Origin: a virus
Length of the DNA: 42,644 nucleotides
Virus record (IMG/VR): IMGVR_UViG_3300029586_000007
Location: 1-42,644 of that record
Strand: one strand, 5' to 3'
Shown here in pieces: positions 1 through 42,644 of this stretch. The translations under genes were made by a program, and so were the position numbers. The notes under the pieces are model-generated. The model had not been told where the DNA came from. It ran no database searches and saw only the letters and a list, made by a program, of their open reading frames with translations. Numbering within the stretch: the stretch's first letter is position 1; every line of letters begins with the position of its first letter.

Positions 1-123
1 GCAATTCCAAATTATCTGTTAATCTTCCTTGTAAAACGATCTTGTTAAGCACTTGTATTCCTCCGTTTGTTGCATTTTTTCAATCCATTATGCAATTTCG
101 CATGTTCTGATCGGGTCAGAACC
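1..123. repeat. Terminal duplication, copy 1 (identical to 42522..42644)
   Basis: A base-by-base comparison shows the first 123 nt equal the last 123 nt. This is a circular-assembly overlap or terminal redundancy. Confidence 0.97.
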
Positions 124-617
124 ACGATATTTTCTGGATTGTTGTTTGTCTTATTGCCGTCAATGTGATGTACAATGTCCGAAGATGTCAGCTTTCTTCC
201 GTATTTCTGTTCAGCTACAAGCCTATGTTCCAGCACAAACCCGTGTTTATCTGCTAAGTGGTTGTCTGGTCGATATACAAGAATATACCCGCTTGAGTGT
301 TTCTTTCTTCCTCCGGACCAGTGATAATTTTTATCTCCAGCCATTGCTTCTCTCAGCTTTTGTTTGGTTTCATCTGACATCTTGCGTCCGTACGTCGGGC
401 ACAAGCTACCGGTTTTCCCAATGTGCGGATGTTTATGATTTTTCCACAGGAATTTTACGCTTTCAATTCGCGTAGGAACTCTCATGCCTGCTTTTTTCAT
501 CTCTCTTGAGAGTTTTTGTCGCTCAATTCCGATTTCGTTCTCAAGCATTCGCAAGCTCGCGCCTTCCGCAATCCGGGTTTCGATGTATTCCCGATATTTT
601 TCTAAATCAACTTTCAT
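45..617 (-). CDS. HNH homing-type endonuclease
   Basis: Motif HHIDGNKTNNNPENIVVLTRSEHAKLH. Start placed at ATG 617 (AAGGAG 7 nt upstream; ATGA overlap with the upstream stop). The ORF track extends to 659. Confidence 0.85.
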   Translation of the reverse strand: MKVDLEKYREYIETRIAEGASLRMLENEIGIERQKLSREMKKAGMRVPTRIESVKFLWKNHKHPHIGKTGSLCPTYGRKMSDETKQKLREAMAGDKNYHWSGGRKKHSSGYILVYRPDNHLADKHGFVLEHRLVAEQKYGRKLTSSDIVHHIDGNKTNNNPENIVVLTRSEHAKLHNGLKKCNKRRNTSA

Positions 618-919
618 CTCCCTGTCTCCTTGGTATACTTCTGGTTTTCCTCGTCCCACAGCGGATAAATGCTTTCGAGGTACTCCCGCATTTCCCGCTT
701 GATTTCCTTGCCGTCACCCTGATCTGCCTCTCTGTGACACTCCGGGCACAGCATCACAAGGTTTGTCGGGATGCCCATGCCGCCGCGTGCTCTGCTGACA
801 TAATGTGCCGCCTGCAACACTCCGCCTTTCCCGCAGTGGCGGCAAATGCCGCCGTCCCGCTCCCAGCATTCGCGCCATACCGCCGGGCTAATGCCGGTAA
901 ACTTGGTCTGCCGTCTCAT
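614..919 (-). CDS. Zn-binding HNH-motif nuclease-like protein (NinG-like pattern)
   Basis: CRHCG..AAHYVSRARGG..N..LCPECH pattern. Start at ATG 919 through an ATGA overlap with the upstream ORF; the track ORF runs to 997. Confidence 0.6.
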   Translation of the reverse strand: MRRQTKFTGISPAVWRECWERDGGICRHCGKGGVLQAAHYVSRARGGMGIPTNLVMLCPECHREADQGDGKEIKREMREYLESIYPLWDEENQKYTKETGR

Positions 920-1083
920 TCTTCCATGTCCTTTCTCGCCGCGCGTTCCAGTCTGCGCTTTGCCGTCCGGCGATTTGCTTTTTTCATCTTTGCCCAACCT
1001 CTGTGGTTATAAGCCCAGCACTCGTATTTGTGCGAAAATTCGCCGGGGTTTCTTGCAAATCTCTTGTAGTTTCTCCACTTCAT
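916..1083 (-). CDS. Small basic protein with Arg-rich C-terminus
   Basis: 55 aa, ATGA-coupled at both ends. C-terminus is KKANRRTAKRRLERAARK. No recognised family. Confidence 0.45.
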   Translation of the reverse strand: MKWRNYKRFARNPGEFSHKYECWAYNHRGWAKMKKANRRTAKRRLERAARKDMEE

Positions 1084-1616
1084 ACCCCGCGCTCCTCCGG
1101 CTTCCATTTACTCAGCCAACCAATCACCGTACTCTCCGGTTCGGTTTCAATACCCTGCTCCTTGCAGTCCTGCACGATCAGATTGATAAGCCGACCCATC
1201 TGTAAGGTGTTGTAAGTGCTCGACCCGTAGAAGCACATCAGATAACCGCCATTGCAATCCTGCGTTACCCATCCGAGGCCTTGCTTGCTCCACAGGTCAG
1301 CGATAAAGTCTCTCTGCTGACCGTTCACATACGGCACAAGTCGATAATTGTCCCCGATTTCGGGGATGTACTGCCGGTACACTTCCTCCCGCTTGATTCC
1401 CAGCTTTGCAGCCAGTTTTCCCATGCAAGCCCACGCATAAGCGTTTGCCCGCCCGGAACGTTTGTCGTACTTCTTCTTCACCTCGGCGGTATAGGTCTTG
1501 CCCTCTTTCATCTGTTCGCACTCCACCCGCGCCATAGGCGCGTTCTTGATATGCAAACACAACCAGTTGCCGAGATCGTTATGCACTACCTGTGCATGAT
1601 CAAACTCATGCGTCAT
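1080..1616 (-). CDS. NinB/Orf-like recombination mediator (putative)
   Basis: RSGRANAYAWACMGKLA and YGSSTYNTLQMGRLINLIVQDCKEQGIE parallel the lambda NinB blocks as recalled from memory. GGAGG RBS. Lies beside the annealase. Confidence 0.6.
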   Translation of the reverse strand: MTHEFDHAQVVHNDLGNWLCLHIKNAPMARVECEQMKEGKTYTAEVKKKYDKRSGRANAYAWACMGKLAAKLGIKREEVYRQYIPEIGDNYRLVPYVNGQQRDFIADLWSKQGLGWVTQDCNGGYLMCFYGSSTYNTLQMGRLINLIVQDCKEQGIETEPESTVIGWLSKWKPEERGV

Positions 1617-2481
1617 GGCTCATAGCCTCCATTGCCTTCTGATGGTCTTTATCGTCCATCTTCTTGTTCAGATCTACCATCAATGCGCCGAAATCATTCA
1701 TTTTCAGTTTCGGAAGATCATCCAGTGGAAAACCGATGGTTTCTTCAAACTGCTTTTTCGTGGTTGCGCCCAGCGCTTTTGCAATCTTCTTAATGGTGGT
1801 TGTTTCCACCTCACCAATCACATCTTCTGGCGGCTTTTGCAGCGCCAGCTCCCGCTCGATTTTTTTAAGCGCAAAATGATATTCGTCATACGTTACCTCA
1901 GACGTAGTACGGCAGCCGGTAAGTCGCATAAGGTGTTCTTGTGCCTTGTCATTGCCGTAGACCTGTTGCAGCCTGTGCGCAAATGCCTGACAATCGCGTT
2001 TAATCAGCTTATCCGTACCTGCCCGCTCGGCTTCTCCAGAATACTTAGTCTGATCTTCTCGCACGCTGTCATCGTTCCAGTACACATCTGCGCCAACGCC
2101 GAGCATCTTTGCGGCAACTGAGATAGCGTCAGTATATGCCATCTTCCAGCATTCGTCTGATACCTGCGGGCCGTTTCTGGTCTGCGAAACAAACTGACTG
2201 CCGCCCGTGCCCGGAATAGCGTCAGACCATTCGCCTTCCACCTTGACAAACAGATTGATATTGCAGAATGCACACACAACGCCGTCATACGTTTCAAGCC
2301 ACTGTTTGACAATCTCGGGTTTCCAGCCAATGCCGCACGGCCCGAATTGCTCCGTCAGCGCCTTAATTCGCCACATGGGGTTAATGTCGGTAAAACCTTT
2401 CAGCTTTCCGGCCTGAATCTCCTTTTTTGCTGTCTGCGGCACTGTGCGCAGCGCATTATACAGCGCCAGATTGTCACTCAT
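1606..2481 (-). CDS. Rad52/Sak-type single-strand annealing protein
   Basis: N-terminal DINPMWRIKALTEQFGPCGIGW...VKVEGEW...GTGGS block is typical of phage Rad52-like SSAPs. ATGA coupling with the upstream ORF. Confidence 0.8.
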   Translation of the reverse strand: MSDNLALYNALRTVPQTAKKEIQAGKLKGFTDINPMWRIKALTEQFGPCGIGWKPEIVKQWLETYDGVVCAFCNINLFVKVEGEWSDAIPGTGGSQFVSQTRNGPQVSDECWKMAYTDAISVAAKMLGVGADVYWNDDSVREDQTKYSGEAERAGTDKLIKRDCQAFAHRLQQVYGNDKAQEHLMRLTGCRTTSEVTYDEYHFALKKIERELALQKPPEDVIGEVETTTIKKIAKALGATTKKQFEETIGFPLDDLPKLKMNDFGALMVDLNKKMDDKDHQKAMEAMSHDA

Positions 2482-2696
2482 TCTTCATCCTCCTGCTCAA
2501 AGTCATAAACCGCCATTCTCAAATCATCGAGAAAGCTCTCGATTTCCTGCGGAAACAAATCCGTGTAATCCTCCAGATACAGGCCAATAGCAGTTTCGGC
2601 CTCGCGCATATCCTGCAACCGGTTAAGTTGCTCCTGATCTGCCCTCTCCGGCGGCTCTAACGCCCGCTCGGGGCAGCCGGTCAGTGTATCACGCAT
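2478..2696 (-). CDS. Hypothetical acidic protein
   Basis: Start at ATG 2696 with GGAGG 9 nt upstream. The track ORF extends to 2732. Confidence 0.6.
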   Translation of the reverse strand: MRDTLTGCPERALEPPERADQEQLNRLQDMREAETAIGLYLEDYTDLFPQEIESFLDDLRMAVYDFEQEDEE

Positions 2697-2946
2697 TGCG
2701 CAGCGCCTCCAATACCTGCTTCTCTGAGGCAAAGGTTACGCGGTTATCCTTGTCCCACTTCTCCCAGTATCCGTTGCTGCGGCGATAGCACTCTTTCGTC
2801 TTCAGCTCATCGCCGTTTACCACCTCAAAAAACCACACTTCTGCAGTGCAAGTCAGCGCCGAAATGTTCATCATCACCGGCGTTTCCGGTTTCTTTTCAA
2901 GAACCAAATCCATCAGCTTGCGAAACAGCTTCTTGTCTTTTGCCAT
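2689..2946 (-). CDS. Hypothetical protein
   Basis: 85-aa ORF with GGAGGAAAACGCA before the ATG. Confidence 0.7.
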   Translation of the reverse strand: MAKDKKLFRKLMDLVLEKKPETPVMMNISALTCTAEVWFFEVVNGDELKTKECYRRSNGYWEKWDKDNRVTFASEKQVLEALRNA

Positions 2947-2974
2947 TGCGTTTTCCTCCGTTCGGTGCTATAAT
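2946..2974 (+). promoter_or_regulatory. Plus-strand sigma70-like promoter (TTGCGT-17-TGcTATAAT)
   Basis: -35 TTGCGT 2946..2951, 17-nt spacer, extended -10 TGcTATAAT 2966..2974. It points against the early operon. Confidence 0.45.
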
Positions 2975-2981
2975 CACCTTG

Positions 2982-3040
2982 TAATGTTTTTGCATGCCGC
3001 TGATTGGGTATCCTACCACCCGTCAGCGGCTTTTCTCATT
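2982..3040 (+). ncRNA. Candidate ~60-nt cis-antisense sRNA
   Basis: The promoter above is followed by hairpin GCCGCTGA(2996..3003)/TCAGCGGC(3023..3030) and then TTTTCTCATT, which is U-rich only on the plus strand. Confidence 0.35.
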
Positions 3041-3311
3041 CCTGCAGGTATTCCAGCTCACCGCTGAGTGGTGCAAAGCACTGCGGGAACGTGTTGCCGT
3101 AGATATCTTTCAGCAGCACAAACCGCCATCCCATGCGATCTACGGTCTTAACCTGCTGTGTCGGCAGCTTTGCCATCTTCTCGCAGCGCTGCTCCAGTTC
3201 GTCCAGTGTGCATACATCCTCTGGTCGAAAGTCCAGTCCGTCCTTCTTGTGTGGTGCAAACCGCATCACCCGTGCCATGTCAATCGCCGAGCCGTTAATT
3301 TTTACTACCAT
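3036..3311 (-). CDS. Hypothetical protein
   Basis: 91-aa ORF with GGAGGACAAGC before the ATG. Confidence 0.7.
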   Translation of the reverse strand: MVVKINGSAIDMARVMRFAPHKKDGLDFRPEDVCTLDELEQRCEKMAKLPTQQVKTVDRMGWRFVLLKDIYGNTFPQCFAPLSGELEYLQE

Positions 3312-3450
3312 GCTTGTCCTCCGTTCTCATGCTGATCGTCTTTGCGCTCTCGCGCATATGCAGGCCGTACTTAGCGGCGTTCATTGCCTTGCCGATAACC
3401 CGGCGCTGCATGTCTTTGACTTTCAGCGTCTTGCGTCTTGCTTCCGTCAT
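3295..3450 (-). CDS. Small hypothetical protein (51 aa)
   Basis: ATG 3450 preceded by GGGGAG. Inner start of track ORF 3295..3513. Confidence 0.35.
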   Translation of the reverse strand: MTEARRKTLKVKDMQRRVIGKAMNAAKYGLHMRESAKTISMRTEDKHGSKN

Positions 3451-3466
3451 ATCCTGTTTTCTCCCC

Positions 3467-3676
3467 TCAGCGGTAACGACCGCGATAGTGTTTCTGCTGC
3501 TCGCATGCCGCAAGCAACAGGCTTGCCCTTGCGCTCACCATGCCGACAGTCAGCAGCGCCAGCATGATAGCGGCTCCGGAAAACAAGTCGATTCTTCCGT
3601 TCTCGGTCATGCCGCCGGAAACCAGCGTGCCGAGAAAGCACATTCCTGCTAACCATCCGTAGCGTTTGTAGGTCAT
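3467..3676 (-). CDS. Small membrane protein
   Basis: Two hydrophobic segments (WLAGMCFLGTLVSGG, AAIMLALLTVGMV). ATG 3676 with AAAGGGGA 9 nt upstream; the track begins at TTG 3685. Confidence 0.6.
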   Translation of the reverse strand: MTYKRYGWLAGMCFLGTLVSGGMTENGRIDLFSGAAIMLALLTVGMVSARASLLLAACEQQKHYRGRYR

Positions 3677-3705
3677 TGGTTTCAATCCCCTTTCGCGGTT
3701 TCTTG

Positions 3706-3830
3706 TAACACTCGAACGTAGTGAGAGTGTTATTCTTTTCTTTCTTTCTTAGAAAGTTAAATTAATATATATTCGACCGTAGGGAGAATATATATATACT
3801 TCTTTTCTTTCTTTGTTACTTTCTTTCTTA
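3706..3830. repeat. Twin hairpins with unrelated stems, conserved 11-nt loops and identical 15-nt pyrimidine tracts
   Basis: A: TAACACTC[GAACGTAGTGA]GAGTGTTA 3706..3732. B: ATATATATTC[GACCGTAGGGA]GAATATATAT 3765..3795. TTCTTTTCTTTCTTT occurs at 3733..3747 and 3800..3814. Confidence 0.8.
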
Positions 3831-3837
3831 CGCCTCG

Positions 3838-3925
3838 GTGTGTTGATGGTTTGTTATCGGTGTGTTATCGGTTTGTTGATTGTGTGTTATCTGTGTGTTG
3901 ATGGTCTGTTGTTGGAGTGTTACGC
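3838..3925. repeat. Eight tandem 11-bp iterons (GTNTGTTRWYG)
   Basis: GTGTGTTGATG GTTTGTTATCG GTGTGTTATCG GTTTGTTGATT GTGTGTTATCT GTGTGTTGATG GTCTGTTGTTG GAGTGTTACGC. The period is exactly 11 bp. Confidence 0.85.
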
Positions 3926-4141
3926 AGACGCTTCCGCCTGCACCAATCGGTTAGCCACATCGGCCACATGATAGCGACCGCCGGTTAAACGCGGAACACC
4001 ATCTAAATAACGCTGTACGGTACGATAACTAACGCCAAACCAGTCTTTTAACTGTTTTGTGGTAATATATTCGCACCCTGCGAACGTGCGCAAACGGCCT
4101 TCAACCGTGCGTCTGCGGTTGCTTAATTCTGTTGCTGTCAT
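3920..4141 (-). CDS. Small HTH DNA-binding protein (excisionase/MerR-like HTH_17 type)
   Basis: ITTKQLKDWFGVSYRTVQRYLDG helix-turn-helix. GGAGGG RBS. Flanked on both sides by the iterons. Confidence 0.8.
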   Translation of the reverse strand: MTATELSNRRRTVEGRLRTFAGCEYITTKQLKDWFGVSYRTVQRYLDGVPRLTGGRYHVADVANRLVQAEASA

Positions 4142-4162
4142 TCGTTCAACCCTCCGCTTTCT

Positions 4163-4207
4163 GTGTGTTATTGGTGTGTTGCTTAGTGTGTTGATGGTGT
4201 GCTATCG
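4163..4207. repeat. Four further 11-bp iterons upstream of the HTH gene
   Basis: GTGTGTTATTG GTGTGTTGCTT (a) GTGTGTTGATG GTGTGCTATCG. Confidence 0.75.
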
Positions 4208-4312
4208 CTCATCATCATTGTTGCCGCCACGCAGCATTGCACACACAATAAGCAGCGCCATTTCTACGCCCAGTGTTGCCAGCACTCCGGCAACGAACGG
4301 GTGAATATACAT
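4202..4312 (-). CDS. 36-aa hydrophobic peptide
   Basis: MYIHPFVAGVLATLGVEMALLIVCAMLRGGNNDDER. GGAGGTG lies 6 nt before the ATG. Below the ORF-track length cutoff. Confidence 0.45.
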   Translation of the reverse strand: MYIHPFVAGVLATLGVEMALLIVCAMLRGGNNDDER

Positions 4313-4327
4313 CGGTTTCACCTCCGC

Positions 4328-4357
4328 TTGTTCGCCCCTTCCCGACCGTGGTATAAT
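4328..4357 (+). promoter_or_regulatory. Plus-strand promoter with extended -10 (TGGTATAAT)
   Basis: TTGTTC 4328..4333, 18-nt spacer, TGGTATAAT 4349..4357, directly upstream of 4380..4610. Confidence 0.6.
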
Positions 4358-4379
4358 AGCCGGGAAAGGAGGTGTTGAT

Positions 4380-4610
4380 ATGATGCACTTAGGTTCAGAG
4401 CTTCGCCGTATCGAGCAAGAAGCCGAATTGGAATTTCGTGAATCCATGTTGAAGCAGCTTGAAGATGAACGCCAGCAACGCGAAAAATCTGACGTAGAAG
4501 AACGCCGATTCGCGCTGAAATGGAATCGCATCAACCTTGCTGTTGCGATTTTCGCCGCGTTAGTCGGAACGGCCGGTCTTGTTCTCTCTCTTGTGTCTAT
4601 CCTCTCGTAA
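4380..4610 (+). CDS. Small C-tail-anchored membrane protein (charged helix plus one TM)
   Basis: AAAGGAGGTG RBS. Glu/Arg-rich N-terminal region, then NLAVAIFAALVGTAGLVLSLVSILS. Opposite in orientation to the surrounding operon. Confidence 0.75.
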   Translation: MMHLGSELRRIEQEAELEFRESMLKQLEDERQQREKSDVEERRFALKWNRINLAVAIFAALVGTAGLVLSLVSILS

Positions 4611-4694
4611 CAATGCGATCCGATAGACGATACTGCAACAACTCCAACCCAGTGCAAAACTGGATAGGCAAAGCGCTATAACTTTCAGCGCCAT
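4560..4694 (-). CDS. 44-aa hydrophobic/charged peptide (uncertain)
   Basis: MALKVIALCLSSFALGWSCCSIVYRIALLREDRHKRENKTGRSD. GGAGGTG lies 8 nt upstream. It overlaps the 3' end of 4380..4610 convergently. Confidence 0.3.
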   Translation of the reverse strand: MALKVIALCLSSFALGWSCCSIVYRIALLREDRHKRENKTGRSD

Positions 4695-4711
4695 GTCCTT
4701 CTCACCTCCGC

Positions 4712-4951
4712 TTATGCGCTCTCGTTGTCATTCTCCACGCCGAATGCCCCGTTGGTAATTTCATCGTCCGTGGCAAACAGGTAAGTGAACGGCTTCTTGA
4801 AATAGCGGCACAGTAGCTTGCATTCTTTCGGCGTAAACCGTCCGCTTTTCATTTTGGATTCATAGGCATTTCTGCTGATACCTAAGATATTACCCATATC
4901 ATCAGATGTCAGACCGTGAAACGCTTTCATGCCCATCAAATTCGGATACAT
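4712..4951 (-). CDS. Cro-like XRE-family HTH regulator
   Basis: LTSDDMGNILGISRNAYESKMKSGR HTH. Divergent from the CI-like gene. GGGAGGTG RBS. Confidence 0.85.
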   Translation of the reverse strand: MYPNLMGMKAFHGLTSDDMGNILGISRNAYESKMKSGRFTPKECKLLCRYFKKPFTYLFATDDEITNGAFGVENDNESA

Positions 4952-4974
4952 ATTTGCACCTCCCTTCTCATTTG

Positions 4975-5076
4975 TTGGCGCTCCGCCAACCTGTGATTAC
5001 AGTTTATCAGCAATGCGCCAACTTGTCAAGGGATTTTTCAAAAAATGTTGACAGAACGCCAACTTAGTGTTATGCT
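4975..5076. promoter_or_regulatory. Lysis-lysogeny switch: back-to-back promoters and repeated operators
   Basis: Minus: TTGACA (rc of 5024..5029)-17-TAAACT (rc of 5001..5006). Plus: TTGACA 5048..5053-17-TATGCT 5071..5076. CGCCAACYT at 4984, 5016 and 5057. Palindrome TTGGCGctcCGCCAA 4975..4989. Confidence 0.7.
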
Positions 5077-5097
5077 GTACTCATAGGAGGTGAGCAC

Positions 5098-5478
5098 ATG
5101 GAATTCTACGAAGAACTGAAAGCTGCTCGCATTAAGGCCGGTTTAACCCAGCAGCAAATAGCCGACGAAATAGGCATTACAAAGAGTACCTATTGTGGAT
5201 ACGAAACTGCAAAGCGAAACCCTGACCCGCAGAGAATCAAACAGCTTGCAAAGGTTCTTCACATCTCTGCCGATACCTTGTTAGATACCGGCATAGAAAA
5301 AGAAAAAGCCCCTGCCCCGGCCAAAGCCGAAACAGGGGAAATCACAAGAGAGATGTCTATTGAGTTGTTAAAGGCTCTCGGATTGCTCGACCAGTCCGGC
5401 AACCTTTCCGACGATGATCTCGCGTTTCTTGCGCACATCGTCGGATTGCTCGAATGGCGTTTCGGCGATCATTCGTAG
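5098..5478 (+). CDS. CI-like XRE-family repressor
   Basis: LTQQQIADEIGITKSTYCGYETAKRNP HTH with a C-terminal extension. AGGAGGTG RBS. Same strand as the integrase. Confidence 0.85.
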   Translation: MEFYEELKAARIKAGLTQQQIADEIGITKSTYCGYETAKRNPDPQRIKQLAKVLHISADTLLDTGIEKEKAPAPAKAETGEITREMSIELLKALGLLDQSGNLSDDDLAFLAHIVGLLEWRFGDHS

Positions 5479-5619
5479 CGCATTGTATATGCGCAGCGGG
5501 TTTGTGCATGAATTGAGCATTGCGGTAAAACGGTCGATGTTGTCCATGATGTTTGGTTCCTGCCTTTCCTGTTGTATACTCCTATGATATTACCTTAAAA
5601 TGGAAATATCAATAAGAAC

Positions 5620-5654
5620 CGTTCGCCTTTATCTGACATATAGTATAGCGAACG
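5620..5654. terminator. Possible bidirectional terminator between convergent genes
   Basis: CGTTCGC 5620..5626 pairs with GCGAACG 5648..5654. T-rich on both sides. The 21-nt loop is long, so this is a weak call. Confidence 0.4.
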
Positions 5655-5712
5655 TTTGTTCGATTTTCAAGAGGACGCGAACAGCCTTGTTGAAAAGTCC
5701 AATAAACAGGAC

Positions 5713-5982
5713 TTATTGCTTCTCTGGAGAGATTCCAGCCTCGCGCAGTTTCTTCGTCAAGAACTGCGCGACGGCTTTCGAAAGGTCACTAAAACCGGCT
5801 GCATCAAAGCCGACAAAGTATCCGTTGTTCTCTGCATTGGTCAAAGCTGTTTCAGCAAGGCGGATAGCCTTGCCTCGCTGGTGCTTAGTAAGCGGCAACG
5901 TGTTGATATAGTGATATAGGGCTTCAACGCTCTTGATCGTCGTTTCATCGCGTTTGACGCAAAGTCCGTTTCCGTATTCCAT
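5713..5982 (-). CDS. Hypothetical protein
   Basis: 89-aa ORF immediately downstream of the antirepressor gene. Confidence 0.7.
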   Translation of the reverse strand: MEYGNGLCVKRDETTIKSVEALYHYINTLPLTKHQRGKAIRLAETALTNAENNGYFVGFDAAGFSDLSKAVAQFLTKKLREAGISPEKQ

Positions 5983-5988
5983 CGGTGA

Positions 5989-6714
5989 TTAGCTCCTTTC
6001 GCCCAGCAGTTTTGAAATGAAATACTGCTGACCCTTGCCGGTTACTTTCGGCGTTTTGTTTACGCTGATATGGCCGTCTGCATGGGTGACGCTGGTTTCC
6101 TTGACCTCAAACAAGCCTAACTCCATGCTTCGCTGTGTCGGCATATTGTAATCGGTGCCCTGACGGCGTACAAGATAGCCGTTCTCACGCATCCACGCAA
6201 ACAGGCGCTTGCCGCCCATGTCAACGCCGTTCTGCTTGATGATCTTTGCAAGATCGAAAATTAGAATAGAAGTCTTGGCCGTGGCTACGCTGTCCGCGAA
6301 AAGAACCTTGGGTGCGTCTTGCTCGATCTTCTCCGAAAGCGTGTGGATTCGCTTGTTGGCAATCTGCAAGGCGCGTGCCATTACCTTTTCCGGGCTGTTC
6401 CAGTCGCGTTCAAGCTGTAAGAAATACTGGCGTGCCTGCTTGCCCTTGTCGTTGCGCTGGAGCATGCAAAGCTCCTTTGCCATATCAATAGTAATAGCAG
6501 CGTCGTCTACAGTACGTCGTACTTCACGGTTTCCCTCGTATTGAAGGCGGTCAAATTTGACCGGGTTGAAATCACGCCCTTGCTCAAAACCGTATTCACA
6601 CATACGAGGAAACCAATGGCGAAAATCTGCGCCGACTTCGAGAAAGTCGTGCATCTCGCGGGCGGATACGGTTGGTTGTTCGTTATCGTAGTTTACAGTA
6701 ATGATTTCGTTCAT
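5989..6714 (-). CDS. Phage antirepressor (AntA/KilAC-type)
   Basis: N-terminal SAREMHDFLEV..DFRHWF and C-terminal LFADSVA...ILI.DLAK....GV.MG..RLF.WMR..GYL blocks are typical of Ant/KilAC antirepressors. Confidence 0.85.
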   Translation of the reverse strand: MNEIITVNYDNEQPTVSAREMHDFLEVGADFRHWFPRMCEYGFEQGRDFNPVKFDRLQYEGNREVRRTVDDAAITIDMAKELCMLQRNDKGKQARQYFLQLERDWNSPEKVMARALQIANKRIHTLSEKIEQDAPKVLFADSVATAKTSILIFDLAKIIKQNGVDMGGKRLFAWMRENGYLVRRQGTDYNMPTQRSMELGLFEVKETSVTHADGHISVNKTPKVTGKGQQYFISKLLGERS

Positions 6715-6828
6715 GTATATACCTCACTTTCCGTAATGGGAAAGGAGTGGCGGGAGCATCCCCCGCCATGCGTTACTCCAATGCTATCCCCGTTTCGGGA
6801 AAAGCTGCTTTGCTGTAGCTACGGGTAT

Positions 6829-6857
6829 AGTTTAACCAGCGTAACACAAAATGTAAA
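6829..6857 (-). promoter_or_regulatory. Candidate antirepressor promoter
   Basis: TTTACA (rc of 6852..6857)-17-TAAACT (rc of 6829..6834). It predicts a structured 5' UTR of about 105 nt. Confidence 0.45.
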
Positions 6858-7068
6858 TTGACAAAATAACGAGGGCAAAAAGCAGAAAAACGTAATTTGC
6901 AAACTTTTTCAGAAAAACATTGTTTTTTCATTGATATATAACGTCACTGAATGGCAACGCATGCCGAAAAAATGCCGCTATATGTCCCACAAAGCCAATC
7001 TTCATACAATCTAAAAAAGTGCATAAAACAATTTTTAAGAAGTCGAAAATAAAAGGGAAGGTGAAATT

Positions 7069-7701
7069 ATGTTTTGCACGAATTGTGGCACGGAATTCGA
7101 GGGAAATTTTTGCCCGAACTGCGGAACAAAGGCTGGTGAACAACTACCTGCACAAACCGTTGCCCCAAAGGAAACGCACGAGTATTACGATAAAGAGGGC
7201 GATTTAATCGACCTCTCCACGATCTACGGCGTTTACAAGGACAGAACCGGCATGTCTGCATTCTTCCGCAAATGCACCGATTACGATTCTGTCACTATCG
7301 GTAAAGCGTTAGACTATATCGAGGATAACGTAAAGCCGAAGGAATACGGCATGCTGGATGCAATCCGCATGAAGCGTCAGATTGAAGCACCGATTGAGAA
7401 GATCATAAAAGTGCAAGCAGTGAACGACCCTTCGGTTAAATTGCAAAAGGCGCAGCTTTCCGAACTGAAAAAGGCGAACAAACTACAGCAAAAAGAAATG
7501 AACGCACAAGCGCGTTGTCCGCGTTGCGGCTCCACTTCCCTTTCTGCGCATAAGAAGGGATTCGGCATCGGCAAGGCCGTGGTAGGCGCAGCCGTGACCG
7601 CGCCGCTGGGGCTGGGATTGATCGGTGCCGTAGCCGGAAACAAGGGCGCGAAAAAAGTCCGCGTCACTTGTTTGAAATGTGGAAAACAATTTTGGGCATA
7701 A
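7069..7701 (+). CDS. Double zinc-ribbon protein with Gly-zipper membrane segment
   Basis: FCTNCG..FCPNCG at the N-terminus. RCPRCGS...GKAVVGAAVTAPLGLGLIGAVAG...VTCLKCG at the C-terminus. Preceded by an AT-rich region. Confidence 0.8.
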   Translation: MFCTNCGTEFEGNFCPNCGTKAGEQLPAQTVAPKETHEYYDKEGDLIDLSTIYGVYKDRTGMSAFFRKCTDYDSVTIGKALDYIEDNVKPKEYGMLDAIRMKRQIEAPIEKIIKVQAVNDPSVKLQKAQLSELKKANKLQQKEMNAQARCPRCGSTSLSAHKKGFGIGKAVVGAAVTAPLGLGLIGAVAGNKGAKKVRVTCLKCGKQFWA

Positions 7702-7803
7702 AAAACGCCCACCGGCGGCAACCGGTGGACGTTATACGGGGGTAGAAATCTTGTGCAACGGAATTCTACCCTCTTATTATATCGAAAATAGGAGGAAAAT
7801 GCA

Positions 7804-8982
7804 ATGCCACGTCGAAAAAAAGACCCTCGCGGCTTTGTCCGTGAGACCGGAACGTATATGGGAAAGCACTACGACCTGAGAGCAAAAACCGAAAAGGAAC
7901 TCAACGAGAAAATCAGGGCAAAACGCGCAGAGATCGAATCCGGAAGTAAACTCATTGAAGCCGGTGTTACCGTAAAGGAATGGGGAAAACGCTGGGTAGA
8001 AACCTACAAGTCCGGCGTGAAGGAATCCACGCGCAGGCTGATTGAGGGACGGCTTGTGAACTACGTCTATCCCTACATTGGGGATATCCCCGTTAGCAAA
8101 GTGCGGCCGCTGAACTGTCAGGAAGCGCTTAACTCTGCGGAAGGACGTGCGCCGGACACCGTAAAGAAGGTGCAGCAGGCAATCGAGCAGATGTTCCGTG
8201 CAGCCAAGCAGAACGGCTTGTGCGTCAATAATCCTGCGGAAGATTTGAAGATGCCCCGTACTGGCAAGCAGAAGAGCCACAGGAGCATTACAGATCGAGA
8301 ACGTGTTATTTTACTGGAAACTGCAAAGACGCATCCTGCGGGAACGTGGGTGCTTACTCTGCTGTATAGTGGCTTGCGTCCGGCGGAAAGCCTTGTGCTG
8401 ACATACGCCGATATTACAGGCGGTATGATTACTGTTGACAAGGCATACGACCGGGACACCCGCGCCGAGAAATACCCCAAGTCAGACGCAGGCGTTCGCA
8501 AAATCCCGATTATCCCCCAGCTTGCCGCAGTCCTGCCGAAAGACGGTTCGTTCGGTGAATTGGTTTTTCCGCGTAACGGGCACTTGTACGATGATAAGTC
8601 CATGCGTGCCATGTGGCAGGGTTTCCGCGCCGCTATGGATGATACCGAGCGCGAGTTGATCGCGGCGGGGAAAATTTCACCCATTGCCGAGCAGCTGCCT
8701 CCTATCGTTCCCTACGATCTGCGCCACACGTTCTGCACAGATTTAGAGCGTGCGGGCGTACCGCTCAACGTCGCAAGCAAACTCATGGGACACGCATCTA
8801 TCGAGATCACCGCCAAGATTTACACGCACACCGGCGAGGATATGATCGAACGTGCAGGCGAGCAATTAGCCGCCTTGCTCAGTCCCACATTTAGTCCCAT
8901 TAACGAAGTGCAAAAAACGCCTATGGCTGACATTATGCGAGAGCTGCAAGAACTTCGTGCAGCAGTGCTCAAAGCCGTATAA
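7804..8982 (+). CDS. int: Tyrosine integrase
   Basis: C-terminal catalytic block LRHTFCTDLERAGVPLNVASKLMGHASIEITAKIYTH. AGGAGG RBS. Adjacent to the att core. Confidence 0.95.
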   Translation: MPRRKKDPRGFVRETGTYMGKHYDLRAKTEKELNEKIRAKRAEIESGSKLIEAGVTVKEWGKRWVETYKSGVKESTRRLIEGRLVNYVYPYIGDIPVSKVRPLNCQEALNSAEGRAPDTVKKVQQAIEQMFRAAKQNGLCVNNPAEDLKMPRTGKQKSHRSITDRERVILLETAKTHPAGTWVLTLLYSGLRPAESLVLTYADITGGMITVDKAYDRDTRAEKYPKSDAGVRKIPIIPQLAAVLPKDGSFGELVFPRNGHLYDDKSMRAMWQGFRAAMDDTERELIAAGKISPIAEQLPPIVPYDLRHTFCTDLERAGVPLNVASKLMGHASIEITAKIYTHTGEDMIERAGEQLAALLSPTFSPINEVQKTPMADIMRELQELRAAVLKAV

Positions 8983-8993
8983 AATAACAAAAA

Positions 8994-9035
8994 AAGCCTT
9001 GTTTCAATGGATTTACCAAAGAAACAAGGCTTTTT
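8994..9035. terminator. Bidirectional intrinsic terminator after int
   Basis: AAGCCTTGTTTC 8994..9005 pairs with GAAACAAGGCTT 9021..9032. An A-run precedes it and a T-run follows. Confidence 0.65.
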
Positions 9036-9039
9036 AATG

Positions 9040-9094
9040 TGGAGCTGCTAACCAGATTTGAACTGGTGACCTCATCCTTACCAAGGACGAGGTG
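9040..9094 (-). other. attP core: 3' ~55 nt of a tRNA-Thr(GGU) gene
   Basis: The reverse complement reads CGTCC-TTGGTAA-GGATG (anticodon arm, GGT), AGGTC, ACCAG-TTCAAAT-CTGGT (T arm), TAGCAGC-T-CCA. No D arm or 5' acceptor strand is present upstream. Confidence 0.75.
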
Positions 9095-9142
9095 AAATTT
9101 TGAAACCCCACAGTATGTCTGAACTTTTGACACTTCAAAAAT

Positions 9143-9201
9143 TTTAGTCCCATGTTTAGTCCCACTTGACCTATACATTGTACCACAGATAGCGTGGGAC
9201 T
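9143..9201. repeat. Putative arm-type integrase sites (TTTAGTCCCA)
   Basis: TTTAGTCCCA at 9143..9152 and 9155..9164. Inverted TGGGACT at 9195..9201. Further copies on the other side of the core, inside the int 3' end (AGTCCCA 8881..8887, TTTAGTCCCA 8890..8899). Confidence 0.55.
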
Positions 9202-9211
9202 TCAATACCGC

Positions 9212-9238
9212 AAAAAGGGAGGGCATTTGCCCTCCCTT
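9212..9238 (-). terminator. Intrinsic terminator ending the late/accessory operon
   Basis: Minus strand: AAGGGAGGGC-AAAU-GCCCUCCCUU followed by UUU. It lies immediately after the stop at 9242. Confidence 0.8.
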
Positions 9239-9241
9239 CGT

Positions 9242-9628
9242 TCAATGCTTCACAACATACCGATAATATGCTGTTTCCTTATTCTTCACTGCGTCCTTGT
9301 CTTCGAGCCAGAACGCACAAGCAGCGTCAACATAGTAATCAATGTTGCGGATGCCGTGCTTCTCGTTGACCTTGCAAAAGTCGGAGTAAACAGCGTTCAT
9401 TGCTACCCAAAATTCTACCGGGTCGCAATTCATGTTGTGCTGCTGCATTACCTGCTTGCACTGTTCAAACGTCCAGTGCGGGCCAGTCGTGCCGTCAGCG
9501 TTCTGCATGTTGTGCAGCCATTCGTCCGCCATGTCCTTAGTCATACGTCCGGTGTGCGTACTGGAAGCATAGCCCATAGTGCGCTCAGAACCGTGCGTCT
9601 TGTCACCTACATAAGAAGTATCCCCCAT
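9242..9628 (-). CDS. Hypothetical protein (accessory cassette)
   Basis: Start set at ATG 9628, 14 nt after the upstream stop, with no clear SD. The track ORF runs to 9751 but overlaps the preceding gene. Confidence 0.6.
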   Translation of the reverse strand: MGDTSYVGDKTHGSERTMGYASSTHTGRMTKDMADEWLHNMQNADGTTGPHWTFEQCKQVMQQHNMNCDPVEFWVAMNAVYSDFCKVNEKHGIRNIDYYVDAACAFWLEDKDAVKNKETAYYRYVVKH

Positions 9629-9641
9629 GTAAGCATCATCG

Positions 9642-10034
9642 TCACGAAAGCCAATAGGGCGCGGTGCCGTTAATAGACCGCAGCGCGTCAGAATGAGAGC
9701 AGCAGGAATTACCGAGCATTCGGAAACTGCCGCCGCTGGACGAAGTGACAACGCGACACAGGTATTTGTGACGGGTGTCCAGATTAAACACTGTCGCCTG
9801 TGCGCCGTTGCATTTCAGCAGAGGATACGTTACCGTTCCGTCGCCGATTGTGATTACTACCGGTGCGCCGATGATCGTTGTGCTCGGAATGTTCTGAGCG
9901 ATTACGATTCCGTATACGCATCCGTTCTGATAATCTCCCGCCGGAATGTTCACCGTCAGCACGCCGCTTGCGTAAGTCACGCCCTGTGAGATACGCAGGT
10001 TCGGACACAGTTTTTGTACGGGCTTGCAAGCCAT
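9642..10034 (-). CDS. Hypothetical beta-rich protein with terminal Cys clusters
   Basis: AGGAGG 8 nt before ATG 10034. N-terminus MACKPVQKLC. NSCCSHSD near the C-terminus. Confidence 0.75.
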   Translation of the reverse strand: MACKPVQKLCPNLRISQGVTYASGVLTVNIPAGDYQNGCVYGIVIAQNIPSTTIIGAPVVITIGDGTVTYPLLKCNGAQATVFNLDTRHKYLCRVVTSSSGGSFRMLGNSCCSHSDALRSINGTAPYWLS

Positions 10035-10087
10035 AATCAAAACCTCCTATCAAAGCCGGGGGAATGTCCCCCGGCTGAACGTATCTC

Positions 10088-10903
10088 TCACATGCCGCAG
10101 CAGGTGTTGCAGCCACAGCCGGAAAACTGGTAAGGTGCCGGAACCGGGAACGCCGGAACGGGAGCCGGGCGCAGAGCGTTTACCAGATAATTGTTCTGTG
10201 CTTCCTGAGAAGCAGCGAACTTGAGGGTCTGGTTCTCCGTCTGGAGCGCCGCGATCTTCTCTGCCTGACGCGCAGTTTCCATCTGGTCAATCCGCGCAAT
10301 GATACGGTCGGTATCACTGTGCGTAGACTGGATGATATCACGCGCATTAGTAGCAGCGTTGTAATTGGTGTCGCAGAAACCTCGTTCTACCTGACGCTGC
10401 GTATCGCAGCAGCAGCTTGCCATCTGCGTACCGAGTGCGGTCAGACCCGCAGTCACGCCGTTAAAGCCGTTGTTCATGTTGGTGTTTACGCCGTTGATAA
10501 GCTGGGCGTTCTGATAGCCGAGCTGGCAAACCGAATTGTCCACGCCGTGGAAGCCGTTAGAAACCGCGCTGCCGAGCGTGTTGAAGCCGGTCAGCATCCC
10601 GTTGTTCATACTGTAAAAGCCGTTGCACAATCCGTCCTGAATGCCGAGAACGGAACGGGACAGGTTGTTGAAGTTGAACTCACTGCACAGATCGGAGCGA
10701 GTAACCGCGCCCTGATACCCTGCGCCGTTCGCACCGTTGCCGCCGTTGTTGCCCCAGCCCCAGCCGTTGCCGCCGAAAATCAGTGCAATAATCAGAAATG
10801 CGAAAATCCACGAGCCATCGCCGCCCCACATACCGGAGCCGTTGTTGCTACCGTTGTTGTCCTGACCCAGTGCATAGCCCAGAGCCATCGAATCGTCACT
10901 CAT
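10088..10903 (-). CDS. Gly/Asn-rich single-pass membrane protein with coiled coil and Cys-rich tail
   Basis: AAGGAG RBS before ATG 10903. GNNGSGMWGGDG-WIFAFLIIALIFGG-NGWGWGNNGG, repeated NGF motifs, CCC, IAALQTENQTLK coiled coil. Ends GCGCNTCCGM. Confidence 0.75.
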   Translation of the reverse strand: MSDDSMALGYALGQDNNGSNNGSGMWGGDGSWIFAFLIIALIFGGNGWGWGNNGGNGANGAGYQGAVTRSDLCSEFNFNNLSRSVLGIQDGLCNGFYSMNNGMLTGFNTLGSAVSNGFHGVDNSVCQLGYQNAQLINGVNTNMNNGFNGVTAGLTALGTQMASCCCDTQRQVERGFCDTNYNAATNARDIIQSTHSDTDRIIARIDQMETARQAEKIAALQTENQTLKFAASQEAQNNYLVNALRPAPVPAFPVPAPYQFSGCGCNTCCGM

Positions 10904-11043
10904 AGTGTAATTCTCCTTTTCAGTTATATTTGATCGGAACCGTACGCTTTCCGAACATGACAAATTCACGTCGGATTTTCATCAAGATTCCGTAACTGAA
11001 AATGGAACCGTAAAAAATCGTCTGTTTTTTTACAGTTTCGTAT

Positions 11044-11265
11044 TTACTTGATCTTCATGCCGAACTGCTGTGCAAACTGATCAAGGTCAATCCCTCGCTC
11101 CTTTGCAATGTTCATCGCCATCTGCCGCAGTGCATCCGGACTTTTCCCCTGTATACTCTGCATAAGCTGATTCACCATCGGGGTGTTGCCTGTCATCTGC
11201 TGCAAAAGCACCGTCGGGTTTCCGCCGTGCTGCATCAGCTGCATCAGCTGAATTATGCTCATCAT
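11044..11265 (-). CDS. Met/Gln-rich small protein
   Basis: ATGA coupling at 11262..11265. MMSIIQLMQLMQHGGNPTVLLQQMTGNTPMVNQLMQSIQGKSP... Confidence 0.7.
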   Translation of the reverse strand: MMSIIQLMQLMQHGGNPTVLLQQMTGNTPMVNQLMQSIQGKSPDALRQMAMNIAKERGIDLDQFAQQFGMKIK

Positions 11266-11654
11266 GCCTCGTTCCCTCCCAGCTTGTCGCATAAGGTGTT
11301 GAACCGTGCTTTCAGCTCGTCAAACTCACTTCTCGGAACGAACTTTGACAAATCCGTTTCCGAGGGTTTATTTGTTTCCTGCATCTGCACCCGGCTGTAT
11401 GCCACGAAATCCGCGCAGCCGGTTTGAAGGCTGAGCTGCTTTGTGTAGATATAGCCGTGCGCCGTGTCCGGCATGATAGTAAGCGCACCGGAAAAGTCCG
11501 TCTGTACCGCGCGTGCTTCCTCCACGCTTGCCACAGGTCGAACAATATGCTGTGGAGATTGCACCTGCTGTTGCATTGGTGTCTGCATTGGCTGTTGCGG
11601 GTACTGCTGTTGATACTGCGGCGTGTAGCCAGTGTAACCATAAGGATATGCCAT
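11262..11654 (-). CDS. Protein with Gln/Tyr/Pro-rich N-terminal low-complexity region
   Basis: MAYPYGYTGYTPQYQQQYPQQPMQTPMQQQVQSPQ followed by a globular domain. TAATG coupling with the upstream small ORF. Confidence 0.75.
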   Translation of the reverse strand: MAYPYGYTGYTPQYQQQYPQQPMQTPMQQQVQSPQHIVRPVASVEEARAVQTDFSGALTIMPDTAHGYIYTKQLSLQTGCADFVAYSRVQMQETNKPSETDLSKFVPRSEFDELKARFNTLCDKLGGNEA

Positions 11655-11824
11655 TAACCCAGCACCTCCGTAACGTGTTCGCTGATGGATTTACTTACCG
11701 CCTCTTTGTAGGATATATACTCCTCCAAACAATCTGTGTTGCCTGCGTTGCGGTAAACTGCTACAATGCGACGAGCGCACTCAGGGTCATACCCCATGCG
11801 TTCAAGTCTCTGTTCGTAACTCAT
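11654..11824 (-). CDS. 56-aa hypothetical protein (below ORF-track cutoff)
   Basis: Hand translation MSYEQRLERMGYDPECARRIVAVYRNAGNTDCLEEYISYKEAVSKSISEHVTEVLG. AAGGAAG lies 7 nt upstream. The stop overlaps the next start. Confidence 0.6.
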   Translation of the reverse strand: MSYEQRLERMGYDPECARRIVAVYRNAGNTDCLEEYISYKEAVSKSISEHVTEVLG

Positions 11825-11898
11825 GCGATCACTTCCTTATACTTTCAGTATAAGGTCTGCCGGGCGTGACAACCTGTCACAAATCTGTCAATTTTCCG

Positions 11899-12099
11899 TC
11901 ACAGCACGCGCAGCATTTTGCATTTGATGCTGTTCAACCGACGATGCACCGTGCTTTCGCTCATGTGCAGCGTCATGCAAATTTGAGTAATAGAACGCGC
12001 CGATGTTCGCAGATCAAACACGGCGCGTTCTTCTGGTGTAAAATTGCACTCACGCCGGAAGTATTCCACCTCCGGCCTTGTAAATTCCGTTAATTTCAT
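11899..12099 (-). CDS. Sigma-70 region-4-like HTH regulator (66 aa)
   Basis: ERAVFDLRTSARSITQICMTLHMSESTVHRRLNSIKCKM. ATG 12099 with GAGGGG 7 nt upstream; the track ORF runs to 12198. Confidence 0.7.
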   Translation of the reverse strand: MKLTEFTRPEVEYFRRECNFTPEERAVFDLRTSARSITQICMTLHMSESTVHRRLNSIKCKMLRVL

Positions 12100-12146
12100 G
12101 CGGTATCCCCTCGTTATGGTGTCACCGCATATCTTTCCCCTTGTAT

Positions 12147-12185
12147 AAAAAAATCGGGTGCGACACACTTTCGCGCTTCGCACCC
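12147..12185 (-). terminator. Strong intrinsic terminator in the leader of the sigma-r4-like gene
   Basis: Minus strand: GGGUGCGAAGCGC-GAAA-GUGUGUCGCACCC, then GA and seven U. The G.U pairs form only in the minus-strand reading. Confidence 0.8.
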
Positions 12186-12286
12186 TATAAAAACACACCG
12201 TCCCACGTCCTCTACGTCTATACCCTATGTAGGTTCATAAGGCTTCGGGGAGCGCAGGAACAATGCGTTTTTTCAATTCTGATAGG

Positions 12287-12315
12287 ATTATACCATCTTT
12301 TGTGTTCGTCCGCAA
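12287..12315 (-). promoter_or_regulatory. Promoter with extended -10 (TGGTATAAT), directly after the endolysin stop
   Basis: TTGCGG (rc of 12310..12315)-17-TATAAT (rc of 12287..12292) with TG at 12294..12295. Confidence 0.6.
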
Positions 12316-12316
12316 C

Positions 12317-13054
12317 TTAGCCGTAAAGGTGCGCACGGTCGTTTATAACCAGCAGGCGCAGCAGGTCGGTCGTCAGTGCCAGCTTGCCCTGATCGTCACC
12401 GTGCAGAAAGCCCTTGTTCACCAGCTTCTGCACGGTCGCCTTGCCCCATTCAGGTACTGCGTCTACCGTGTTATATACCTTCTTGGCGTTCTCAGCGTTT
12501 GCAATCTCCTGCTTTGCGATTGCGCGGGTCTGTGATTCCGTCATGTCTTCAACCTCTTTCTCTGTCAGCATGGTTTTGAATTTCTGCCACAACTGTGGAT
12601 TGCGTACCCACGGTTCCGGGCACTGCTTGTGCGTCACATCGTAGTGACGGCACACGCGCGATGCCGGAATATGGTACTTTGCCATCAACTCACGGGTCAG
12701 CTTTGCGGCGCGCTTCATGGTCTCCTCGGGGATAACGTACACCCCGTTTCGGATAACGCTGCACATTTCAATGCCAATGGAATTAGCGTTCCGGCAGTCG
12801 TTGTAGTAGCTGCCGCCGCGTTCCCTGCCGCAATGCCATGCCGTGTCACCGTCTTTTACGCTCTGCACGATTCTTTCCGTGTCCACAAAATAATGTGCGC
12901 TTGCGTTCAAACCGCCCTCACGCGCGAAATAATCCGCGTTATTCTGTGCCGTATCGCCGTTGTTGGACGTAAAGTGCAGGCAAATCCAGTGAATCGGAAA
13001 CTCTCTGCCTTTACGGTAATTACTCGGATTGCACGCTTTGAACGGAATGCTCAT
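12317..13054 (-). CDS. Endolysin: N-acetylmuramoyl-L-alanine amidase (Amidase_2/PGRP type) with C-terminal binding domain
   Basis: IHWICLHFTSN...ASAHYFVD...AWHCG...NSIGIEMC. ATGA overlap with the holin stop at 13051..13054. The N-terminal track extension to 13204 is rejected. Confidence 0.9.
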   Translation of the reverse strand: MSIPFKACNPSNYRKGREFPIHWICLHFTSNNGDTAQNNADYFAREGGLNASAHYFVDTERIVQSVKDGDTAWHCGRERGGSYYNDCRNANSIGIEMCSVIRNGVYVIPEETMKRAAKLTRELMAKYHIPASRVCRHYDVTHKQCPEPWVRNPQLWQKFKTMLTEKEVEDMTESQTRAIAKQEIANAENAKKVYNTVDAVPEWGKATVQKLVNKGFLHGDDQGKLALTTDLLRLLVINDRAHLYG

Positions 13055-13509
13055 TCTTCCTCGTCTCCAATCTTGTCTACTGCGTCCTTTGCTGCCGCAA
13101 GTGCCTTTTTCAGCCATGGCGGACACGGCGCACCAAGCGCAACTGCGTTCTCCACGATAGAGCCAAGCTCGGTCAACGTGTACCATACGACCACCAGCGG
13201 ACAAAGCAGCACCGTGTATTCAAACGGCAGTGTCACGCCCGGCAGATGGTCTACGACCATGCCAATCAGCAAGTCCGCGCCGCCTGCGACCGCAACGACC
13301 ACAATAGAGCCGACCTTGTGAAAGATACCGTCTCTCGCTTCCTTGCTCGACCAGTTGCCTTTCTGCATTGCCGCCGCCGTGCCGGTCAGATAGTCCGCCG
13401 CCATCGCTGCCACAAACAGCACAACAAGCCAGCCGAACCACCCCCACAGGGCGGTAAGGACGGCAACGCAAGCGGTAACAGCCGCCTTAAAATTGTTTAC
13501 ATTATCCAT
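13051..13509 (-). CDS. Holin (LL-H/TcdE-like family)
   Basis: Hydrophobic segments with DYLTG...KG..SSK....G...K motifs and a charged C-terminus. Directly upstream of the amidase. Confidence 0.85.
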   Translation of the reverse strand: MDNVNNFKAAVTACVAVLTALWGWFGWLVVLFVAAMAADYLTGTAAAMQKGNWSSKEARDGIFHKVGSIVVVAVAGGADLLIGMVVDHLPGVTLPFEYTVLLCPLVVVWYTLTELGSIVENAVALGAPCPPWLKKALAAAKDAVDKIGDEEE

Positions 13510-13536
13510 ACACTTATCTCTCTTTCTGTGCTCTTT

Positions 13537-13734
13537 TTATTCTGCCGTGCCGCCGAACTCCGCGGGCACAAGCTCCGGCATACCGCATTCGTCAATCAGG
13601 ATTGCCGCAACCTGCTTTTTCAGCTTCGCGGGCACGTCCTTGAATGCGCATTTACCGATAATCACGCGATTTGCAAATAACATTGCCATCATAAGTACCA
13701 TCCTTTCGAAATAGGTCTTGATTTTGTTAAGCAT
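13537..13734 (-). CDS. Small phage protein (XkdX/CD1375-like position)
   Basis: ATG 13734 overlaps the upstream stop by 8 nt. Lies between the tail-fibre genes and the holin. Confidence 0.6.
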   Translation of the reverse strand: MLNKIKTYFERMVLMMAMLFANRVIIGKCAFKDVPAKLKKQVAAILIDECGMPELVPAEFGGTAE

Positions 13735-14128
13735 AAACAACCGCCGCCATTTCGGCGATACAGTCCTCGTAAAAACTCTGCTGGTCAGCAAGGGCGGAAA
13801 CCTGCGCTTTCAGCAGCTTATTTTCCTGCTCCAGTTCTGCGTTGCTTTTCGGAATAACCGGCTTCGGCAGCTTCGCCTTATCCGCCTCGATTTCCTCGGC
13901 GGTGCGCTCTACCACCTTGCCGTCTACGAGCTTATAACGCAGAATCGCGCCGTCGTAGAGCGGCTTATCGAGATAATGGCTCTGCGCGAGCGCGTACTTG
14001 TCTCCAAAGCCTTCATCAATTTTCATCCATCCGGTAAGATCTGCCGGGAGGGAATACTCTCCTTCGAGCCGCAAAACACGGCTTTCACTGTCCAGAAGGA
14101 CGTAAACACGGGATTTAGGGGTTTGCAT
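13727..14128 (-). CDS. Hypothetical tail-fibre-associated protein
   Basis: 133-aa ORF after the tail fibre. C-terminal coiled coil NAELEQENKLLKAQVSALADQ. Confidence 0.7.
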   Translation of the reverse strand: MQTPKSRVYVLLDSESRVLRLEGEYSLPADLTGWMKIDEGFGDKYALAQSHYLDKPLYDGAILRYKLVDGKVVERTAEEIEADKAKLPKPVIPKSNAELEQENKLLKAQVSALADQQSFYEDCIAEMAAVVYA

Positions 14129-14140
14129 AGTGTCACCTCC

Positions 14141-15340
14141 TTATAGGTCGGCGGAAATAAAGGCATATCCAGCGGGTGCGTTATCAGAACGCTGCAAGAA
14201 ACAGTAATAGCCTTGATCAGTTGCGTTAAAAGACACGAGAATAGATGCTTTTGTCCTGCCAATGTCTAAAAGTGATATAGCTGTTACAGAAAATGCAGTA
14301 GTTCCACCAGAAATAGATCGTGCGATAATTCGATAGTTACTTACATCGTTAAAATTGATTGCTGGTACTGTACGTTTCCTTGCATAAGGGAGAATGAATA
14401 CTGCACTTGTAGCACCAGAAGGAACAAACGTAGAGTTTGTGATTGTGGGTGTATCTGCACTCTCAACCTTCTCTGCATAGTACGTGCACCTCCTCAGCTG
14501 CTCCCCGAAATCAGGGATTTCGTTCAGCACCCAAACGCCGTTTTCCTTGTGCGCAAGGGTCTGCGTGTCGCCCAGTTCGAGCTTGATGGCTTTGATCTTA
14601 ACGTTATCGACAAGTGAGTTTATTTCACACTGAGTTTGCGAGTTCGAAAGTTTCTGAATATAGAAGCCAAGTTCAGACGAAAAGAAAGTTTGTGCTTGAT
14701 TTACAGAACCGTTGTACACGAATGAGCCTGTTCGCAAAGTGCCATCTGACAGCAAAACCGAACCGGTAAGGGTCATGCCGATAAACTGGTCGAAATCAGC
14801 AAAATACTCCCCCCAGTATGTGCCGGATTTTTTCAGGCAGATACAGCCATCTTCGAGAGTTACAGCTCCACCAACGTCGAGCTTCCACCTATCTATCGTA
14901 TAACCAGCCACGCAGTAGCCGGGAACTTGCACAGATTTACCGACAATATAATTTGTACCGTTCACAGCGATGAGAGGGTCTTGTCCGATGTATCCGATAA
15001 CCGGATAAGCCTTGTCGGTTGTTCCGACTTCTGTCCACGAAAGAGTGTTGTATTTTACACCCGCCGGAATATAGTACCCATTCCTCTGGTTCACCGGTCT
15101 GCCGAAGTACCAGTTATCGAGCAGGTTCGGGTTGACACCGCCGCCGGACGTTGTGGGAATTTTCGTCAACGCCTCAGAAATCAATGTCGAATCCTCAGCG
15201 CTAACCGGAATGGTATCGCCTCGGATTTCGAGTTTTTTTCGCAGTTCAGCGGGCGTAGACGCACCGGAGATAATCTGCGCCGCTCTCACCGCAGCGTCGA
15301 TTTCTTCACCGCTAAACTGCGATGTGTAAGCATCAGGCAT
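14141..15340 (-). CDS. Tail fibre / receptor-binding protein
   Basis: Start at ATG 15340 (TAATG overlap with the upstream stop). The track's Arg-rich N-terminal extension to 15652 is an out-of-frame reading of the Gly-rich region. KLELGDTQTLAH motif. Confidence 0.8.
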   Translation of the reverse strand: MPDAYTSQFSGEEIDAAVRAAQIISGASTPAELRKKLEIRGDTIPVSAEDSTLISEALTKIPTTSGGGVNPNLLDNWYFGRPVNQRNGYYIPAGVKYNTLSWTEVGTTDKAYPVIGYIGQDPLIAVNGTNYIVGKSVQVPGYCVAGYTIDRWKLDVGGAVTLEDGCICLKKSGTYWGEYFADFDQFIGMTLTGSVLLSDGTLRTGSFVYNGSVNQAQTFFSSELGFYIQKLSNSQTQCEINSLVDNVKIKAIKLELGDTQTLAHKENGVWVLNEIPDFGEQLRRCTYYAEKVESADTPTITNSTFVPSGATSAVFILPYARKRTVPAINFNDVSNYRIIARSISGGTTAFSVTAISLLDIGRTKASILVSFNATDQGYYCFLQRSDNAPAGYAFISADL

Positions 15341-17493
15341 TATACAACCACCTTTCGTGTGAATTTCTCGTTGAAGCCCTTGCCATCGCGGGTGATAAGC
15401 CGTCCGGTAGAGCTTGCGCGGTATACGCGGTAGTAGATGAGGACACAGCCGGGCGCACCGTCGCCGCCGTTGGAGCCGTTGCCGCCCTCTCCGCCGGAAT
15501 GGCTCCACGTGTCTACAGCTTGCGTCAATCCGCCGCCGCCTCCGCCACCGCCTCCGTGACCGCCTCCGCCACCGCAGCCAAGCATGGTCGGCATGTTCGG
15601 AATGATAGTTGCGTTGCCGCCAGAGCCGCCCGCGCCACCTTTTGCAAGCCATCCGTAACCTTGATGCTCAGGCGTGTCGAAATTCGTCCATTCCAAGCGT
15701 CCGGCATTGCCATCTCCTCCCGCGTTGCCCATAGCGGCACCGCCACCGCCGCCACCGCCAGAAACGCCAATCTGACCGCCTGAGCTGCTGCCGCTTTTTT
15801 TAGTCGCGAGGCCACTTGCACCCTTGCCACCTGCGTAGCCGAGGACGTTTCCTCCGTCTTTGCCTGCACGAACCTTGTTATCATTGCTTGTATAGTTTGC
15901 TTCGCCGCCGCTGCCGCCATCTCCGCCCTTGATGCCGTCGTCTCCGACTTGAGCGTAAAACTGCTTGTTGACCGGGTCTGCAAAACCAATATCGGAAGAT
16001 GAGCCGTTTTCAGAGGATAGCGAGCCGAACTTTGTTTGCACGCCAGACGTACCGGCCACGCTGCCGTCTGCGGAATATACGCCGCCTTTGCCGCCTGCAC
16101 CAATTTGCACTGCGTAATCCGTTCCGGGCGTAACATTCATTTCAACGCTGTAAACCTTTCCACCCGCGCCGCCTGCGCCTGCTATGCCGCCTTTGCCGCC
16201 TGCGCCGCCGTTGTACACGTTCTTGCCATCTTCGCCCTCACATCCGCTCGAACCGCCAGACCCTCCCCCAATCAGCACTGCACGAATACTCGTCACATTT
16301 TCCGGCACCGTCCAAGTGCCGCTCTGTGTCAACACCTCCACAGTGTCGTAATATTCCTGCGCGCCAATGTCCGGTGGGAAATAATCAATCAGCACACTTT
16401 CCTCTGCCGCAAGTTTACCGGATACCGTAATATCCACACTTTCAATGCAGCCGGAGACTGTGCCACCGTAAGGATGTGCAATTTTCACTACATCACCGGG
16501 GATTTCGCGTTTGGTTGCAATTTTGTAATTGATACGTTCATTGTGGCTGTAATACTCGGCAAGGCGTTCTGCGACCGCTGTTGCGTTGACAAGTGATACG
16601 AGCGTCGCATTCTCTACCTTTACCGTGTTATCTGATTGTGTAACAAGCTCGCGTGTTTTCGGTTTAATCTGCTGCATTACCTGCCGGGTAACGTGCGTAT
16701 ACTTTTTACCCGTCAGCACGCCAGAGCCTGCCGAAACCGTTGCCCAGTTTGCACCGCTTGCAAGAACGGAAAAGCCAGATGCCGTGAGGTCGTAGCACGG
16801 TTCGTCGAAGGTGATTTTGTCGTCTGCCGACGTTGTACCCTTGAAAAGCTCCACCGTTTCCGTTGCGCTCTGCGAATAGGCGTGTTCGGTTACGATTACC
16901 TCGGTAACAGGCGTTGCGTAATCAACCGTACCGCTTGCGTAGATTTCGCCTGCGTCGATTGCGCTTGCCTCGCCGCTCCATAGACCTTCAATGCGAATTG
17001 CACCGTCAAAGTCAACCTTCAACGTAGCACCAATCGCAAAAAGCACCTGCGTGAGATTTTCACGCCGCGTCGCGATAGGAAGCCAGCCGTAAAGCTTAAT
17101 ATTTGCAATATTTGTTTTGACGTAAACCGTCAGCGGAGAGCAAATGTCCTCGCACACTTTTTTCACGGTTTCGCCTGTGTAAATACCGCCGTCGTGGTAT
17201 GTCTCATCAAGCAAACCTACGGTCGAAGTGCAGGCGAAATGATATGTGTTGATAGCCGTTCGGCTGACCTTCTGCACATAGTAGATTCCCATTTGTTCAT
17301 CATTATGGAAATACGTCAATGGTGTGTTGCGGATAAATTCGGTTAATGTGGTGTCTTCACTGTATACATCGAAACTAAAAGTATCAATTTCCTGTGATGC
17401 AGCAATCGGGGAACGTGCTTGATACACATTCCCCGACTTTACATCTGTTGCCGTGAACACCTTATCCAGATAAAGAATTTTATTTGTTCCCAT
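15340..17493 (-). CDS. Tail-tip/host-specificity protein with C-terminal glycine-rich domain
   Basis: 717 aa, downstream of the TMP and Dit-like genes. The last ~290 aa are GG/GS-rich (GGAGGKGG..., GGGGGHGGGGGGGGG) and end GAPGCVLIYY. Confidence 0.85.
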   Translation of the reverse strand: MGTNKILYLDKVFTATDVKSGNVYQARSPIAASQEIDTFSFDVYSEDTTLTEFIRNTPLTYFHNDEQMGIYYVQKVSRTAINTYHFACTSTVGLLDETYHDGGIYTGETVKKVCEDICSPLTVYVKTNIANIKLYGWLPIATRRENLTQVLFAIGATLKVDFDGAIRIEGLWSGEASAIDAGEIYASGTVDYATPVTEVIVTEHAYSQSATETVELFKGTTSADDKITFDEPCYDLTASGFSVLASGANWATVSAGSGVLTGKKYTHVTRQVMQQIKPKTRELVTQSDNTVKVENATLVSLVNATAVAERLAEYYSHNERINYKIATKREIPGDVVKIAHPYGGTVSGCIESVDITVSGKLAAEESVLIDYFPPDIGAQEYYDTVEVLTQSGTWTVPENVTSIRAVLIGGGSGGSSGCEGEDGKNVYNGGAGGKGGIAGAGGAGGKVYSVEMNVTPGTDYAVQIGAGGKGGVYSADGSVAGTSGVQTKFGSLSSENGSSSDIGFADPVNKQFYAQVGDDGIKGGDGGSGGEANYTSNDNKVRAGKDGGNVLGYAGGKGASGLATKKSGSSSGGQIGVSGGGGGGGAAMGNAGGDGNAGRLEWTNFDTPEHQGYGWLAKGGAGGSGGNATIIPNMPTMLGCGGGGGHGGGGGGGGGLTQAVDTWSHSGGEGGNGSNGGDGAPGCVLIYYRVYRASSTGRLITRDGKGFNEKFTRKVVV

Positions 17494-17496
17494 GTG

Positions 17497-17874
17497 TCAC
17501 GTCCTTTGCGGTGCCATTGCGATAAACTGAACGGAAAGCCCCGTCCAGTATGCTTCTCCGGGTTTCTTGCGAATGAGGTTATCTTGTCCAGCAGTAACAT
17601 ATGCGTTAAACGTAAGCGTGCTCTGTGCATACGGAACAACAATTCTGTGACTGTCCTGCGGTGCACTCAGAACCTCGTACAGCGCATCGTAGTCGCCGTA
17701 CTTGCCAACTGCGGGAAGAATCGTAATCTCGTAGTTGTAAAACGTACCGATAATGTCGCGAATCATTGCGCCGCTGAGCGTTCGCTCTGCGTTCTTGCCG
17801 TCAAGCACCTGAAATTTACGGGCAAGGCTTGTAACAAGGACGTTGTACTTCTTTCCGTCTACGGTAAGTTCCAT
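17497..17874 (-). CDS. Short distal-tail-protein-like component
   Basis: 125-aa ORF directly after the tape measure gene. The call rests mainly on position. Confidence 0.7.
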   Translation of the reverse strand: MELTVDGKKYNVLVTSLARKFQVLDGKNAERTLSGAMIRDIIGTFYNYEITILPAVGKYGDYDALYEVLSAPQDSHRIVVPYAQSTLTFNAYVTAGQDNLIRKKPGEAYWTGLSVQFIAMAPQRT

Positions 17875-20628
17875 TTATGCACCTCCTGTTACAAGGCTCA
17901 CGCCGCGCCGCCGTGTTTCGCCGCTGTTGTACGGGCCGGTAATGCGTGCAAACTTCGCGCCGTCGATGTACAGCTCGATAGGCTGACTGCTGTTGCCAGT
18001 GCCGCCGCGTGCGTCCAGTGCCGCGTTAAACGCATCAATCATGGTAGACAGCGGGGTTTCCACGTTCACGCCGCTTTTCTGATCGCCCAACAGAGCGAGA
18101 AATTCACTGTTCGGACTGATAACCGCACCGTTTGCAAGGGCGGGGATATCAAGTGCATACGCGGCAGTTGGAGAATCCATCGAAAATGCGCTTAATCCGC
18201 CACCCAATGCGCCAACAAGCGACGAAATACCACTTCCAATGCCACTTCCAATTTTGCCAATCAGATTAAGGACAAAGGAAATAGCGTCGCCCAGTTTCGT
18301 AATGGTATCCGTCAAACCCTCAATAATAGAGATCACAGAAAAACCAATAAACTGAACGATAGGTTTGATAATGCTCCAAATCGTTTGCAGGATCGGAGCC
18401 AGCGCAGATACTACCTTGTATATTGCCTGCAACGCCGCCGCAAGAAGATTGAGGATTGCCGGAGCAGCTTCTTCGATAGTCCAGCTCGAAAGCGGAAGTA
18501 AGACGTTCTCCCATGCCCATGCAAGGCCGTTCATAATCAGGTCTACAACCGGTTCGAGTGCTGCCATGAAATTGTTAAACGCCGTGACAAGAGGTTCAAA
18601 ATTCAAACCGCTTGCCCAATCCGCCGTTGCCTGTGACATTTTATCAATTCCGGCTAATACATCATCAATGATTTTGAGGATACTCTCCCAAATAGCTACG
18701 CCATTCCCGTTGTATTCCCACGCAGATTGCAAGTTTTCAGCCAGTGATTTTATCGTATTCTCAATATTCGTGATGATGGAAAGAATATTCGAGAAGATGC
18801 TTTCGCCTAATCCTGCGTCAGTCCAAGCCGCAATAAACGCTTGACCGATAGAATTAACGAGGTTTACAATTGCTGTAATCATTTGTATCAAGGTGTTTAT
18901 CATCGTTTGTCCGGCATTACCATCATTCCACGCGGCTAAAAACGCTTGACCGATTGCGTTAATTGCTTGAACCACCGTGGTAATGAGGGTCATAATGCTT
19001 TGCAGCATGATTTGTCCCGCGTTACCATCGTTCCATGCCGCAATGAACGCCTGACCAATAGATGTGATAATCTGAATGATCGTGTTCAGCAAGTTCATAA
19101 TTGCTTGCAACATCTGTTCGCCCGTGTTGTTCGTGTTCCACGCATTGGTAAATGCCGTTGCAATGGCGGTAATCAGGTCGAAGATGGTTTGCAGCAGCAG
19201 TTGAATATTGTTCAGCGTTTCAAGTCCGGTTCCGTTCGTCCAGATTGCCATAAACGACTGACCGATAGCGGAAACCATGTCTTTCAGCGCAGACAGAGCG
19301 TTCTTTGCGCTTTCAATAGTCTGCTGTCCGTACTGCGCCCACGAATCCTGAAATACTTTCCAGAAGTCAGTGAGCCATTTCGGTGTCTGATTTTTTGCTG
19401 CGGAATAATCCGTATCAAACTTAGGTGTGCTCGGGTCGGTCGTGTTACTGCTGTTATTGCTTAATTTCTGGACTGTATCGAACGATGCAAGAGCCTTTTC
19501 AGCTTTCTTCGCAGACGATGCCGTGGAATCAAGTGCATCCGTTTGCTTGTTCAGTTCCTTTGCATTTTCCTGCGCCTGCTGTGCGGTCGTACCGAACACA
19601 GACGCGATAAACTGCGCCATCTGTGCCGTTACCTGTGCAAGAGCCTGCATCAGCTTATTCAGCAACGGAATGATAAATTCATAGATAGGCTGGAACGCCG
19701 TCAGCAGGTTGCTTTTAACCTGTCCGAACGACTTTGCAAACGTCTTGTTCGCAAGCAGAGCCTTGCCCAAACGGTCAGCCATTGCCGTAAGCGCTTTGGA
19801 AATCAAGTTGAAGAACAACGCGCCCGCAACGATAGAACGCAGACGCACACCGAACGACTGTACGCCGCCCGTTGCTTTCTTCATGGACTTTTGGCTGGAA
19901 CGTCCGAAATTGGCGAATTTGGCTTTGAGCTTGTCAATCGCTGCGCCCAATTTGCCGCCGAGAAAATTTTGCAGACTTCCGACAGACGTTTTCAAGCCAG
20001 CGCCCAAACCCGCAATAACTCGTTTCAGTTTAGCCATTTTAGAATTTGTCTGACTTACGAAGTCGTTCATTTCCGACTTGGACTGTTTCAGTCCGGCCTT
20101 CATGTTCTCTAACTGCGTGGTCTCATTGGCAAGGTTTTGCCGCACATTCTGACCGGCGCTGCTCATCGTGGATGATTGCTTGATCTCGGCAAGCTGTTGT
20201 TTCAGTTGTGTCGCTTTATCATCTGCGTTCCGCAGAGCTTCGCCCAATTTATCCGATTCAGCAACAAGCGAATTCAGCTTTTGCGCCGATTCCGAGAATT
20301 CCTCCTGTGGGATTGCACCCGTTGCCGCCTGTTTCAGTTTAGTGTTGTAATCGCTCTGAGCCTTTTCAATCTCAGCGTTTACTTCATCCAACCGAGCAGC
20401 CAGACGTGCAGCTTCTTTCTCCGTTGCTGCAAGGTCGGCTTGCATTTTTATGCCCTTCGTGCCGCCAGCGGCTACCTTGTTCCACTGTTCAGCAAGTTTT
20501 TGAACCTTTGCGGCTTGTTTATCTACGGCGGCTGATTGCTTTTCAATGTCTTTCGTCATTTGTGCAATCTGCTTTTTCGCTTGTTCGTCGCTTACAGTAG
20601 CGTCGATTCTGATAGAGCCATCCGCCAT
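17875..20628 (-). CDS. Tape measure protein
   Basis: 917 aa, helical and low-complexity, with internal repeats. Preceded by the chaperone pair. Confidence 0.92.
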   Translation of the reverse strand: MADGSIRIDATVSDEQAKKQIAQMTKDIEKQSAAVDKQAAKVQKLAEQWNKVAAGGTKGIKMQADLAATEKEAARLAARLDEVNAEIEKAQSDYNTKLKQAATGAIPQEEFSESAQKLNSLVAESDKLGEALRNADDKATQLKQQLAEIKQSSTMSSAGQNVRQNLANETTQLENMKAGLKQSKSEMNDFVSQTNSKMAKLKRVIAGLGAGLKTSVGSLQNFLGGKLGAAIDKLKAKFANFGRSSQKSMKKATGGVQSFGVRLRSIVAGALFFNLISKALTAMADRLGKALLANKTFAKSFGQVKSNLLTAFQPIYEFIIPLLNKLMQALAQVTAQMAQFIASVFGTTAQQAQENAKELNKQTDALDSTASSAKKAEKALASFDTVQKLSNNSSNTTDPSTPKFDTDYSAAKNQTPKWLTDFWKVFQDSWAQYGQQTIESAKNALSALKDMVSAIGQSFMAIWTNGTGLETLNNIQLLLQTIFDLITAIATAFTNAWNTNNTGEQMLQAIMNLLNTIIQIITSIGQAFIAAWNDGNAGQIMLQSIMTLITTVVQAINAIGQAFLAAWNDGNAGQTMINTLIQMITAIVNLVNSIGQAFIAAWTDAGLGESIFSNILSIITNIENTIKSLAENLQSAWEYNGNGVAIWESILKIIDDVLAGIDKMSQATADWASGLNFEPLVTAFNNFMAALEPVVDLIMNGLAWAWENVLLPLSSWTIEEAAPAILNLLAAALQAIYKVVSALAPILQTIWSIIKPIVQFIGFSVISIIEGLTDTITKLGDAISFVLNLIGKIGSGIGSGISSLVGALGGGLSAFSMDSPTAAYALDIPALANGAVISPNSEFLALLGDQKSGVNVETPLSTMIDAFNAALDARGGTGNSSQPIELYIDGAKFARITGPYNSGETRRRGVSLVTGGA
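18718..19345 (-). repeat. About six tandem 105-nt (35-aa) repeats inside the tape measure gene
   Basis: CCA(Y/A)GC anchors at 18718, 18823, 18928, 19033 and 19138 (period 105), plus 19240. They encode IGQAF(I/L)AAW(N/T)DGNAGQ-type units. Confidence 0.7.
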
Positions 20629-20643
20629 TTATTCACCGCCTTT

Positions 20644-21177
20644 CTAATTGATCTGCGCCCAAAAAGCGTCAATAGCTTCCTTTTCCTCTTCGGAAAGTGC
20701 GGGTGCAGGGGTTAAATTACGTTTGAGACGTTCGTATTCCTGTTTCTGTTTTCCCTTCATTTTGCTTGTGTCCGTGCCTCTGATTTGCAGGGCATGAGAC
20801 ATTGCCGAATCTTCGTTAAGGCTTTCCATCATTGCCATAAACTCAAACCAGTGCAGATTGACCTTGTGCAGCTCAATGCCGAACGTCTGCCGGAACGATG
20901 CGTACAACCGTGCAGAATCGAAATCGAACCACATCATGCGTTTACCGCCGGGTTCAATCTCTCTGTCGTCGCCACAGCGAACAAACCACTGTAAACCTTC
21001 CAGTGCAATGTCAATGGGTGGCATCCCTGCTCCGTAAAGCAAGGATAAGGCCACCCATACACGGTCATTATCGCTTAAATTCGGGTCGTCCAGCGCAAGG
21101 GAAATCTGAATGCCGATTCTGTAATCCGTGCGAATCAGATACCCCTTGTAAGAGCTTGGCAGGCGGTCGAGCAGCAT
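20644..21177 (-). CDS. Gp15-like tail assembly protein
   Basis: YKGYLIRTDYRIGIQISLAL.D..LSD..R...ALSLLYG pattern. ATG 21177 preferred over GTG 21195. Confidence 0.75.
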   Translation of the reverse strand: MLLDRLPSSYKGYLIRTDYRIGIQISLALDDPNLSDNDRVWVALSLLYGAGMPPIDIALEGLQWFVRCGDDREIEPGGKRMMWFDFDSARLYASFRQTFGIELHKVNLHWFEFMAMMESLNEDSAMSHALQIRGTDTSKMKGKQKQEYERLKRNLTPAPALSEEEKEAIDAFWAQIN

Positions 21178-21178
21178 G

Positions 21179-21571
21179 TTAAACACTGCCGACACGCTCC
21201 GCGCTGTACTTGCTCATGTTTGCTGCACGCTTCTCAACGTGGCTGTCAATGATGGGGGTAAGCTGTGCGAAGAAATCAAGGAACTGGTCGGAGGACGGAA
21301 GCACCGCACCAAACACCTTCGCGCAAGTATTTTCGCCAATCAGCGCGTCGATTTTGTCCCTAACGTCTTTGTCAAACGCCACGATATCGTCCAGAGTGTC
21401 CAGAACGTCGCCTTTCTTCTCAGAAATAGCCGTTGCCTTGTCTTTGATTTCATTCAGCAGGTCGAAAAAGCCTTTGACAAAGCTATCATCAGACAGCGGA
21501 AGGGAGATCGTCTCTCCCTTGTCGTTGACTTCAATAACCTTTACGCCGCTGTTTACGCGGATACTATCCAT
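21179..21571 (-). CDS. Tail assembly chaperone
   Basis: 130-aa acidic ORF between the major tail and Gp15-like genes. Confidence 0.7.
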   Translation of the reverse strand: MDSIRVNSGVKVIEVNDKGETISLPLSDDSFVKGFFDLLNEIKDKATAISEKKGDVLDTLDDIVAFDKDVRDKIDALIGENTCAKVFGAVLPSSDQFLDFFAQLTPIIDSHVEKRAANMSKYSAERVGSV

Positions 21572-21585
21572 TCCTCGTTACCTCC

Positions 21586-22110
21586 TTATACGGATACGTT
21601 CGCAGTGAATACCGGTGCACCGCCGGTGATCTTAACAGTGCCCGGAATCGGGTCGCCTACATAGTTCAGCGTAAATTCCAGCGTCGGAGATTCGCCGCCT
21701 GCGCCGCCGTAGGTATCAACCTGTACAGATACTTCCTGCACCTCTGCAACGTAGGTTGCAGTGTCGCTGTCACTGGTAGCATTCCACATGTCTACATTCA
21801 GCAGCCATGCGTGGGAATCTGCCAGAGTAGCGCGAGCGCGACGTTTCTTGTCGATAAACTCAAACACATCGTCGCCCTTGGTGCACTGCTGAGAAACGCT
21901 CATGGTCGGCTGATAGCCGGTAATCTCAGTAGTTGCAGAATCAGAAATAATGTCCTGCTCGGTCTCGGTCTGTGCACCGTAGTCCGTAGATGCTTCGGTT
22001 ACATTTTTGCCGATTCGCGCAAACTTTGCATCGCTATATTCGCCCATCTTATCGCTGGTATCCAGAAAATGAGCAATGAGAGGACGTTTGATCTTTTCAG
22101 TAGTTGCCAT
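21586..22110 (-). CDS. Major tail protein
   Basis: 174 aa in the canonical position. MATTEKIKRPLIAHFLDTS N-terminus typical of phi13/TP901-like tail tube proteins. Confidence 0.8.
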   Translation of the reverse strand: MATTEKIKRPLIAHFLDTSDKMGEYSDAKFARIGKNVTEASTDYGAQTETEQDIISDSATTEITGYQPTMSVSQQCTKGDDVFEFIDKKRRARATLADSHAWLLNVDMWNATSDSDTATYVAEVQEVSVQVDTYGGAGGESPTLEFTLNYVGDPIPGTVKITGGAPVFTANVSV

Positions 22111-22112
22111 TT

Positions 22113-22544
22113 TTACACCTCTACTTCATAGTTAATAGTTAAGAAAATTTGGTAATCCTCGGTTAAATCTTCGTATCGAGCGATAAGCCCCGCAGGGGTC
22201 GTTCGCTCAACAGATGTGACGGTCATTCCCTCGCCGAGATCAGGCGGGTTTTCTTCCGCCCATGCTCCCAGCTCATTCAGCAAGGATTCAACGTCGAGAC
22301 GTTCCTCGCTGTCGGTCGGCAGGGCGCGATACATCACGCCGAACGGGTACTGTGCAGCATATCCGCCGTCAATGTACTGTGCGGTTTTATACGCGCTCTG
22401 TACACTGGTAAGCATCATGCCTGACCGTTCCGGCGGGAGATATTCAAACTCGATTTCGGGAGCATAGCCTTTCAGCCATAAAAGTACAGCTCGTGAAACA
22501 CCGTCTTGTTCACGAGCTGTTACCGTGTTTAACTTCTCACTCAT
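22113..22544 (-). CDS. Tail-completion / minor capsid-family protein
   Basis: Position between the neck proteins and the major tail gene. Confidence 0.7.
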   Translation of the reverse strand: MSEKLNTVTAREQDGVSRAVLLWLKGYAPEIEFEYLPPERSGMMLTSVQSAYKTAQYIDGGYAAQYPFGVMYRALPTDSEERLDVESLLNELGAWAEENPPDLGEGMTVTSVERTTPAGLIARYEDLTEDYQIFLTINYEVEV

Positions 22545-22935
22545 CGGTCAAAATCTTGCGCACTCCTTCCATCCAGCGCGTTTCATTCAACGCCTTGCTT
22601 GCCTCGAACCAGTGAGAACGCGCGTTTTTGTGCATTCCTTTGCTATATTTGAGGTTTCGATCTGTCAATGCCTTGCGTGTGCCCTTGGGTGCAAACGTAC
22701 TGCCGGTTGCCGGGTCAATCATCACCTTGCCGTAATACTGAAAACGTGCATACGGCGAGGCATACACAATGGTATGACCATGCCGCTGTACGTTCATTGC
22801 CAGTACACCGGTTCGCGCCGGAACAAACGGGTCGGTGTCCTTGATGATCTCCTCAACAAGCCACGCGTTCGCCTTTTCCACGCGCCTATCAAGCACGTTG
22901 TTTGGCAAGTGCAACTTCATAGAGTAACGTATCAT
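22537..22935 (-). CDS. Minor capsid (head-tail joining) protein
   Basis: PFVPARTG.L......H...IVYASPYARFQYYG motif of the Minor_capsid_1/HK97 gp10-like family. Confidence 0.75.
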   Translation of the reverse strand: MIRYSMKLHLPNNVLDRRVEKANAWLVEEIIKDTDPFVPARTGVLAMNVQRHGHTIVYASPYARFQYYGKVMIDPATGSTFAPKGTRKALTDRNLKYSKGMHKNARSHWFEASKALNETRWMEGVRKILTDE

Positions 22936-23243
22936 CGGCCGCCCACCTCCAAATGCTGCAATCCGCCGTAATCATACAAAGAGACGCTTGTGACGCGGTA
23001 TGTCTCGTACTTCTCACGGCATTTCTGATAACTTCCTGCATCCGGCACATCGCCGCGCGCAAAATAGTCCTTTTCAGGGCTGATGATCTGCGTAAACGGT
23101 AAAGGGATATGCAGCGTTACACTGTCTGCGCTGTTCTGTGCGGTCTTCGTTACGCTCGTGCCTCTGGTGCTTTCAAGCAAAACGCCCGTCAGAACAGTTC
23201 GGCCAGACGGCTGAAACAACGTTACAGTGTGGGGCAGTCGCAT
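22932..23243 (-). CDS. Head-closure (minor capsid 2-like) protein
   Basis: ATG 23243 with GGGAGGTG 6 nt upstream. ATGA-coupled downstream. Confidence 0.7.
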   Translation of the reverse strand: MRLPHTVTLFQPSGRTVLTGVLLESTRGTSVTKTAQNSADSVTLHIPLPFTQIISPEKDYFARGDVPDAGSYQKCREKYETYRVTSVSLYDYGGLQHLEVGGR

Positions 23244-23608
23244 CCGCAGCACCTCCCACCTCGGTACAGCATTCCGGTATTTGCAAGATACATTTCCGCA
23301 GCCGCTTTGAGCTGTGCCTTTGCCTCCTGCATTGCCTCCGTGCCGCTACGATAGCTTACAGACCAAGAGCCAACACTCTCGCTCTGTTTCTCCTGCTCGG
23401 CAGATGCCGCGCGAGTTTGGAGCGTATCAATCACTTGATACTGCTCCGCGACCGCACAGCACGCCATCTTTGCAGGCTCGCTATCGTCAATTCTTCCGCG
23501 CGTAAGATAGGTAAGATATGCTACAGCGCGGCTTTCAAGGCGCGAAAACTCATCCTCGGCAATCTGGTTGCCGAGGTACGTATCCTTGTAATATGCATAA
23601 TCTACCAT
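23222..23608 (-). CDS. Head-tail connector (gp6-like)
   Basis: MVDYAYYKDTYLGNQIAEDEFSRLESRAVAYLTYLT N-terminus is typical of the family. Confidence 0.7.
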   Translation of the reverse strand: MVDYAYYKDTYLGNQIAEDEFSRLESRAVAYLTYLTRGRIDDSEPAKMACCAVAEQYQVIDTLQTRAASAEQEKQSESVGSWSVSYRSGTEAMQEAKAQLKAAAEMYLANTGMLYRGGRCCGCDCPTL

Positions 23609-23621
23609 TTGCGTTTGCTCC

Positions 23622-24854
23622 TTACAGAAGGGTTACGGATGCGGTGCCGCTCTTGCTTACGTCCTGCTTCGCCTCAGCAGTTACCGTGAGGCTCGATGCA
23701 GTCTCCGACTTGTCAACGGTCAGCAGGCCGTCTTCGGTGATCTTGGTGTTAGCCTTTGCGCCGCCGGAAACACTCCACGATACGCTGTCGGAAACAATGC
23801 CGTCGCCGGTTACAGCCGCAGTAAACAGCTTGGAACCGCCCTTTGCAAGGCTTGCAGTCGCCGGAGTTACCTTTACAGCGGAAACAGTGCCGCCGTTGCC
23901 GTAAACGGAGAACGGGAACGGGTTTTCCATGTCCGCATTAAATGCAGTTACCGGGTTTGCGATCTCCCAGCCGAGGCGCATAACTGCGCGCAGCGCAACC
24001 ATGTCGTTCTGCATGAGGTTGTACTGGATTGCCTTGGTAGACGGATCCTGAATAACGCCCTCGGTGAAGATCTTGAACGTGATGTCCTGACGGATGGCGT
24101 AAACGAGCTGCGACCAGTCGCCGACAATCATCTTTGCAAGCGTCGGGTCAAACGCGCCGTTGTTCGGGAAATACATATCCATGCCGTCCAGAGCGTAGCG
24201 AGACGCGCCCTGCATGTCAGTCTTAAAGATCGGCTGACCGGTGGTATCTACCAGGCCGCGCAGCTTGCCGCGCATCTGTACGGCGGATACAACGCCGTTC
24301 GGGCTGTAGCCGTCCAGTTCAACCTTTGCGATAAGGCCGTTCTCGCCCATGATGTCGCCGAAAGTGTCGGTAGAGGTCGGAACGCCGTTTCCTGCTGCAA
24401 TCGCAGACGGGACAACGCCATCACGCCACGTGGTCGGCTTGTCAGCGCCGAACAGGATTGCGGCGTCAATCTTCTTGCCGAACGCCTCGACCAGACGCGG
24501 ACGAACTTCACCCCAGATGTCGTAATCCGCATCATCCAGAACTGCCTCCGGGATGGGGACGATTACCGCGATTTCCTCGGCGTAAATCTTCTTTTTGTCC
24601 CATGCCATCTTGGTAGTCTGCTTGTACGCTGCGGATTCAGCCGCGCCAGTGCCGGAAACCTCGCCGTTTACCCAGTAAGCGGTCGGCAGCATATCCAGAA
24701 CGTTCATGGTCTGGGTCTTGCTGGTCATGTTCGGCAGGCGGCGAGCCATACGCAGCACTGCCGATTCTGCAACAGCGCCCTGAAGGATTTCACGAGTTAC
24801 CGGCTCCGGGATGAGGCCGGAAAGGGAATTGCGGTCAATTACGTTATTTGCCAT
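23622..24854 (-). CDS. Major capsid protein (HK97 fold) with C-terminal Ig-like (Big_2-type) domain
   Basis: 410 aa following the scaffold gene. C-terminus VKVTPATASLAKGGSKLFTAAVTGDG...SVSWSVSG...LTVTAEA. Confidence 0.92.
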   Translation of the reverse strand: MANNVIDRNSLSGLIPEPVTREILQGAVAESAVLRMARRLPNMTSKTQTMNVLDMLPTAYWVNGEVSGTGAAESAAYKQTTKMAWDKKKIYAEEIAVIVPIPEAVLDDADYDIWGEVRPRLVEAFGKKIDAAILFGADKPTTWRDGVVPSAIAAGNGVPTSTDTFGDIMGENGLIAKVELDGYSPNGVVSAVQMRGKLRGLVDTTGQPIFKTDMQGASRYALDGMDMYFPNNGAFDPTLAKMIVGDWSQLVYAIRQDITFKIFTEGVIQDPSTKAIQYNLMQNDMVALRAVMRLGWEIANPVTAFNADMENPFPFSVYGNGGTVSAVKVTPATASLAKGGSKLFTAAVTGDGIVSDSVSWSVSGGAKANTKITEDGLLTVDKSETASSLTVTAEAKQDVSKSGTASVTLL

Positions 24855-24872
24855 TGTTAAAAGCTCCTTTTC

Positions 24873-25385
24873 TTACTTGATTGCCCCACGAATAAGCGCG
24901 TTCATCGCTGCATTGGGGGCGTTTTTCTGGTTGCCATCGCCAACAGGCGCAGTCCAATCAAACGAGGTTCGCGGCCGACGTTCCTGCGCGATTGCATCCA
25001 CAGCCTGTTCAAAGGTGGTCTTGTCATCTACCATCTTCGCGGCCTTGAACGCGATAAACTCCGCTTCGTCGCCGGTGAAACCCTTCGACGAAACGTATCT
25101 TTCGTGCTCGAGCTGTTCGATCTTCGCGTTCGCCGCCGAAAGGTTGCTTACTGCGGTGTCGCGCTCTTTGGTGATGTTGTTCATTCTGTCCTGCTCGGTC
25201 TGCTGACTGTCTTTCCACGTGCGGAATGCGTTCAGCTCTTCCTCGCTGGGCATTTTCTTCCGTTCACGCTCAAGGCGAGACTGGATCATCTTATCTACGT
25301 CCGCCTGACTGAACGTCTTTTCCTGCTGTGCAGCAGTGTTGTTCTCCGCGCTCTGCGCGTTGGTGTTGGTAGCGTTGTTTTCCAT
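24873..25385 (-). CDS. Scaffolding protein
   Basis: ATG 25385 with AAGGAG upstream. Charged, helical, Gln/Glu-rich. Sits between the minor capsid and major capsid genes. Confidence 0.8.
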   Translation of the reverse strand: MENNATNTNAQSAENNTAAQQEKTFSQADVDKMIQSRLERERKKMPSEEELNAFRTWKDSQQTEQDRMNNITKERDTAVSNLSAANAKIEQLEHERYVSSKGFTGDEAEFIAFKAAKMVDDKTTFEQAVDAIAQERRPRTSFDWTAPVGDGNQKNAPNAAMNALIRGAIK

Positions 25386-25455
25386 TGTGGTCTCCTTGTT
25401 TAACGTCCTGTCGGACAATTTGGCAATAAAAAACACCGTGTTTCCACGATGCCAA

Positions 25456-26625
25456 TTATTCAATTACTTTCATGCGGTTGGTCTGCGTCGGCAGGCTCGC
25501 CGCCCGGCTAAATTCGCGATATTCTTTCTTCAATCGGCGAATGCGGATGCCTGTTTGCTCTTCCTTGCCCGTCATTCCTGCGGCGTTGTACGCGGCTCTG
25601 CGGCGCTCCAGTTTGCGCACTGTGCGTTCTATCTTGCGCTGCATTTGCGTTGCTTCATAGGCGCTGTACGTGCGCCCCTCGAACTCCACAGGCGGTGGGT
25701 CAATGTTCGCAAGCTGTTCATCCGTATATACGCGCTCAGAAACGCCCTCTAAAAACGGATGCCTGTGATGCCTGCAATTTGCACCCTCCAAACCATCAAC
25801 AGCGCCGAGGCCGCAAATCGTGTAAATATTCGGGTATTTGCTGCCGTCTTTCGTGCTGTAAACCTTGCCTTGCCATGCCTTGTGGTTCTTCCATCCTGTG
25901 CCTTTATCACGCGCGCCGCGATGGGCGGTGATTTCGTACAGGTCAGTTTCCAGTGTTTCCGCAGCCGTTTCCGTGTATTTCGAGGTAAGCTGATTTAGCC
26001 CCGTGAAAATAGCTCTGCGCGCTGCAACGTCTGCATGGTCTCTGTGCCCTGTCGCATAGTCAATCGTGTATATGCCGCTGTCTGCAAGCTCTCTAACTGC
26101 ATCCTCAAGTGACTGCTGCAACGTAAACGCGCCGGACTGCATTTTCACTTCTGCTTTGTCAAGGGCGGCTTGATACGCCTTTGCAATCGGATGAAATGTA
26201 ACCTTTCCGTTTGTTTGCAGTGCAAAACCGAGAGAGCGTGTAATGTTGCGGTATCCGTCAAGCGTCTGTGACTGTATCTGCGCGATATCCGCAGCCGTCA
26301 CCCAGAAAAGCGGTTCAGCAACGCTCGCCTTGCTTGCAAGCTCGTTGTAATACTTCTGGTTGTATTCAACAACACGGTCAAGTGCTTCCTGCACCTGAGG
26401 CAGTGTTTCCTTGCTGTGCTTCGCTATCATTTTTTCGATGGTCTCCATGTCGAGGCCTTGCGCACGTAGCGCGCGGATATCGTTCATGGCAACCTCGTTC
26501 AGTTCGCCGGTCAGCTTAAATCGTGAACATATCTCGCGCAAGATGTCCTTTTCGAGCTCTTGCATTGCAATCGCAATCGGTTCGGGCGCTGCGTCGAGGT
26601 ATTCCGGTGTGATTGGATACTTCAT
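25456..26625 (-). CDS. Minor capsid / head morphogenesis protein (SPP1 gp7 / min_cap2-like)
   Basis: 389 aa, ATGA-coupled to the portal gene. ...GLEGANCRHHRHPF motif region. Confidence 0.85.
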   Translation of the reverse strand: MKYPITPEYLDAAPEPIAIAMQELEKDILREICSRFKLTGELNEVAMNDIRALRAQGLDMETIEKMIAKHSKETLPQVQEALDRVVEYNQKYYNELASKASVAEPLFWVTAADIAQIQSQTLDGYRNITRSLGFALQTNGKVTFHPIAKAYQAALDKAEVKMQSGAFTLQQSLEDAVRELADSGIYTIDYATGHRDHADVAARRAIFTGLNQLTSKYTETAAETLETDLYEITAHRGARDKGTGWKNHKAWQGKVYSTKDGSKYPNIYTICGLGAVDGLEGANCRHHRHPFLEGVSERVYTDEQLANIDPPPVEFEGRTYSAYEATQMQRKIERTVRKLERRRAAYNAAGMTGKEEQTGIRIRRLKKEYREFSRAASLPTQTNRMKVIE

Positions 26626-28043
26626 TCAATCTCATCTTCCCCCTCGTCCGTCATGTCCTGTGCTTTCGGCAGCATTTTCTTTGCCGTCTCATCATCTTCA
26701 TTGAGCCACTTAGCGCGGAATTCCCAGTCGTTCATGATGCCTGCGTTAAGCAGCTGCATGTCTCGCGTGAAGTCCGTGCCCTTGTCCTCGATGATGCTGT
26801 CGTCAAAGTCAATGCTGATTTCCACATCTTCATTCAGCCCGGCGTTCATTGCATCATTTCCGATCCGCAGAATAATGCGGCACAGCTCCACAAGTGCCTG
26901 CTCAAGGATGATTTCATGCTTCTTGATCGTGCGGAACATGGTGCTGTTTTCGCTGATTACCTGCGTGGCGGTTGCAACGCTTGCGCCGTCAAAGTGGTAA
27001 TAGCTCTCACCGAAACCTGTCTTGGTTGACAGCAGGTTCAGCTGATCTTGAATGCCTCGGTTATGTTCGCCGGTTCTCAGCGTCATATCAATCGGCTGAA
27101 TGATATTGCCATCCTGCGTATCCTCCGGCAGCACATAATATGCGAGCTCGTCCGGGTCGAATACCGGTTCACCGTCAAGGTAGTTCGTCGCAGCCGGCTT
27201 TACCATGATGCGCTTTTTACCGAGCAGGAACTCGTTTACATAGCTGTCATATGCGATATCAACGCCTTTCAGAACGTCAATCGCGTTTGCATAGACCGGA
27301 ATGCCGAGTGGAATGTAATAGTCAAAGTTGTTCGCGATGTTCAAACGATCAATCACAAACTGCCGCTTGTTCGAACCGGTATGCACAACAGGTGGAATTT
27401 TTTCAAACCCCGGCACGCTTGCAAGGCTTTCTTCAAACAAACTTTCATCTGTGATTTTGAAAATGCGGTTTTCGATGTCGTAAAAGCCGATTTCATTTCG
27501 CTTGTGGATTTGCAGATAGCAGTAATCCTCACCATTTACAGTGGTTCGGCTGTCGAACGCGCATTCCGTGATAACGCCGTTCTGCCATGCCAGAGGGAAA
27601 ATGTGCTCTACAGTCACATAATCAATCTGAATTCCGTTTGCTGCGCCTGCAATAGGCTGTTCGCCGTCCGACACTGCACCGACAACACGCGGAATGTATG
27701 CGACCGTACCCAGTGCAGACTTCATTTCCTGCATCTCGTTCGCCTTGACCTCGAAGTTGTTCTCTTCAAAGATGCGGTCGACGAACGCCTGTTCTTTCTC
27801 GCCCTCCAAGGTGATCTTCACCTTTTCGTTCATGAGTAGGTTTGCCCAGTCCTCGGCTAACTTCTTCGCCATACCGAGCGTATATCGCTTGCAATGCACG
27901 GTTCGGCCGCAGTTCCGCACCTTGTAATGGTGGAATGACTTCACATCACCCACATACCAGCTGCGCCACTCCGCAACCTTACCGTAAAACTCGGGGGCGA
28001 TTGTGTTATAGCCGAGCTCTTTCAGTTTTTCAATAATCGTCAA
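26622..28043 (-). CDS. Portal protein
   Basis: 473 aa immediately after terL, with an acidic C-terminus. ATGA overlaps on both sides. Confidence 0.92.
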   Translation of the reverse strand: MTIIEKLKELGYNTIAPEFYGKVAEWRSWYVGDVKSFHHYKVRNCGRTVHCKRYTLGMAKKLAEDWANLLMNEKVKITLEGEKEQAFVDRIFEENNFEVKANEMQEMKSALGTVAYIPRVVGAVSDGEQPIAGAANGIQIDYVTVEHIFPLAWQNGVITECAFDSRTTVNGEDYCYLQIHKRNEIGFYDIENRIFKITDESLFEESLASVPGFEKIPPVVHTGSNKRQFVIDRLNIANNFDYYIPLGIPVYANAIDVLKGVDIAYDSYVNEFLLGKKRIMVKPAATNYLDGEPVFDPDELAYYVLPEDTQDGNIIQPIDMTLRTGEHNRGIQDQLNLLSTKTGFGESYYHFDGASVATATQVISENSTMFRTIKKHEIILEQALVELCRIILRIGNDAMNAGLNEDVEISIDFDDSIIEDKGTDFTRDMQLLNAGIMNDWEFRAKWLNEDDETAKKMLPKAQDMTDEGEDEIE

Positions 28044-29278
28044 GCAATCACTCCCATTCTTCTGTAAACGCGCTCAAGAGCGTATCTCGCGGCGTCAATC
28101 AGATGGTTCTTTTCATCTGGATAGCCGCTGATGATCTCGCCGTCCTTGTCGCGCTCATACTCATAGTTCACAAACTCATCATAGGCGTGCGGCGTTCGCT
28201 TGCGGTCGATGACAAGTGTCCTGCGCTGTAGCCACTTCATGCCGTACTCGACACTGCCGGGGCCCTTCACGGCCTCTTTGGCAGGCAGTCGCATAGCGCG
28301 GTAGTCTGCAACGCTTTTGGGCTCTGCACTGTCGCAGGTGATAAACGTATCATTATAGCCGCGCTCCATGATAATACCGGCGCTTTCCTCGTTACTCAGC
28401 TTGTTTTTGTATATCTCATCGATAAAATACACCGTCTCACGCGCCCTGTCGTAGTGGACGCGGATAAAAGCGAACGGGTCGGGGAACCATCCCCAGTCAG
28501 CGCCTTGATAGATATGATCGAACGTTGCCACCTCATCATCTGTGATTTCTCGCAGTTCAAGGTTTTCAAAGACGTTGCCGCCCGTGCCGACCGGAATGCC
28601 GAGGTATTCATGCTGATACGCTCGTTCGTTCGTCAGTTTTAGGTGCTCCGCCTCATAAATAAACTGATCGCCTAACCACTCGCGCGGCGCTTCAAGGTAC
28701 GTGCTGCGGTGGCAGAGACGGTCAGGGCGTTCTTCTAAACTGTCCTTGTTCGCCCAGTTGTCGCGGCTGATCGGAGGGTTATAACTCTCAAAGTTCCAAT
28801 ACTTATCACCGCCGCGCATGGTAGACTGCAAGATCGTTCGGATTTCCGCGCGTCCTGCGAACTGGTCTTTCTCCTCGAAATGCGTAACAGCAATATAACC
28901 AAACGGAACCTTGATTGACTTGATCTTCATCGGGTCATCAGCGCCGCGAAACATGATTTTCTGTCCGGTCGGGCGATATATCAGCTCCATCGGCGATACC
29001 TTCGCATCCCAGTAGTCAGCCATTCCCAGCTCGCCAATTGCCCATACATACTGTGCGTATACACTATCGCGGATGGTGTTTGCAACCTTGCGTAACACAA
29101 GCGCATGCGTTCCGGGGTTGTGGATAAGCAGCAGCGGAACGACAATCGACACAAACGACGATTTCAGTGAGCCACGGCCGCCGCTCTCGTCATAGTGTGT
29201 GTGTCCATGCTCGAATACATCGTGCGCGACAGGGTAAAATGCAGGGCCGATTACCTGAGATAGTTTTAACTCAGACAT
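28040..29278 (-). CDS. terL: Terminase large subunit (PBSX/Terminase_3 type)
   Basis: N-terminal ATPase block YDESGGRGSLKS (Walker A-like) and a C-terminal nuclease region. Overlaps terS. Confidence 0.95.
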   Translation of the reverse strand: MSELKLSQVIGPAFYPVAHDVFEHGHTHYDESGGRGSLKSSFVSIVVPLLLIHNPGTHALVLRKVANTIRDSVYAQYVWAIGELGMADYWDAKVSPMELIYRPTGQKIMFRGADDPMKIKSIKVPFGYIAVTHFEEKDQFAGRAEIRTILQSTMRGGDKYWNFESYNPPISRDNWANKDSLEERPDRLCHRSTYLEAPREWLGDQFIYEAEHLKLTNERAYQHEYLGIPVGTGGNVFENLELREITDDEVATFDHIYQGADWGWFPDPFAFIRVHYDRARETVYFIDEIYKNKLSNEESAGIIMERGYNDTFITCDSAEPKSVADYRAMRLPAKEAVKGPGSVEYGMKWLQRRTLVIDRKRTPHAYDEFVNYEYERDKDGEIISGYPDEKNHLIDAARYALERVYRRMGVIA

Positions 29279-29588
29279 CGATAATCACCTTCACGCCCTC
29301 GCTTTCGATCTTCTCTTCTACTGCGTCACGCTGTCCGAGGTACTGCTTTCCCAGCCAGATCAGCATCTGCACATTTCCGCTCTTGGCTGCGTTCATCTGC
29401 CAGTGGCGCAGGCTCAGCTTCATTTCGGCCATGCCTTTATAATATGCTTCGGTCACATCATCGCGATTCGCAAAGGTTGTGCGTGCGAAGCCTAATGCTC
29501 TTGCGATTTCATCTTGCGTGTTGCCCTCGCTTGCCAACTCGCACACCGCTTCAAGGTCGATTTGTTTCTTTGGTCTGCCTCTCGGCAT
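29271..29588 (-). CDS. terS: Terminase small subunit (HTH type)
   Basis: MPRGRPKK...GNTQDEIARALGFARTTF HTH. AAAGGAGG RBS. Confidence 0.85.
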   Translation of the reverse strand: MPRGRPKKQIDLEAVCELASEGNTQDEIARALGFARTTFANRDDVTEAYYKGMAEMKLSLRHWQMNAAKSGNVQMLIWLGKQYLGQRDAVEEKIESEGVKVIIDV

Positions 29589-29613
29589 TTCCTAACCTCC
29601 TTTCACCCAATAG

Positions 29614-29639
29614 AAAAGCACCGAGACTTTCCCGGTGCT
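29614..29639 (-). terminator. Intrinsic terminator immediately upstream of terS
   Basis: Minus strand: AGCACCGGG-AAAGU-CUCGGUGCU followed by UUUUCUAUU. Confidence 0.7.
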
Positions 29640-29661
29640 TTGTCTGTTGAGTTGTGTTTGC

Positions 29662-29784
29662 TTAGGTCGAAGACGAGCGAGCGCCACGAGCGCCAGCCGC
29701 ACGACGGCCAACCGCTACACTGCGGCGACGAGCGCGGCCGGAACGGCCACGGTTTGCCAGTCTACCACTGCCATAACCACCCAT
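29662..29784 (-). CDS. 40-aa Arg/Gly-rich mini-ORF (uncertain)
   Basis: Hand translation MGGYGSGRLANRGRSGRARRRSVAVGRRAAGARGARSSST. GGAGGTG lies 6 nt upstream. Bracketed by two terminators. Confidence 0.4.
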   Translation of the reverse strand: MGGYGSGRLANRGRSGRARRRSVAVGRRAAGARGARSSST

Positions 29785-29809
29785 GCTTTTCACCTCCTTT
29801 CAAATATAC

Positions 29810-29837
29810 AAAAAGGACTATCTTTCGCAGATAATCC
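29810..29837 (-). terminator. Intrinsic terminator after the 121-aa gene
   Basis: Minus strand: GGAUUAUC-UGCGAAA-GAUAGUCC followed by UUUUUGUAUAUUU. Confidence 0.7.
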
Positions 29838-29850
29838 TTTCCGTGTTTTG

Positions 29851-30216
29851 TTAGTCTCCTATAATTCTGCTCAAATATTCTTTTGAGCCTTTGCCGATTC
29901 GCGCAAACTTCATATCTTCGGTTTTAATCGGACGCTTGACCGCCCGCGCGAATTCCTTGCCTTCGATATACTTTAGATCGGTATCAAATTCGAGGGATGC
30001 GAGAAATTCCTCTTTCTGCGCTCTGCTGGTAAAGCAGATACAACACCAATATTCAGTGTCGCACATATCGCGGAATCGCTTGTTCTCAGCGCCCATGCGC
30101 TCACGGAAACTCTTTTCTACGTCTCCCAGTTCATCGAGGCACTCGCTTTCGAGCTGCTCTAATTCAATGTGATCGTCTTTTGTTTCCTTAACTTCGTCGT
30201 CGTTCCAATATCCCAT
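29851..30216 (-). CDS. Hypothetical acidic protein
   Basis: ATG 30216 in a TAATG overlap with the upstream stop. The track ORF extends to 30264. Confidence 0.7.
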   Translation of the reverse strand: MGYWNDDEVKETKDDHIELEQLESECLDELGDVEKSFRERMGAENKRFRDMCDTEYWCCICFTSRAQKEEFLASLEFDTDLKYIEGKEFARAVKRPIKTEDMKFARIGKGSKEYLSRIIGD

Positions 30217-30923
30217 TACAGTTCGCCCCTCCTGAATAACTCCAACTCTGCCAGCGGGAACCATGTGATAATCTTCTCGTAGTCCCGCGGGAAATTCTCC
30301 TTGATCGGCTTCAAGAACCGATAATCAATACCATCGAACGTTCTGCCGAACAGCTTATAGTCTACCGGCAGCCGAACACCGCTTGCATCAAATTCGCGCA
30401 GCAGGTCGGCCTTTACCCAGTCGAACACCGGATAAAACCGCTTTGCATTGTGGTTGATCGCTCCATGTGTTTTCATGGCGATACGCCGCATAGGACTGTC
30501 TGCCATTCTAACGCCGGTCGCAGTGTAGACGCATTCCGGCAGGCGCTTGCACTCTCGGATGATCTCGCCAATTTCGGCATCATCATATTCTTCGCCGGGC
30601 AAGTCCATCGCCTCGATCTTGGTTACATGCTCCGGCGACTGGAATACCAGATTACGCAGCATGCGATACAGAGACCGGTGCGGCAGTCTGTAAATGTGAG
30701 TTCCGAAAAAGTCCTCATAGTACGCAAGGCTGTTTTCGACGAATTCCAGACCCGGCACAGTGTAACAATAATACGGGATTACACGCTTGAAATACTTCCT
30801 CAACTGCAACCACGCTGCAATGCTGTCTTTGCCTGTAGAAAATGCTAAGATCGCGGTATCGCATTCCTCTGCCATAGTACGGCACAGGCTCTCTCCGCTG
30901 CTTGCATCTACTCTATCATACAC
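30216..30923 (-). CDS. PAPS reductase / PP-loop ATPase family protein
   Basis: PP-loop ILAFSTGKDSIAAW. Start proposed at GTG 30923 (TAGTG overlap, GGAGG 10 nt upstream); the track starts at TTG 30962. Confidence 0.85.
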   Translation of the reverse strand: MYDRVDASSGESLCRTMAEECDTAILAFSTGKDSIAAWLQLRKYFKRVIPYYCYTVPGLEFVENSLAYYEDFFGTHIYRLPHRSLYRMLRNLVFQSPEHVTKIEAMDLPGEEYDDAEIGEIIRECKRLPECVYTATGVRMADSPMRRIAMKTHGAINHNAKRFYPVFDWVKADLLREFDASGVRLPVDYKLFGRTFDGIDYRFLKPIKENFPRDYEKIITWFPLAELELFRRGEL

Positions 30924-31123
30924 TACGCTTTGTCCTCCTCTTTGTCTCGCTCCATCTGACAATCAATCGCACGGGCGATAAAGCCATTCACGCTTTCGCT
31001 CCGGCCTTCCACATGGGATTTGATCTCTTCTTTCTTGCCTTTCGGCAGGGTCAAATTAACTCGGTCATAAGCCTTGTTGATGTACTTATTGGTTGCTTTC
31101 TGCTGTGCCTTGCTGGATGGCAT
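30923..31123 (-). CDS. Ribbon-helix-helix (Arc/CopG-like) DNA-binding protein
   Basis: YDRVNLTLPKGKKEEIKSHVEGRSESVNGFIARAI. AGGAGGTG RBS before ATG 31123. Confidence 0.8.
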   Translation of the reverse strand: MPSSKAQQKATNKYINKAYDRVNLTLPKGKKEEIKSHVEGRSESVNGFIARAIDCQMERDKEEDKA

Positions 31124-31148
31124 ATAACAGCACCTCCTAACGATAGCT

Positions 31149-31177
31149 ATTATACGCCTAAGATATATTTGTGTAAA
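31149..31177 (-). promoter_or_regulatory. Near-consensus promoter for the RHH to terminase operon
   Basis: TTTACA (rc of 31172..31177)-17-TATAAT (rc of 31149..31154). Confidence 0.65.
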
Positions 31178-31247
31178 TATACACAATTCACAAATATACT
31201 TGCGCAAATATAGTTATTTTACCCATTGCTATACTTGCGCAAATATA
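31169..31247. promoter_or_regulatory. Operator cluster in the divergent control region
   Basis: Inverted repeat TTGTGTaaatatACACAA 31169..31186 over the -35. Exact 18-mer TATACTTGCGCAAATATA at 31195..31212 and 31230..31247, each inside a plus-strand promoter spacer (TTCACA-16-TATAGT; TTGCTA-17-TATACT). Confidence 0.6.
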
Positions 31248-31298
31248 TTATACTATAGTCACAGTAAAGGAAACGAACACCGAAAGGAAGTAATCAAT

Positions 31299-31529
31299 AT
31301 GACCGCAACCGAGAAAATCGCAATCGCAAAAATCGCAAGCCTGACCGATGATCAGCTTTTCGCCACATGGGAAAGCACCGAGAAGTACGATAGAGAAAAC
31401 CACATGGCGCAGGTAATGCTTCGCGGCTGGTGCATGGATGAGATCGAGAAGCGCTACCCGGAAGGCTTCGATGAATGGCTCGATTCTGACGCGCTGGACA
31501 GCGAGCTGCGCCACTACTGCATTAAGTAA
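31299..31529 (+). CDS. Hypothetical protein (plus-strand island)
   Basis: ATG 31299 with AAAGGAAG upstream. 76 aa. Confidence 0.7.
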   Translation: MTATEKIAIAKIASLTDDQLFATWESTEKYDRENHMAQVMLRGWCMDEIEKRYPEGFDEWLDSDALDSELRHYCIK

Positions 31530-31542
31530 GGAGGTAACTACA

Positions 31543-31653
31543 ATGGCCGCAACGCTCAACACCATGTGCATCAACTGCGCCAAACTCAACAAAAGCTGTA
31601 ACGGCACGACAAACCAAGTATGGACTGGCTGTATCTACAAGGAGGTAAAGTAA
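31543..31653 (+). CDS. 36-aa Cys-rich peptide
   Basis: TAAGGAGG RBS. MAATLNTMCINCAKLNKSCNGTTNQVWTGCIYKEVK. Confidence 0.5.
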   Translation: MAATLNTMCINCAKLNKSCNGTTNQVWTGCIYKEVK

Positions 31654-31654
31654 A

Positions 31655-31849
31655 ATGATGAATTTCGAACTGACCCGCAGCGATAGCCGCTGTGTAACAA
31701 CGGCTCTGACAACAGTTATCTGCAATCTTATCAGGGAGCAGAAAAACCCGAACACCACTGCCGGTCGCAGAGAGGTAGTCGAGGAAAGCATTGAGATGTA
31801 TAAGCAAGTACGCGCAAAGATCATAGATCAGTGCAAAGCTCAGGAATAA
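31655..31849 (+). CDS. Hypothetical protein
   Basis: AAGGAGG RBS. 64 aa. Confidence 0.65.
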   Translation: MMNFELTRSDSRCVTTALTTVICNLIREQKNPNTTAGRREVVEESIEMYKQVRAKIIDQCKAQE

Positions 31850-31915
31850 CGGTTCTCGCGGGGTTCATCCCAAAGCCCCGCAGCCACAAATTCATTTTTG
31901 AAAGGCGGTATCGAT

Positions 31916-32167
31916 ATGATAAAAGCAAAATTTGTCGGCAAGATATACTCTCCGGAAGGTTTTCCGGTTCTGACGTACTTATACAGAGGTCGGAAGTATG
32001 ATGTAATCGATTATGGCTGGCGAGGCGGAGAGCCGCTATCTTGGCAGCACAAGAACGAGCAAGCACACATCGACGATATGATTGATAAAGAATCCAAATC
32101 ATCCAGCGCAGCAGGCGAACCCGCTGAAATCGGTTTTGAAATCTTTTGGGAATCAGTAAATCAGTAA
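31916..32167 (+). CDS. Hypothetical protein
   Basis: ATG 31916 preferred over TTG 31898. 83 aa. Confidence 0.65.
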   Translation: MIKAKFVGKIYSPEGFPVLTYLYRGRKYDVIDYGWRGGEPLSWQHKNEQAHIDDMIDKESKSSSAAGEPAEIGFEIFWESVNQ

Positions 32168-32183
32168 TCAGGAGGTACAAACC

Positions 32184-32729
32184 ATGAACACCATCAAACA
32201 CACCGAGTACAAACACAACAACCGCCGCGTTATCCTCGACACCTGCGAACTCGCGCCGGGCAAATACGAGACTATGCTCCTGTACCCCAACGGCCACGAG
32301 ATTGCCTGCCGCACGGCACGCACCGAGGCGGATGCAATCGCAGACTTTGACGAGCTGCTGACCGCCTACCCGGCAGACACCAAGCCCGCAGCACCCAAGC
32401 CGCTTACCGGCAAGTACGCCAAGCTCCGCGACGATCTGCGCAAGGTGTACGAGATCGGCAAAGCCGCAGCCGCACAAGTTGAGGACGGCGGCACCTGCAA
32501 TTTAGATGCTCCCTCGCTCCTGCTCCCGCGCTGGCAGTCCGCCAAGATTGAGCAGGCTTGCAAGGAGGCCGGATGCGGCTGCTTTGAGTGGAAGTGCTTT
32601 AACCGGCGTTGGGTTATCTGCTTCCACATTCCCGGTCAGGCATACAAGCGCGAGACCGCAGCCGAGGCAATGACCAAGGCGCTTGCAGATATGGGCTATG
32701 ATTCCCTTACCTACTGCGCTATTGACTAA
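32184..32729 (+). CDS. Hypothetical two-domain protein with Cys-rich C-terminal domain
   Basis: CAGGAGG RBS. DGGTCNLDAPSLLLPRW...CKEAGCGCFEWKCF...GQAYKRETAAEAM block. No family assigned. Confidence 0.8.
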   Translation: MNTIKHTEYKHNNRRVILDTCELAPGKYETMLLYPNGHEIACRTARTEADAIADFDELLTAYPADTKPAAPKPLTGKYAKLRDDLRKVYEIGKAAAAQVEDGGTCNLDAPSLLLPRWQSAKIEQACKEAGCGCFEWKCFNRRWVICFHIPGQAYKRETAAEAMTKALADMGYDSLTYCAID

Positions 32730-32776
32730 CATAACCACCCGCCCCGGAGGTAACGAGGGCAGAAAGGAAAACTAAC

Positions 32777-32887
32777 ATGACTAAGCTAATCGCCATTATT
32801 GCCGCCCTGCTGCAGATCGTACCGGCCACCCGCACCATATCCGGCGAGGTGTACCGCATCGACCACCCGAACCGCGTCAAAGAATAA
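32777..32887 (+). CDS. 36-aa peptide with hydrophobic N-terminus (uncertain)
   Basis: MTKLIAIIAALLQIVPATRTISGEVYRIDHPNRVKE. AAAGGAAA lies upstream. Confidence 0.4.
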   Translation: MTKLIAIIAALLQIVPATRTISGEVYRIDHPNRVKE

Positions 32888-32908
32888 AATACCTTGTTTC
32901 TCTATGAC

Positions 32909-32946
32909 AAACCCCGCTCACCAAAGCCATAATGTGAGCGGGGTTT
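32909..32946. terminator. 13-bp hairpin separating the plus-strand island from the noncoding locus
   Basis: AAACCCCGCTCAC 32909..32921 pairs with GTGAGCGGGGTTT 32934..32946. U-tracts are weak in both directions. Confidence 0.55.
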
Positions 32947-32950
32947 ACCA

Positions 32951-34056
32951 TTATACGACTGTTTCGGTTCCGCAGGACTTGCACCTGCTTTCAGCTCTAT
33001 GCAAACCGGTATACCTCCACAGGGAGGTATGAACGCTTTCGTTGCGCCTGAACGCCGGGCTTTTACCGGTGATCTCTCAGCTGTCCAGAACGGTTGTATG
33101 AAATCCAGAGAGGTATTACCTCACTTTCGCAAGTTTACTTGTGTTTCCGTCCTGATGATTAGGTTGTTTATTGCAAGAGATAAACAGGCTGGTGCTCTTT
33201 CGTGGCGTGTACTTAGCCACCCGAAAGCGCCGTATCGGCTTTGTAACTTTGTACCGGTTGTTTTGCTCTCGGCTCTCTAAGTCCGTGTGAGTGCTTATCC
33301 GGTAGCACTCGCCCTCTCGATATAGGCTGTTCGGCGTCTCTGTCCGTCGTGTCACGCGTCTCTATCGGTGCGTAATCCGGCTGATTCCCTTTTTAGTTAC
33401 AGCGGGGAGCGACCCCGGTCGCGGCGTGCCTGCAAGCACCCGCTGAACTCTGCAAAGCCGTTGCAGCAGCTTCACAGGCGTTCGGAAACAGATTGTCCGT
33501 CTTTCCGGACTGTCAGAATATTATCGTCCTCGTTGGAGGCGTTTTGCTCCCTCCGCCTCATGCAGTTTCGGGAGCAGATCGCCTTGCACGTCGTCCGCCA
33601 TGCAAGGCTTGCCAGAAGTCCGCCACATTGCCCTTGGCTAAAAAGGTTCTGTGCGTTACCCGTCCGGCCCCATGAAGCCATCCGGGCATGTTTGCGGTGG
33701 CTGTTGCCCGCAGACACCGCATTCCATTCTCATTGTAGCGTAAATGTTATTACTCCGTCACCCTCATGCAGGCTTTGGAGCATATCGGCGCGCCGCGCAA
33801 AAGACACGCCGAAAGAATAGAAAGGATAATCAATGCCTTCGTTCCGCGAAAGGCGTTTTGCTCCTCTGCCCTCATGCAGACTTTGGAGCAGGTAAGCGGC
33901 AGGTCTCCCCACCGCTTCAAGTAGATATTGGGGTTAAACAGAAAGGCTTGTCACCCGTCAGCCCTCACGCAGGCTTCCGGGCGTGTACCCGCCTTTCGGC
34001 GGGCTGAAAGCGGAGGAACGAAACTCCGTGATTCCGCCCTTTAGGGCTTTTATCAC
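32951..34056 (-). ncRNA. Candidate large (~1.1 kb) structured noncoding RNA with five repeated hairpin modules
   Basis: No protein-like ORF or RBS. An extended -10 promoter at 34063..34071 points into it. It is full of GC-rich hairpins. Modules lie at 33546..33575, 33659..33686, 33752..33781, 33859..33890 and 33952..33983, with covarying stems and G.U pairs only in the minus-strand reading. Confidence 0.55.
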
Positions 34057-34062
34057 GATATC

Positions 34063-34071
34063 ATTATACCA
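34063..34071 (-). promoter_or_regulatory. Extended -10 element TGGTATAAT facing the noncoding locus
   Basis: The same 9-mer serves as a promoter at 4349..4357 and 12287..12295. There is no good -35, which extended -10 promoters tolerate. Confidence 0.55.
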
Positions 34072-34110
34072 CCATGTTTAGTATTATTGTGTATTGTGTT
34101 TTCCACAACG

Positions 34111-34503
34111 TTATGCACAGCCTGTGCGTACCCGTTCCACCGCCTGTAAAGCTCTTACATGCATTTCGCCCTTCACATGGGATTCGCTGTAATTCTGGTT
34201 ACGCGCCACGTCCCTCCATTTGCATCCGTTTACATACCGGTCGGTTAGCAACGTCCTGAGTTCGTTGCTCGGAACTTTTGCGATCGTGCTGATAATCTCA
34301 GCCCGCACCAGATCAAGCCGCTCCTGCTCTCGTTTGATTTGATTGTTCAACTCAATGTACGCATCCGCCTTATTCGCAGTAACATCACCGCCACCGCCCG
34401 GCGTTTCCTTAATAGTCGCCGTTGCACTCGTCGCTCGTGTCCATGCTTTTACACGAGCGTTTTCCAACGACGCAATGTAGTTCTCGATTCCTACGGCACG
34501 CAA
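34111..34503 (-). CDS. Sigma-like late transcriptional regulator (ArpU/RinA/DUF1492-like)
   Basis: C-terminal sigma-70 region-4-like LRTLLTDRYVNGCKWRDVARNQNYSESHVKGEMHVRAL. TTG start with a weak SD. Confidence 0.75.
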   Translation of the reverse strand: MRAVGIENYIASLENARVKAWTRATSATATIKETPGGGGDVTANKADAYIELNNQIKREQERLDLVRAEIISTIAKVPSNELRTLLTDRYVNGCKWRDVARNQNYSESHVKGEMHVRALQAVERVRTGCA

Positions 34504-34513
34504 AAGCCATTCT

Positions 34514-34729
34514 TTAGTCGTCGTGTGCCACTACCTCCTCCATACCGTGCTGTGTATATCGCCTGCGGCGGCTGATTCTCGCCGCCTTGCGGACGCAACC
34601 CACACCCGGTTCACATCCACGCGATTTCCCCGTGTCGATCAAATAATGACACGCCCATAGCTTAGACCCTTGGCTCGTACCCAGTACTCGCCAGTATGCG
34701 CACCCAGCGCATTCGCTTTTCTTTTTCAT
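34514..34729 (-). CDS. Cys-rich zinc-finger-like small protein
   Basis: CAGCAYW...ACHY...GC.PGVGC. ATGA coupling. Confidence 0.7.
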   Translation of the reverse strand: MKKKSECAGCAYWRVLGTSQGSKLWACHYLIDTGKSRGCEPGVGCVRKAARISRRRRYTQHGMEEVVAHDD

Positions 34730-34929
34730 GCTAATGCTATTCCATTCTCCCGCAGTTCTTCAATCAGATCGTCGATTTTAACGTATTTTCGGGCGATACT
34801 GTCTGCGAGGTAGTTTGTTTCGTCCCATGTAGACGCAGCCGCCGTGTTCGTTGCGTCTCGTTTGGCTTTTTCTATGTCACCCTGCGTCGCCGGTATTCGG
34901 TATGGGTTGACTTTCTTTTTCTTCGCCAT
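34726..34929 (-). CDS. Hypothetical protein
   Basis: 67 aa, with GGAG upstream. Confidence 0.7.
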   Translation of the reverse strand: MAKKKKVNPYRIPATQGDIEKAKRDATNTAAASTWDETNYLADSIARKYVKIDDLIEELRENGIALA

Positions 34930-34995
34930 TTCCGTATCTCCAAAGCAAATAGCGATGGATTTCTTTCAGGTATTTTCGCATTTCCGGACTATACA

Positions 34996-35721
34996 TCATC
35001 CGTCCAGCCATCTGTTTTCCAGTGCACAGAAACCATATACCGTACCACCGGTCAGAGCAATCCATAATACACCGAACAAGATGATAGCAATATTTCCTTG
35101 TCTTATAGCAAGGTTTACAATCGCCTGTGGTTCTGCGTCCGTATAAAACCTGTTGTTGTCTGCAATCATATGATCTTTGATTTGCGTATGTATACTGCCA
35201 ACCATATTTGCGTCCACAGCTTCGTAATAATGCCGCACAAGCCTGCTGTCATAGATTGTATCGCCCTGTTGGTGCGCTGTAACGGAAAACTTATCCGCCG
35301 GGAACGATACGCCCATGAATGTAAATGTTTCTGTGCTTTCTTCCTTCCGGTCAATCTCGTCCCACGTCCAATACACCTCGGTGCGGCTGTGCGTATGTCC
35401 CTTTCCATCGGTATAGGTTACAACGCGCGTGTGCCGGGTGTATTGTTCTGTGATTTTGGTTAGGATTGCATATTTTCCGTCTAAATCGTCTGCCGAAACA
35501 GGCTGTTCCGCAACCAGTTTTCCGTAAGCAATCACATTTCCAAAGTCGGTATCCAACGCATACTTAAACTGCTGATCGTCTGTAATCTGCGTTGCTGTGG
35601 TAAACTTTTCGTTTTTCTCAGCAATATAGTCGTCAAGTTTGCTGCCGAACAGAAATCCCAGCGCTAACATCAAAAACACGATCGCAACGCTGAATGCCAC
35701 TTCACGAGGCTTAATTTCCAT
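34996..35721 (-). CDS. Membrane protein with N- and C-terminal TM segments (LemA partner)
   Basis: ATG 35721. VAFSVAIVFLMLALGFLFG at the N-terminus and IAIILFGVLWIALTGGTVYGF at the C-terminus. Overlaps the lemA stop. Confidence 0.75.
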   Translation of the reverse strand: MEIKPREVAFSVAIVFLMLALGFLFGSKLDDYIAEKNEKFTTATQITDDQQFKYALDTDFGNVIAYGKLVAEQPVSADDLDGKYAILTKITEQYTRHTRVVTYTDGKGHTHSRTEVYWTWDEIDRKEESTETFTFMGVSFPADKFSVTAHQQGDTIYDSRLVRHYYEAVDANMVGSIHTQIKDHMIADNNRFYTDAEPQAIVNLAIRQGNIAIILFGVLWIALTGGTVYGFCALENRWLDG

Positions 35722-36265
35722 CGCTGTCACCGAACAGGTTCTGCGGAGCATCTTCCGGTGCGTCGTAGTCCGCATAGGTCGTGTCGATTGCCTGATAGTT
35801 CATTACCCTCAGCAGAAAACCGGTTGGGAAAGACCTTACCAGTTTATTGTATGCCCGTACCTGCTGATTGTAGTTGTTGCGGTACTGTGCAATCTGGTTC
35901 TCAGTCAGCGCAAGCTCAGTCATGAGCTGCTTGTAATTTTCGTTTGCCTTGAGTTCCGGGTACTGCTCTGCAACGGCGTTCAACGCAACCTGCGCTTGTT
36001 CGACCTTGCCGGACGCGGCAGCAGTGCGAGCCTGCGTAATCTTTGTAAGTGTATCGCCCTCGTAATTCTGATAGGACTTTACTGCGTCCACCAGATTGTA
36101 AACGAGATCAACACGGCGTTTTTCCACCACCTGCACATCGGCTGCCGCCGAATTTACCTGTTCTTCTGCTGATACTGCGCGGTTATTAGCCGACACAAAT
36201 GCAGCAGCAATCATGAGTACCAGTGCTGCCACGATAGCCAGAACGATTAAAGCAATTTTCTTCAT
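35711..36265 (-). CDS. lemA: LemA family protein
   Basis: N-terminal TM then VEKRRVDLVYNLVDAVKSY...YPELKANENY..LM.EL..TEN.I...R..YN..V..YN LemA signature. ATG 36265 with GAGAGGAA RBS. Confidence 0.85.
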   Translation of the reverse strand: MKKIALIVLAIVAALVLMIAAAFVSANNRAVSAEEQVNSAAADVQVVEKRRVDLVYNLVDAVKSYQNYEGDTLTKITQARTAAASGKVEQAQVALNAVAEQYPELKANENYKQLMTELALTENQIAQYRNNYNQQVRAYNKLVRSFPTGFLLRVMNYQAIDTTYADYDAPEDAPQNLFGDSDGN

Positions 36266-36317
36266 TTCATTCCTCTCTTTCCAACATATCAAGATACTTT
36301 CTCGCCATCGCCGCCAC

Positions 36318-36578
36318 CTACACAGCTTCGCAAGCCGCTGCTTCGGCGTACTGCTCAACAAGTGCCACATGCTGCGCCGTCGGGATACCGTCACGGATAC
36401 GGTGCCAGAGCTGCTCCATTGCCATTTCGATACTGGCGCATTCTTCTTGCAGTTCCTCGGCTTCTTCTTGCATTACCGCCCAACCCTCGTGCTCCGAGTG
36501 AAACTGCGGAAAACGCTCATTTGCGCTTTCTAGTTCCTTTTCCACCAGCATCTTTACATCTTCACTTACTGCATTCAT
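36318..36578 (-). CDS. Hypothetical helical protein (MazG-like flavour, weak)
   Basis: FHSEHEGWAVMQEEAEEL motif. ATG 36578 with AAAGGAAG upstream. Confidence 0.65.
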   Translation of the reverse strand: MNAVSEDVKMLVEKELESANERFPQFHSEHEGWAVMQEEAEELQEECASIEMAMEQLWHRIRDGIPTAQHVALVEQYAEAAACEAV

Positions 36579-36591
36579 TATTTTCTTCCTT

Positions 36592-36957
36592 TCAAACACA
36601 AATCATCGGCGGGTGCGGAATCTCCGTATCTACCGGTTTCCATAGGTGCAGGCAGTACGGATAATTGTTGATGTACTCCGACTTAGGCGGGTGGAACTGC
36701 ATAACGCGCTCGTCCTCCCTGAAAAACATATCCTTAATCGCGCACATCTCGTCCCACGTCGGGCAGCACTTGCGTTGCGCAGAGCCGGGCGAAACGCTGA
36801 CGTGTTCCCAGCCCATGCCATTGCTTGCGATCACTCGGAACGACTTGCCGCCAACATACACCTTGAAAACACCGTTTCCGCTGTCGCCGGTGCAGCCGTA
36901 AAACTCGCGTTCTCTGTCTTTCAGCCGAAACTTGTCCAGCTTGTGCAGGTCAATCAT
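36592..36957 (-). CDS. Hypothetical protein
   Basis: 121 aa. RVIASNGMGWEHVSVS...CPTWDEMC block resembles a recurring uncharacterised phage family. Confidence 0.75.
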   Translation of the reverse strand: MIDLHKLDKFRLKDREREFYGCTGDSGNGVFKVYVGGKSFRVIASNGMGWEHVSVSPGSAQRKCCPTWDEMCAIKDMFFREDERVMQFHPPKSEYINNYPYCLHLWKPVDTEIPHPPMICV

Positions 36958-37117
36958 GGTGTTCCTCCAATCCGTAAACCTCGTTCATTGCCTTTGCCAA
37001 CCGCAAAGCCGCGGCGCACATAGCGTAAAAGTTTTTCATTGCATCGTAGTTCCCCATCGGTTGCATCGGGTTTTCTCTCCGCGATTCTGCCTCTGCAATA
37101 GCTTTATCAATCGTCAT
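36950..37117 (-). CDS. Small hypothetical protein
   Basis: ATG 37117 with GGAGGTGG 5 nt upstream. Confidence 0.55.
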   Translation of the reverse strand: MTIDKAIAEAESRRENPMQPMGNYDAMKNFYAMCAAALRLAKAMNEVYGLEEHHD

Positions 37118-37427
37118 TCTGTCCACCTCCATAATGTTCTACAATATACTGGTTCGCCGTGGTTTCCGGCGCGGTTTTCCATGCAATCAAGTTGGGTGAA
37201 TCAGCAATTAGCAAGAACGCGCCAAACATTAACGAAGTCACAGCCAGCAAACCCCACACGGTATCATCGCGGATAAAACCAAAAATCGTTGAAACGATTG
37301 CAAGGATTATCATAAACGCGCCAAACACGACAAACACAGTTGCCTTTGCCGTTCCCTGTGCCACAACCTCCTGCACCAGTGTTTCTGGCGCAACTCCCAT
37401 TTGGGCGGCGATTTCAGCAATGGTCAT
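37107..37427 (-). CDS. Membrane protein (2-3 TM)
   Basis: VFVVFGAFMIILAIVSTIFGF and GLLAVTSLMFGAFLLI. ATGA coupling. Confidence 0.7.
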   Translation of the reverse strand: MTIAEIAAQMGVAPETLVQEVVAQGTAKATVFVVFGAFMIILAIVSTIFGFIRDDTVWGLLAVTSLMFGAFLLIADSPNLIAWKTAPETTANQYIVEHYGGGQNDD

Positions 37428-37963
37428 TCTGTTACTCCCTCACATTCCGCCCCGCAAGCCGCATAGCCTGCAAGATCAATCCAACTGTCAGCCTTTCCGC
37501 CGCCTGCTGCAATGCGTGCAATCTTGAGCAGCGCCATCATCATGGCAACGTCGTTCGCGTCGATATACACACCGCCCGCCTCATCCACGCACGCGCGCCT
37601 GAGGTATGTTTCCCAAAGTTCCGCGATCGTCTCAAAATTATCCTCCGGCGTGCCGTAGTCCTGCTCGCGTTGTCCGCATACGCACTTCTCCGCCGCGTGC
37701 AGGATGTCCGCACGGGTCAGCCTGCGCTTTACGTCCTCGCCGTACTTCTCGACTACCTCGGCAATGTTTTGGGTGTCGTCAATCACTTCAAAGTCGAGTA
37801 AGTGCGCCACCTCCTCCGGATTTTCATTCGCGTATTCTTCGCAGCATTTCGTACCTCTCTTGCGATATAACACACAATTAAAGCAATACCGCCGTTTTTG
37901 GCAATGCTCACCGACCACCGACTCAATGCTGCCGTACACCTTGCCGTCTTTCTTAAACACCAT
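37424..37963 (-). CDS. DUF6378-like domain protein
   Basis: C-terminal GQREQDYGTPEDNF..IAELW..YL......DVAMMMALLKIARIA.G..K.DSWIDLAGYAAC block. ATG 37963 behind GGAGGTGCAGACA. Confidence 0.75.
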   Translation of the reverse strand: MVFKKDGKVYGSIESVVGEHCQKRRYCFNCVLYRKRGTKCCEEYANENPEEVAHLLDFEVIDDTQNIAEVVEKYGEDVKRRLTRADILHAAEKCVCGQREQDYGTPEDNFETIAELWETYLRRACVDEAGGVYIDANDVAMMMALLKIARIAAGGGKADSWIDLAGYAACGAECEGVTE

Positions 37964-38213
37964 TGTCTGCACCTCCGTCCTTTCTCTCGCCGTAGCTGCA
38001 AAAGTCGTCTTGCTGCATCACCTTCGCGCTTGACGAGCAAAGGGCAACTCCTGATGCAGCCGAAAAACTATTGATATATGCGTACTTGCAATCCTTGCAC
38101 CGTACCACCGGCACAGCATCTACTGTAGGAATCGCTCTCAAAATTTCAGCATCCATATATGCTTCATTCTGCTCCATCCAACGACTTGCAACGTCAGCAT
38201 CAATCAGCCGCAT
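37953..38213 (-). CDS. Cys-rich small protein, paralog of 38200..38553 C-terminal part
   Basis: ATG 38213 behind GGAGGTGCAGACA. IPTVDAVPVVRCKDCKY...DGGADNGV. Confidence 0.65.
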   Translation of the reverse strand: MRLIDADVASRWMEQNEAYMDAEILRAIPTVDAVPVVRCKDCKYAYINSFSAASGVALCSSSAKVMQQDDFCSYGERKDGGADNGV

Positions 38214-38553
38214 TGTCTGCACCTCCGTCCATCTTCGCGCCGCAGTTAGGACAGATAGGGTAAATACCCTTTTTGTTCCATTGATATTCTCTGTGCATTG
38301 CTTCCCCGTCACACTCTGAACAGTCACAACAATAATCACTGTTTTTCCAGTGCGGTCGAATCCACTTTCCATGCACCACCGGCGCAACGTCGGCGGTAGG
38401 GATTTTCTTCAATGTTCTCGCTGATTTCCATACAGCTTCATAAGCCGAGTGCGTCGAGGTTTTCCCTGCAATATCGGTTATAGCATCAAACGCCGCTTCA
38501 CGGTCAATGTATTCGACCGGATTTTTCCAATCATCAATAACCTTATTCCACAT
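38200..38553 (-). CDS. Cys-rich hypothetical protein
   Basis: IPTADVAPVVHGKW...CCDCSEC...CPNCGAKMDGGADNAAD. Confidence 0.7.
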   Translation of the reverse strand: MWNKVIDDWKNPVEYIDREAAFDAITDIAGKTSTHSAYEAVWKSARTLKKIPTADVAPVVHGKWIRPHWKNSDYCCDCSECDGEAMHREYQWNKKGIYPICPNCGAKMDGGADNAAD

Positions 38554-38809
38554 CGTTTTCCTCCAATTCGTCCTTGTTCTTTTCGTAAAAATCGTTGAAC
38601 ATTTTCACCATTTCGCAAAAATGCTCTTTGCAGAGGTAAATAGTGATGTATCCGATGGTGAAGTAAACTGCTGGTTCTTTAGAGTGGATATTTCCATCTT
38701 CTATGCACCACTGGCAGCATCCCTTAGTAATATCAATATGCTTTGGCGGCTCAGGAGGCTTGACTTCATGTGTCGGAATACCGAGAAATTTTCTAATCTG
38801 ATTCCACAT
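38543..38809 (-). CDS. Hypothetical protein
   Basis: 88 aa. Shares its start junction (MWN...) with 38200..38553. Confidence 0.7.
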   Translation of the reverse strand: MWNQIRKFLGIPTHEVKPPEPPKHIDITKGCCQWCIEDGNIHSKEPAVYFTIGYITIYLCKEHFCEMVKMFNDFYEKNKDELEENDVE

Positions 38810-39056
38810 CGTTTTCCTCCTTGATCGTCACGCGCAGTTCAACCGTTCGACCACCTTTGAGTTTCCATCGCCAGCCACCAGAAAATGTTTCGGGGCTATC
38901 ATAACCTCCGAGCAATTCCCAAACCAGGTAGTCGCGAACTGCTTCAATCGCTTCTTTGGTCACATCTGACTTGTTGCGCCATAAGTTTTTATTTTTCGGC
39001 TCAAGCGTTCCTGCATAAATACCGCAAAAGCCACAGCCAACATGATATTCAGCCAT
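38793..39056 (-). CDS. Hypothetical protein
   Basis: 87 aa, starting MAEYHVGCGFCGIYAG. Confidence 0.7.
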   Translation of the reverse strand: MAEYHVGCGFCGIYAGTLEPKNKNLWRNKSDVTKEAIEAVRDYLVWELLGGYDSPETFSGGWRWKLKGGRTVELRVTIKEENDVESD

Positions 39057-39270
39057 TCCTATCCCTCCCTAATTTCAATTCTCCTAACTCTCGGCAAATC
39101 TCGTCTCTCAGCTTCATTGCTTTCCTTTTGGAAACATCAACCGAGCATCCTACGCCGTGCAGAATATACCGATTGCAATACTTGCACTTTTTCAGCCAGC
39201 ACTCATCAACCGCCGGTATAATGCTTTCTCCGCTTGGCTCGTGGATGCCGTACCAGCACTTTAGCCGCAT
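39049..39270 (-). CDS. Cys-rich hypothetical protein
   Basis: 73 aa, containing ECWLKKCKYCNRY. Confidence 0.65.
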   Translation of the reverse strand: MRLKCWYGIHEPSGESIIPAVDECWLKKCKYCNRYILHGVGCSVDVSKRKAMKLRDEICRELGELKLGRDRNG

Positions 39271-39444
39271 TCATCTTCCTCCCATTTCTCGCACGTCTCA
39301 TCCTCCAACCGGAAATCTGCCCGGTGCTCGCTGTCGCCGTTGCAGCACACTCCGCAAAACAGCTCGTACCACTTGCAATTTCCGCAAGTTAAGGCTAACT
39401 TTACCTCCACAAAACGGGCAGGGCTTCAATTTGATTTCGCACAT
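39261..39444 (-). pseudogene. Lar-like zinc-ribbon gene split over two reading frames
   Basis: Frame a (39298..39444) reads MCEIKLKPCPFCGGKVSL and then Arg-rich nonsense. Frame b (39261..39410) reads ...TCGNCKWYELFCGVCCNGDSEHRADFRLEDETCEKWEEDECG. Confidence 0.35.
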
Positions 39445-39447
39445 TTT

Positions 39448-40134
39448 TCATCCCTCCATTTCTTTTCGCAGTGAATCCTTGATGTAGTAGTCAAGCCAAA
39501 GCCGCTGGCAGAGCTGTTCCACATCCCGCCCGAACTGCTTCCAGTCGATATTGCTCGGATGGTAGTTCAGTTTCCCGATTTTTACCTTGTCGATAATATC
39601 GTGGCATTCCGAAAGCATTTCTATAACCCCATGAGGGTTCAACACCGGCTCACAGGAAACCCATGTGCTGATACCGCATTGTTTCGCAGAGTAGAGGTCA
39701 ATCAGCCGATCAGATGGGGCATATGGGCCAATATCGGAGCCATCGTAGGTGATTCCGTACCAGTCATTTTTGTCCAGCAGGTCAAAGTCCCGGCTCCCAT
39801 CACCCTTTGTGAGAATCTGAACATGGTTCCCGCTCTCTTTGATGACTTTGATGACGGCCCTAGTGGTGGAAGTGTCGTATCCAGTGGGGTACGGGTCACA
39901 GACGAAGCAGAGGTGGATAAGCTGTCCCTTGACCTGCTCTTTCTCCAGCTGCCGCTTCAGCGCCTCCACCAGCCCAGGGCGGGGTGCTACGATGGCGTGA
40001 AAGGTCTCACGATCCCGGTGCAGCACATTCGGTGCGAAACAGTAGTAGCACCTGTGGGGACAGCCGGTGTAGATATTGACGGCGTAATCGCCGTATTCCT
40101 TGGCTTTTCCTTTCGGAATATACAAAGGTTTCAT
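39448..40134 (-). CDS. Radical SAM protein (SplB/COG1533-like cluster motif)
   Basis: NIYTGCPHRCYYCFAP CxxxCxxC motif. ATG 40134 with AAGGAGAG RBS. Confidence 0.85.
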   Translation of the reverse strand: MKPLYIPKGKAKEYGDYAVNIYTGCPHRCYYCFAPNVLHRDRETFHAIVAPRPGLVEALKRQLEKEQVKGQLIHLCFVCDPYPTGYDTSTTRAVIKVIKESGNHVQILTKGDGSRDFDLLDKNDWYGITYDGSDIGPYAPSDRLIDLYSAKQCGISTWVSCEPVLNPHGVIEMLSECHDIIDKVKIGKLNYHPSNIDWKQFGRDVEQLCQRLWLDYYIKDSLRKEMEG

Positions 40135-40259
40135 GTTTTTACTCTCCTTCCCGCCCGGAACGCCTTGCATACAATCTGCGATTTCTCGCAGGCAATTAGA
40201 ACTTTCATCGTCTGCACCTCATTCTTCGGTGCAGCGTTCAAAACTGCTTTCTCAACCAT

Positions 40260-41078
40260 TCACACCACACCTTCCAATCCAATCTGTACCGTTTCCGGCT
40301 CTTTCAGCATCTTCTCCACCGCATCGCGGTAAAACTCCTTGCAGATTTCAAAACCGTAGCTATCGCGCCCCAGCTCCCGTGCTGCTCTGAGTGTTGAACC
40401 GCTTCCGGCGCATGGGTCAATCACCACATCGCCCTGGTCTGTGAAAATCTCAATCAGCTTTTTCAGCAGCTTCACCGGCTTCTGTGTCGGGTGCAGCTTT
40501 GGTACTTCTCTACCGTCGCGTTCCCAGTCGATATGGTCAAACACCATCTTTCCGCTTCCGCGAACGACCTTGCCGTTCTCGTCATACCGCCTGCCGTTGT
40601 TGAACTTCGGCAGCTTGTCCCGGTACAGTACAACCGCAAACTCAGTTGCGCCTACAATCCGCATATTAGCTTTAAGCACCTGTGCCGAATACGGCTTCGT
40701 GAAAAACAGCGGATAGCTGTTCTTGAACCCGTACCGTCTGCCGTACTCCATTACCGTCTGCATCTGGTCGAACGCGCAGAATACGATCATCGCCGGTGCA
40801 GCGTTGCGTTCCTTTGGCTCTTTCTTCAAAAGCCGGTTGCAGAAGTGCATATATTCCGCGATCTTGAAATAACCATCCGTGCGGAAAAAGCTGCTTTTCG
40901 CCTTTGCACTTTCTCCGTTCTTGTTGTCGCCGCCGACATACCACATTGGATTGCTTCCGTATGCGTCCGCGCCAATGTTATACGGAATATCCGCAATCAC
41001 CAACTGTGCTTTCGGAATCCCGTAACGCTTGTAGTTCTGGAAATTATCGCAGAACAACTCACATTTAACCTGTTTCAT
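40260..41078 (-). CDS. N6-adenine/N4-cytosine DNA methyltransferase (beta class)
   Basis: ADIPYN (motif IV) precedes VIDPCAGSGSTLRAA (motif I). ATG 41078 with GGGAG upstream. Confidence 0.88.
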   Translation of the reverse strand: MKQVKCELFCDNFQNYKRYGIPKAQLVIADIPYNIGADAYGSNPMWYVGGDNKNGESAKAKSSFFRTDGYFKIAEYMHFCNRLLKKEPKERNAAPAMIVFCAFDQMQTVMEYGRRYGFKNSYPLFFTKPYSAQVLKANMRIVGATEFAVVLYRDKLPKFNNGRRYDENGKVVRGSGKMVFDHIDWERDGREVPKLHPTQKPVKLLKKLIEIFTDQGDVVIDPCAGSGSTLRAARELGRDSYGFEICKEFYRDAVEKMLKEPETVQIGLEGVV

Positions 41079-41442
41079 CTTCCGCTCCCAAAATCTCAAC
41101 CACAATCCTCGGATTCTTCGCATCCACATCAAAGTGATCTTCAAACCCTCGGATATTCTTCCAACCGTCGTTCGACAGATACCGTGCTTTCACCAACGCA
41201 TCCTGAATTACCTTCCTGCCGAACGCGCAGATATTGTCCTTGTCCCGTCGCCGGTCCTTTTCGTACCAGCGATAGATCATATACACCGGCTCCTCAAATT
41301 CCACGTTTCCGAGCTGTCTTGCCGCGTGCATCACAACGGTTTCGCACTTTTTCTTGAGCTGTGCGCCTAAGTACCGATTGCGCCGTTCCGCCTCGATCAG
41401 CTCATTCAATCCCGGCAATGGGCCTTTGATTACAAATTTCAT
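41065..41442 (-). CDS. rusA: RusA-family Holliday junction resolvase
   Basis: 125 aa. RRDKDNI...DALV.A..L.DD.W RusA-type acidic motifs. Confidence 0.88.
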   Translation of the reverse strand: MKFVIKGPLPGLNELIEAERRNRYLGAQLKKKCETVVMHAARQLGNVEFEEPVYMIYRWYEKDRRRDKDNICAFGRKVIQDALVKARYLSNDGWKNIRGFEDHFDVDAKNPRIVVEILGAEDETG

Positions 41443-42161
41443 CTTTCACCTCTGCTGGCTTTCACTCGTGCCGCCCACTCATTTTCCCAGTCACTGGCGG
41501 CGGGCGCACCGTTAAACATCGGCGCATCCGTTTTGGTTTTCTTCGTCTTGTCTCCGATTCTGTCCCAAATGATACCCCTCCACCTCTGTGACATACTCAG
41601 CCGGATAACATCGGCTACTGCCTGTTCGCCGTGCTGCTTTACGCGGTTCTCAATCATCGTGAGAAGGTTTCTGAGACTGGTTGGCTCGTATGCATCCCTG
41701 CGCTCCTTCTTGTATGTAATCCAATCTTGAACCGCCGAACATACCGGCTCCGAAAACCGTTCCGTCAGGTCGAGTTTCTTATCGGCTTCTTGGGCTTTGG
41801 GCTTCGGTTTAGGCTTCGGCGAACATTTTGCCGGTGTTGTCGCTTCGTCCGGCGTACTTTGGTACTCATCATACTTGCTGACGGTAATCACGGTGTAGTG
41901 CCGATTGGTTTCCACCGTGATTTCGCCGGTCTTTTTCAGTTTACCGAGCGCCGTCCGTACCTGCTGCACAGACAATCCACTTTCCGCCGAGAGCGCCGCA
42001 TAGCTTGTTGCGAACGCACCACGCGGTATTTCTATCCCCTGCCACTCACAAGCCCTGTAATTGGCCCTCAGCAGGACGTGAAGCCATAGCTTGCAGGTGG
42101 GGAGGTCTTTGTACCATCCCCACTCCGTAAGTGCACGGTGCAATTTAATGTGCCCGTTCAT
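41439..42161 (-). CDS. Replication initiator / replisome-organiser-like winged-helix protein
   Basis: N-terminal IKLHRALTEWGWYKD....LWLHVLLRAN...RG.F.TSY..L...SGLS..QVRTAL..L...GEI pattern. KPKPKPK linker. Lies next to ssb. Confidence 0.7.
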   Translation of the reverse strand: MNGHIKLHRALTEWGWYKDLPTCKLWLHVLLRANYRACEWQGIEIPRGAFATSYAALSAESGLSVQQVRTALGKLKKTGEITVETNRHYTVITVSKYDEYQSTPDEATTPAKCSPKPKPKPKAQEADKKLDLTERFSEPVCSAVQDWITYKKERRDAYEPTSLRNLLTMIENRVKQHGEQAVADVIRLSMSQRWRGIIWDRIGDKTKKTKTDAPMFNGAPAASDWENEWAARVKASRGER

Positions 42162-42177
42162 CGTCCCTCACCTTGTC

Positions 42178-42573
42178 TTAAAACGGCAGCTCGTCGAATT
42201 CTTCATCCGTTGAGATAAAATCGCTTTCTTCCTGCTTCTGTGGCTTTCCCTCGCTCTTGCCGCCGCAGAAGTCGATGCTTTCGCACTGCACTTCCCAAGA
42301 GCGGCGCTTATTGCCGTTCTTGTCCTGCCAGTCACGGCTTTCCAAACGGCCGGAAACAATGCACATATCGCCCTTGTGGAACCATGTGCTTGCGTGCTCT
42401 GCCAGCTTGCCCCACAGGACAACGGAACAGAAGTCGCTCTGATATTCTCCGTTGTTATCCTTTCTGCTGCGTTGTACCGCAATCGTACCGCTTGCTACAG
42501 CCGTATTAGACTGCGTGTGTCGCAATTCCAAATTATCTGTTAATCTTCCTTGTAAAACGATCTTGTTAAGCAC
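42178..42573 (-). CDS. ssb: Single-stranded DNA-binding protein
   Basis: OB-fold N-terminus MLNKIVLQGRLTDNLELR and acidic tail ending DELPF. Its first 52 nt recur at 1..52 because of the terminal overlap. Confidence 0.93.
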   Translation of the reverse strand: MLNKIVLQGRLTDNLELRHTQSNTAVASGTIAVQRSRKDNNGEYQSDFCSVVLWGKLAEHASTWFHKGDMCIVSGRLESRDWQDKNGNKRRSWEVQCESIDFCGGKSEGKPQKQEESDFISTDEEFDELPF

Positions 42574-42644
42574 TTGTATTCCTCCGTTTGTTGCATTTTT
42601 TCAATCCATTATGCAATTTCGCATGTTCTGATCGGGTCAGAACC
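42522..42644. repeat. Terminal duplication, copy 2 (identical to 1..123)
   Basis: It carries the ssb start and the 3' end of the HNH gene a second time. Confidence 0.97.

Follow-up and report, generated by a model that had tools for sequence, protein, structure and literature searches.

Iteron origins provided with an AT-rich tract and ssi signals tipped by mini-hairpins are both textbook elements of DNA replication, so that the assignment of an element of this kind to a phage origin is, in itself, ordinary. The oriV of RSF1010 combines iterons, an AT-rich tract and two hairpins, and in phage lambda a palindrome lies just beyond the AT-rich tract. The lambda origin itself maps to the middle of gene O and comprises iterons with an AT-rich tract, DnaB loading taking place there (PMC3349717, PMC7466680). 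A sequence rule for mini-hairpin DNA, GCGNAGC / GCGNNAGC, has been reported, with melting temperatures of 70-76 C for only three pairs (Kimoto & Hirao 2026, PMC13037366). Mini-hairpins of this type occur at the primase start sites of G4 (GCGAAAGC), St-1/alpha3 (GCGTTAGC) and RSF1010 ssiA (CCGAAGG), and are bound poorly by SSB (PMC13037366).

Here we analyse a pair of hairpins found in the window, i.e. the whole 42,644-nucleotide stretch of viral DNA under study, whose loops share a structured motif that we refer to as the cap. As in ori-lambda, tandem iterons directly precede a short AT-rich tract that is rich in purines on the strand sense to the initiator, and early transcription crosses the site; in addition, at least six unrelated phages bearing the cap hairpin carry all of these elements midway along the initiator gene, arranged as in lambda. 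Unlike ori-lambda, the putative origin of the window is intergenic, being positioned 4.2 kb upstream of the gene for a DnaD-like replisome organizer and not within an O gene, and its iterons are 11-bp direct repeats instead of the 18-19-bp inverted-repeat sites of lambda. To our knowledge, the lambda sequence contains no GA-N-C-GNA-G-N'-GA cap.

With the ssi signals of G4, St-1/alpha3 and RSF1010 the locus shares a stable single-stranded DNA hairpin ending in a GNA/GNNA mini-hairpin tip; the window hairpins show a strict strand orientation and a presumed single-stranded tail 3' of each hairpin. Differently from RSF1010, in which ssiA and ssiB face opposite ways, both window caps are on one strand, and the tandem GA/GA shell found here around the mini-hairpin sets them apart from the ssi signals described so far. 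This likeness rests on sequence, and no phage-encoded primase is recognisable in this phage, whereas the published ssi signals have primase starts.

Genome context and layout of the locus

PHROG/Pfam annotation depicts the 42.6-kb window as a whole temperate siphovirus-like genome, in which minus-strand genes predominate. A promoter scan revealed divergent promoter-like sites at 5001-5076, between the cro-like gene and the cI-like repressor, while the lysis, tail and head genes, the portal and TerL follow the integrase and reach 29278. The leftward early operon proceeds from cro across the hairpin site to an exonuclease, NinB/Orf and an HNH gene and, on the circular map, continues to the DnaD-like replisome organizer, RusA and a methyltransferase. 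The transcript from the leftward promoter-like site thus traverses the origin region, with the hairpins about 1.2 kb downstream of it, and the initiator gene lies a further 4.2 kb downstream of the hairpins in the same operon. The N-terminal 100 aa of the product of this last gene match annotated replisome organizers. GC skew over the genome locates no origin and is uninformative on this point, since it tracks gene orientation. Table 1 collects the coordinates of all the features considered.

Table 1. Features of the hairpin locus and of the early and replication regions of the window
Feature	Position	Strand	Description or basis
Hairpin A, TAACACTC[GAACGTAGTGA]GAGTGTTA	3706..3732	+	8-bp perfect stem
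Pyrimidine tail / unwinding-region repeat 1, TTCTTTTCTTTCTTTCTTA	3733..3751	+	directly 3' of hairpin A; repeat family D3
Hairpin B, ATATATATTC[GACCGTAGGGA]GAATATATAT	3765..3795	+	10-bp perfect AT-rich stem; inverted repeat I7
Pyrimidine tail repeats 2 and 3	3800..3830 (3800-3818, 3812-3830)	+	repeat family D3
Iteron array I	3835..3922	+	8 direct copies GTGTGTTRWYG, exact 11-bp phasing; repeats D1/D2
73-aa helix-turn-helix (HTH) protein gene	3920..4141	-	between both iteron arrays
Iteron array II	4160..4204	+	4 further copies of the array I iteron at spacings of 11, 12 and 11; D1/D2 extra copies at 4160, 4183
cro-like gene	4712-4951	-	
Early leftward promoter-like site, TTGACA-17-TAAACT	5001..5029	-	upstream of cro-like gene; promoter scan, gene map
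cI-like repressor	5098-5478	+	
Ant	5989-6714		
Integrase	7804-8982		
RusA	41065-41442		
Replisome organizer / DnaD-like initiator, presumed iteron binder	41439..42161	-	phrog_2514/186/678

The coordinates and sequences of the two hairpins, as well as the tail positions, had been given in a first, sequence-only reading of this DNA, and proved exact on re-reading the window. Moving 5' to 3' along the plus strand, two hairpin-tail units (tails of 15-19 nt) are encountered, the second immediately followed by a third tail copy, and then eight iterons, the HTH gene and four further iterons. The 15-mer TTCTTTTCTTTCTTT common to the tails maps to 3733-3747 and 3800-3814; a repeat search extends it to a family of three 19-nt copies, with one C per 3-4 nt. 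The GC content drops to 0.33 across 3700-3899, compared to about 0.5 in the flanks, making this the most AT-rich stretch of the region, and the segment 3800..3830 is presumed to form, together with 3733-3764, an AT-rich, strand-asymmetric unwinding element. The final copy of iteron array I runs into the HTH gene's stop codon. A scan for repeats over 40800-42644 and 1-1200, which takes in the initiator gene and its surroundings, detected no other iteron arrays.

Perfect inverted repeats of at least 8 bp with loops of 3-15 nt are more numerous in the window than in Markov shuffles (18 vs 7.1), so that one such hairpin alone would be unremarkable. Two hairpins located 59 nt apart and sharing homologous loops and tails are remarkable as a sequence pattern, for which the comparative data presented below are decisive. 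The window contains just these two adjacent copies, further loop-like matches occurring at chance level.

The T-rich tract that follows each hairpin on the plus strand would suit tandem intrinsic terminators blocking antisense transcription into the early operon, an alternative already put forward from the sequence, and the region folds as RNA better than its shuffles (z = -2.7). However, the hairpins were not called by a terminator scan, their stems are AT-rich and broken by a structured loop, the tail is interrupted by a C every 3-4 nt, and upstream of them both a plus-strand gene and a convincing promoter are absent. Moreover, the T-rich tail is not conserved elsewhere: instead of a T-rich stretch, the 3' flank of other families displays phage-specific repeats (TCTGCT, AACTTAA, TATTGCT, GGCTCATTTTGAGC), and in at least six families the element falls inside ORFs. 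We consequently set the terminator hypothesis aside as extremely improbable.

The structured loop and the strand to which it belongs

The loop reads 5'-GA / N-C-GTA-G-N' / GA-3', that is, a GTA triloop with C-G closure, one further pair, and tandem G.A/A.G mismatches beside the stem. Specifically, the hairpin A loop, GAACGTAGTGA, shows the tandem G.A/A.G mismatches, then A-T and C-G pairs, and the GTA triloop (a C-GNA-G mini-hairpin), and the hairpin B loop, GACCGTAGGGA, presents the same cap with C-G as inner pair. Since position 3 of the loop pairs with position 9 (A-T for hairpin A, C-G for hairpin B), both differences between the two loops are compensatory. The conservation of the 11-nt loop, as initially described, is thus borne out, whereas its picture as an unstructured 11-mer has to be revised. 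The inner loop pairs are present in the RNA fold of the region too.

When positions 3 and 9 were left free in an IMG/VR scan, they were found to be Watson-Crick in 20 of the 23 matches listed, against 25% expected by chance (C-G 11, G-C 8, T-A 1, non-pairs 3). Covariation of the same pair was also observed inside homologous origins (L042 vs L297; L088/L123 vs L308). Among the phage caps listed, the tip varies only among GTA, GTTA (in L039/L040 and the L043 group) and GGTA (in L381, L382 and L393), with GAA occurring too in REP-like genomic copies; all these variants begin with G, end with A and are closed by C-G. The resulting caps (CGTAG for both window hairpins, CGTTAG or CGGTAG for those of relatives) correspond exactly to the published GNA/GNNA mini-hairpin classes.

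Tandem G.A pairs obey rules that are part of known nucleic-acid chemistry. On the complementary strand, the features of the cap turn into T...C loops and T.C mismatches, for which we know of no stability; on this basis, and relying on the mini-hairpin and G.A rules, we infer that the selected fold is that of the plus-strand DNA, antisense to the early transcript. Nearest-neighbour DNA folding could not distinguish between the two strands, as the model is devoid of mini-hairpin and G.A terms. The orientation of the cap is nearly invariant: it is on the plus strand in 65/66 copies of hairpin A and in 66/66 copies of hairpin B, and the sole exception, hairpin A of L022, has its 11-nt loop precisely inverted, an outcome expected from a template switch across a folded palindrome. 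Together, the strand bias and the compensatory loop changes show what appears to be selection in vivo on a folded single strand.

The sequence-only reading had preferred a boxA-boxB-like nut site, in which a polypurine tract followed by a hairpin on the leftward transcript would be bound by an Arg-rich peptide. Such binding would render RNA polymerase termination-resistant. Like a lambda nut site, the hairpins do lie in an early operon downstream of an early promoter, at about 1.2 kb; in most families the genes next to or around the hairpin oppose the G-rich cap strand, so that the complementary loop is transcribed; and Arg-rich small ORFs are present at 916-1107 and 29662-29784. Nevertheless, the G-N(N)-A cap, the C-G closure and the GA/GA flanks all describe the antisense strand, while the transcript carries U.C mismatches and a UAC loop, of no stability known to us. 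The transcript loop is, in addition, an 11-nt UCACUACGUUC (11-12 nt in general, with conservation referring to the antisense strand) and not a boxB pentaloop. No boxA (YGCTCTTWA-like, up to 1 mismatch) was detected within 3152-5927, its window-wide count being below chance expectation; Rfam searches at permissive thresholds with the window region and eight genomic loci retrieved nothing relevant; and no N-like family, hence no N-like partner, emerged among the early genes scanned. Unlike lambda nut, the hairpin is also found within initiator coding sequences and in lytic phages, T4-like ones among them, and the orientation exceptions L117, L147 and L022 are difficult to accommodate in such an RNA. 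Being on the wrong strand, with the wrong loop size, lacking a boxA and recurring inside initiator ORFs, the element has only a negligible likelihood of being a nut site.

The minus-strand loop looks somewhat like the site nicked by RepB of pMV158, which we take to be TACTACG/AC. This lead was rejected, as no rolling-circle Rep is present among the neighbouring genes annotated, of which those identified are replication genes of the theta type.

Conservation in related and unrelated phages

Among 41 IMG/VR loci sharing the HTH gene (35 distinct), the hairpin A stem occurs only as ACACTC/GAGTGT or ACCCTC/GAGGGT, with no discordant combination. The loops of these loci are unchanged, the length of the tail varies in steps of 4 nt (TTTC) and that of the iteron array in steps of 11 bp; over 66 loci the loops are unvarying. 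A broader IMG/VR scan was carried out with the loop core, specifying only two closing pairs; its counts are lower bounds, and the independence of the families is approximate. Most of the matches listed carry long perfect stems of unrelated sequence. In 50 distinct contexts among those listed, the first five stem positions left open in the scan show Watson-Crick pairing of 0.64, 0.60, 0.46, 0.56 and 0.38, with a drop to about 0.2 past the fifth; all four pair types are represented at each position. For the 66 distinct viral loop-core sequences listed, the proposed structure is 73.8% paired, compared to 60.3 +/- 1.3 after shuffling, and the covariation score reaches 0.36, compared to 0.14 in shuffles (0/500) and 0.12-0.14 with slid partners. 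Loops that remain fixed while stems covary in related phages are what the first reading had anticipated, and its argument that a fixed loop over free, always-paired stems denotes a selected hairpin is supported by both the stem covariation and the shuffle test.

As far as the iterons are concerned, relatives possess one of two types, GTGTGTTAT (type A) or GTCTGCCCT (type B). The presumed recognition helix of the initiator follows this distinction, GLSVQQVR accompanying type A iterons and GLT[VL]KQVR type B; the match holds in all 13 loci, and again in all of about 45 loci fetched independently via the initiator. From this covariation we infer that the replisome organizer encoded at 41439-42161 binds the iterons. 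One or more hairpins were present in all of the about 45 initiator-fetched relatives having at least about 4.3 kb of upstream sequence, at 3.3-6.2 kb upstream of the initiator, and the hairpin-tail unit is found in one or two copies per origin (L374, L375). Three loci (L381, L382 and L393) join a window-type hairpin B with its tails, and a variant hairpin A, to type B iterons, the junction falling exactly at CGCCTCGG. Since in these loci the hairpin unit has recombined with the other iteron type, whatever reads the hairpin would not be the iteron-specific determinant.

The HTH gene, which adjoins the iterons in every case, also comes in two types, independent of the two iteron types. The 73-aa HTH protein was therefore rejected as iteron or hairpin binder, as it assorts independently of both.

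These data bear on the hypothesis that an extruded cruciform or hairpin is the site for a non-replisome phage protein (the 73-aa HTH, RusA or recombination proteins), acting in early-gene regulation or in the start of recombination-dependent replication. RusA, NinB/Orf and exonuclease are encoded in the same operon, the HTH gene abuts the iterons throughout, and in the window the hairpin A stem resembles an inverted iteron core, GAGTGTTA(C) (repeats I2/D8). However, in most relatives the hairpin A stem is GAGGGTTA, which is not iteron-like, the HTH type tracks neither the hairpin nor the iteron type, and the strict strand bias of the cap favours a single-strand fold over a symmetric four-way junction. 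In addition, an all-vs-all BLASTP comparison of the surrounding ORFs found no protein common to the neighbourhoods of unrelated hairpin families, which argues against a dedicated phage-encoded ligand. We regard a site of this kind as improbable.

The same cap is carried on unrelated stems by many unrelated IMG/VR phages. Direct repeats, different from phage to phage, accompany its 3' side in 22 of the 25 stem families listed, the mean number of repeated 7-mers being 15.6 on the 3' side of the cap vs 2.5 on the 5' side, and the hairpin-tract-iterons polarity is kept in 22/25 of these families. Across families, the 3' flank is enriched in AT and in pyrimidines. In at least six families the hairpin lies inside a replication-initiator ORF; the cap is always on the antisense strand of this ORF, and the iterons precede the hairpin when the gene is read from its start. 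Specifically, in L042 the gene is a Pfam Phage_rep_O member (E = 2.5e-27) with a DnaC/IstB-like loader gene after it, and in L300, L296, L123, L095 and L143 the hairpin is found in PHROG replication-initiation genes (E = 3e-40 to 2e-15) which have primase/helicase genes as neighbours. The hairpin of L131/L094 maps between DnaG-type primase and Pol III alpha/SSB-like genes, and that of L118 just upstream of a T4 gp61-like primase; some other cap hairpins, such as those upstream of terminase genes in L075 and L146, are remote from recognisable replication genes. The cap is not universal at phage origins. It is absent from Burkholderia phiE131, Stenotrophomonas SOVA965, Klebsiella Kp4865-4 and an Stx1 phage, all of which have homologous initiators, and it is therefore not required by that initiator family. 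Among INPHARED phages no DNA match was obtained for the window region, and DNA searches with the L042 origin and with the TTTATC family returned nothing beyond one weak unannotated match. The trinucleotides TTA and CTA, which are the initiation preferences of Firmicute DnaG, show in the tails a placement that is inconsistent between origin types.

The cap is shared, moreover, with cellular genomes, where it constitutes the core of a dispersed repeat, GTC-ATTTC-GAACGTAGTGA-GAAAT-CTC, often arranged in inverted pairs and found in Bacteroidota, Chloroflexota, Clostridia and archaea. The phage hairpins resemble REP/REPIN elements in being short palindromes with a conserved core, and the identical cap in bacterial and archaeal repeats, frequently as inverted doublets, raises the hypothesis of a selfish or neutral REP-like hairpin which, being nucleated by the cap, would readily arise or spread and accumulate in unwound AT-rich DNA with no role in replication. 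Compatible with this are the variable copy number of the hairpin-tail unit and the approximately 65-bp direct duplication that flanks one of the copies (L252). Unlike REP/REPIN, however, the phage hairpins have long, perfect and lineage-specific stems devoid of the conserved REP flanks, are confined to a single locus with 1-2 copies per phage genome, and occupy a fixed position and polarity relative to the iterons in unrelated origins. The element is also kept in all the relatives sampled, with compensatory changes and a 65:1 orientation bias, and we consider a selfish or neutral element markedly unlikely.

A replication-origin reading of the hairpins

All together, the comparisons show what behaves as a DNA hairpin under selection, specific to one strand and topped by a structured cap. 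Its position and polarity are fixed with respect to the neighbouring iterons, which in turn covary with the initiator. The site has two features of an origin, namely a tandem iteron array covarying with the phage's own initiator, which would bind it, and an adjacent AT-rich, strand-asymmetric tract; it lacks a third, as it lies 4.2 kb from the initiator gene and neither within nor next to it. That the hairpins are part of the replication origin is, in our opinion, quite likely. The possibility of DNA hairpins or cruciforms within an origin, beside an AT-rich core and iterons, had been the second alternative of the first reading, and it is the one favoured by the iteron layout, by the covariation with the initiator and by the initiator-gene locations in other phages. 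We also think it fairly probable, as an estimate for the reading as a whole, that the hairpins act in this origin at the DNA level; they would hold the unwound region open and mark the entry of the primosome.

In such a composite mechanism, the replisome organizer (41439-42161) would bind the helically phased iterons, as the covariation suggests, and iteron binding together with early leftward transcription would, by analogy with ori-lambda, melt the adjacent AT-rich tract with its pyrimidine/purine asymmetry. The palindromes would then fold on the pyrimidine-rich plus strand, with nucleation by the stable cap, C-GNA-G or C-GNNA-G on tandem G.A, a step consistent with both the covariation and the published mini-hairpin rule. 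Once folded, the hairpins may keep the region open and resist SSB coating, and the 3' pyrimidine tail would stay single-stranded, offering the host helicase-primase a defined place to enter or start. The hairpins would at that point operate as ssi signals, by analogy with the G4/St-1 complementary-strand origins and with RSF1010 ssiA/ssiB. This specific ssi-like role is put forward tentatively; the features that speak for it are the hairpin tipped by a C-G-closed GNA/GNNA mini-hairpin and its strand-specific orientation.

A more general reading, which we find rather doubtful, would see in the cap GA-N-C-G-N(N)-A-G-N'-GA a near-universal DNA signal which, on lineage-specific stems, would mark the unwinding/priming sites of dsDNA-phage origins. 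It would take into account the occurrence of the cap in at least six initiator families, with hosts belonging to several phyla, and as core of REP-like repeats. This spread would be ascribed to a conserved replisome component (primase, helicase loader or SSB, for instance) that recognises or spares the cap. The presence of the cap in dispersed cellular REP-like repeats implies that it may instead be a general hairpin-nucleating motif and not an origin-specific signal.

Full-text literature searches for the loop and REP-like strings retrieved primers and unrelated matches only, and keyword searches concerning the origins of phages yielded no account of the motif; these results, together with the lack of an Rfam family, indicate that the cap is apparently undescribed. 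Two aspects appear to be new: the recurrence of the extended cap GA-N-C-GN(N)A-G-N'-GA at dsDNA-phage origins as an element specific to one strand, in at least six initiator families, and a cap common to phage origins and cellular REP-like repeats. Origins are unmapped in almost all uncultivated phages, for which a short, searchable, iteron-adjacent motif, frequently located within initiator genes, would be a practical marker; were the cap indeed near-universal, it could predict their origins. The cap hairpin would also provide a defined substrate for helicase/primase entry at a phage origin, and the long-debated role of origin hairpins and cruciforms becomes directly testable.

The exact 73-aa HTH protein was retrieved from thousands of human-gut metagenome assemblies, on contigs of up to 428 kb, which identifies the phage as a common gut prophage; a likely origin and a likely initiator can thus be assigned to an abundant prophage family of the human gut.

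Variation of hairpin A and recombinant forms of the probable origin

Among 66 copies of hairpin A, a single one, carried by the related phage L022, was found to have its 11-nt loop exactly inverted (TCACTACGTTC) while the stems are unchanged, the outcome expected of template switching across a palindrome in its folded state. Three relatives of the region 3700-3925 (L381, L382 and L393) are recombinant origins. Specifically, their hairpin B and pyrimidine tails are the same as those of the window, hairpin A is present as the variant ACTAACCC-GAACGGTAGTGA-GGGTTAGT with a GGTA cap, the cap being the structured loop at the hairpin tip, and the junction to the other iteron type (GTCTGCCCT) maps to CGCCTCGG. 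In the window, the last iteron unit, GAGTGTTAC, recurs in inverted orientation as the hairpin A stem, GTAACACTC. This iteron-like stem is a minority allele, most relatives carrying GAGGGTTA.

Promoter-like sites, small ORFs and other repeats

Hairpin B contains a weak match to a sigma-70-like promoter (TCGACC-16-TATACT, 9/12), which is directed rightward, toward the pyrimidine tails and the iterons. In addition, at 4330-4610, a strong extended -10 promoter, TGGTATAAT, is predicted to drive a 76-aa ORF, which also shows a strong Shine-Dalgarno sequence and is opposite in orientation to the leftward early region enclosing it.

Features of the window and their positions
Feature	Position	Strand or direction	Remark
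Hairpin A	3706-3732	+
Hairpin A stem, iteron-like	3705-3717
Last iteron unit	3911-3923
Promoter match in hairpin B	3773-3800	+
Extended -10 promoter	~4349
76-aa ORF	4380-4610	rightward
36-aa membrane-like ORF	4204-4314	-	between iteron array II and the 76-aa ORF
Inverted repeat	8991-9035		perfect, 15 bp, 15-nt loop

The inverted repeat (AAAAAGCCTTGTTTC...GAAACAAGGCTTTTT) lies directly 3' of the integrase gene and may represent either a terminator or a portion of attP. About 25 related contigs (among L314-L391) terminate 3.5-4 kb from the initiator gene, on its upstream side, within a 27-bp tandem coding repeat, (GGCGGCGCTCCAGTTGCCCGTGTTTGT)n, that is absent from the window; this is presumably an assembly breakpoint.

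Cap hairpins in or near replication genes of other phages

In L042, L123 and L143, whose initiators belong to three different families, the hairpin enclosed in the initiator ORF is translated in the same frame, giving the peptide (P/S)LTTFE within an inter-domain linker. In the L095 initiator ORF the hairpin falls in another frame. The peptide is probably a by-product of conserved DNA. In L053, L094 and L131, a second hairpin, ATTGCGAAGCAAT, which includes the classic GCGAAGC mini-hairpin, precedes the cap hairpin on its 5' side at a distance of about 30 nt, and the pair is located in a primase/Pol III alpha module.

The cap in cellular genomes

In cellular contigs (genome_contigs matches L162-L281; for example L195, L208, L247, L258, L177 and L204), a dispersed REP/REPIN-like repeat has the cap loop at its core; its consensus is (t)GTC-AT[TC][TC]C-GA-N-CG[TA]AG-N'-GA-G[AG][AG]AT-CTC, and its variants include GAGCGTAGCGA, GACCGTAGGGA and GAGCGAAGCGA. 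An inverted second copy is often found 10-100 nt away. The repeat is present in Bacteroidota, Chloroflexota, Clostridia, Myxococcota, CPR bacteria and archaea, and no matching family was found in Rfam.

In the genome_contigs match L252, a cap hairpin with a 10-bp stem sits between the copies of a ~65-bp direct duplication of a gene 3' end. In Halorubrum (L190), a cap hairpin with a 7-bp stem lies immediately 3' of a tRNA gene and is followed by repeated, att-like fragments of the tRNA 3' end.

Follow-up and report, generated by a model that had tools for sequence, protein, structure and literature searches.

Between the lysis genes and attP of a 42,644-nt viral DNA (hereafter the window) lies a group of small genes of unusual composition. 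A preliminary description, made from the letters alone, proposed that these genes form a self-contained moron or lysogenic-conversion cassette with its own regulator. Is the group peculiar to this phage, and what might it do? The ORFs, hairpins and palindromes proposed there were all found in place on reading the sequence, and are given below with their surroundings.

13051-13509, minus strand: holin (PF05105), upstream context
12317-13204, minus strand: endolysin (Amidase_2), upstream context
12287..12315, minus strand: promoter-like site TTGCGG-17 nt-TGgTATAAT, overlapping the endolysin stop, read from the sequence
12189..12272, minus strand: long imperfect leader hairpin (fold and sub-threshold Rfam match)
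12147..12185, minus strand: intrinsic terminator hairpin GGGTGCGA...TCGCACCC with T run (U run in RNA), upstream of the HTH gene
11899..12099, minus strand: sig66, 66-aa standalone HTH of sigma-70 region 4/LuxR-GerE type (family-profile search)
11866..11880, minus strand: inverted repeat GTGACAggtTGTCAC, about 13 nt upstream of a -10-like TATACT
11835..11855, minus strand: palindrome CCTTATACTgaaAGTATAAGG, with the -10-like TATACT in its left arm
11654..11824, minus strand: p56, small helical protein, in only 10/99 loci
11262..11654, minus strand: p130Q (phrog_21718), in 87/99 loci
11044..11265, minus strand: p73, Met/Gln-rich 73-aa protein, in 67/99 loci
10904..11043, minus strand: intergenic gap of 140 nt, p73 to p271, containing a weak hairpin with a T run
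10088..10903, minus strand: p271 (phrog_16490), core protein, Cys-rich single-pass coiled-coil membrane protein
10054..10076 (about 10055-10075), minus strand: GC-rich hairpin just 3' of the p271 stop codon, inside the 53-nt p271 to p130C gap
9642..10034, minus strand: p130C, eight-strand beta-sandwich with Cys-rich termini (AF2 pLDDT 77)
9658..9662, minus strand: deletion junction with microhomology GCGCC, joining the end of p130C to mid-DUF7841 (alignment with L101)
9242..9628, minus strand: p128, 5'-truncated DUF7841 gene (Pfam PF25223, E 1.2e-31)
9212..9236, minus strand: terminal intrinsic terminator GGGAGGGCaaatGCCCTCCC + TTTTT, read from the sequence, conserved in L099 and L101
about 9040..9175, minus strand: attP region with the 3' end of a tRNA-like gene (Rfam tRNA, 22.5 bits), context outside the cassette
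7804-8982, plus strand: integrase, context

Gene content of the cassette

The region is a member of a colinear cassette family and not an idiosyncratic moron. The cassette is present in about 100 fetched loci, of which 99 were scored for gene content. Its order is a GerE/sigma-r4-type HTH (5' of the cassette in 48/99 loci), often a terminator, a P/Q/Y-rich protein (p130Q), a Met/Gln-rich protein (p73), the Cys-rich single-pass coiled-coil protein (p271), a GC hairpin, a beta-sandwich 'knob' and an R/Y-rich helical protein, sometimes accompanied by a mini HExxH peptidase. The two slots downstream of p271 are each filled by one of two types, also found in mixed combinations: the knob is of the p130C type in 52 loci or resembles BclA_C, the exosporium knob, in 42, and the R/Y-rich protein is DUF7841 in 38 or phrog_28802 in 40.

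The six ORFs had been described as lacking any recognisable phage function. This is correct, as no cassette protein matched PADLOC or an annotated PHROG and no characterised homologue was found for any of them; those of the window nonetheless fall in the phage families phrog_16490, phrog_21718 and Pfam DUF7841. Because no protein has a characterised homologue, any role proposed for the cassette is read entirely from position and composition.

For the core protein p271, 3,531 relatives were counted as 90%-identity clusters, and clustering at 50% identity still leaves at least 2,748 groups; lengths are 200-340 aa throughout and none is a fusion. The family has neither a Pfam domain nor a name. 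Its N-tail is acidic and leads into a highly conserved hydrophobic segment; a linker rich in G, N and W follows, then helical repeats that bear Cys, an invariant CCC, a long coiled coil, a motif rich in Pro and, at the C-terminus, the tail GCGC..C. Conservation peaks in the hydrophobic segment and the CCC motif, within a sequence that diverges fast (median identity 37%). The 30 aa before the hydrophobic segment carry on average 0.5 K+R and 3.5 D+E, and the 30 aa after it 1.3 K+R, a bias that weakly suggests that the large helical part faces the cytoplasm; this reading of the topology is weak, and AF2 models p271 poorly (pLDDT 48).

Upstream of p271, p130Q has an N-terminus rich in P, Q and Y, besides a small conserved domain (V..S.EEA...D..G....D....IY.K...G) and a short coiled coil; it has no relatives in Pfam or PDB. 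The amino-acid compositions of the preliminary description hold (p73: Q 16%, M 14%; p271: G 14%, N 12%, 11 Cys; p130C: 7 Cys), and the translational coupling that it extended to all six ORFs applies to p56, p130Q and p73 only. Start and stop codons overlap in the window solely at p56/p130Q (TAATG) and p130Q/p73 (ATGA), the latter junction having a median gap of -4 nt across loci; p271 and p130C are each preceded by a gap, the second with a hairpin. The GC hairpin announced before the 10034 gene is indeed there, and a strong hairpin occupies the post-p271 position in 53/83 distinct loci.

p130C is better conserved than p271 in 42/43 loci. A Foldseek search of BFVD with its model returned homologues together with tail-fibre and receptor-binding protein (RBP) tip domains and the C-terminal tips of collagen-like phage proteins (E 1e-4 to 1e-3). 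The homologues carry the UniProt labels Myoviridae, Podoviridae and Siphoviridae, that is, all three tail morphotypes, and in a crAss-like protein a p130C-like fold is fused to DUF7841.

The last gene, listed earlier as a 128-aa protein, does exist as an ORF; it is the remnant of a deletion. Compared with L101 and L099, the window lacks about 312 nt, from the last p130C codons to codon ~100 of the DUF7841 gene. The last five codons of p130C are altered, and p128 corresponds to the 3' part of a 227-aa DUF7841 gene (such as P0391 and P0392) whose R/Y-rich N-terminal ~100 aa and native start are gone. Other prophage copies are also decayed, with a split p271 in L100 and the chimera P0091; the cassette is therefore dispensable for prophage maintenance.

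Regulatory elements

The promoter proposed at the endolysin stop is present as a promoter-like site with a perfect extended -10 and a -35 matching at only 3/6 positions, which is why a consensus scan did not list it. It is kept in close relatives (with TGa in L099) and lies 5' of two terminators in the window. Folding of the leader (12100-12285) gives -67.4 kcal/mol (z = -5.0) and two successive terminator-like hairpins. The first, at 12189..12272, shows a sub-threshold similarity to Rfam DUF3800-VIII (32.9 bits where the gathering score is 40.2; E 0.0024) and two pair-preserving substitutions in L007. The second is the strong terminator of the preliminary description; its hairpin and T run are as described, restricted to the phage's own lineage (window, L007-9, L099-101).

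Searched singly against Pfam, sig66 gives sub-threshold matches only. At the family level, its assignment to sigma-70 region-4-like HTH proteins stands, within the sigma-70 r4/LuxR-GerE clan: the best solved match of the family profile is GerE (1fse, E 4.7e-10), and among 27 homologues 10 match Sigma70_r4_2 and 7 match GerE. Such a regulator could equally act as a repressor or as an activator.

Across cassettes the usual arrangement is HTH, inverted repeat or terminator, and -10-like element. In 41/78 loci the 260 nt upstream of the first structural gene contain a terminator-like hairpin, against 45/294 random windows. In the window, the inverted repeat GTGACAggtTGTCAC and TGACAG at 11885-11890 form a half-site array and may be considered a candidate operator; other lineages have there an inverted repeat that doubles as a terminator. 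The palindrome CCTTATACTgaaAGTATAAGG does cover the next Shine-Dalgarno sequence, as had been noticed, its right arm overlapping that of p56, and L034 retains it, with ATAC/GTAT changed in compensation to ATGC/GCAT.

Only two places in the window carry the word TATA(N)CTGAAA (expected 0.11), one before p56 and one before p271; it is found again in another lineage. The second promoter-like motif, TATAACTGAAA at 10918-10928, stands ahead of the p271 Shine-Dalgarno sequence. A further motif, TACGGTTCC (= GGAACCGTA), was said to recur three times in the gap before p271. There are two exact copies, at 10936-10944 and 11004-11012, and no others in the window; the third is degenerate, and the first lies inside a 34-nt indel missing from the closest relative, L007.

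Genomic position and possible roles

In this phage the cassette is a self-contained unit, as originally described, with its own HTH regulator, promoter-like motifs and terminal terminator, placed between the lysis genes and attP, where homology to an integrated relative stops after ...GCAGCTCCA. The ORF directly upstream is an endolysin in 7/10 diverse loci, belonging to six unrelated endolysin families, and likewise in the window, L001, L007, L096 and L099-101; in L092 it is a holin, and in the crAss-like phage cr116_1 the cassette follows the lysis genes. In Dulem virus 36, whose complete genome has neither an integrase nor a repressor annotated, it comes after a receptor-binding protein, apart from holin and lysin. 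In the temperate Dulem virus 35 it lies among head genes with the post-endolysin slot free, as it does among head genes in L032, and some cassettes adjoin NrdD/dUTPase-type replication modules. A tyrosine integrase was found within the fetched flank of only 5 loci. A general lysogenic-conversion role is thus unsupported, since the cassette also occurs after tail fibres, among head genes, in a genome without annotated integrase or repressor and in a crAss-like phage. Given the placements in Dulem viruses 36 and 35 and L032, adjacency to lysis genes may just mean that the late operon ends there, and such ends are hot spots for accessory genes in general.

Our favoured explanation, which we advance tentatively and with low confidence, is that a separately regulated operon builds a membrane-anchored stalk-and-knob assembly acting around lysis. 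In this view hairpins insulate the transcription of the cassette from that of the late/lysis operon, and its own GerE/sigma-r4-type HTH probably turns it on; because of this insulation and regulator, we infer that its expression is separate from that of the late genes and probably follows it. The main product p271 may form an oligomeric stalk on the cytoplasmic membrane, on which partners without signal peptide would assemble (sequences read by eye gave no signal-peptide-like N-terminus in any of them). p130Q would join it, possibly via the conserved Pro-rich motif, p73 and the R/Y-rich DUF7841 protein would also assemble there, and the knob p130C could be attached by metal or thiol bridges from one Cys-rich tail to another. 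Such a complex would work at the membrane at about the time of lysis, in egress or envelope handling, rather than alter the phenotype of the lysogen.

Accessory membrane proteins of lysis include the i-spanin Rz and the XhlA/BhlA-type single-pass coiled-coil proteins of Gram-positive phage lysis cassettes. Like these, p271 has an N-terminal membrane segment followed by a Cys-bearing coiled coil and is encoded beside holin and endolysin. Unlike them, it is much larger (270 aa), with Cys-bearing helical repeats and a Cys-rich tail, shows no sequence relationship, and has a charge bias suggesting a mostly cytoplasmic bulk; moreover, the cassette has no lipoprotein partner, its hosts are mostly monoderm and it carries its own regulator.

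A rather unlikely alternative is envelope protection of the moron type, in which p271 complexes made in the prophage (and late in the lytic cycle) block DNA entry or mask receptors, giving superinfection exclusion. This explanation is close to the lysogenic-conversion idea of the preliminary description. HK97 gp15 and lambda bor/lom are morons at the distal end of late operons, and the cassette resembles them as an extra transcription unit after the late/lysis genes, the last before attP/attR here, with a promoter-like site, its own terminator and a membrane protein as main product. Its movement among unrelated phages and positions and the quick divergence of p271 also fit, and the post-RBP placement in some phages recalls exclusion genes such as T5 llp. 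However, known exclusion functions are single small proteins, whereas the cassette is a conserved operon of 5-7 genes with a dedicated HTH and cytoplasmic-looking partners; the absence of PADLOC and annotated PHROG matches, the decay of prophage copies, the scarcity of nearby integrases and the occurrence in Dulem virus 36 and a crAss-like phage also count against exclusion.

Anti-CRISPR and anti-defence loci with Aca-type HTH regulators classically lie either behind the endolysin at the end of the prophage or between head genes. The cassette is found at the same two positions, is mobile and carries a small HTH; unlike those loci, it encodes larger proteins, one of them a membrane protein, in an order fixed across thousands of phages, and no match to known anti-defence or defence families was found.

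It is still less probable that p271 joins the p130C or BclA_C-like knob in a fibre or decoration that the particle can do without, and whose assembly or maturation would be helped by p130Q, p73, DUF7841 and the HExxH protein. Split stalk-and-knob appendages of this kind include tail fibres that have tip domains and the phi29 head fibre, and here too a coiled-coil protein is paired with a small beta-sandwich of fibre/RBP-tip-like fold. The BclA_C-like knob of sister cassettes, the strand shared with late genes and the placement right after tail-fibre/RBP genes or among head genes in several phages are in keeping with such an appendage. Against it stand the strong, highly conserved hydrophobic membrane-type segment of p271, the dedicated regulator and insulating terminators, which are unusual for structural genes and independent of virion genes, and the variable position and three tail morphotypes. 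Stalk and knob are, in addition, separate polypeptides with a hairpin between their genes, and fibre-type repeats were not detected in them.

Least probable of all is a self-assembling cross-linked layer, the coat analogy of the preliminary description taken literally: Cys-, Tyr-, Gly- and Gln-rich proteins, controlled by a GerE-like terminal regulator, would cover a membrane template with a layer resembling a coat or exosporium, perhaps as armour for the infected cell, for released membranes or for particles. The Bacillus GerE-controlled late coat/exosporium regulon comprises GerE, BclA, the Cys-rich CotY/ExsY and the Tyr-rich CotC/U, and the analogy survives in the standalone ~70-aa GerE-type HTH (GerE being the best structural match of its family), the Cys-, Gly/Asn- and Gln-rich compositions, the R/Y-rich slot-2 proteins and the BclA_C-like proteins of sister loci; a highly conserved p130C with variable Cys-rich tails would be expected of a self-assembling subunit, and the GC hairpin after p271 may set stoichiometry. 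Yet these phage-borne genes of the window encode proteins that share with the regulon only the generic HTH fold, with no homology to any coat, exosporium or Ena family; the membrane-protein anchor has no coat counterpart, Crassvirales hosts are non-sporulating Bacteroidales, as would be expected for the crAss-like phage carrying the cassette, and disulfide cross-linking would be doubtful in strict anaerobes.

Whatever its function, the stretch carries, in slightly decayed form, one copy of an accessory operon that is widespread and horizontally mobile, a gene cassette that is very common in gut bacteriophages and yet undescribed so far.

Organization of the cassette in the window

All the cassette genes of the window lie on the minus strand. 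Reading of the sequence confirmed the six ORFs that follow the regulator gene (p56, p130Q, p73, p271, p130C and p128, in this order), the two palindromes and the GC hairpin 3′ of p271. The features that delimit and surround these genes are as follows.

Features of the cassette and its borders in the window
13051–13509 (−): holin, Phage_holin_4_1 (PF05105), 5′ of the cassette
12317–13204 (−): endolysin, Amidase_2, 5′ of the cassette
12315–12287 (−): promoter-like extended −10 site TTGCGG-17-TGgTATAAT, overlapping the endolysin stop codon
12189–12272 (−): long hairpin in the leader (from folding)
12147–12185 (−): canonical terminator in the leader, 3′ of the long hairpin (from folding)
11899–12099 (−): gene of the 66-aa HTH protein (sig66)
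12287–12315, 11843–11852 and 10918–10928: promoter-like motifs of the cassette (sequence only)
9212–9236 (−): strong terminal terminator (read from the sequence)
9040–9205 (−): attP core, made up of the 3′ end of a tRNA-like gene (...GGTCACCAGTTCAAATCTGGTTAGCAGCTCCA) and including a long stem that resembles a variable arm

Downstream of the cassette come the tRNA-like att core and then a tyrosine integrase on the opposite strand. The core scores only 22.5 bits against the Rfam tRNA model (over 9049–9175), and ARAGORN called no tRNA in it; a second, good extended −10 promoter-like site (TTGAAG-17-TGgTACAAT, 9205–9177) points into it. Homology between the window and its integrated relative L099 ends exactly after CTCCA. 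In L099, bacterial genes start directly after the ...GCAGCTCCA end of the att core, and the window therefore carries the attP form. The att-proximal position proposed in the preliminary description is correct for the window: the cassette is inserted past the late operon, with the endolysin upstream and attP and the integrase downstream.

Two statements about the ORFs had to be revised. Start and stop codons overlap at p56/p130Q and p130Q/p73, as expected for translational coupling, but gaps of 140 nt before p271 and 53 nt before p130C do not fit coupling of all six ORFs. The last ORF, described as a separate 128-aa protein, is a remnant of a DUF7841 protein (109.8 bits, gathering threshold 25.2, E 1.2e-31) whose first approximately 100 codons and native start have been deleted. 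The deletion spans about 312 nt, from the last codons of p130C to codon ~100 of the DUF7841 gene, with a GCGCC microhomology at its junction; the intact relatives are proteins of 227–233 aa with an R/Y-rich N-terminal half. Other decayed copies were found: p271 is split in two ORFs in L100, and the protein P0091 is a p271(1–127)::DUF7841 chimera.

By exact protein matches, the hosts are Agathobaculum butyriciproducens and Butyricicoccus; these bacteria are monoderm. The cassette is not the lysis system of the phage, as holin and endolysin are encoded separately. A CD1375-like small protein (PF23792, 27.8 bits) is encoded just 5′ of the holin (13537–13791, −). Besides the cassette, the phage has accessory genes of the LemA family (35711–36394, −) and of the radical-SAM/DUF5131 type (39448–40170, −) and, adjoining the integrase, a zinc-ribbon/LITAF-like one (7069–7701, +).

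Conservation and genomic position of the cassette

To establish gene order, all ORFs of 99 loci, a partly redundant set, were searched with iterative HMMs. The order is fixed: HTH gene (48 loci), p56 (10), p130Q (87), p73 (67), p271 (all 99), and then two positions, slots 1 and 2, each filled by alternative protein families. Slot 1 holds p130C (52/99) or a protein of about 140 aa (42/99), and slot 2 holds DUF7841 (38/99) or an R/Y/G-rich helical protein, phrog_28802 (40/99). The slot proteins occur in mixed combinations, and in 17 of the 99 loci slot 2 is followed by a HExxH protein of about 105 aa with weak matches to M78, SprT and DUF6782. The best-conserved member is p130C, with a median identity of 53 per cent versus 37 per cent for p271 and a value above that of p271 in 42 of 43 loci.

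The p271 family is large. There are 3531 relatives among 90%-identity clusters, and a profile search found at least 2748 clusters at 50 per cent identity, 1473 of them with E ≤ 1e-10. When one genome per species was scanned with the p271 profile, 80 loci were returned. Most are from Clostridia (Oscillospiraceae, Lachnospiraceae, Acutalibacteraceae, Christensenellales, Anaerotruncus colihominis DSM 17241), with a minority from Bacilli and Negativicutes. No deposited phage has DNA similarity to the window; among deposited phages, the protein search matched 24 genomes, all metagenomic and none from a named cultured isolate. Some carriers are stop-codon-recoded (L004–L006, L010 and L055): in L004, in-frame TGA codons stand at conserved Trp positions of the p271 homologue (8001–8843), so that TGA is read as Trp. 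L055 has five in-frame TAG codons (~7990–8700) at positions where its homologues mostly have Gln.

The ORF directly 5′ of the cassette is an endolysin in seven of 10 diverse loci, and these endolysins belong to six unrelated families (NlpC/P60, Amidase_2, GH25, C39+SLH, ELLD+PG_binding and CHAP). An endolysin is also directly upstream in the window and its relatives and in L001 and L096; a holin takes this place in L092. The crAss-like phage cr116_1 (L090, MT774389, Steigviridae) carries at 3870–7137 an HTH gene and a clear p271 homologue 3′ of a holin and an L,D-carboxypeptidase; the HTH protein is labelled small terminase/excisionase and the p271 homologue 'spike protein/glycoprotein'. The same stretch, likewise 3′ of the holin and carboxypeptidase, encodes a Cys-containing 136-aa protein, a 168-aa protein with a beta-domain and a coiled coil, and two small HExxH proteins.

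Other placements were found. The cassette lies 3′ of the receptor-binding protein gene in Dulem virus 36, a complete circular genome with no annotated integrase or repressor, whose holin and lysin are 17 kb off. It is housed in the head module of the temperate Dulem virus 35 and of L032, and NrdD/dUTPase-type replication modules adjoin it in several carriers. Only five loci have a tyrosine integrase inside the fetched flank. A general role in lysogenic conversion, as suggested in the preliminary description, is therefore not supported: the cassette sits by a receptor-binding protein gene, in head modules and in a crAss-like phage, and rarely near an integrase. Its distribution is that of an autonomous unit with a preference for the far end of the late operon.

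In the close relative L007 (10044–16807), att and integrase do not follow the cassette; in their place are genes for a 466-aa protein and for one of more than 2191 aa that contains Peptidase_M23. Block identities between L007 and the window are mosaic: 100 per cent for the HTH gene and p56, 98 per cent for p130C, 87 per cent for p271, 77 per cent for p73 and 55 per cent for DUF7841. A flotillin-like Band_7/Flot protein is encoded on the opposite strand a few kilobases from the cassette in L004 (13704–15155) and L094 (9733–11223); neither has an integrase in its fetched flanks.

We are confident that the window carries a member of a large, mobile and undescribed cassette of phages that has its own regulator and is not bound to lysogeny. 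Broadly, it belongs with the accessory operons found at a known hot spot; no characterized system shares its components and architecture, and we found no description of the cassette or of DUF7841 in the literature.

Regulator, promoter-like motifs and hairpins

The preliminary description called sig66 a sigma-r4-like regulator. This holds for the family profile, while the single sequence is below every Pfam cut-off (Sigma70_r4_2, 18.7 versus 25.7; GerE, 16.7 versus 23.5; HTH_AraC, 19.9 versus 26.6). A profile built from 27 cassette HTHs matches GerE (1fse, E 4.7e-10), other LuxR-type regulators and, more weakly, sigma4 of SigF, SigK, SigW and FliA. At E ≤ 1e-3, Sigma70_r4_2 is reached by 10 of the 27 HTHs, and Sigma70_r4 and GerE by seven each; the homologue in L096 has precomputed PF08281/PF04545 matches. 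Sequence profiles thus place the cassette HTH family in the sigma-70 r4/LuxR-GerE clan. With 66 aa and matches limited to the r4-type HTH (residues ~20–62), sig66 has no region 2 and is therefore not a sigma factor.

Folding of the 186-nt leader is much more stable than that of shuffled controls (z = −5.0), and nhmmer detected no homologue of this RNA beyond the close relatives. The Rfam DUF3800-VIII RNA matches 12197–12263 (−) below its gathering threshold (32.9 versus 40.2 bits, E 0.0024), and the terminator comes after it. Some DUF3800 motifs have been described with such a terminator behind the RNA (PMC5737381). A scan of ten larger accessory ORFs of the window gave no match to a DUF3800 protein. 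The strong terminator 5′ of the HTH gene, present in the window, is confined to the window's lineage. We therefore rejected a terminator gate as a general feature, and the 'terminator-gated regulator' described earlier is a local variant of the more general theme of an insulated unit.

Within 260 nt 5′ of the first structural gene, 41 of 78 distinct loci have a terminator-like hairpin with a T run, compared with 15 per cent of random windows; it typically lies between the HTH gene and p130Q, with a −10-like hexamer close behind. In one lineage (L011, L012, L021, L023 and L028), the hairpin is about 15–170 nt upstream of the p130Q start; the loops TTGATA/TTGAAA are kept while the stems vary in a compensatory way, and TATAAT, TATACT or TATATT follows within about 10 nt. 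These hairpins may double as an operator or as the −35 region of the cassette promoter. In the window, the equivalent place is taken by GTGACAggtTGTCAC, an inverted repeat 13 nt 5′ of TATACT.

Only two copies of TATA(N)CTGAAA exist in the 42.6 kb (0.11 expected); they lie 14–18 nt 5′ of the p56 and p271 start codons, and the motif also precedes p130Q in an unrelated lineage. The second palindrome pairs the −10-like element ahead of p56 with the Shine–Dalgarno sequence of that gene, and in L034 a compensatory double substitution preserves it. From this pairing, transcripts from the cassette promoter would leave the Shine–Dalgarno sequence free, and read-through from upstream would hide it. A GC-rich hairpin lies directly 3′ of p271 in 53 of 83 distinct loci, suggesting lower output of the slot proteins than of p271 and the genes upstream of it. 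The three-fold GGAACCGTA repeat reported before p271 is weakened as a conserved operator: the window contains TACGGTTCC in just two exact copies, and one of them lies in a 34-nt indel absent from the nearest relative, L007.

Cassette proteins and possible function

The only families found for the seven cassette proteins of the window in Pfam, NCBIfam, PHROGs and PADLOC were DUF7841 and two PHROGs without known function; the remaining matches were weak and to HTH models, those in PADLOC being from sig66 to CARF3 regulator models, and no protein matched a defence model beyond these. Database names are limited to 'hypothetical protein' and, for p130Q, 'phage I-like protein'.

The relatives of p271 are 200–340 aa long, with no Pfam domain and no informative name, and the best 150 representatives contain no domain fusion. 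An acidic N-tail is followed by a very conserved hydrophobic segment with Gly/Trp flanks, a Gly/Asn-rich linker, helical repeats of the NGFHGVDNAVCxLGYQ type, an invariant CCC followed by ERGF, a helix of about 70 residues, a conserved PxPVPAYxVPNPY motif and a GCGC..CGC tail. On average, the 30 residues before the hydrophobic segment contain 0.5 K+R and 3.5 D+E and the 30 after it 1.3 K+R, a bias that weakly favours an N-out/C-in topology. The AF2 model is helical, with low confidence (pLDDT 48).

The N-terminal membrane segment and the coiled coil resemble the layout of an i-spanin without sequence match; however, the charge bias weakly argues for the opposite topology. The outer-membrane lipoprotein partner and the diderm host of a two-component spanin were not found: no lipobox was seen at any cassette N-terminus on reading the sequences, and the host is a monoderm. 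Nor was p271 recognized as a holin; it has no holin match in Pfam or PHROGs, and the phage already has a PF05105 holin.

Among its partners, p130Q has a P/Q/Y-rich tail, a small conserved domain and a short coiled coil, and p73 is Met/Gln-rich; neither has a relative of known function. The crAss p271 homologue looked as if it included a fused p73-like stretch; the p73 HMM does not detect one, and the idea was dropped. By eye, no partner of p271 has a signal-peptide-like N-terminus. For p130C, which has no Pfam match, AF2 confidently predicts an eight-strand beta-sandwich (pLDDT 77). Foldseek found no match to it in the PDB at E ≤ 1e-3; in BFVD, the model matches uncharacterized phage homologues, tip domains of tail fibres, receptor-binding proteins and collagen-like proteins, and the N-terminal part of a crAss-like DUF7841 protein, which links the two slot proteins. 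The profiles of p271, p130C and p130Q gave no significant match to PDB sequences.

Our best reading, a tentative one with an uncertain mechanism, is a separately regulated, probably post-late membrane assembly acting around lysis. It is based on the repeated occurrence behind unrelated endolysins in different phyla, on the insulating hairpins and the conserved membrane segment, and on partners that lack a signal peptide. The cassette would be expressed as a separately regulated unit, probably after the late genes; its abundant product p271 would form a membrane-anchored stalk; cytoplasmic partners and a beta-sandwich knob would assemble on this stalk; and the whole would act at the membrane around lysis.

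A moron-type exclusion function is doubtful but comes next in probability, and a dispensable virion appendage is unlikely. The preliminary description had compared the cassette proteins with spore coats by analogy. Some colour is lent to this by the GerE-like regulator and by a slot-1 alternative in sister loci: the 136-aa protein of L002 matches BclA_C (PF18573) with E 4.4e-7 (30.3 versus a gathering threshold of 38), and the profile of these slot-1 proteins matches BclA structures marginally (E 0.026–0.25). The window proteins themselves have no coat homology: Pfam and NCBIfam gave no match to GerQ, CotJ, DUF3992 and the like at E ≤ 1, and no coat or Ena entry is among the 50 Foldseek PDB matches listed for p130C. 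Homology between p130C and the BclA_C-like proteins was rejected by hhalign (probability ~1%), as was that between DUF7841 and phrog_28802. A literal coat-like cross-linked layer is weakened by this lack and by the crAss-like copy, and is the least probable of the readings. A broader version is a long shot: in gut phages of Bacillota and Bacteroidota, a post-late, regulator-driven programme might build a Cys- or metal-cross-linked, membrane-anchored structure of stalk, knob and matrix, analogous to a coat or exosporium and independently evolved. If true, phages would be making a cellular or extracellular structure of a new kind.

Thousands of p271 sequence clusters are present in gut metagenomes, and their carriers include phages of Oscillospiraceae, Lachnospiraceae, Christensenellales, Bacilli and Negativicutes, a crAss-like phage and recoded phages. 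The gene set, its order, the slots, the candidate regulator and the promoter-like motifs, together with a cultivable host genus (Agathobaculum/Butyricicoccus), provide a handle for experiments. A conserved, separately regulated module at the lysis end points to a step of the late cycle outside current models, which could be egress, envelope handling, exclusion or the making of a protective structure.

Follow-up and report, generated by a model that had tools for sequence, protein, structure and literature searches.

A large structured non-coding RNA candidate with repeated hairpin modules at the predicted late promoter of a family of gut phages

What does a phage keep in more than one kilobase of DNA that holds no believable gene? 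The question is raised by the minus strand of a 42,644-nucleotide viral record (IMGVR_UViG_3300029586_000007, positions 1 to 42,644, hereafter the window), where, at positions 32904-34071, a promoter and a strong terminator enclose about 1.15 kb that lacks any conserved ORF. The initial annotation of this locus, made from the letters alone, had proposed a promoter-driven RNA carrying five copies of a two-tier hairpin module. Here, we conclude with high confidence that positions 32904-34057 on the minus strand are the gene for a highly structured non-coding RNA of about 1.15 kb. It is well supported that the RNA belongs to a previously uncatalogued family carried by tailed phages of roughly 40-50 kb, the hosts of which are, to judge from protein similarity, probably gut Clostridia.

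That no believable gene lies in the locus was confirmed by its relatives. About 100 related gut-virome contigs have the same locus, with an element of 0.8-1.2 kb (0.82-1.19 kb). Ten ORFs of 52-150 aa can be read in the region, and a conserved one was looked for in the 37-57 homologs that span each of them; none of the ten is conserved. Most homolog copies of each ORF have frameshifts or stops, and the variable columns show no bias towards any of the three codon positions. In most contigs with an identical regulator, independent gene callers place nothing in the roughly 1.2 kb that follow the regulator gene. Among close relatives the region is nevertheless 88-97% conserved, with compensatory changes of base pairs.

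The RNA would be transcribed from the extended -10 promoter element TGGTATAAT (34063..34071, minus strand), which is conserved in homologs and lies 40 nt past the stop codon of the regulator gene, with a predicted transcription start near 34055. The initial annotation had claimed that this 9-mer points into the locus and forms promoters at 4349 and 12287 as well; the window indeed has three copies, at 4349 (plus), 12287 (minus) and 34063 (minus), where 0.12 are expected. In all lineages TGnTATAAT or TGnTATACT followed by TATYGTG is found at the same place. The -35 region is taken up by a tandem direct repeat, CACAATA-CACAATA (34085..34098, minus strand), which is matched once in the window against 0.00 expected and is a candidate binding site of the regulator; divergent relatives have similar tandem repeats (CRCAATA or GATACAC) 3' of their regulator gene. 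At the other end, a terminator hairpin, AAACCCCGCUCAC...GUGAGCGGGGUUU followed by GUCAU (32904..32951, minus strand), would form the 3' end of the RNA. A hairpin of 13 bp had been claimed here at 32909..32946; the hairpin stands, but it is larger than that, with arms (32904-32921 and 32934-32951) of 18 nt each that are 89% complementary in a repeat search. It can also stop converging plus-strand genes. A strong hairpin with a U-run closes the locus in all lineages, as exemplified by AAAAGCACCUCCC...GGGAAGGUGCUUUUGCUU in the L021 type. The start of transcription, the efficiency of termination and the timing of the RNA are predictions from sequence. The packaging operon has a good sigma-70 promoter of its own in the window (TTTACA-17-TATAAT, about 31150-31185, minus strand), and the L021 type has a similar candidate promoter for this operon. 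The arrangement TATAAT-N3-TATCGT is also present at the packaging-operon promoter. That TATCGT is a lambda-like sigma-dependent pause element was rejected, as it lies only 3 nt from the -10.

The five modules share one architecture, and their letters read exactly as the initial annotation gave them. We built a covariance model (R1) from 50 distinct module instances, of which four come from this window and none is of the module 5 type. With filters off, a search of the whole window (42.6 kb) with R1 yields exactly five module matches, each of them at the locus and on the minus strand. These are module 1, CGCCCG-GAA-GCCU-GCGUGA-GGGC-UGA-CGGGUG (33948..33987, 56.9 bits); module 2, UGCUCC-AAA-GUCU-GCAUGA-GGGC-AGA-GGAGCA (33855..33894, 55.7 bits); module 3, GCUCC-AAA-GCCU-GCAUGA-GGGU-GAC-GGAGU (33747..33786, 51.6 bits); module 4, CCCG-GAU-GGCU-UCAUGG-GGCC-GGA-CGGG (33653..33692, 53.7 bits); and module 5, CUCCC-GAA-ACU-GCAUGA-GGC-GGA-GGGAG (33541..33580), a variant with an inner stem of 3 bp. 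The last is the copy that had been described as weaker, and R1 recovers it at 22.5 bits (E 1.8e-4) though its type was outside the training set; the best non-module match in the window reaches 12.1 bits (E 0.22). A repeat search independently finds the modules as two direct-repeat families. Their start-to-start spacing of 93, 108, 94 and 112 nt agrees with the recurrence every 90-115 nt first noticed.

The stems of the modules covary. In the module alignment 97.8% of cells are paired, against 84.9% in shuffles, and 76 cells are changed on both sides, against 32.5; none of 500 shuffles reaches either value, although such controls overstate significance since the homologs, mostly from one virome data set, are closely related and represent about five lineages. 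The double changes bear out the claim that the outer stems covary. Alignment pairs 14-27, 16-25 and 17-24 are nearly invariant and pair 15-26 covaries. In relatives of module 4, GGCU/GGCC is replaced by GACU/GGUC and CCCG/CGGG by CCCA/UGGG, and in relatives of module 5, GCU/GGC is replaced by ACU/GGU. The copy number among relatives is about 2-5. Since losses leave some relatives with as few as about two modules, a five-fold valency would not be essential. Two ways in which the hexaloops could pair were rejected because they are inconsistent across lineages: loop-loop kissing via CRYG, where CACG loops cannot self-pair, and a pseudoknot of the 5' flank with the loop.

Less than half of the conserved element consists of modules. 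RNAalifold finds covarying helices along the whole RNA, and conserved hairpins make up the spacers from one module to the next. The RNA begins with hairpin P1 (34027..34057, minus strand), with outer stem CGUGAU/AUCACG and inner GCCC-UAAA-GGGC. Over 64 homologs (RNAalifold), its outer pairs occur as CG52/UG12 and AU48/GC16 and its inner pairs as CG39/UA10 and CG49/UG15; divergent families have CGUGG/CCACG and GCUCC/GGAGC instead. Module 1 is preceded by CCCGCC-GAAA-GGCGGG (33987..34004, minus strand), a hairpin with a GNRA tetraloop, at the place of which a divergent family has CCCCCGC-UUCG-GCGGGGG. Following the module array is one copy of a recurring hairpin motif, CUGACA-GUCCG-GAAAGA-CGGAC (33495..33516, minus strand), whose stem covaries (CG34/UA28, CG43/UA19). 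This motif, of 24 nt and consensus UGACRG-stem-GARAGA-stem-CA, occurs in one or two copies per RNA of the new family. In the central region (33094..33494, minus strand), several helices are conserved, among them 33467-33477 with 33450-33460, 33289-33310 and 33202-33220. In alignment A1, RNAalifold gives this region an 11-bp helix with four covarying pairs and a 5-bp helix with three, counts that are conservative because MAFFT misaligns the divergent family there.

The best-conserved part of the RNA is not the modules but the 3' core, a domain of 141 nt and six helices (32953..33093, minus strand; model R2 and alignment A4). It has a 3-bp stem with a GNRA loop, a hairpin AUACCUCC-CUGU-GGAGGUAU, a hairpin GCAGG-UGCAAGU-CCUGC with a T-loop-like heptaloop, and a closing helix. 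In R2 and A4 (54 sequences, 31 pairs), 19 of the 31 pairs change on both sides, while slid controls give at most five such pairs, and 95.1% of cells are paired against 80.3% when shuffled; neither observed value is reached in any of 500 shuffles, but A4 is fitted to the structure tested, and the close relatedness of the homologs makes the shuffles overstate significance as it does for the modules. The GNRA loop is conserved on a fully covarying 3-bp stem, which reads UGA-GAGA-UCA, GGC-GCAA-GCC, CGG-GAAA-CCG or GGA-GGAA-UCC in different relatives. Of the further hairpins first listed, those at 33011-33030 and 33988-34003 proved real, and the former also covaries. Folding energy does not set the strand, as both strands of a 1000-nt segment fold better than shuffles (z -3.35 for minus, -2.85 for plus). 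The strand is set by G.U pairs, which would be A.C on the plus strand: they are abundant on the minus strand in the modules and the 3' core, with counts at single pairs of GU:31, UG:48, UG:11, GU:27 and GU:22. The earlier case for a minus-strand RNA, which had relied on such pairs, thus holds.

The regulator gene directly upstream of the RNA promoter (34111..34503, minus strand) encodes a protein of 130 aa with a sigma-70 region-4-like HTH. This protein itself matches phrog_36 'transcriptional regulator' (E 2.8e-12) and, weakly, Phage_antitermQ (PF06530; 18.1 bits, E 0.0027, below the 26-bit cut-off). When nine members of its family are pooled, Phage_antitermQ matches five (best E 7.9e-4), and better scores are obtained with DUF1492 (4/9, best 2.2e-6) and Sigma70_r4 (4/9, best 5.3e-6). 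A PDB profile search with the regulator gave weak matches to sigma region 4 only, and the homologs retrievable for alignment were close ones, of 64% identity or more. The Ltr superfamily comprises small late activators of Gram-positive phages, LtrA with a Sigma70_r4 and LtrB with a DUF1492 domain, which bind direct repeats immediately 3' of the gene that encodes them (PMC3753634). The regulator family shares with them the Sigma70_r4/DUF1492 matches, the proximity to packaging genes and the direct repeats after the gene. We predict that the regulator is a late regulator of sigma-region-4 / Ltr type, which could act as an activator.

The position of the RNA is fixed. In every related locus whose 5' flank is long enough, the regulator gene precedes the RNA on the same strand. 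PAPS-reductase-like and/or TerL genes lie downstream, co-oriented and 0.3-4 kb off, in all 63 loci where they were found, and variable cargo of up to 3.7 kb, partly antisense, stands between the RNA and the late genes. Two TerL types that are unrelated to each other (97-100% versus 26-29% identity) accompany the RNA. Where the regulator is a more distant relative, the order is regulator, tandem repeats, -10, a leader of 30-60 nt, terminator, late genes, with no long RNA. The layout of a Q-type late leader, with a promoter directly 3' of the regulator gene and then a terminator and late genes, is found in the window too. With just a short leader and a terminator at the corresponding place in related phages, the RNA appears to be an add-on.

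Does the RNA belong to a known class? Among the possibilities raised at the outset were the known giant RNAs and a new class. With cmscan and Rfam 15 we found no match in the whole window at gathering thresholds, and none at E<=10 with relaxed filters in either strand of 32600-34400, with GOLLD, ROOL, HEARO, OLE and raiA included, so the option of a new class stands. BLAST of the region against the INPHARED cultured phages gave no match, and the whole phage gave tiny matches only. In genome contigs, a two-module pattern (CTGCAYGAGG..GNCTGCAYGAGG) had only chance matches, in high-G+C genomes, among the matches listed; the two Clostridia-named ones among them were rejected as coding repeats, and blastn of the pattern matches listed found no similarity to the RNA in any. 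With its length of 0.82-1.19 kb, its lack of coding capacity and its many covarying helices, the element has the features of a large structured ('ornate') non-coding RNA.

It is well supported that the RNA has five parts, namely a 5' hairpin domain, the module array, the 24-nt hairpin motif, a central domain and the 3' core. As a whole, the locus is best explained, in a reading that we modestly favour, as a new large structured phage non-coding RNA that is a product of the late unit and acts as a discrete multivalent RNA. As it occupies the place where distant relatives have a leader of 30-60 nt and a terminator, it is fairly likely that the late transcription unit yields this RNA as its first product, which would probably also be the most abundant one. 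That it acts in trans through its several modules is a serious possibility that, taken by itself, we hold to be somewhat short of probable. Arguments for a discrete trans-acting RNA are its own terminator, the separate promoter of the packaging operon, the variable cargo in between, the two unrelated TerL types and the varying number of modules, which would change by unequal recombination. The RNA could then work as follows. Transcribed from the extended -10 promoter directly 3' of the late regulator gene, it would be freed as a discrete species by its own terminator, and its 3' core would fold into a compact tertiary scaffold. Each module would present a GCRYGA hexaloop and a purine-rich 3x3 internal loop that are the same throughout the array, and several copies of one candidate partner, either a protein or another copy of the RNA, may bind to them. 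The RNA could thereby serve in trans as a multivalent platform or sponge in phage development.

Three other accounts would deny that the modules form such an RNA. That the locus is an element of the DNA, with the repeats as protein sites on the double strand (terminase pac/cos or replication-origin iterons), is suggested by the five direct repeats at intervals of about 100 bp, shortly upstream of the packaging module, and by the better-than-shuffled folding of both strands. We find it very improbable, as covariation keeps the hairpins rather than the sequence, and many pairs take the G.U form on the minus strand but not on the plus strand; the conserved GNRA tetraloops cap covarying stems, the locus lies between a promoter and a terminator that are both conserved, the modules are the smaller part of what is conserved, and the two unrelated terminase types argue against a packaging-specificity site. 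An array of guide RNAs (CRISPR-like, TIGR-like or an anti-CRISPR repeat mimic), processed to guide or decoy RNAs, would also be made of tandem hairpin units in variable number, and phage TIGR 'stem-loop arrays' have palindromic stems around internal sequences (PMC12045711). TIGR-Tas units are about 36 nt long, with two variable spacers of 8-12 nt bordered by box C/D motifs, and lie next to a Tas protein with a Nop domain (PMC12045711). Here the units are about 100 nt apart and not 36 nt, the interior between the outer stems is conserved and paired and not a variable spacer, the sequences between modules are conserved hairpins, and the flanking genes, scanned with Pfam, PHROG and NCBIfam, include no Nop-domain (Tas) or Cas gene. 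A TIGR-Tas array was rejected on these grounds, and so was a CRISPR array, as the spacing is 93-112 nt, no cas-like match was found in the neighbours and no Rfam CRISPR-DR family matches. A guide array of any kind is hence extremely unlikely. It is scarcely credible that the hairpins are incidental to a decayed or overlooked coding region, a pseudogene or small ORFs. Mechanical ORFs of 52-150 aa do exist on both strands; against them stand the broken reading frames, the even spread of substitutions over codon positions and the compensatory changes within a region so well conserved, and Pfam and PHROG scans of the neighbours point to no missing domain.

The main rival of a discrete multivalent RNA is a leader that acts in cis: an expanded 5' leader of the late operon that helps RNA polymerase through its own and downstream terminators, or times late expression, with a Q-like or Ltr-like regulator acting together with the RNA, as in lambda nut/Q, HK022 put, EAR or conAn1+conAn2. 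HK022-type put elements are about 70 nt long, consist of two stem-loops just 3' of the promoter, show sequence similarity among themselves, and confer terminator resistance in cis via the zinc-binding domain of the RNA polymerase beta' subunit. Such processive antiterminators made of RNA include HK022 put, EAR and conAn2, the last with a partner protein, ConAn1 (PMC9378689, PMC8191782). Like these, the RNA described here is structured and starts a long operon of a mobile element, and like conAn2 (260-600 nt, 3' of a small protein gene) it lies 3' of a regulator gene; conAn2 is a precedent for antiterminators of this size adjoining a small protein gene (PMC8191782). The invariant position after the regulator gene and upstream of co-oriented packaging genes (63/63 loci) is in favour of a cis leader, as strict synteny fits cis action equally well as trans, and the promoter, short leader, terminator and late genes of relatives at the same spot imply control by read-through. 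So are the weak Phage_antitermQ matches in five of nine regulators, and the presence of the 24-nt hairpin 3' of a Q gene (phage phiEt88), in an early-operon leader and often before terminators. Moreover, the tandem CACAATA is found only at the RNA promoter in the genome, and if it were the sole site of the regulator, the late genes would need read-through of the RNA. On the other hand, read-through does not need 1 kb of ornate structure, as relatives manage with 30-60 nt and, without the RNA, keep the promoter-terminator layout. The packaging operon has its own consensus-like promoter, and the cargo before the late genes is long, variable and partly antisense. The size and the GNRA/T-loop architecture of the RNA are far beyond those of put or EAR, and the RNA is much larger than put, EAR and conAn2 alike. 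An HK022-type put was rejected, since the HK022 immunity region, where put lies, has no conserved motif of the RNA and the sizes are more than ten-fold apart. We consider a cis leader unlikely, though a good deal less so than the three accounts above.

The discrete multivalent RNA that we favour resembles several known systems in part. GOLLD and ROOL, ornate RNAs of bacteria and their phages that Rfam lists as families, form RNA-only homo-oligomers, as shown by cryo-EM (PMC12286853). Like them, the new RNA is several hundred to about 1000 nt long, non-coding and phage-borne, has many covarying helices with GNRA and T-loop-type elements, and is without known function. Unlike them, it has an internal array of 2-5 near-identical modules of variable number and a fixed position between late regulator and packaging genes, and their covariance models do not match it at E<=10. 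GOLLD expression rises with lytic growth, and the new RNA is likewise at a predicted late promoter. The late leader of lambda (pR'-tR', '6S RNA'), which is subject to Q antitermination, is 194 nt long and, to our knowledge, has no conserved structure or function. The new RNA shares with it a promoter directly 3' of the late regulator gene, a terminator upstream of late genes and, presumably, regulator-binding repeats at the promoter, and relatives show this layout in its short-leader form. It differs from the lambda leader in being 0.8-1.2 kb long and strongly structured, and from the lambda system in the additional promoter that belongs to the late operon itself. Unlike lambda Q, the regulator is sigma-region-4/DUF1492-like (Ltr superfamily, PMC3753634), its similarity to Q being sub-threshold.

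Should a factor of the host or the phage bind to the modules, the RNA could give the phage a new means of controlling its development or of countering its host. Sponge RNAs such as CsrB and RsmZ have repeated hairpins that titrate a protein. The modules are comparable in being near-identical repeated hairpins with a conserved loop sequence and a variable copy number. In contrast to CsrB/RsmZ, however, their loop is GCRYGA and not A(N)GGA, structured spacers set them about 100 nt apart, and a large, non-repetitive conserved 3' core is attached. Bacterial or phage RNAs that exceed about 500 nt and have a complex, conserved structure are known in only a handful of cases (GOLLD, ROOL, OLE, HEARO, raiA and a few others), and each of these large ornate RNAs turned out to be unusual once studied. 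The function of the present one should be experimentally approachable, since it has a defined promoter and terminator, a fixed position at the late switch and natural variants with about 2-5 modules. Its description should also help the annotation of gut phages, in which the stretch is currently left blank or mis-called as ORFs.

The 24-nt hairpin is found well beyond this family, in more than 119 viral contigs and 66 cultured-phage records. A scan of 100 unrelated loci with this widespread hairpin by R1 found no module apart from one family member, and the module as part of the widespread element was rejected. Unrelated loci with GAAAGA hairpins gave Rfam matches to tRNAs and a small number of unrelated sRNAs, besides sub-threshold ones to RprA, and to nothing else; the hairpin itself is absent from Rfam. 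A literature search by the hairpin sequence gave full matches only to a random synthetic spacer. The motif recurs with a covarying stem in leaders, before terminators and before tRNA genes, and could be a universal phage RNA signal. Jointly with the RNA, this leads to a broader reading that we put forward tentatively: a new class of large phage RNA in which a compact GNRA/T-loop core bears a variable array of identical two-tier hairpins, made in large amounts from the late promoter and working as a machine or scaffold (for example a multivalent decoy against a host factor or defence, or self-assembling as ROOL and GOLLD do), with a 24-nt hairpin that may be read by a conserved host machine such as RNA polymerase, Nus factors or an RNA-processing enzyme. 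In phage operons, a hairpin common to phages of three phyla may point to a general signal at the RNA level that is as yet undescribed. It is found 3' of the Q gene in Erwinia phage phiEt88 and in the early-operon leader of a Stenotrophomonas phage, often just before terminators and also directly before tRNA genes, in phages of Proteobacteria, Bacteroidota and Firmicutes.

The minus-strand region starts 40 nt past the stop codon (34111) of a gene for a 130-aa protein. A tandem repeat, CACAATA-CACAATA (34085-34098, minus strand; one occurrence in the window vs 0.00 expected), precedes an extended -10 element, TGGTATAAT (34063-34071, minus strand), and the transcript, whose start position we infer, would run to a long terminator hairpin (arms 32904-32921 and 32934-32951, minus strand) that is followed by UUUGU. 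Plus-strand genes (31200-32888) run towards this hairpin from the other side. That the same -10 9-mer recurs in the genome, as the initial annotation had noticed, is borne out by three copies of TGGTATAAT in the window vs 0.12 expected. From 5' to 3', the plan of the locus comprises the promoter, a TATYGTG start region, the 5' hairpin P1 (34027-34057), a GNRA or UUCG hairpin, the modules with conserved spacer hairpins between them, one or two CUGACRG-stem-GAAAGA-stem hairpins, a central domain, the 3' core and the terminator.

Homologous loci were collected with the upstream protein (15 loci) and with a 20-nt module pattern in IMG/VR (98 stretches), giving a sample of about five lineages, chiefly from one virome data set. 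Most of these loci are 88-97% identical across their full length. Two further lineages preserve the layout, at no more than patchy nucleotide similarity; the 64 distinct full-length copies measure 822-1194 nt. The ~1.15 kb between the -10 element and the terminator hold no credible gene. When ten window ORFs (52-150 aa) were followed in the homologs, none was kept open in a selection-like manner; frameshifts and stops prevail, and variable columns are spread evenly across the three codon positions (e.g. 63/64/64 and 52/52/52). Gene callers of public assemblies likewise leave ~1.2 kb blank at this position. The region is not coding, as had been proposed from the sequence, and decayed genes are an unlikely explanation for it.

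The five module sequences written out in the initial annotation are exact, and a repeat search places them in direct-repeat families. In each module, a GCRYGA hexaloop is combined with a 3x3 internal loop that is rich in purines and has a central A.G. Applied unfiltered to the entire window, our module covariance model returned five matches, all on the minus strand at 33541-33987, and nothing else above noise; the fifth, divergent module lay outside the training set and was still recovered with an E-value of 1.8e-4. In a gap-free alignment of 50 distinct instances, scored on the two-tier structure proposed beforehand, standard pairs form in 97.8% of cells vs 84.9% in shuffles, and 76 cells are changed on both sides vs 32.5; none of 500 shuffles was as high as the observed values, which upholds the earlier claim that the outer stems covary. 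Sliding the partners by 1-3 columns lowered pairing to 27-51%. As many as five pair types occur at one and the same pair, e.g. GC 19, CG 16, UG 11, GU 3 and AU 1 for pair 15-26. By regular-expression count, 34 of the 64 copies carry five module cores, 18 four, 7 three, 4 two and one a single core; the last copy (L258) has two modules by eye. Deletions in the array have both endpoints inside modules, and in one copy a chimeric module joins the 5' half of the first module to the 3' half of the second; therefore, the array changes by unequal recombination. No module was found in 100 unrelated phage loci searched with the model; modules of this kind belong to this RNA family alone.

Immediately ahead of the terminator lies a 3' core of 141 nt (32953-33093), which was modelled with six helices and re-aligned with Infernal over 54 loci. 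Of our two covariation tests, this is the one made on a structure-fitted alignment. Both-side changes occur in 19 of 31 pairs (0/500 shuffles; slid controls at most 5) and 95.1% of cells are paired vs 80.3% in shuffles, figures that are upper bounds, given the structure-fitted alignment and the relatedness of the sequences. The same covariation is visible in the raw, unfitted sequences. A 3-bp stem with a GNRA loop appears as UGA-GAGA-UCA, GGC-GCAA-GCC, CGG-GAAA-CCG and GGA-GGAA-UCC; the closing helix is GGUUU.../...AACC, CCCCCUC/GAGGGGG or UGCAGCC/GGCUGCA depending on the lineage; and a hairpin with an invariant UGCRAKU heptaloop has the stems GCAGG/CCUGC, GUCGG/CCGGC and ACGCGG/CCGUGU. RNAalifold on the full alignment finds more covarying helices along the entire RNA, P1 included. 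Folding energy leaves the strand undecided because both strands beat their shuffles (z -3.35 and -2.85). Pairs that are mostly G.U (GU 31, UG 48, GU 27 and GU 22) would turn into A.C mismatches if the plus strand were read, and the orientation of the promoter and terminator also points to the minus strand. The locus encodes a structured, minus-strand RNA, as the initial annotation had argued from its G.U pairs, and DNA-level explanations are unlikely.

The upstream protein matches PHROG 36 'transcriptional regulator' (E 2.8e-12) and, weakly and below threshold, Pfam Phage_antitermQ. Among nine family members, distant ones from cultured Clostridia phages included, the best matches are DUF1492 (2.2e-6), Sigma70_r4 (5.3e-6) and Phage_antitermQ (7.9e-4), and a PDB profile search with the regulator gave sigma region-4 matches, all weak. 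By these profile matches, the family appears to have the domains of the LtrA and LtrB classes of late activator, which in Gram-positive phages act at direct repeats just past their own gene (PMC3753634). Wherever a related locus extends far enough on its 5' side, the regulator gene is found upstream in the same orientation. Downstream and co-oriented, PAPS-reductase-like and/or large-terminase genes follow in all 63 loci where they were found, at a distance of 0.3-4 kb filled by variable cargo, and two unrelated terminase types accompany the RNA. Among cultured phages, the nearest relatives are those of Blautia, Clostridium, Ruminococcus and Oscillospiraceae; therefore, the host is probably a gut member of the Clostridia.

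The most informative comparison is that with relatives lacking the RNA. We examined four distant relatives of the regulator, in Ruminococcus phage NatCom_28274, Oscillospiraceae phage NatCom_27610, phage NatCom_3357 and Acetoanaerobium phage ANDSL2_ph1. All four have a TATAAT-type -10 within ~100-140 nt past the regulator gene, preceded in the Acetoanaerobium phage by a tandem GATACAC-AAT-GATACAC. In all four, 30-60 nt of leader separate the -10 from a hairpin that is GC-rich and carries a U-run (e.g. GCCUCAUGGGA-GCAA-UCCCGUGGGGC-UUUUCUCAUGCC), and the HNH/terminase RBS comes directly after it. The RNA in the window thus takes the place of the late-unit leader, which would have grown from tens of nt to ~1.1 kb. 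Short-leader terminators (L373 about 3890-3925, L374 about 3890-3930 and L375 about 1600-1635) have a conserved base GCCU...GGGC followed by UUUUCUYAUGCC. The four pairs of this base (G-C, C-G, C-G, U.G) are those of the inner stem of the window modules, and the tail of the window terminator (GGGGUUUGUCAU) resembles theirs. Speculatively, the modules might descend from duplicated leader-terminator hairpins.

No family of Rfam 15 matches the RNA, which excludes it from GOLLD, ROOL, HEARO, OLE and raiA; membership in the first two had been left open earlier, next to the possibility of a new class. It is like these RNAs in kind, being large, ornate, phage-borne and of unknown function (PMC12286853), like the lambda pR'-tR' leader in position, like conAn1/conAn2 in that a long RNA goes with a small protein gene (PMC8191782) and like CsrB-type sponges in its repeated hairpins, but differs from each by sequence, size or architecture. 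Phage 'stem-loop arrays' of the TIGR type exist (PMC12045711); a TIGR array was ruled out by unit size, by a module interior that is conserved and paired, and by the lack of a Nop-domain gene among the flanking genes, and guide-RNA arrays are unlikely.

Our data establish the gene structure, fold, strand, position and variability of the RNA. As to its action, we tentatively favour a discrete, trans-acting RNA. The RNA would be the first and probably the most abundant product of the late promoter, freed by its own terminator; its compact 3' core would hold several identical two-tier hairpins, which, with their 3x3 internal loop and GCRYGA hexaloop, would bind multiple copies of one partner. We favour action in trans because relatives manage without the RNA, because it carries its own terminator, because the late genes possess their own promoter, because cargo, partly antisense, separates it from these genes, and because it travels among phages with differing packaging modules. 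The main rival, somewhat less likely in our view, is a cis-acting leader that would control transcriptional read-through to the late genes; in its favour are the invariant synteny, the arrangement of promoter and terminator, a candidate regulator site found at the RNA promoter alone and the contexts of the embedded pan-phage hairpin.

The late genes' own promoter, a good, consensus-like sigma-70 promoter (TTTACA-17-TATAAT, then N3-TATCGT) at about 31150-31185 (minus strand), lies directly before the first packaging-module gene. This small gene (31122 and downstream), ribbon-helix-helix-like by eye alone, heads the PAPS-reductase-like/terminase operon and adjoins, back-to-back, the point where the plus-strand cargo genes begin. 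The L021 lineage has a comparable candidate promoter (TTGCTT-17-TATCAT) past the RNA terminator, before the same small, possibly ribbon-helix-helix-like gene. There, at about 12440-12480 of L021, three 8-nt direct repeats TTGCTTAG with 12-nt spacing lie directly past the terminator, overlap the candidate promoter and may be an operator.

The pan-phage hairpin, CUGACA-GUCCG-GAAAGA-CGGAC in the window (33495-33516, minus strand), served as the query for a pattern search. Its 24-nt general form, UGACRG-[5 bp]-GARAGA-[5 bp]-CA with a covarying stem, was found in >119 viral contigs of diverse environmental origin, where we estimate that chance would give <1; sites besides that of the window lie in L234-L343, L344 (3501-4330), L347 and L348 (2501-2522 in each) and L349 (2501-2528 and about 2605-2628). 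BLAST with a 30-mer returned 66 cultured-phage records (Ralstonia, Xanthomonas, Stenotrophomonas, Erwinia, Rhodobacter, Bacteroides, Bacillus), so that its carriers span Proteobacteria, Bacteroidota and Firmicutes. The second stem pair is CG in 102, GC in 16, UA in 8, UG in 8, GU in 6 and AU in 5 instances, and the stem has 22 G.U vs 6 A.C. The flanks UGACRG and CA are conserved, with no conservation further out. Rfam 15 has no family for the hairpin, and our literature search found no published description. Common sites are just ahead of a terminator or 15-30 nt ahead of a start codon, and they include operon leaders and positions directly ahead of tRNA genes, often with 2-4 copies clustered. 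Several copies lie within the early-left leader of Stenotrophomonas phage BUCT708; the hairpin is downstream of the Q gene in Erwinia phage phiEt88, precedes the HNH/terS genes of Ralstonia phage GP4, and stands ~5 nt ahead of a tRNA-like sequence (recognised by eye; the record does not annotate it) in Bacteroides phage BS-TP2.

Some minor observations were made along the way. Three Stenotrophomonas-type phage leaders with GAAAGA hairpins (L262 300-401, L285 405-506 and L343 282-395, all on the minus strand of the locus) match the Hfq-binding sRNA RprA of Rfam below threshold (37-43 bits; gathering score 70), and their 3' half (AUUGCUGUGUGUAGUCUUUGCC and terminator) is presumably RprA-like. 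In L253 and L320, tRNA matches of 114-124 nt are tRNA genes with insertions, in arrays mixed with tandem GAAAGA hairpins. Elsewhere in the related phage contig L258, a GP20-b RNA (RF03003, 57.6 bits) lies at 1357-1417 (minus strand). Downstream of a second TGGTATAAT promoter in the window (about 12150-12295, minus strand), the next ~90-140 nt are ORF-free and close with a GC-rich hairpin and U-run (GGGUGCGAAGCGCGAAAGUGUGUCGCACCCGAUUUUUUU); this stretch could be a small RNA or attenuator. The ends of the window, 1-123 and 42522-42644, are an exact 123-nt direct repeat, so that the window represents an entire phage genome of about 42.5 kb, either circular or terminally redundant.
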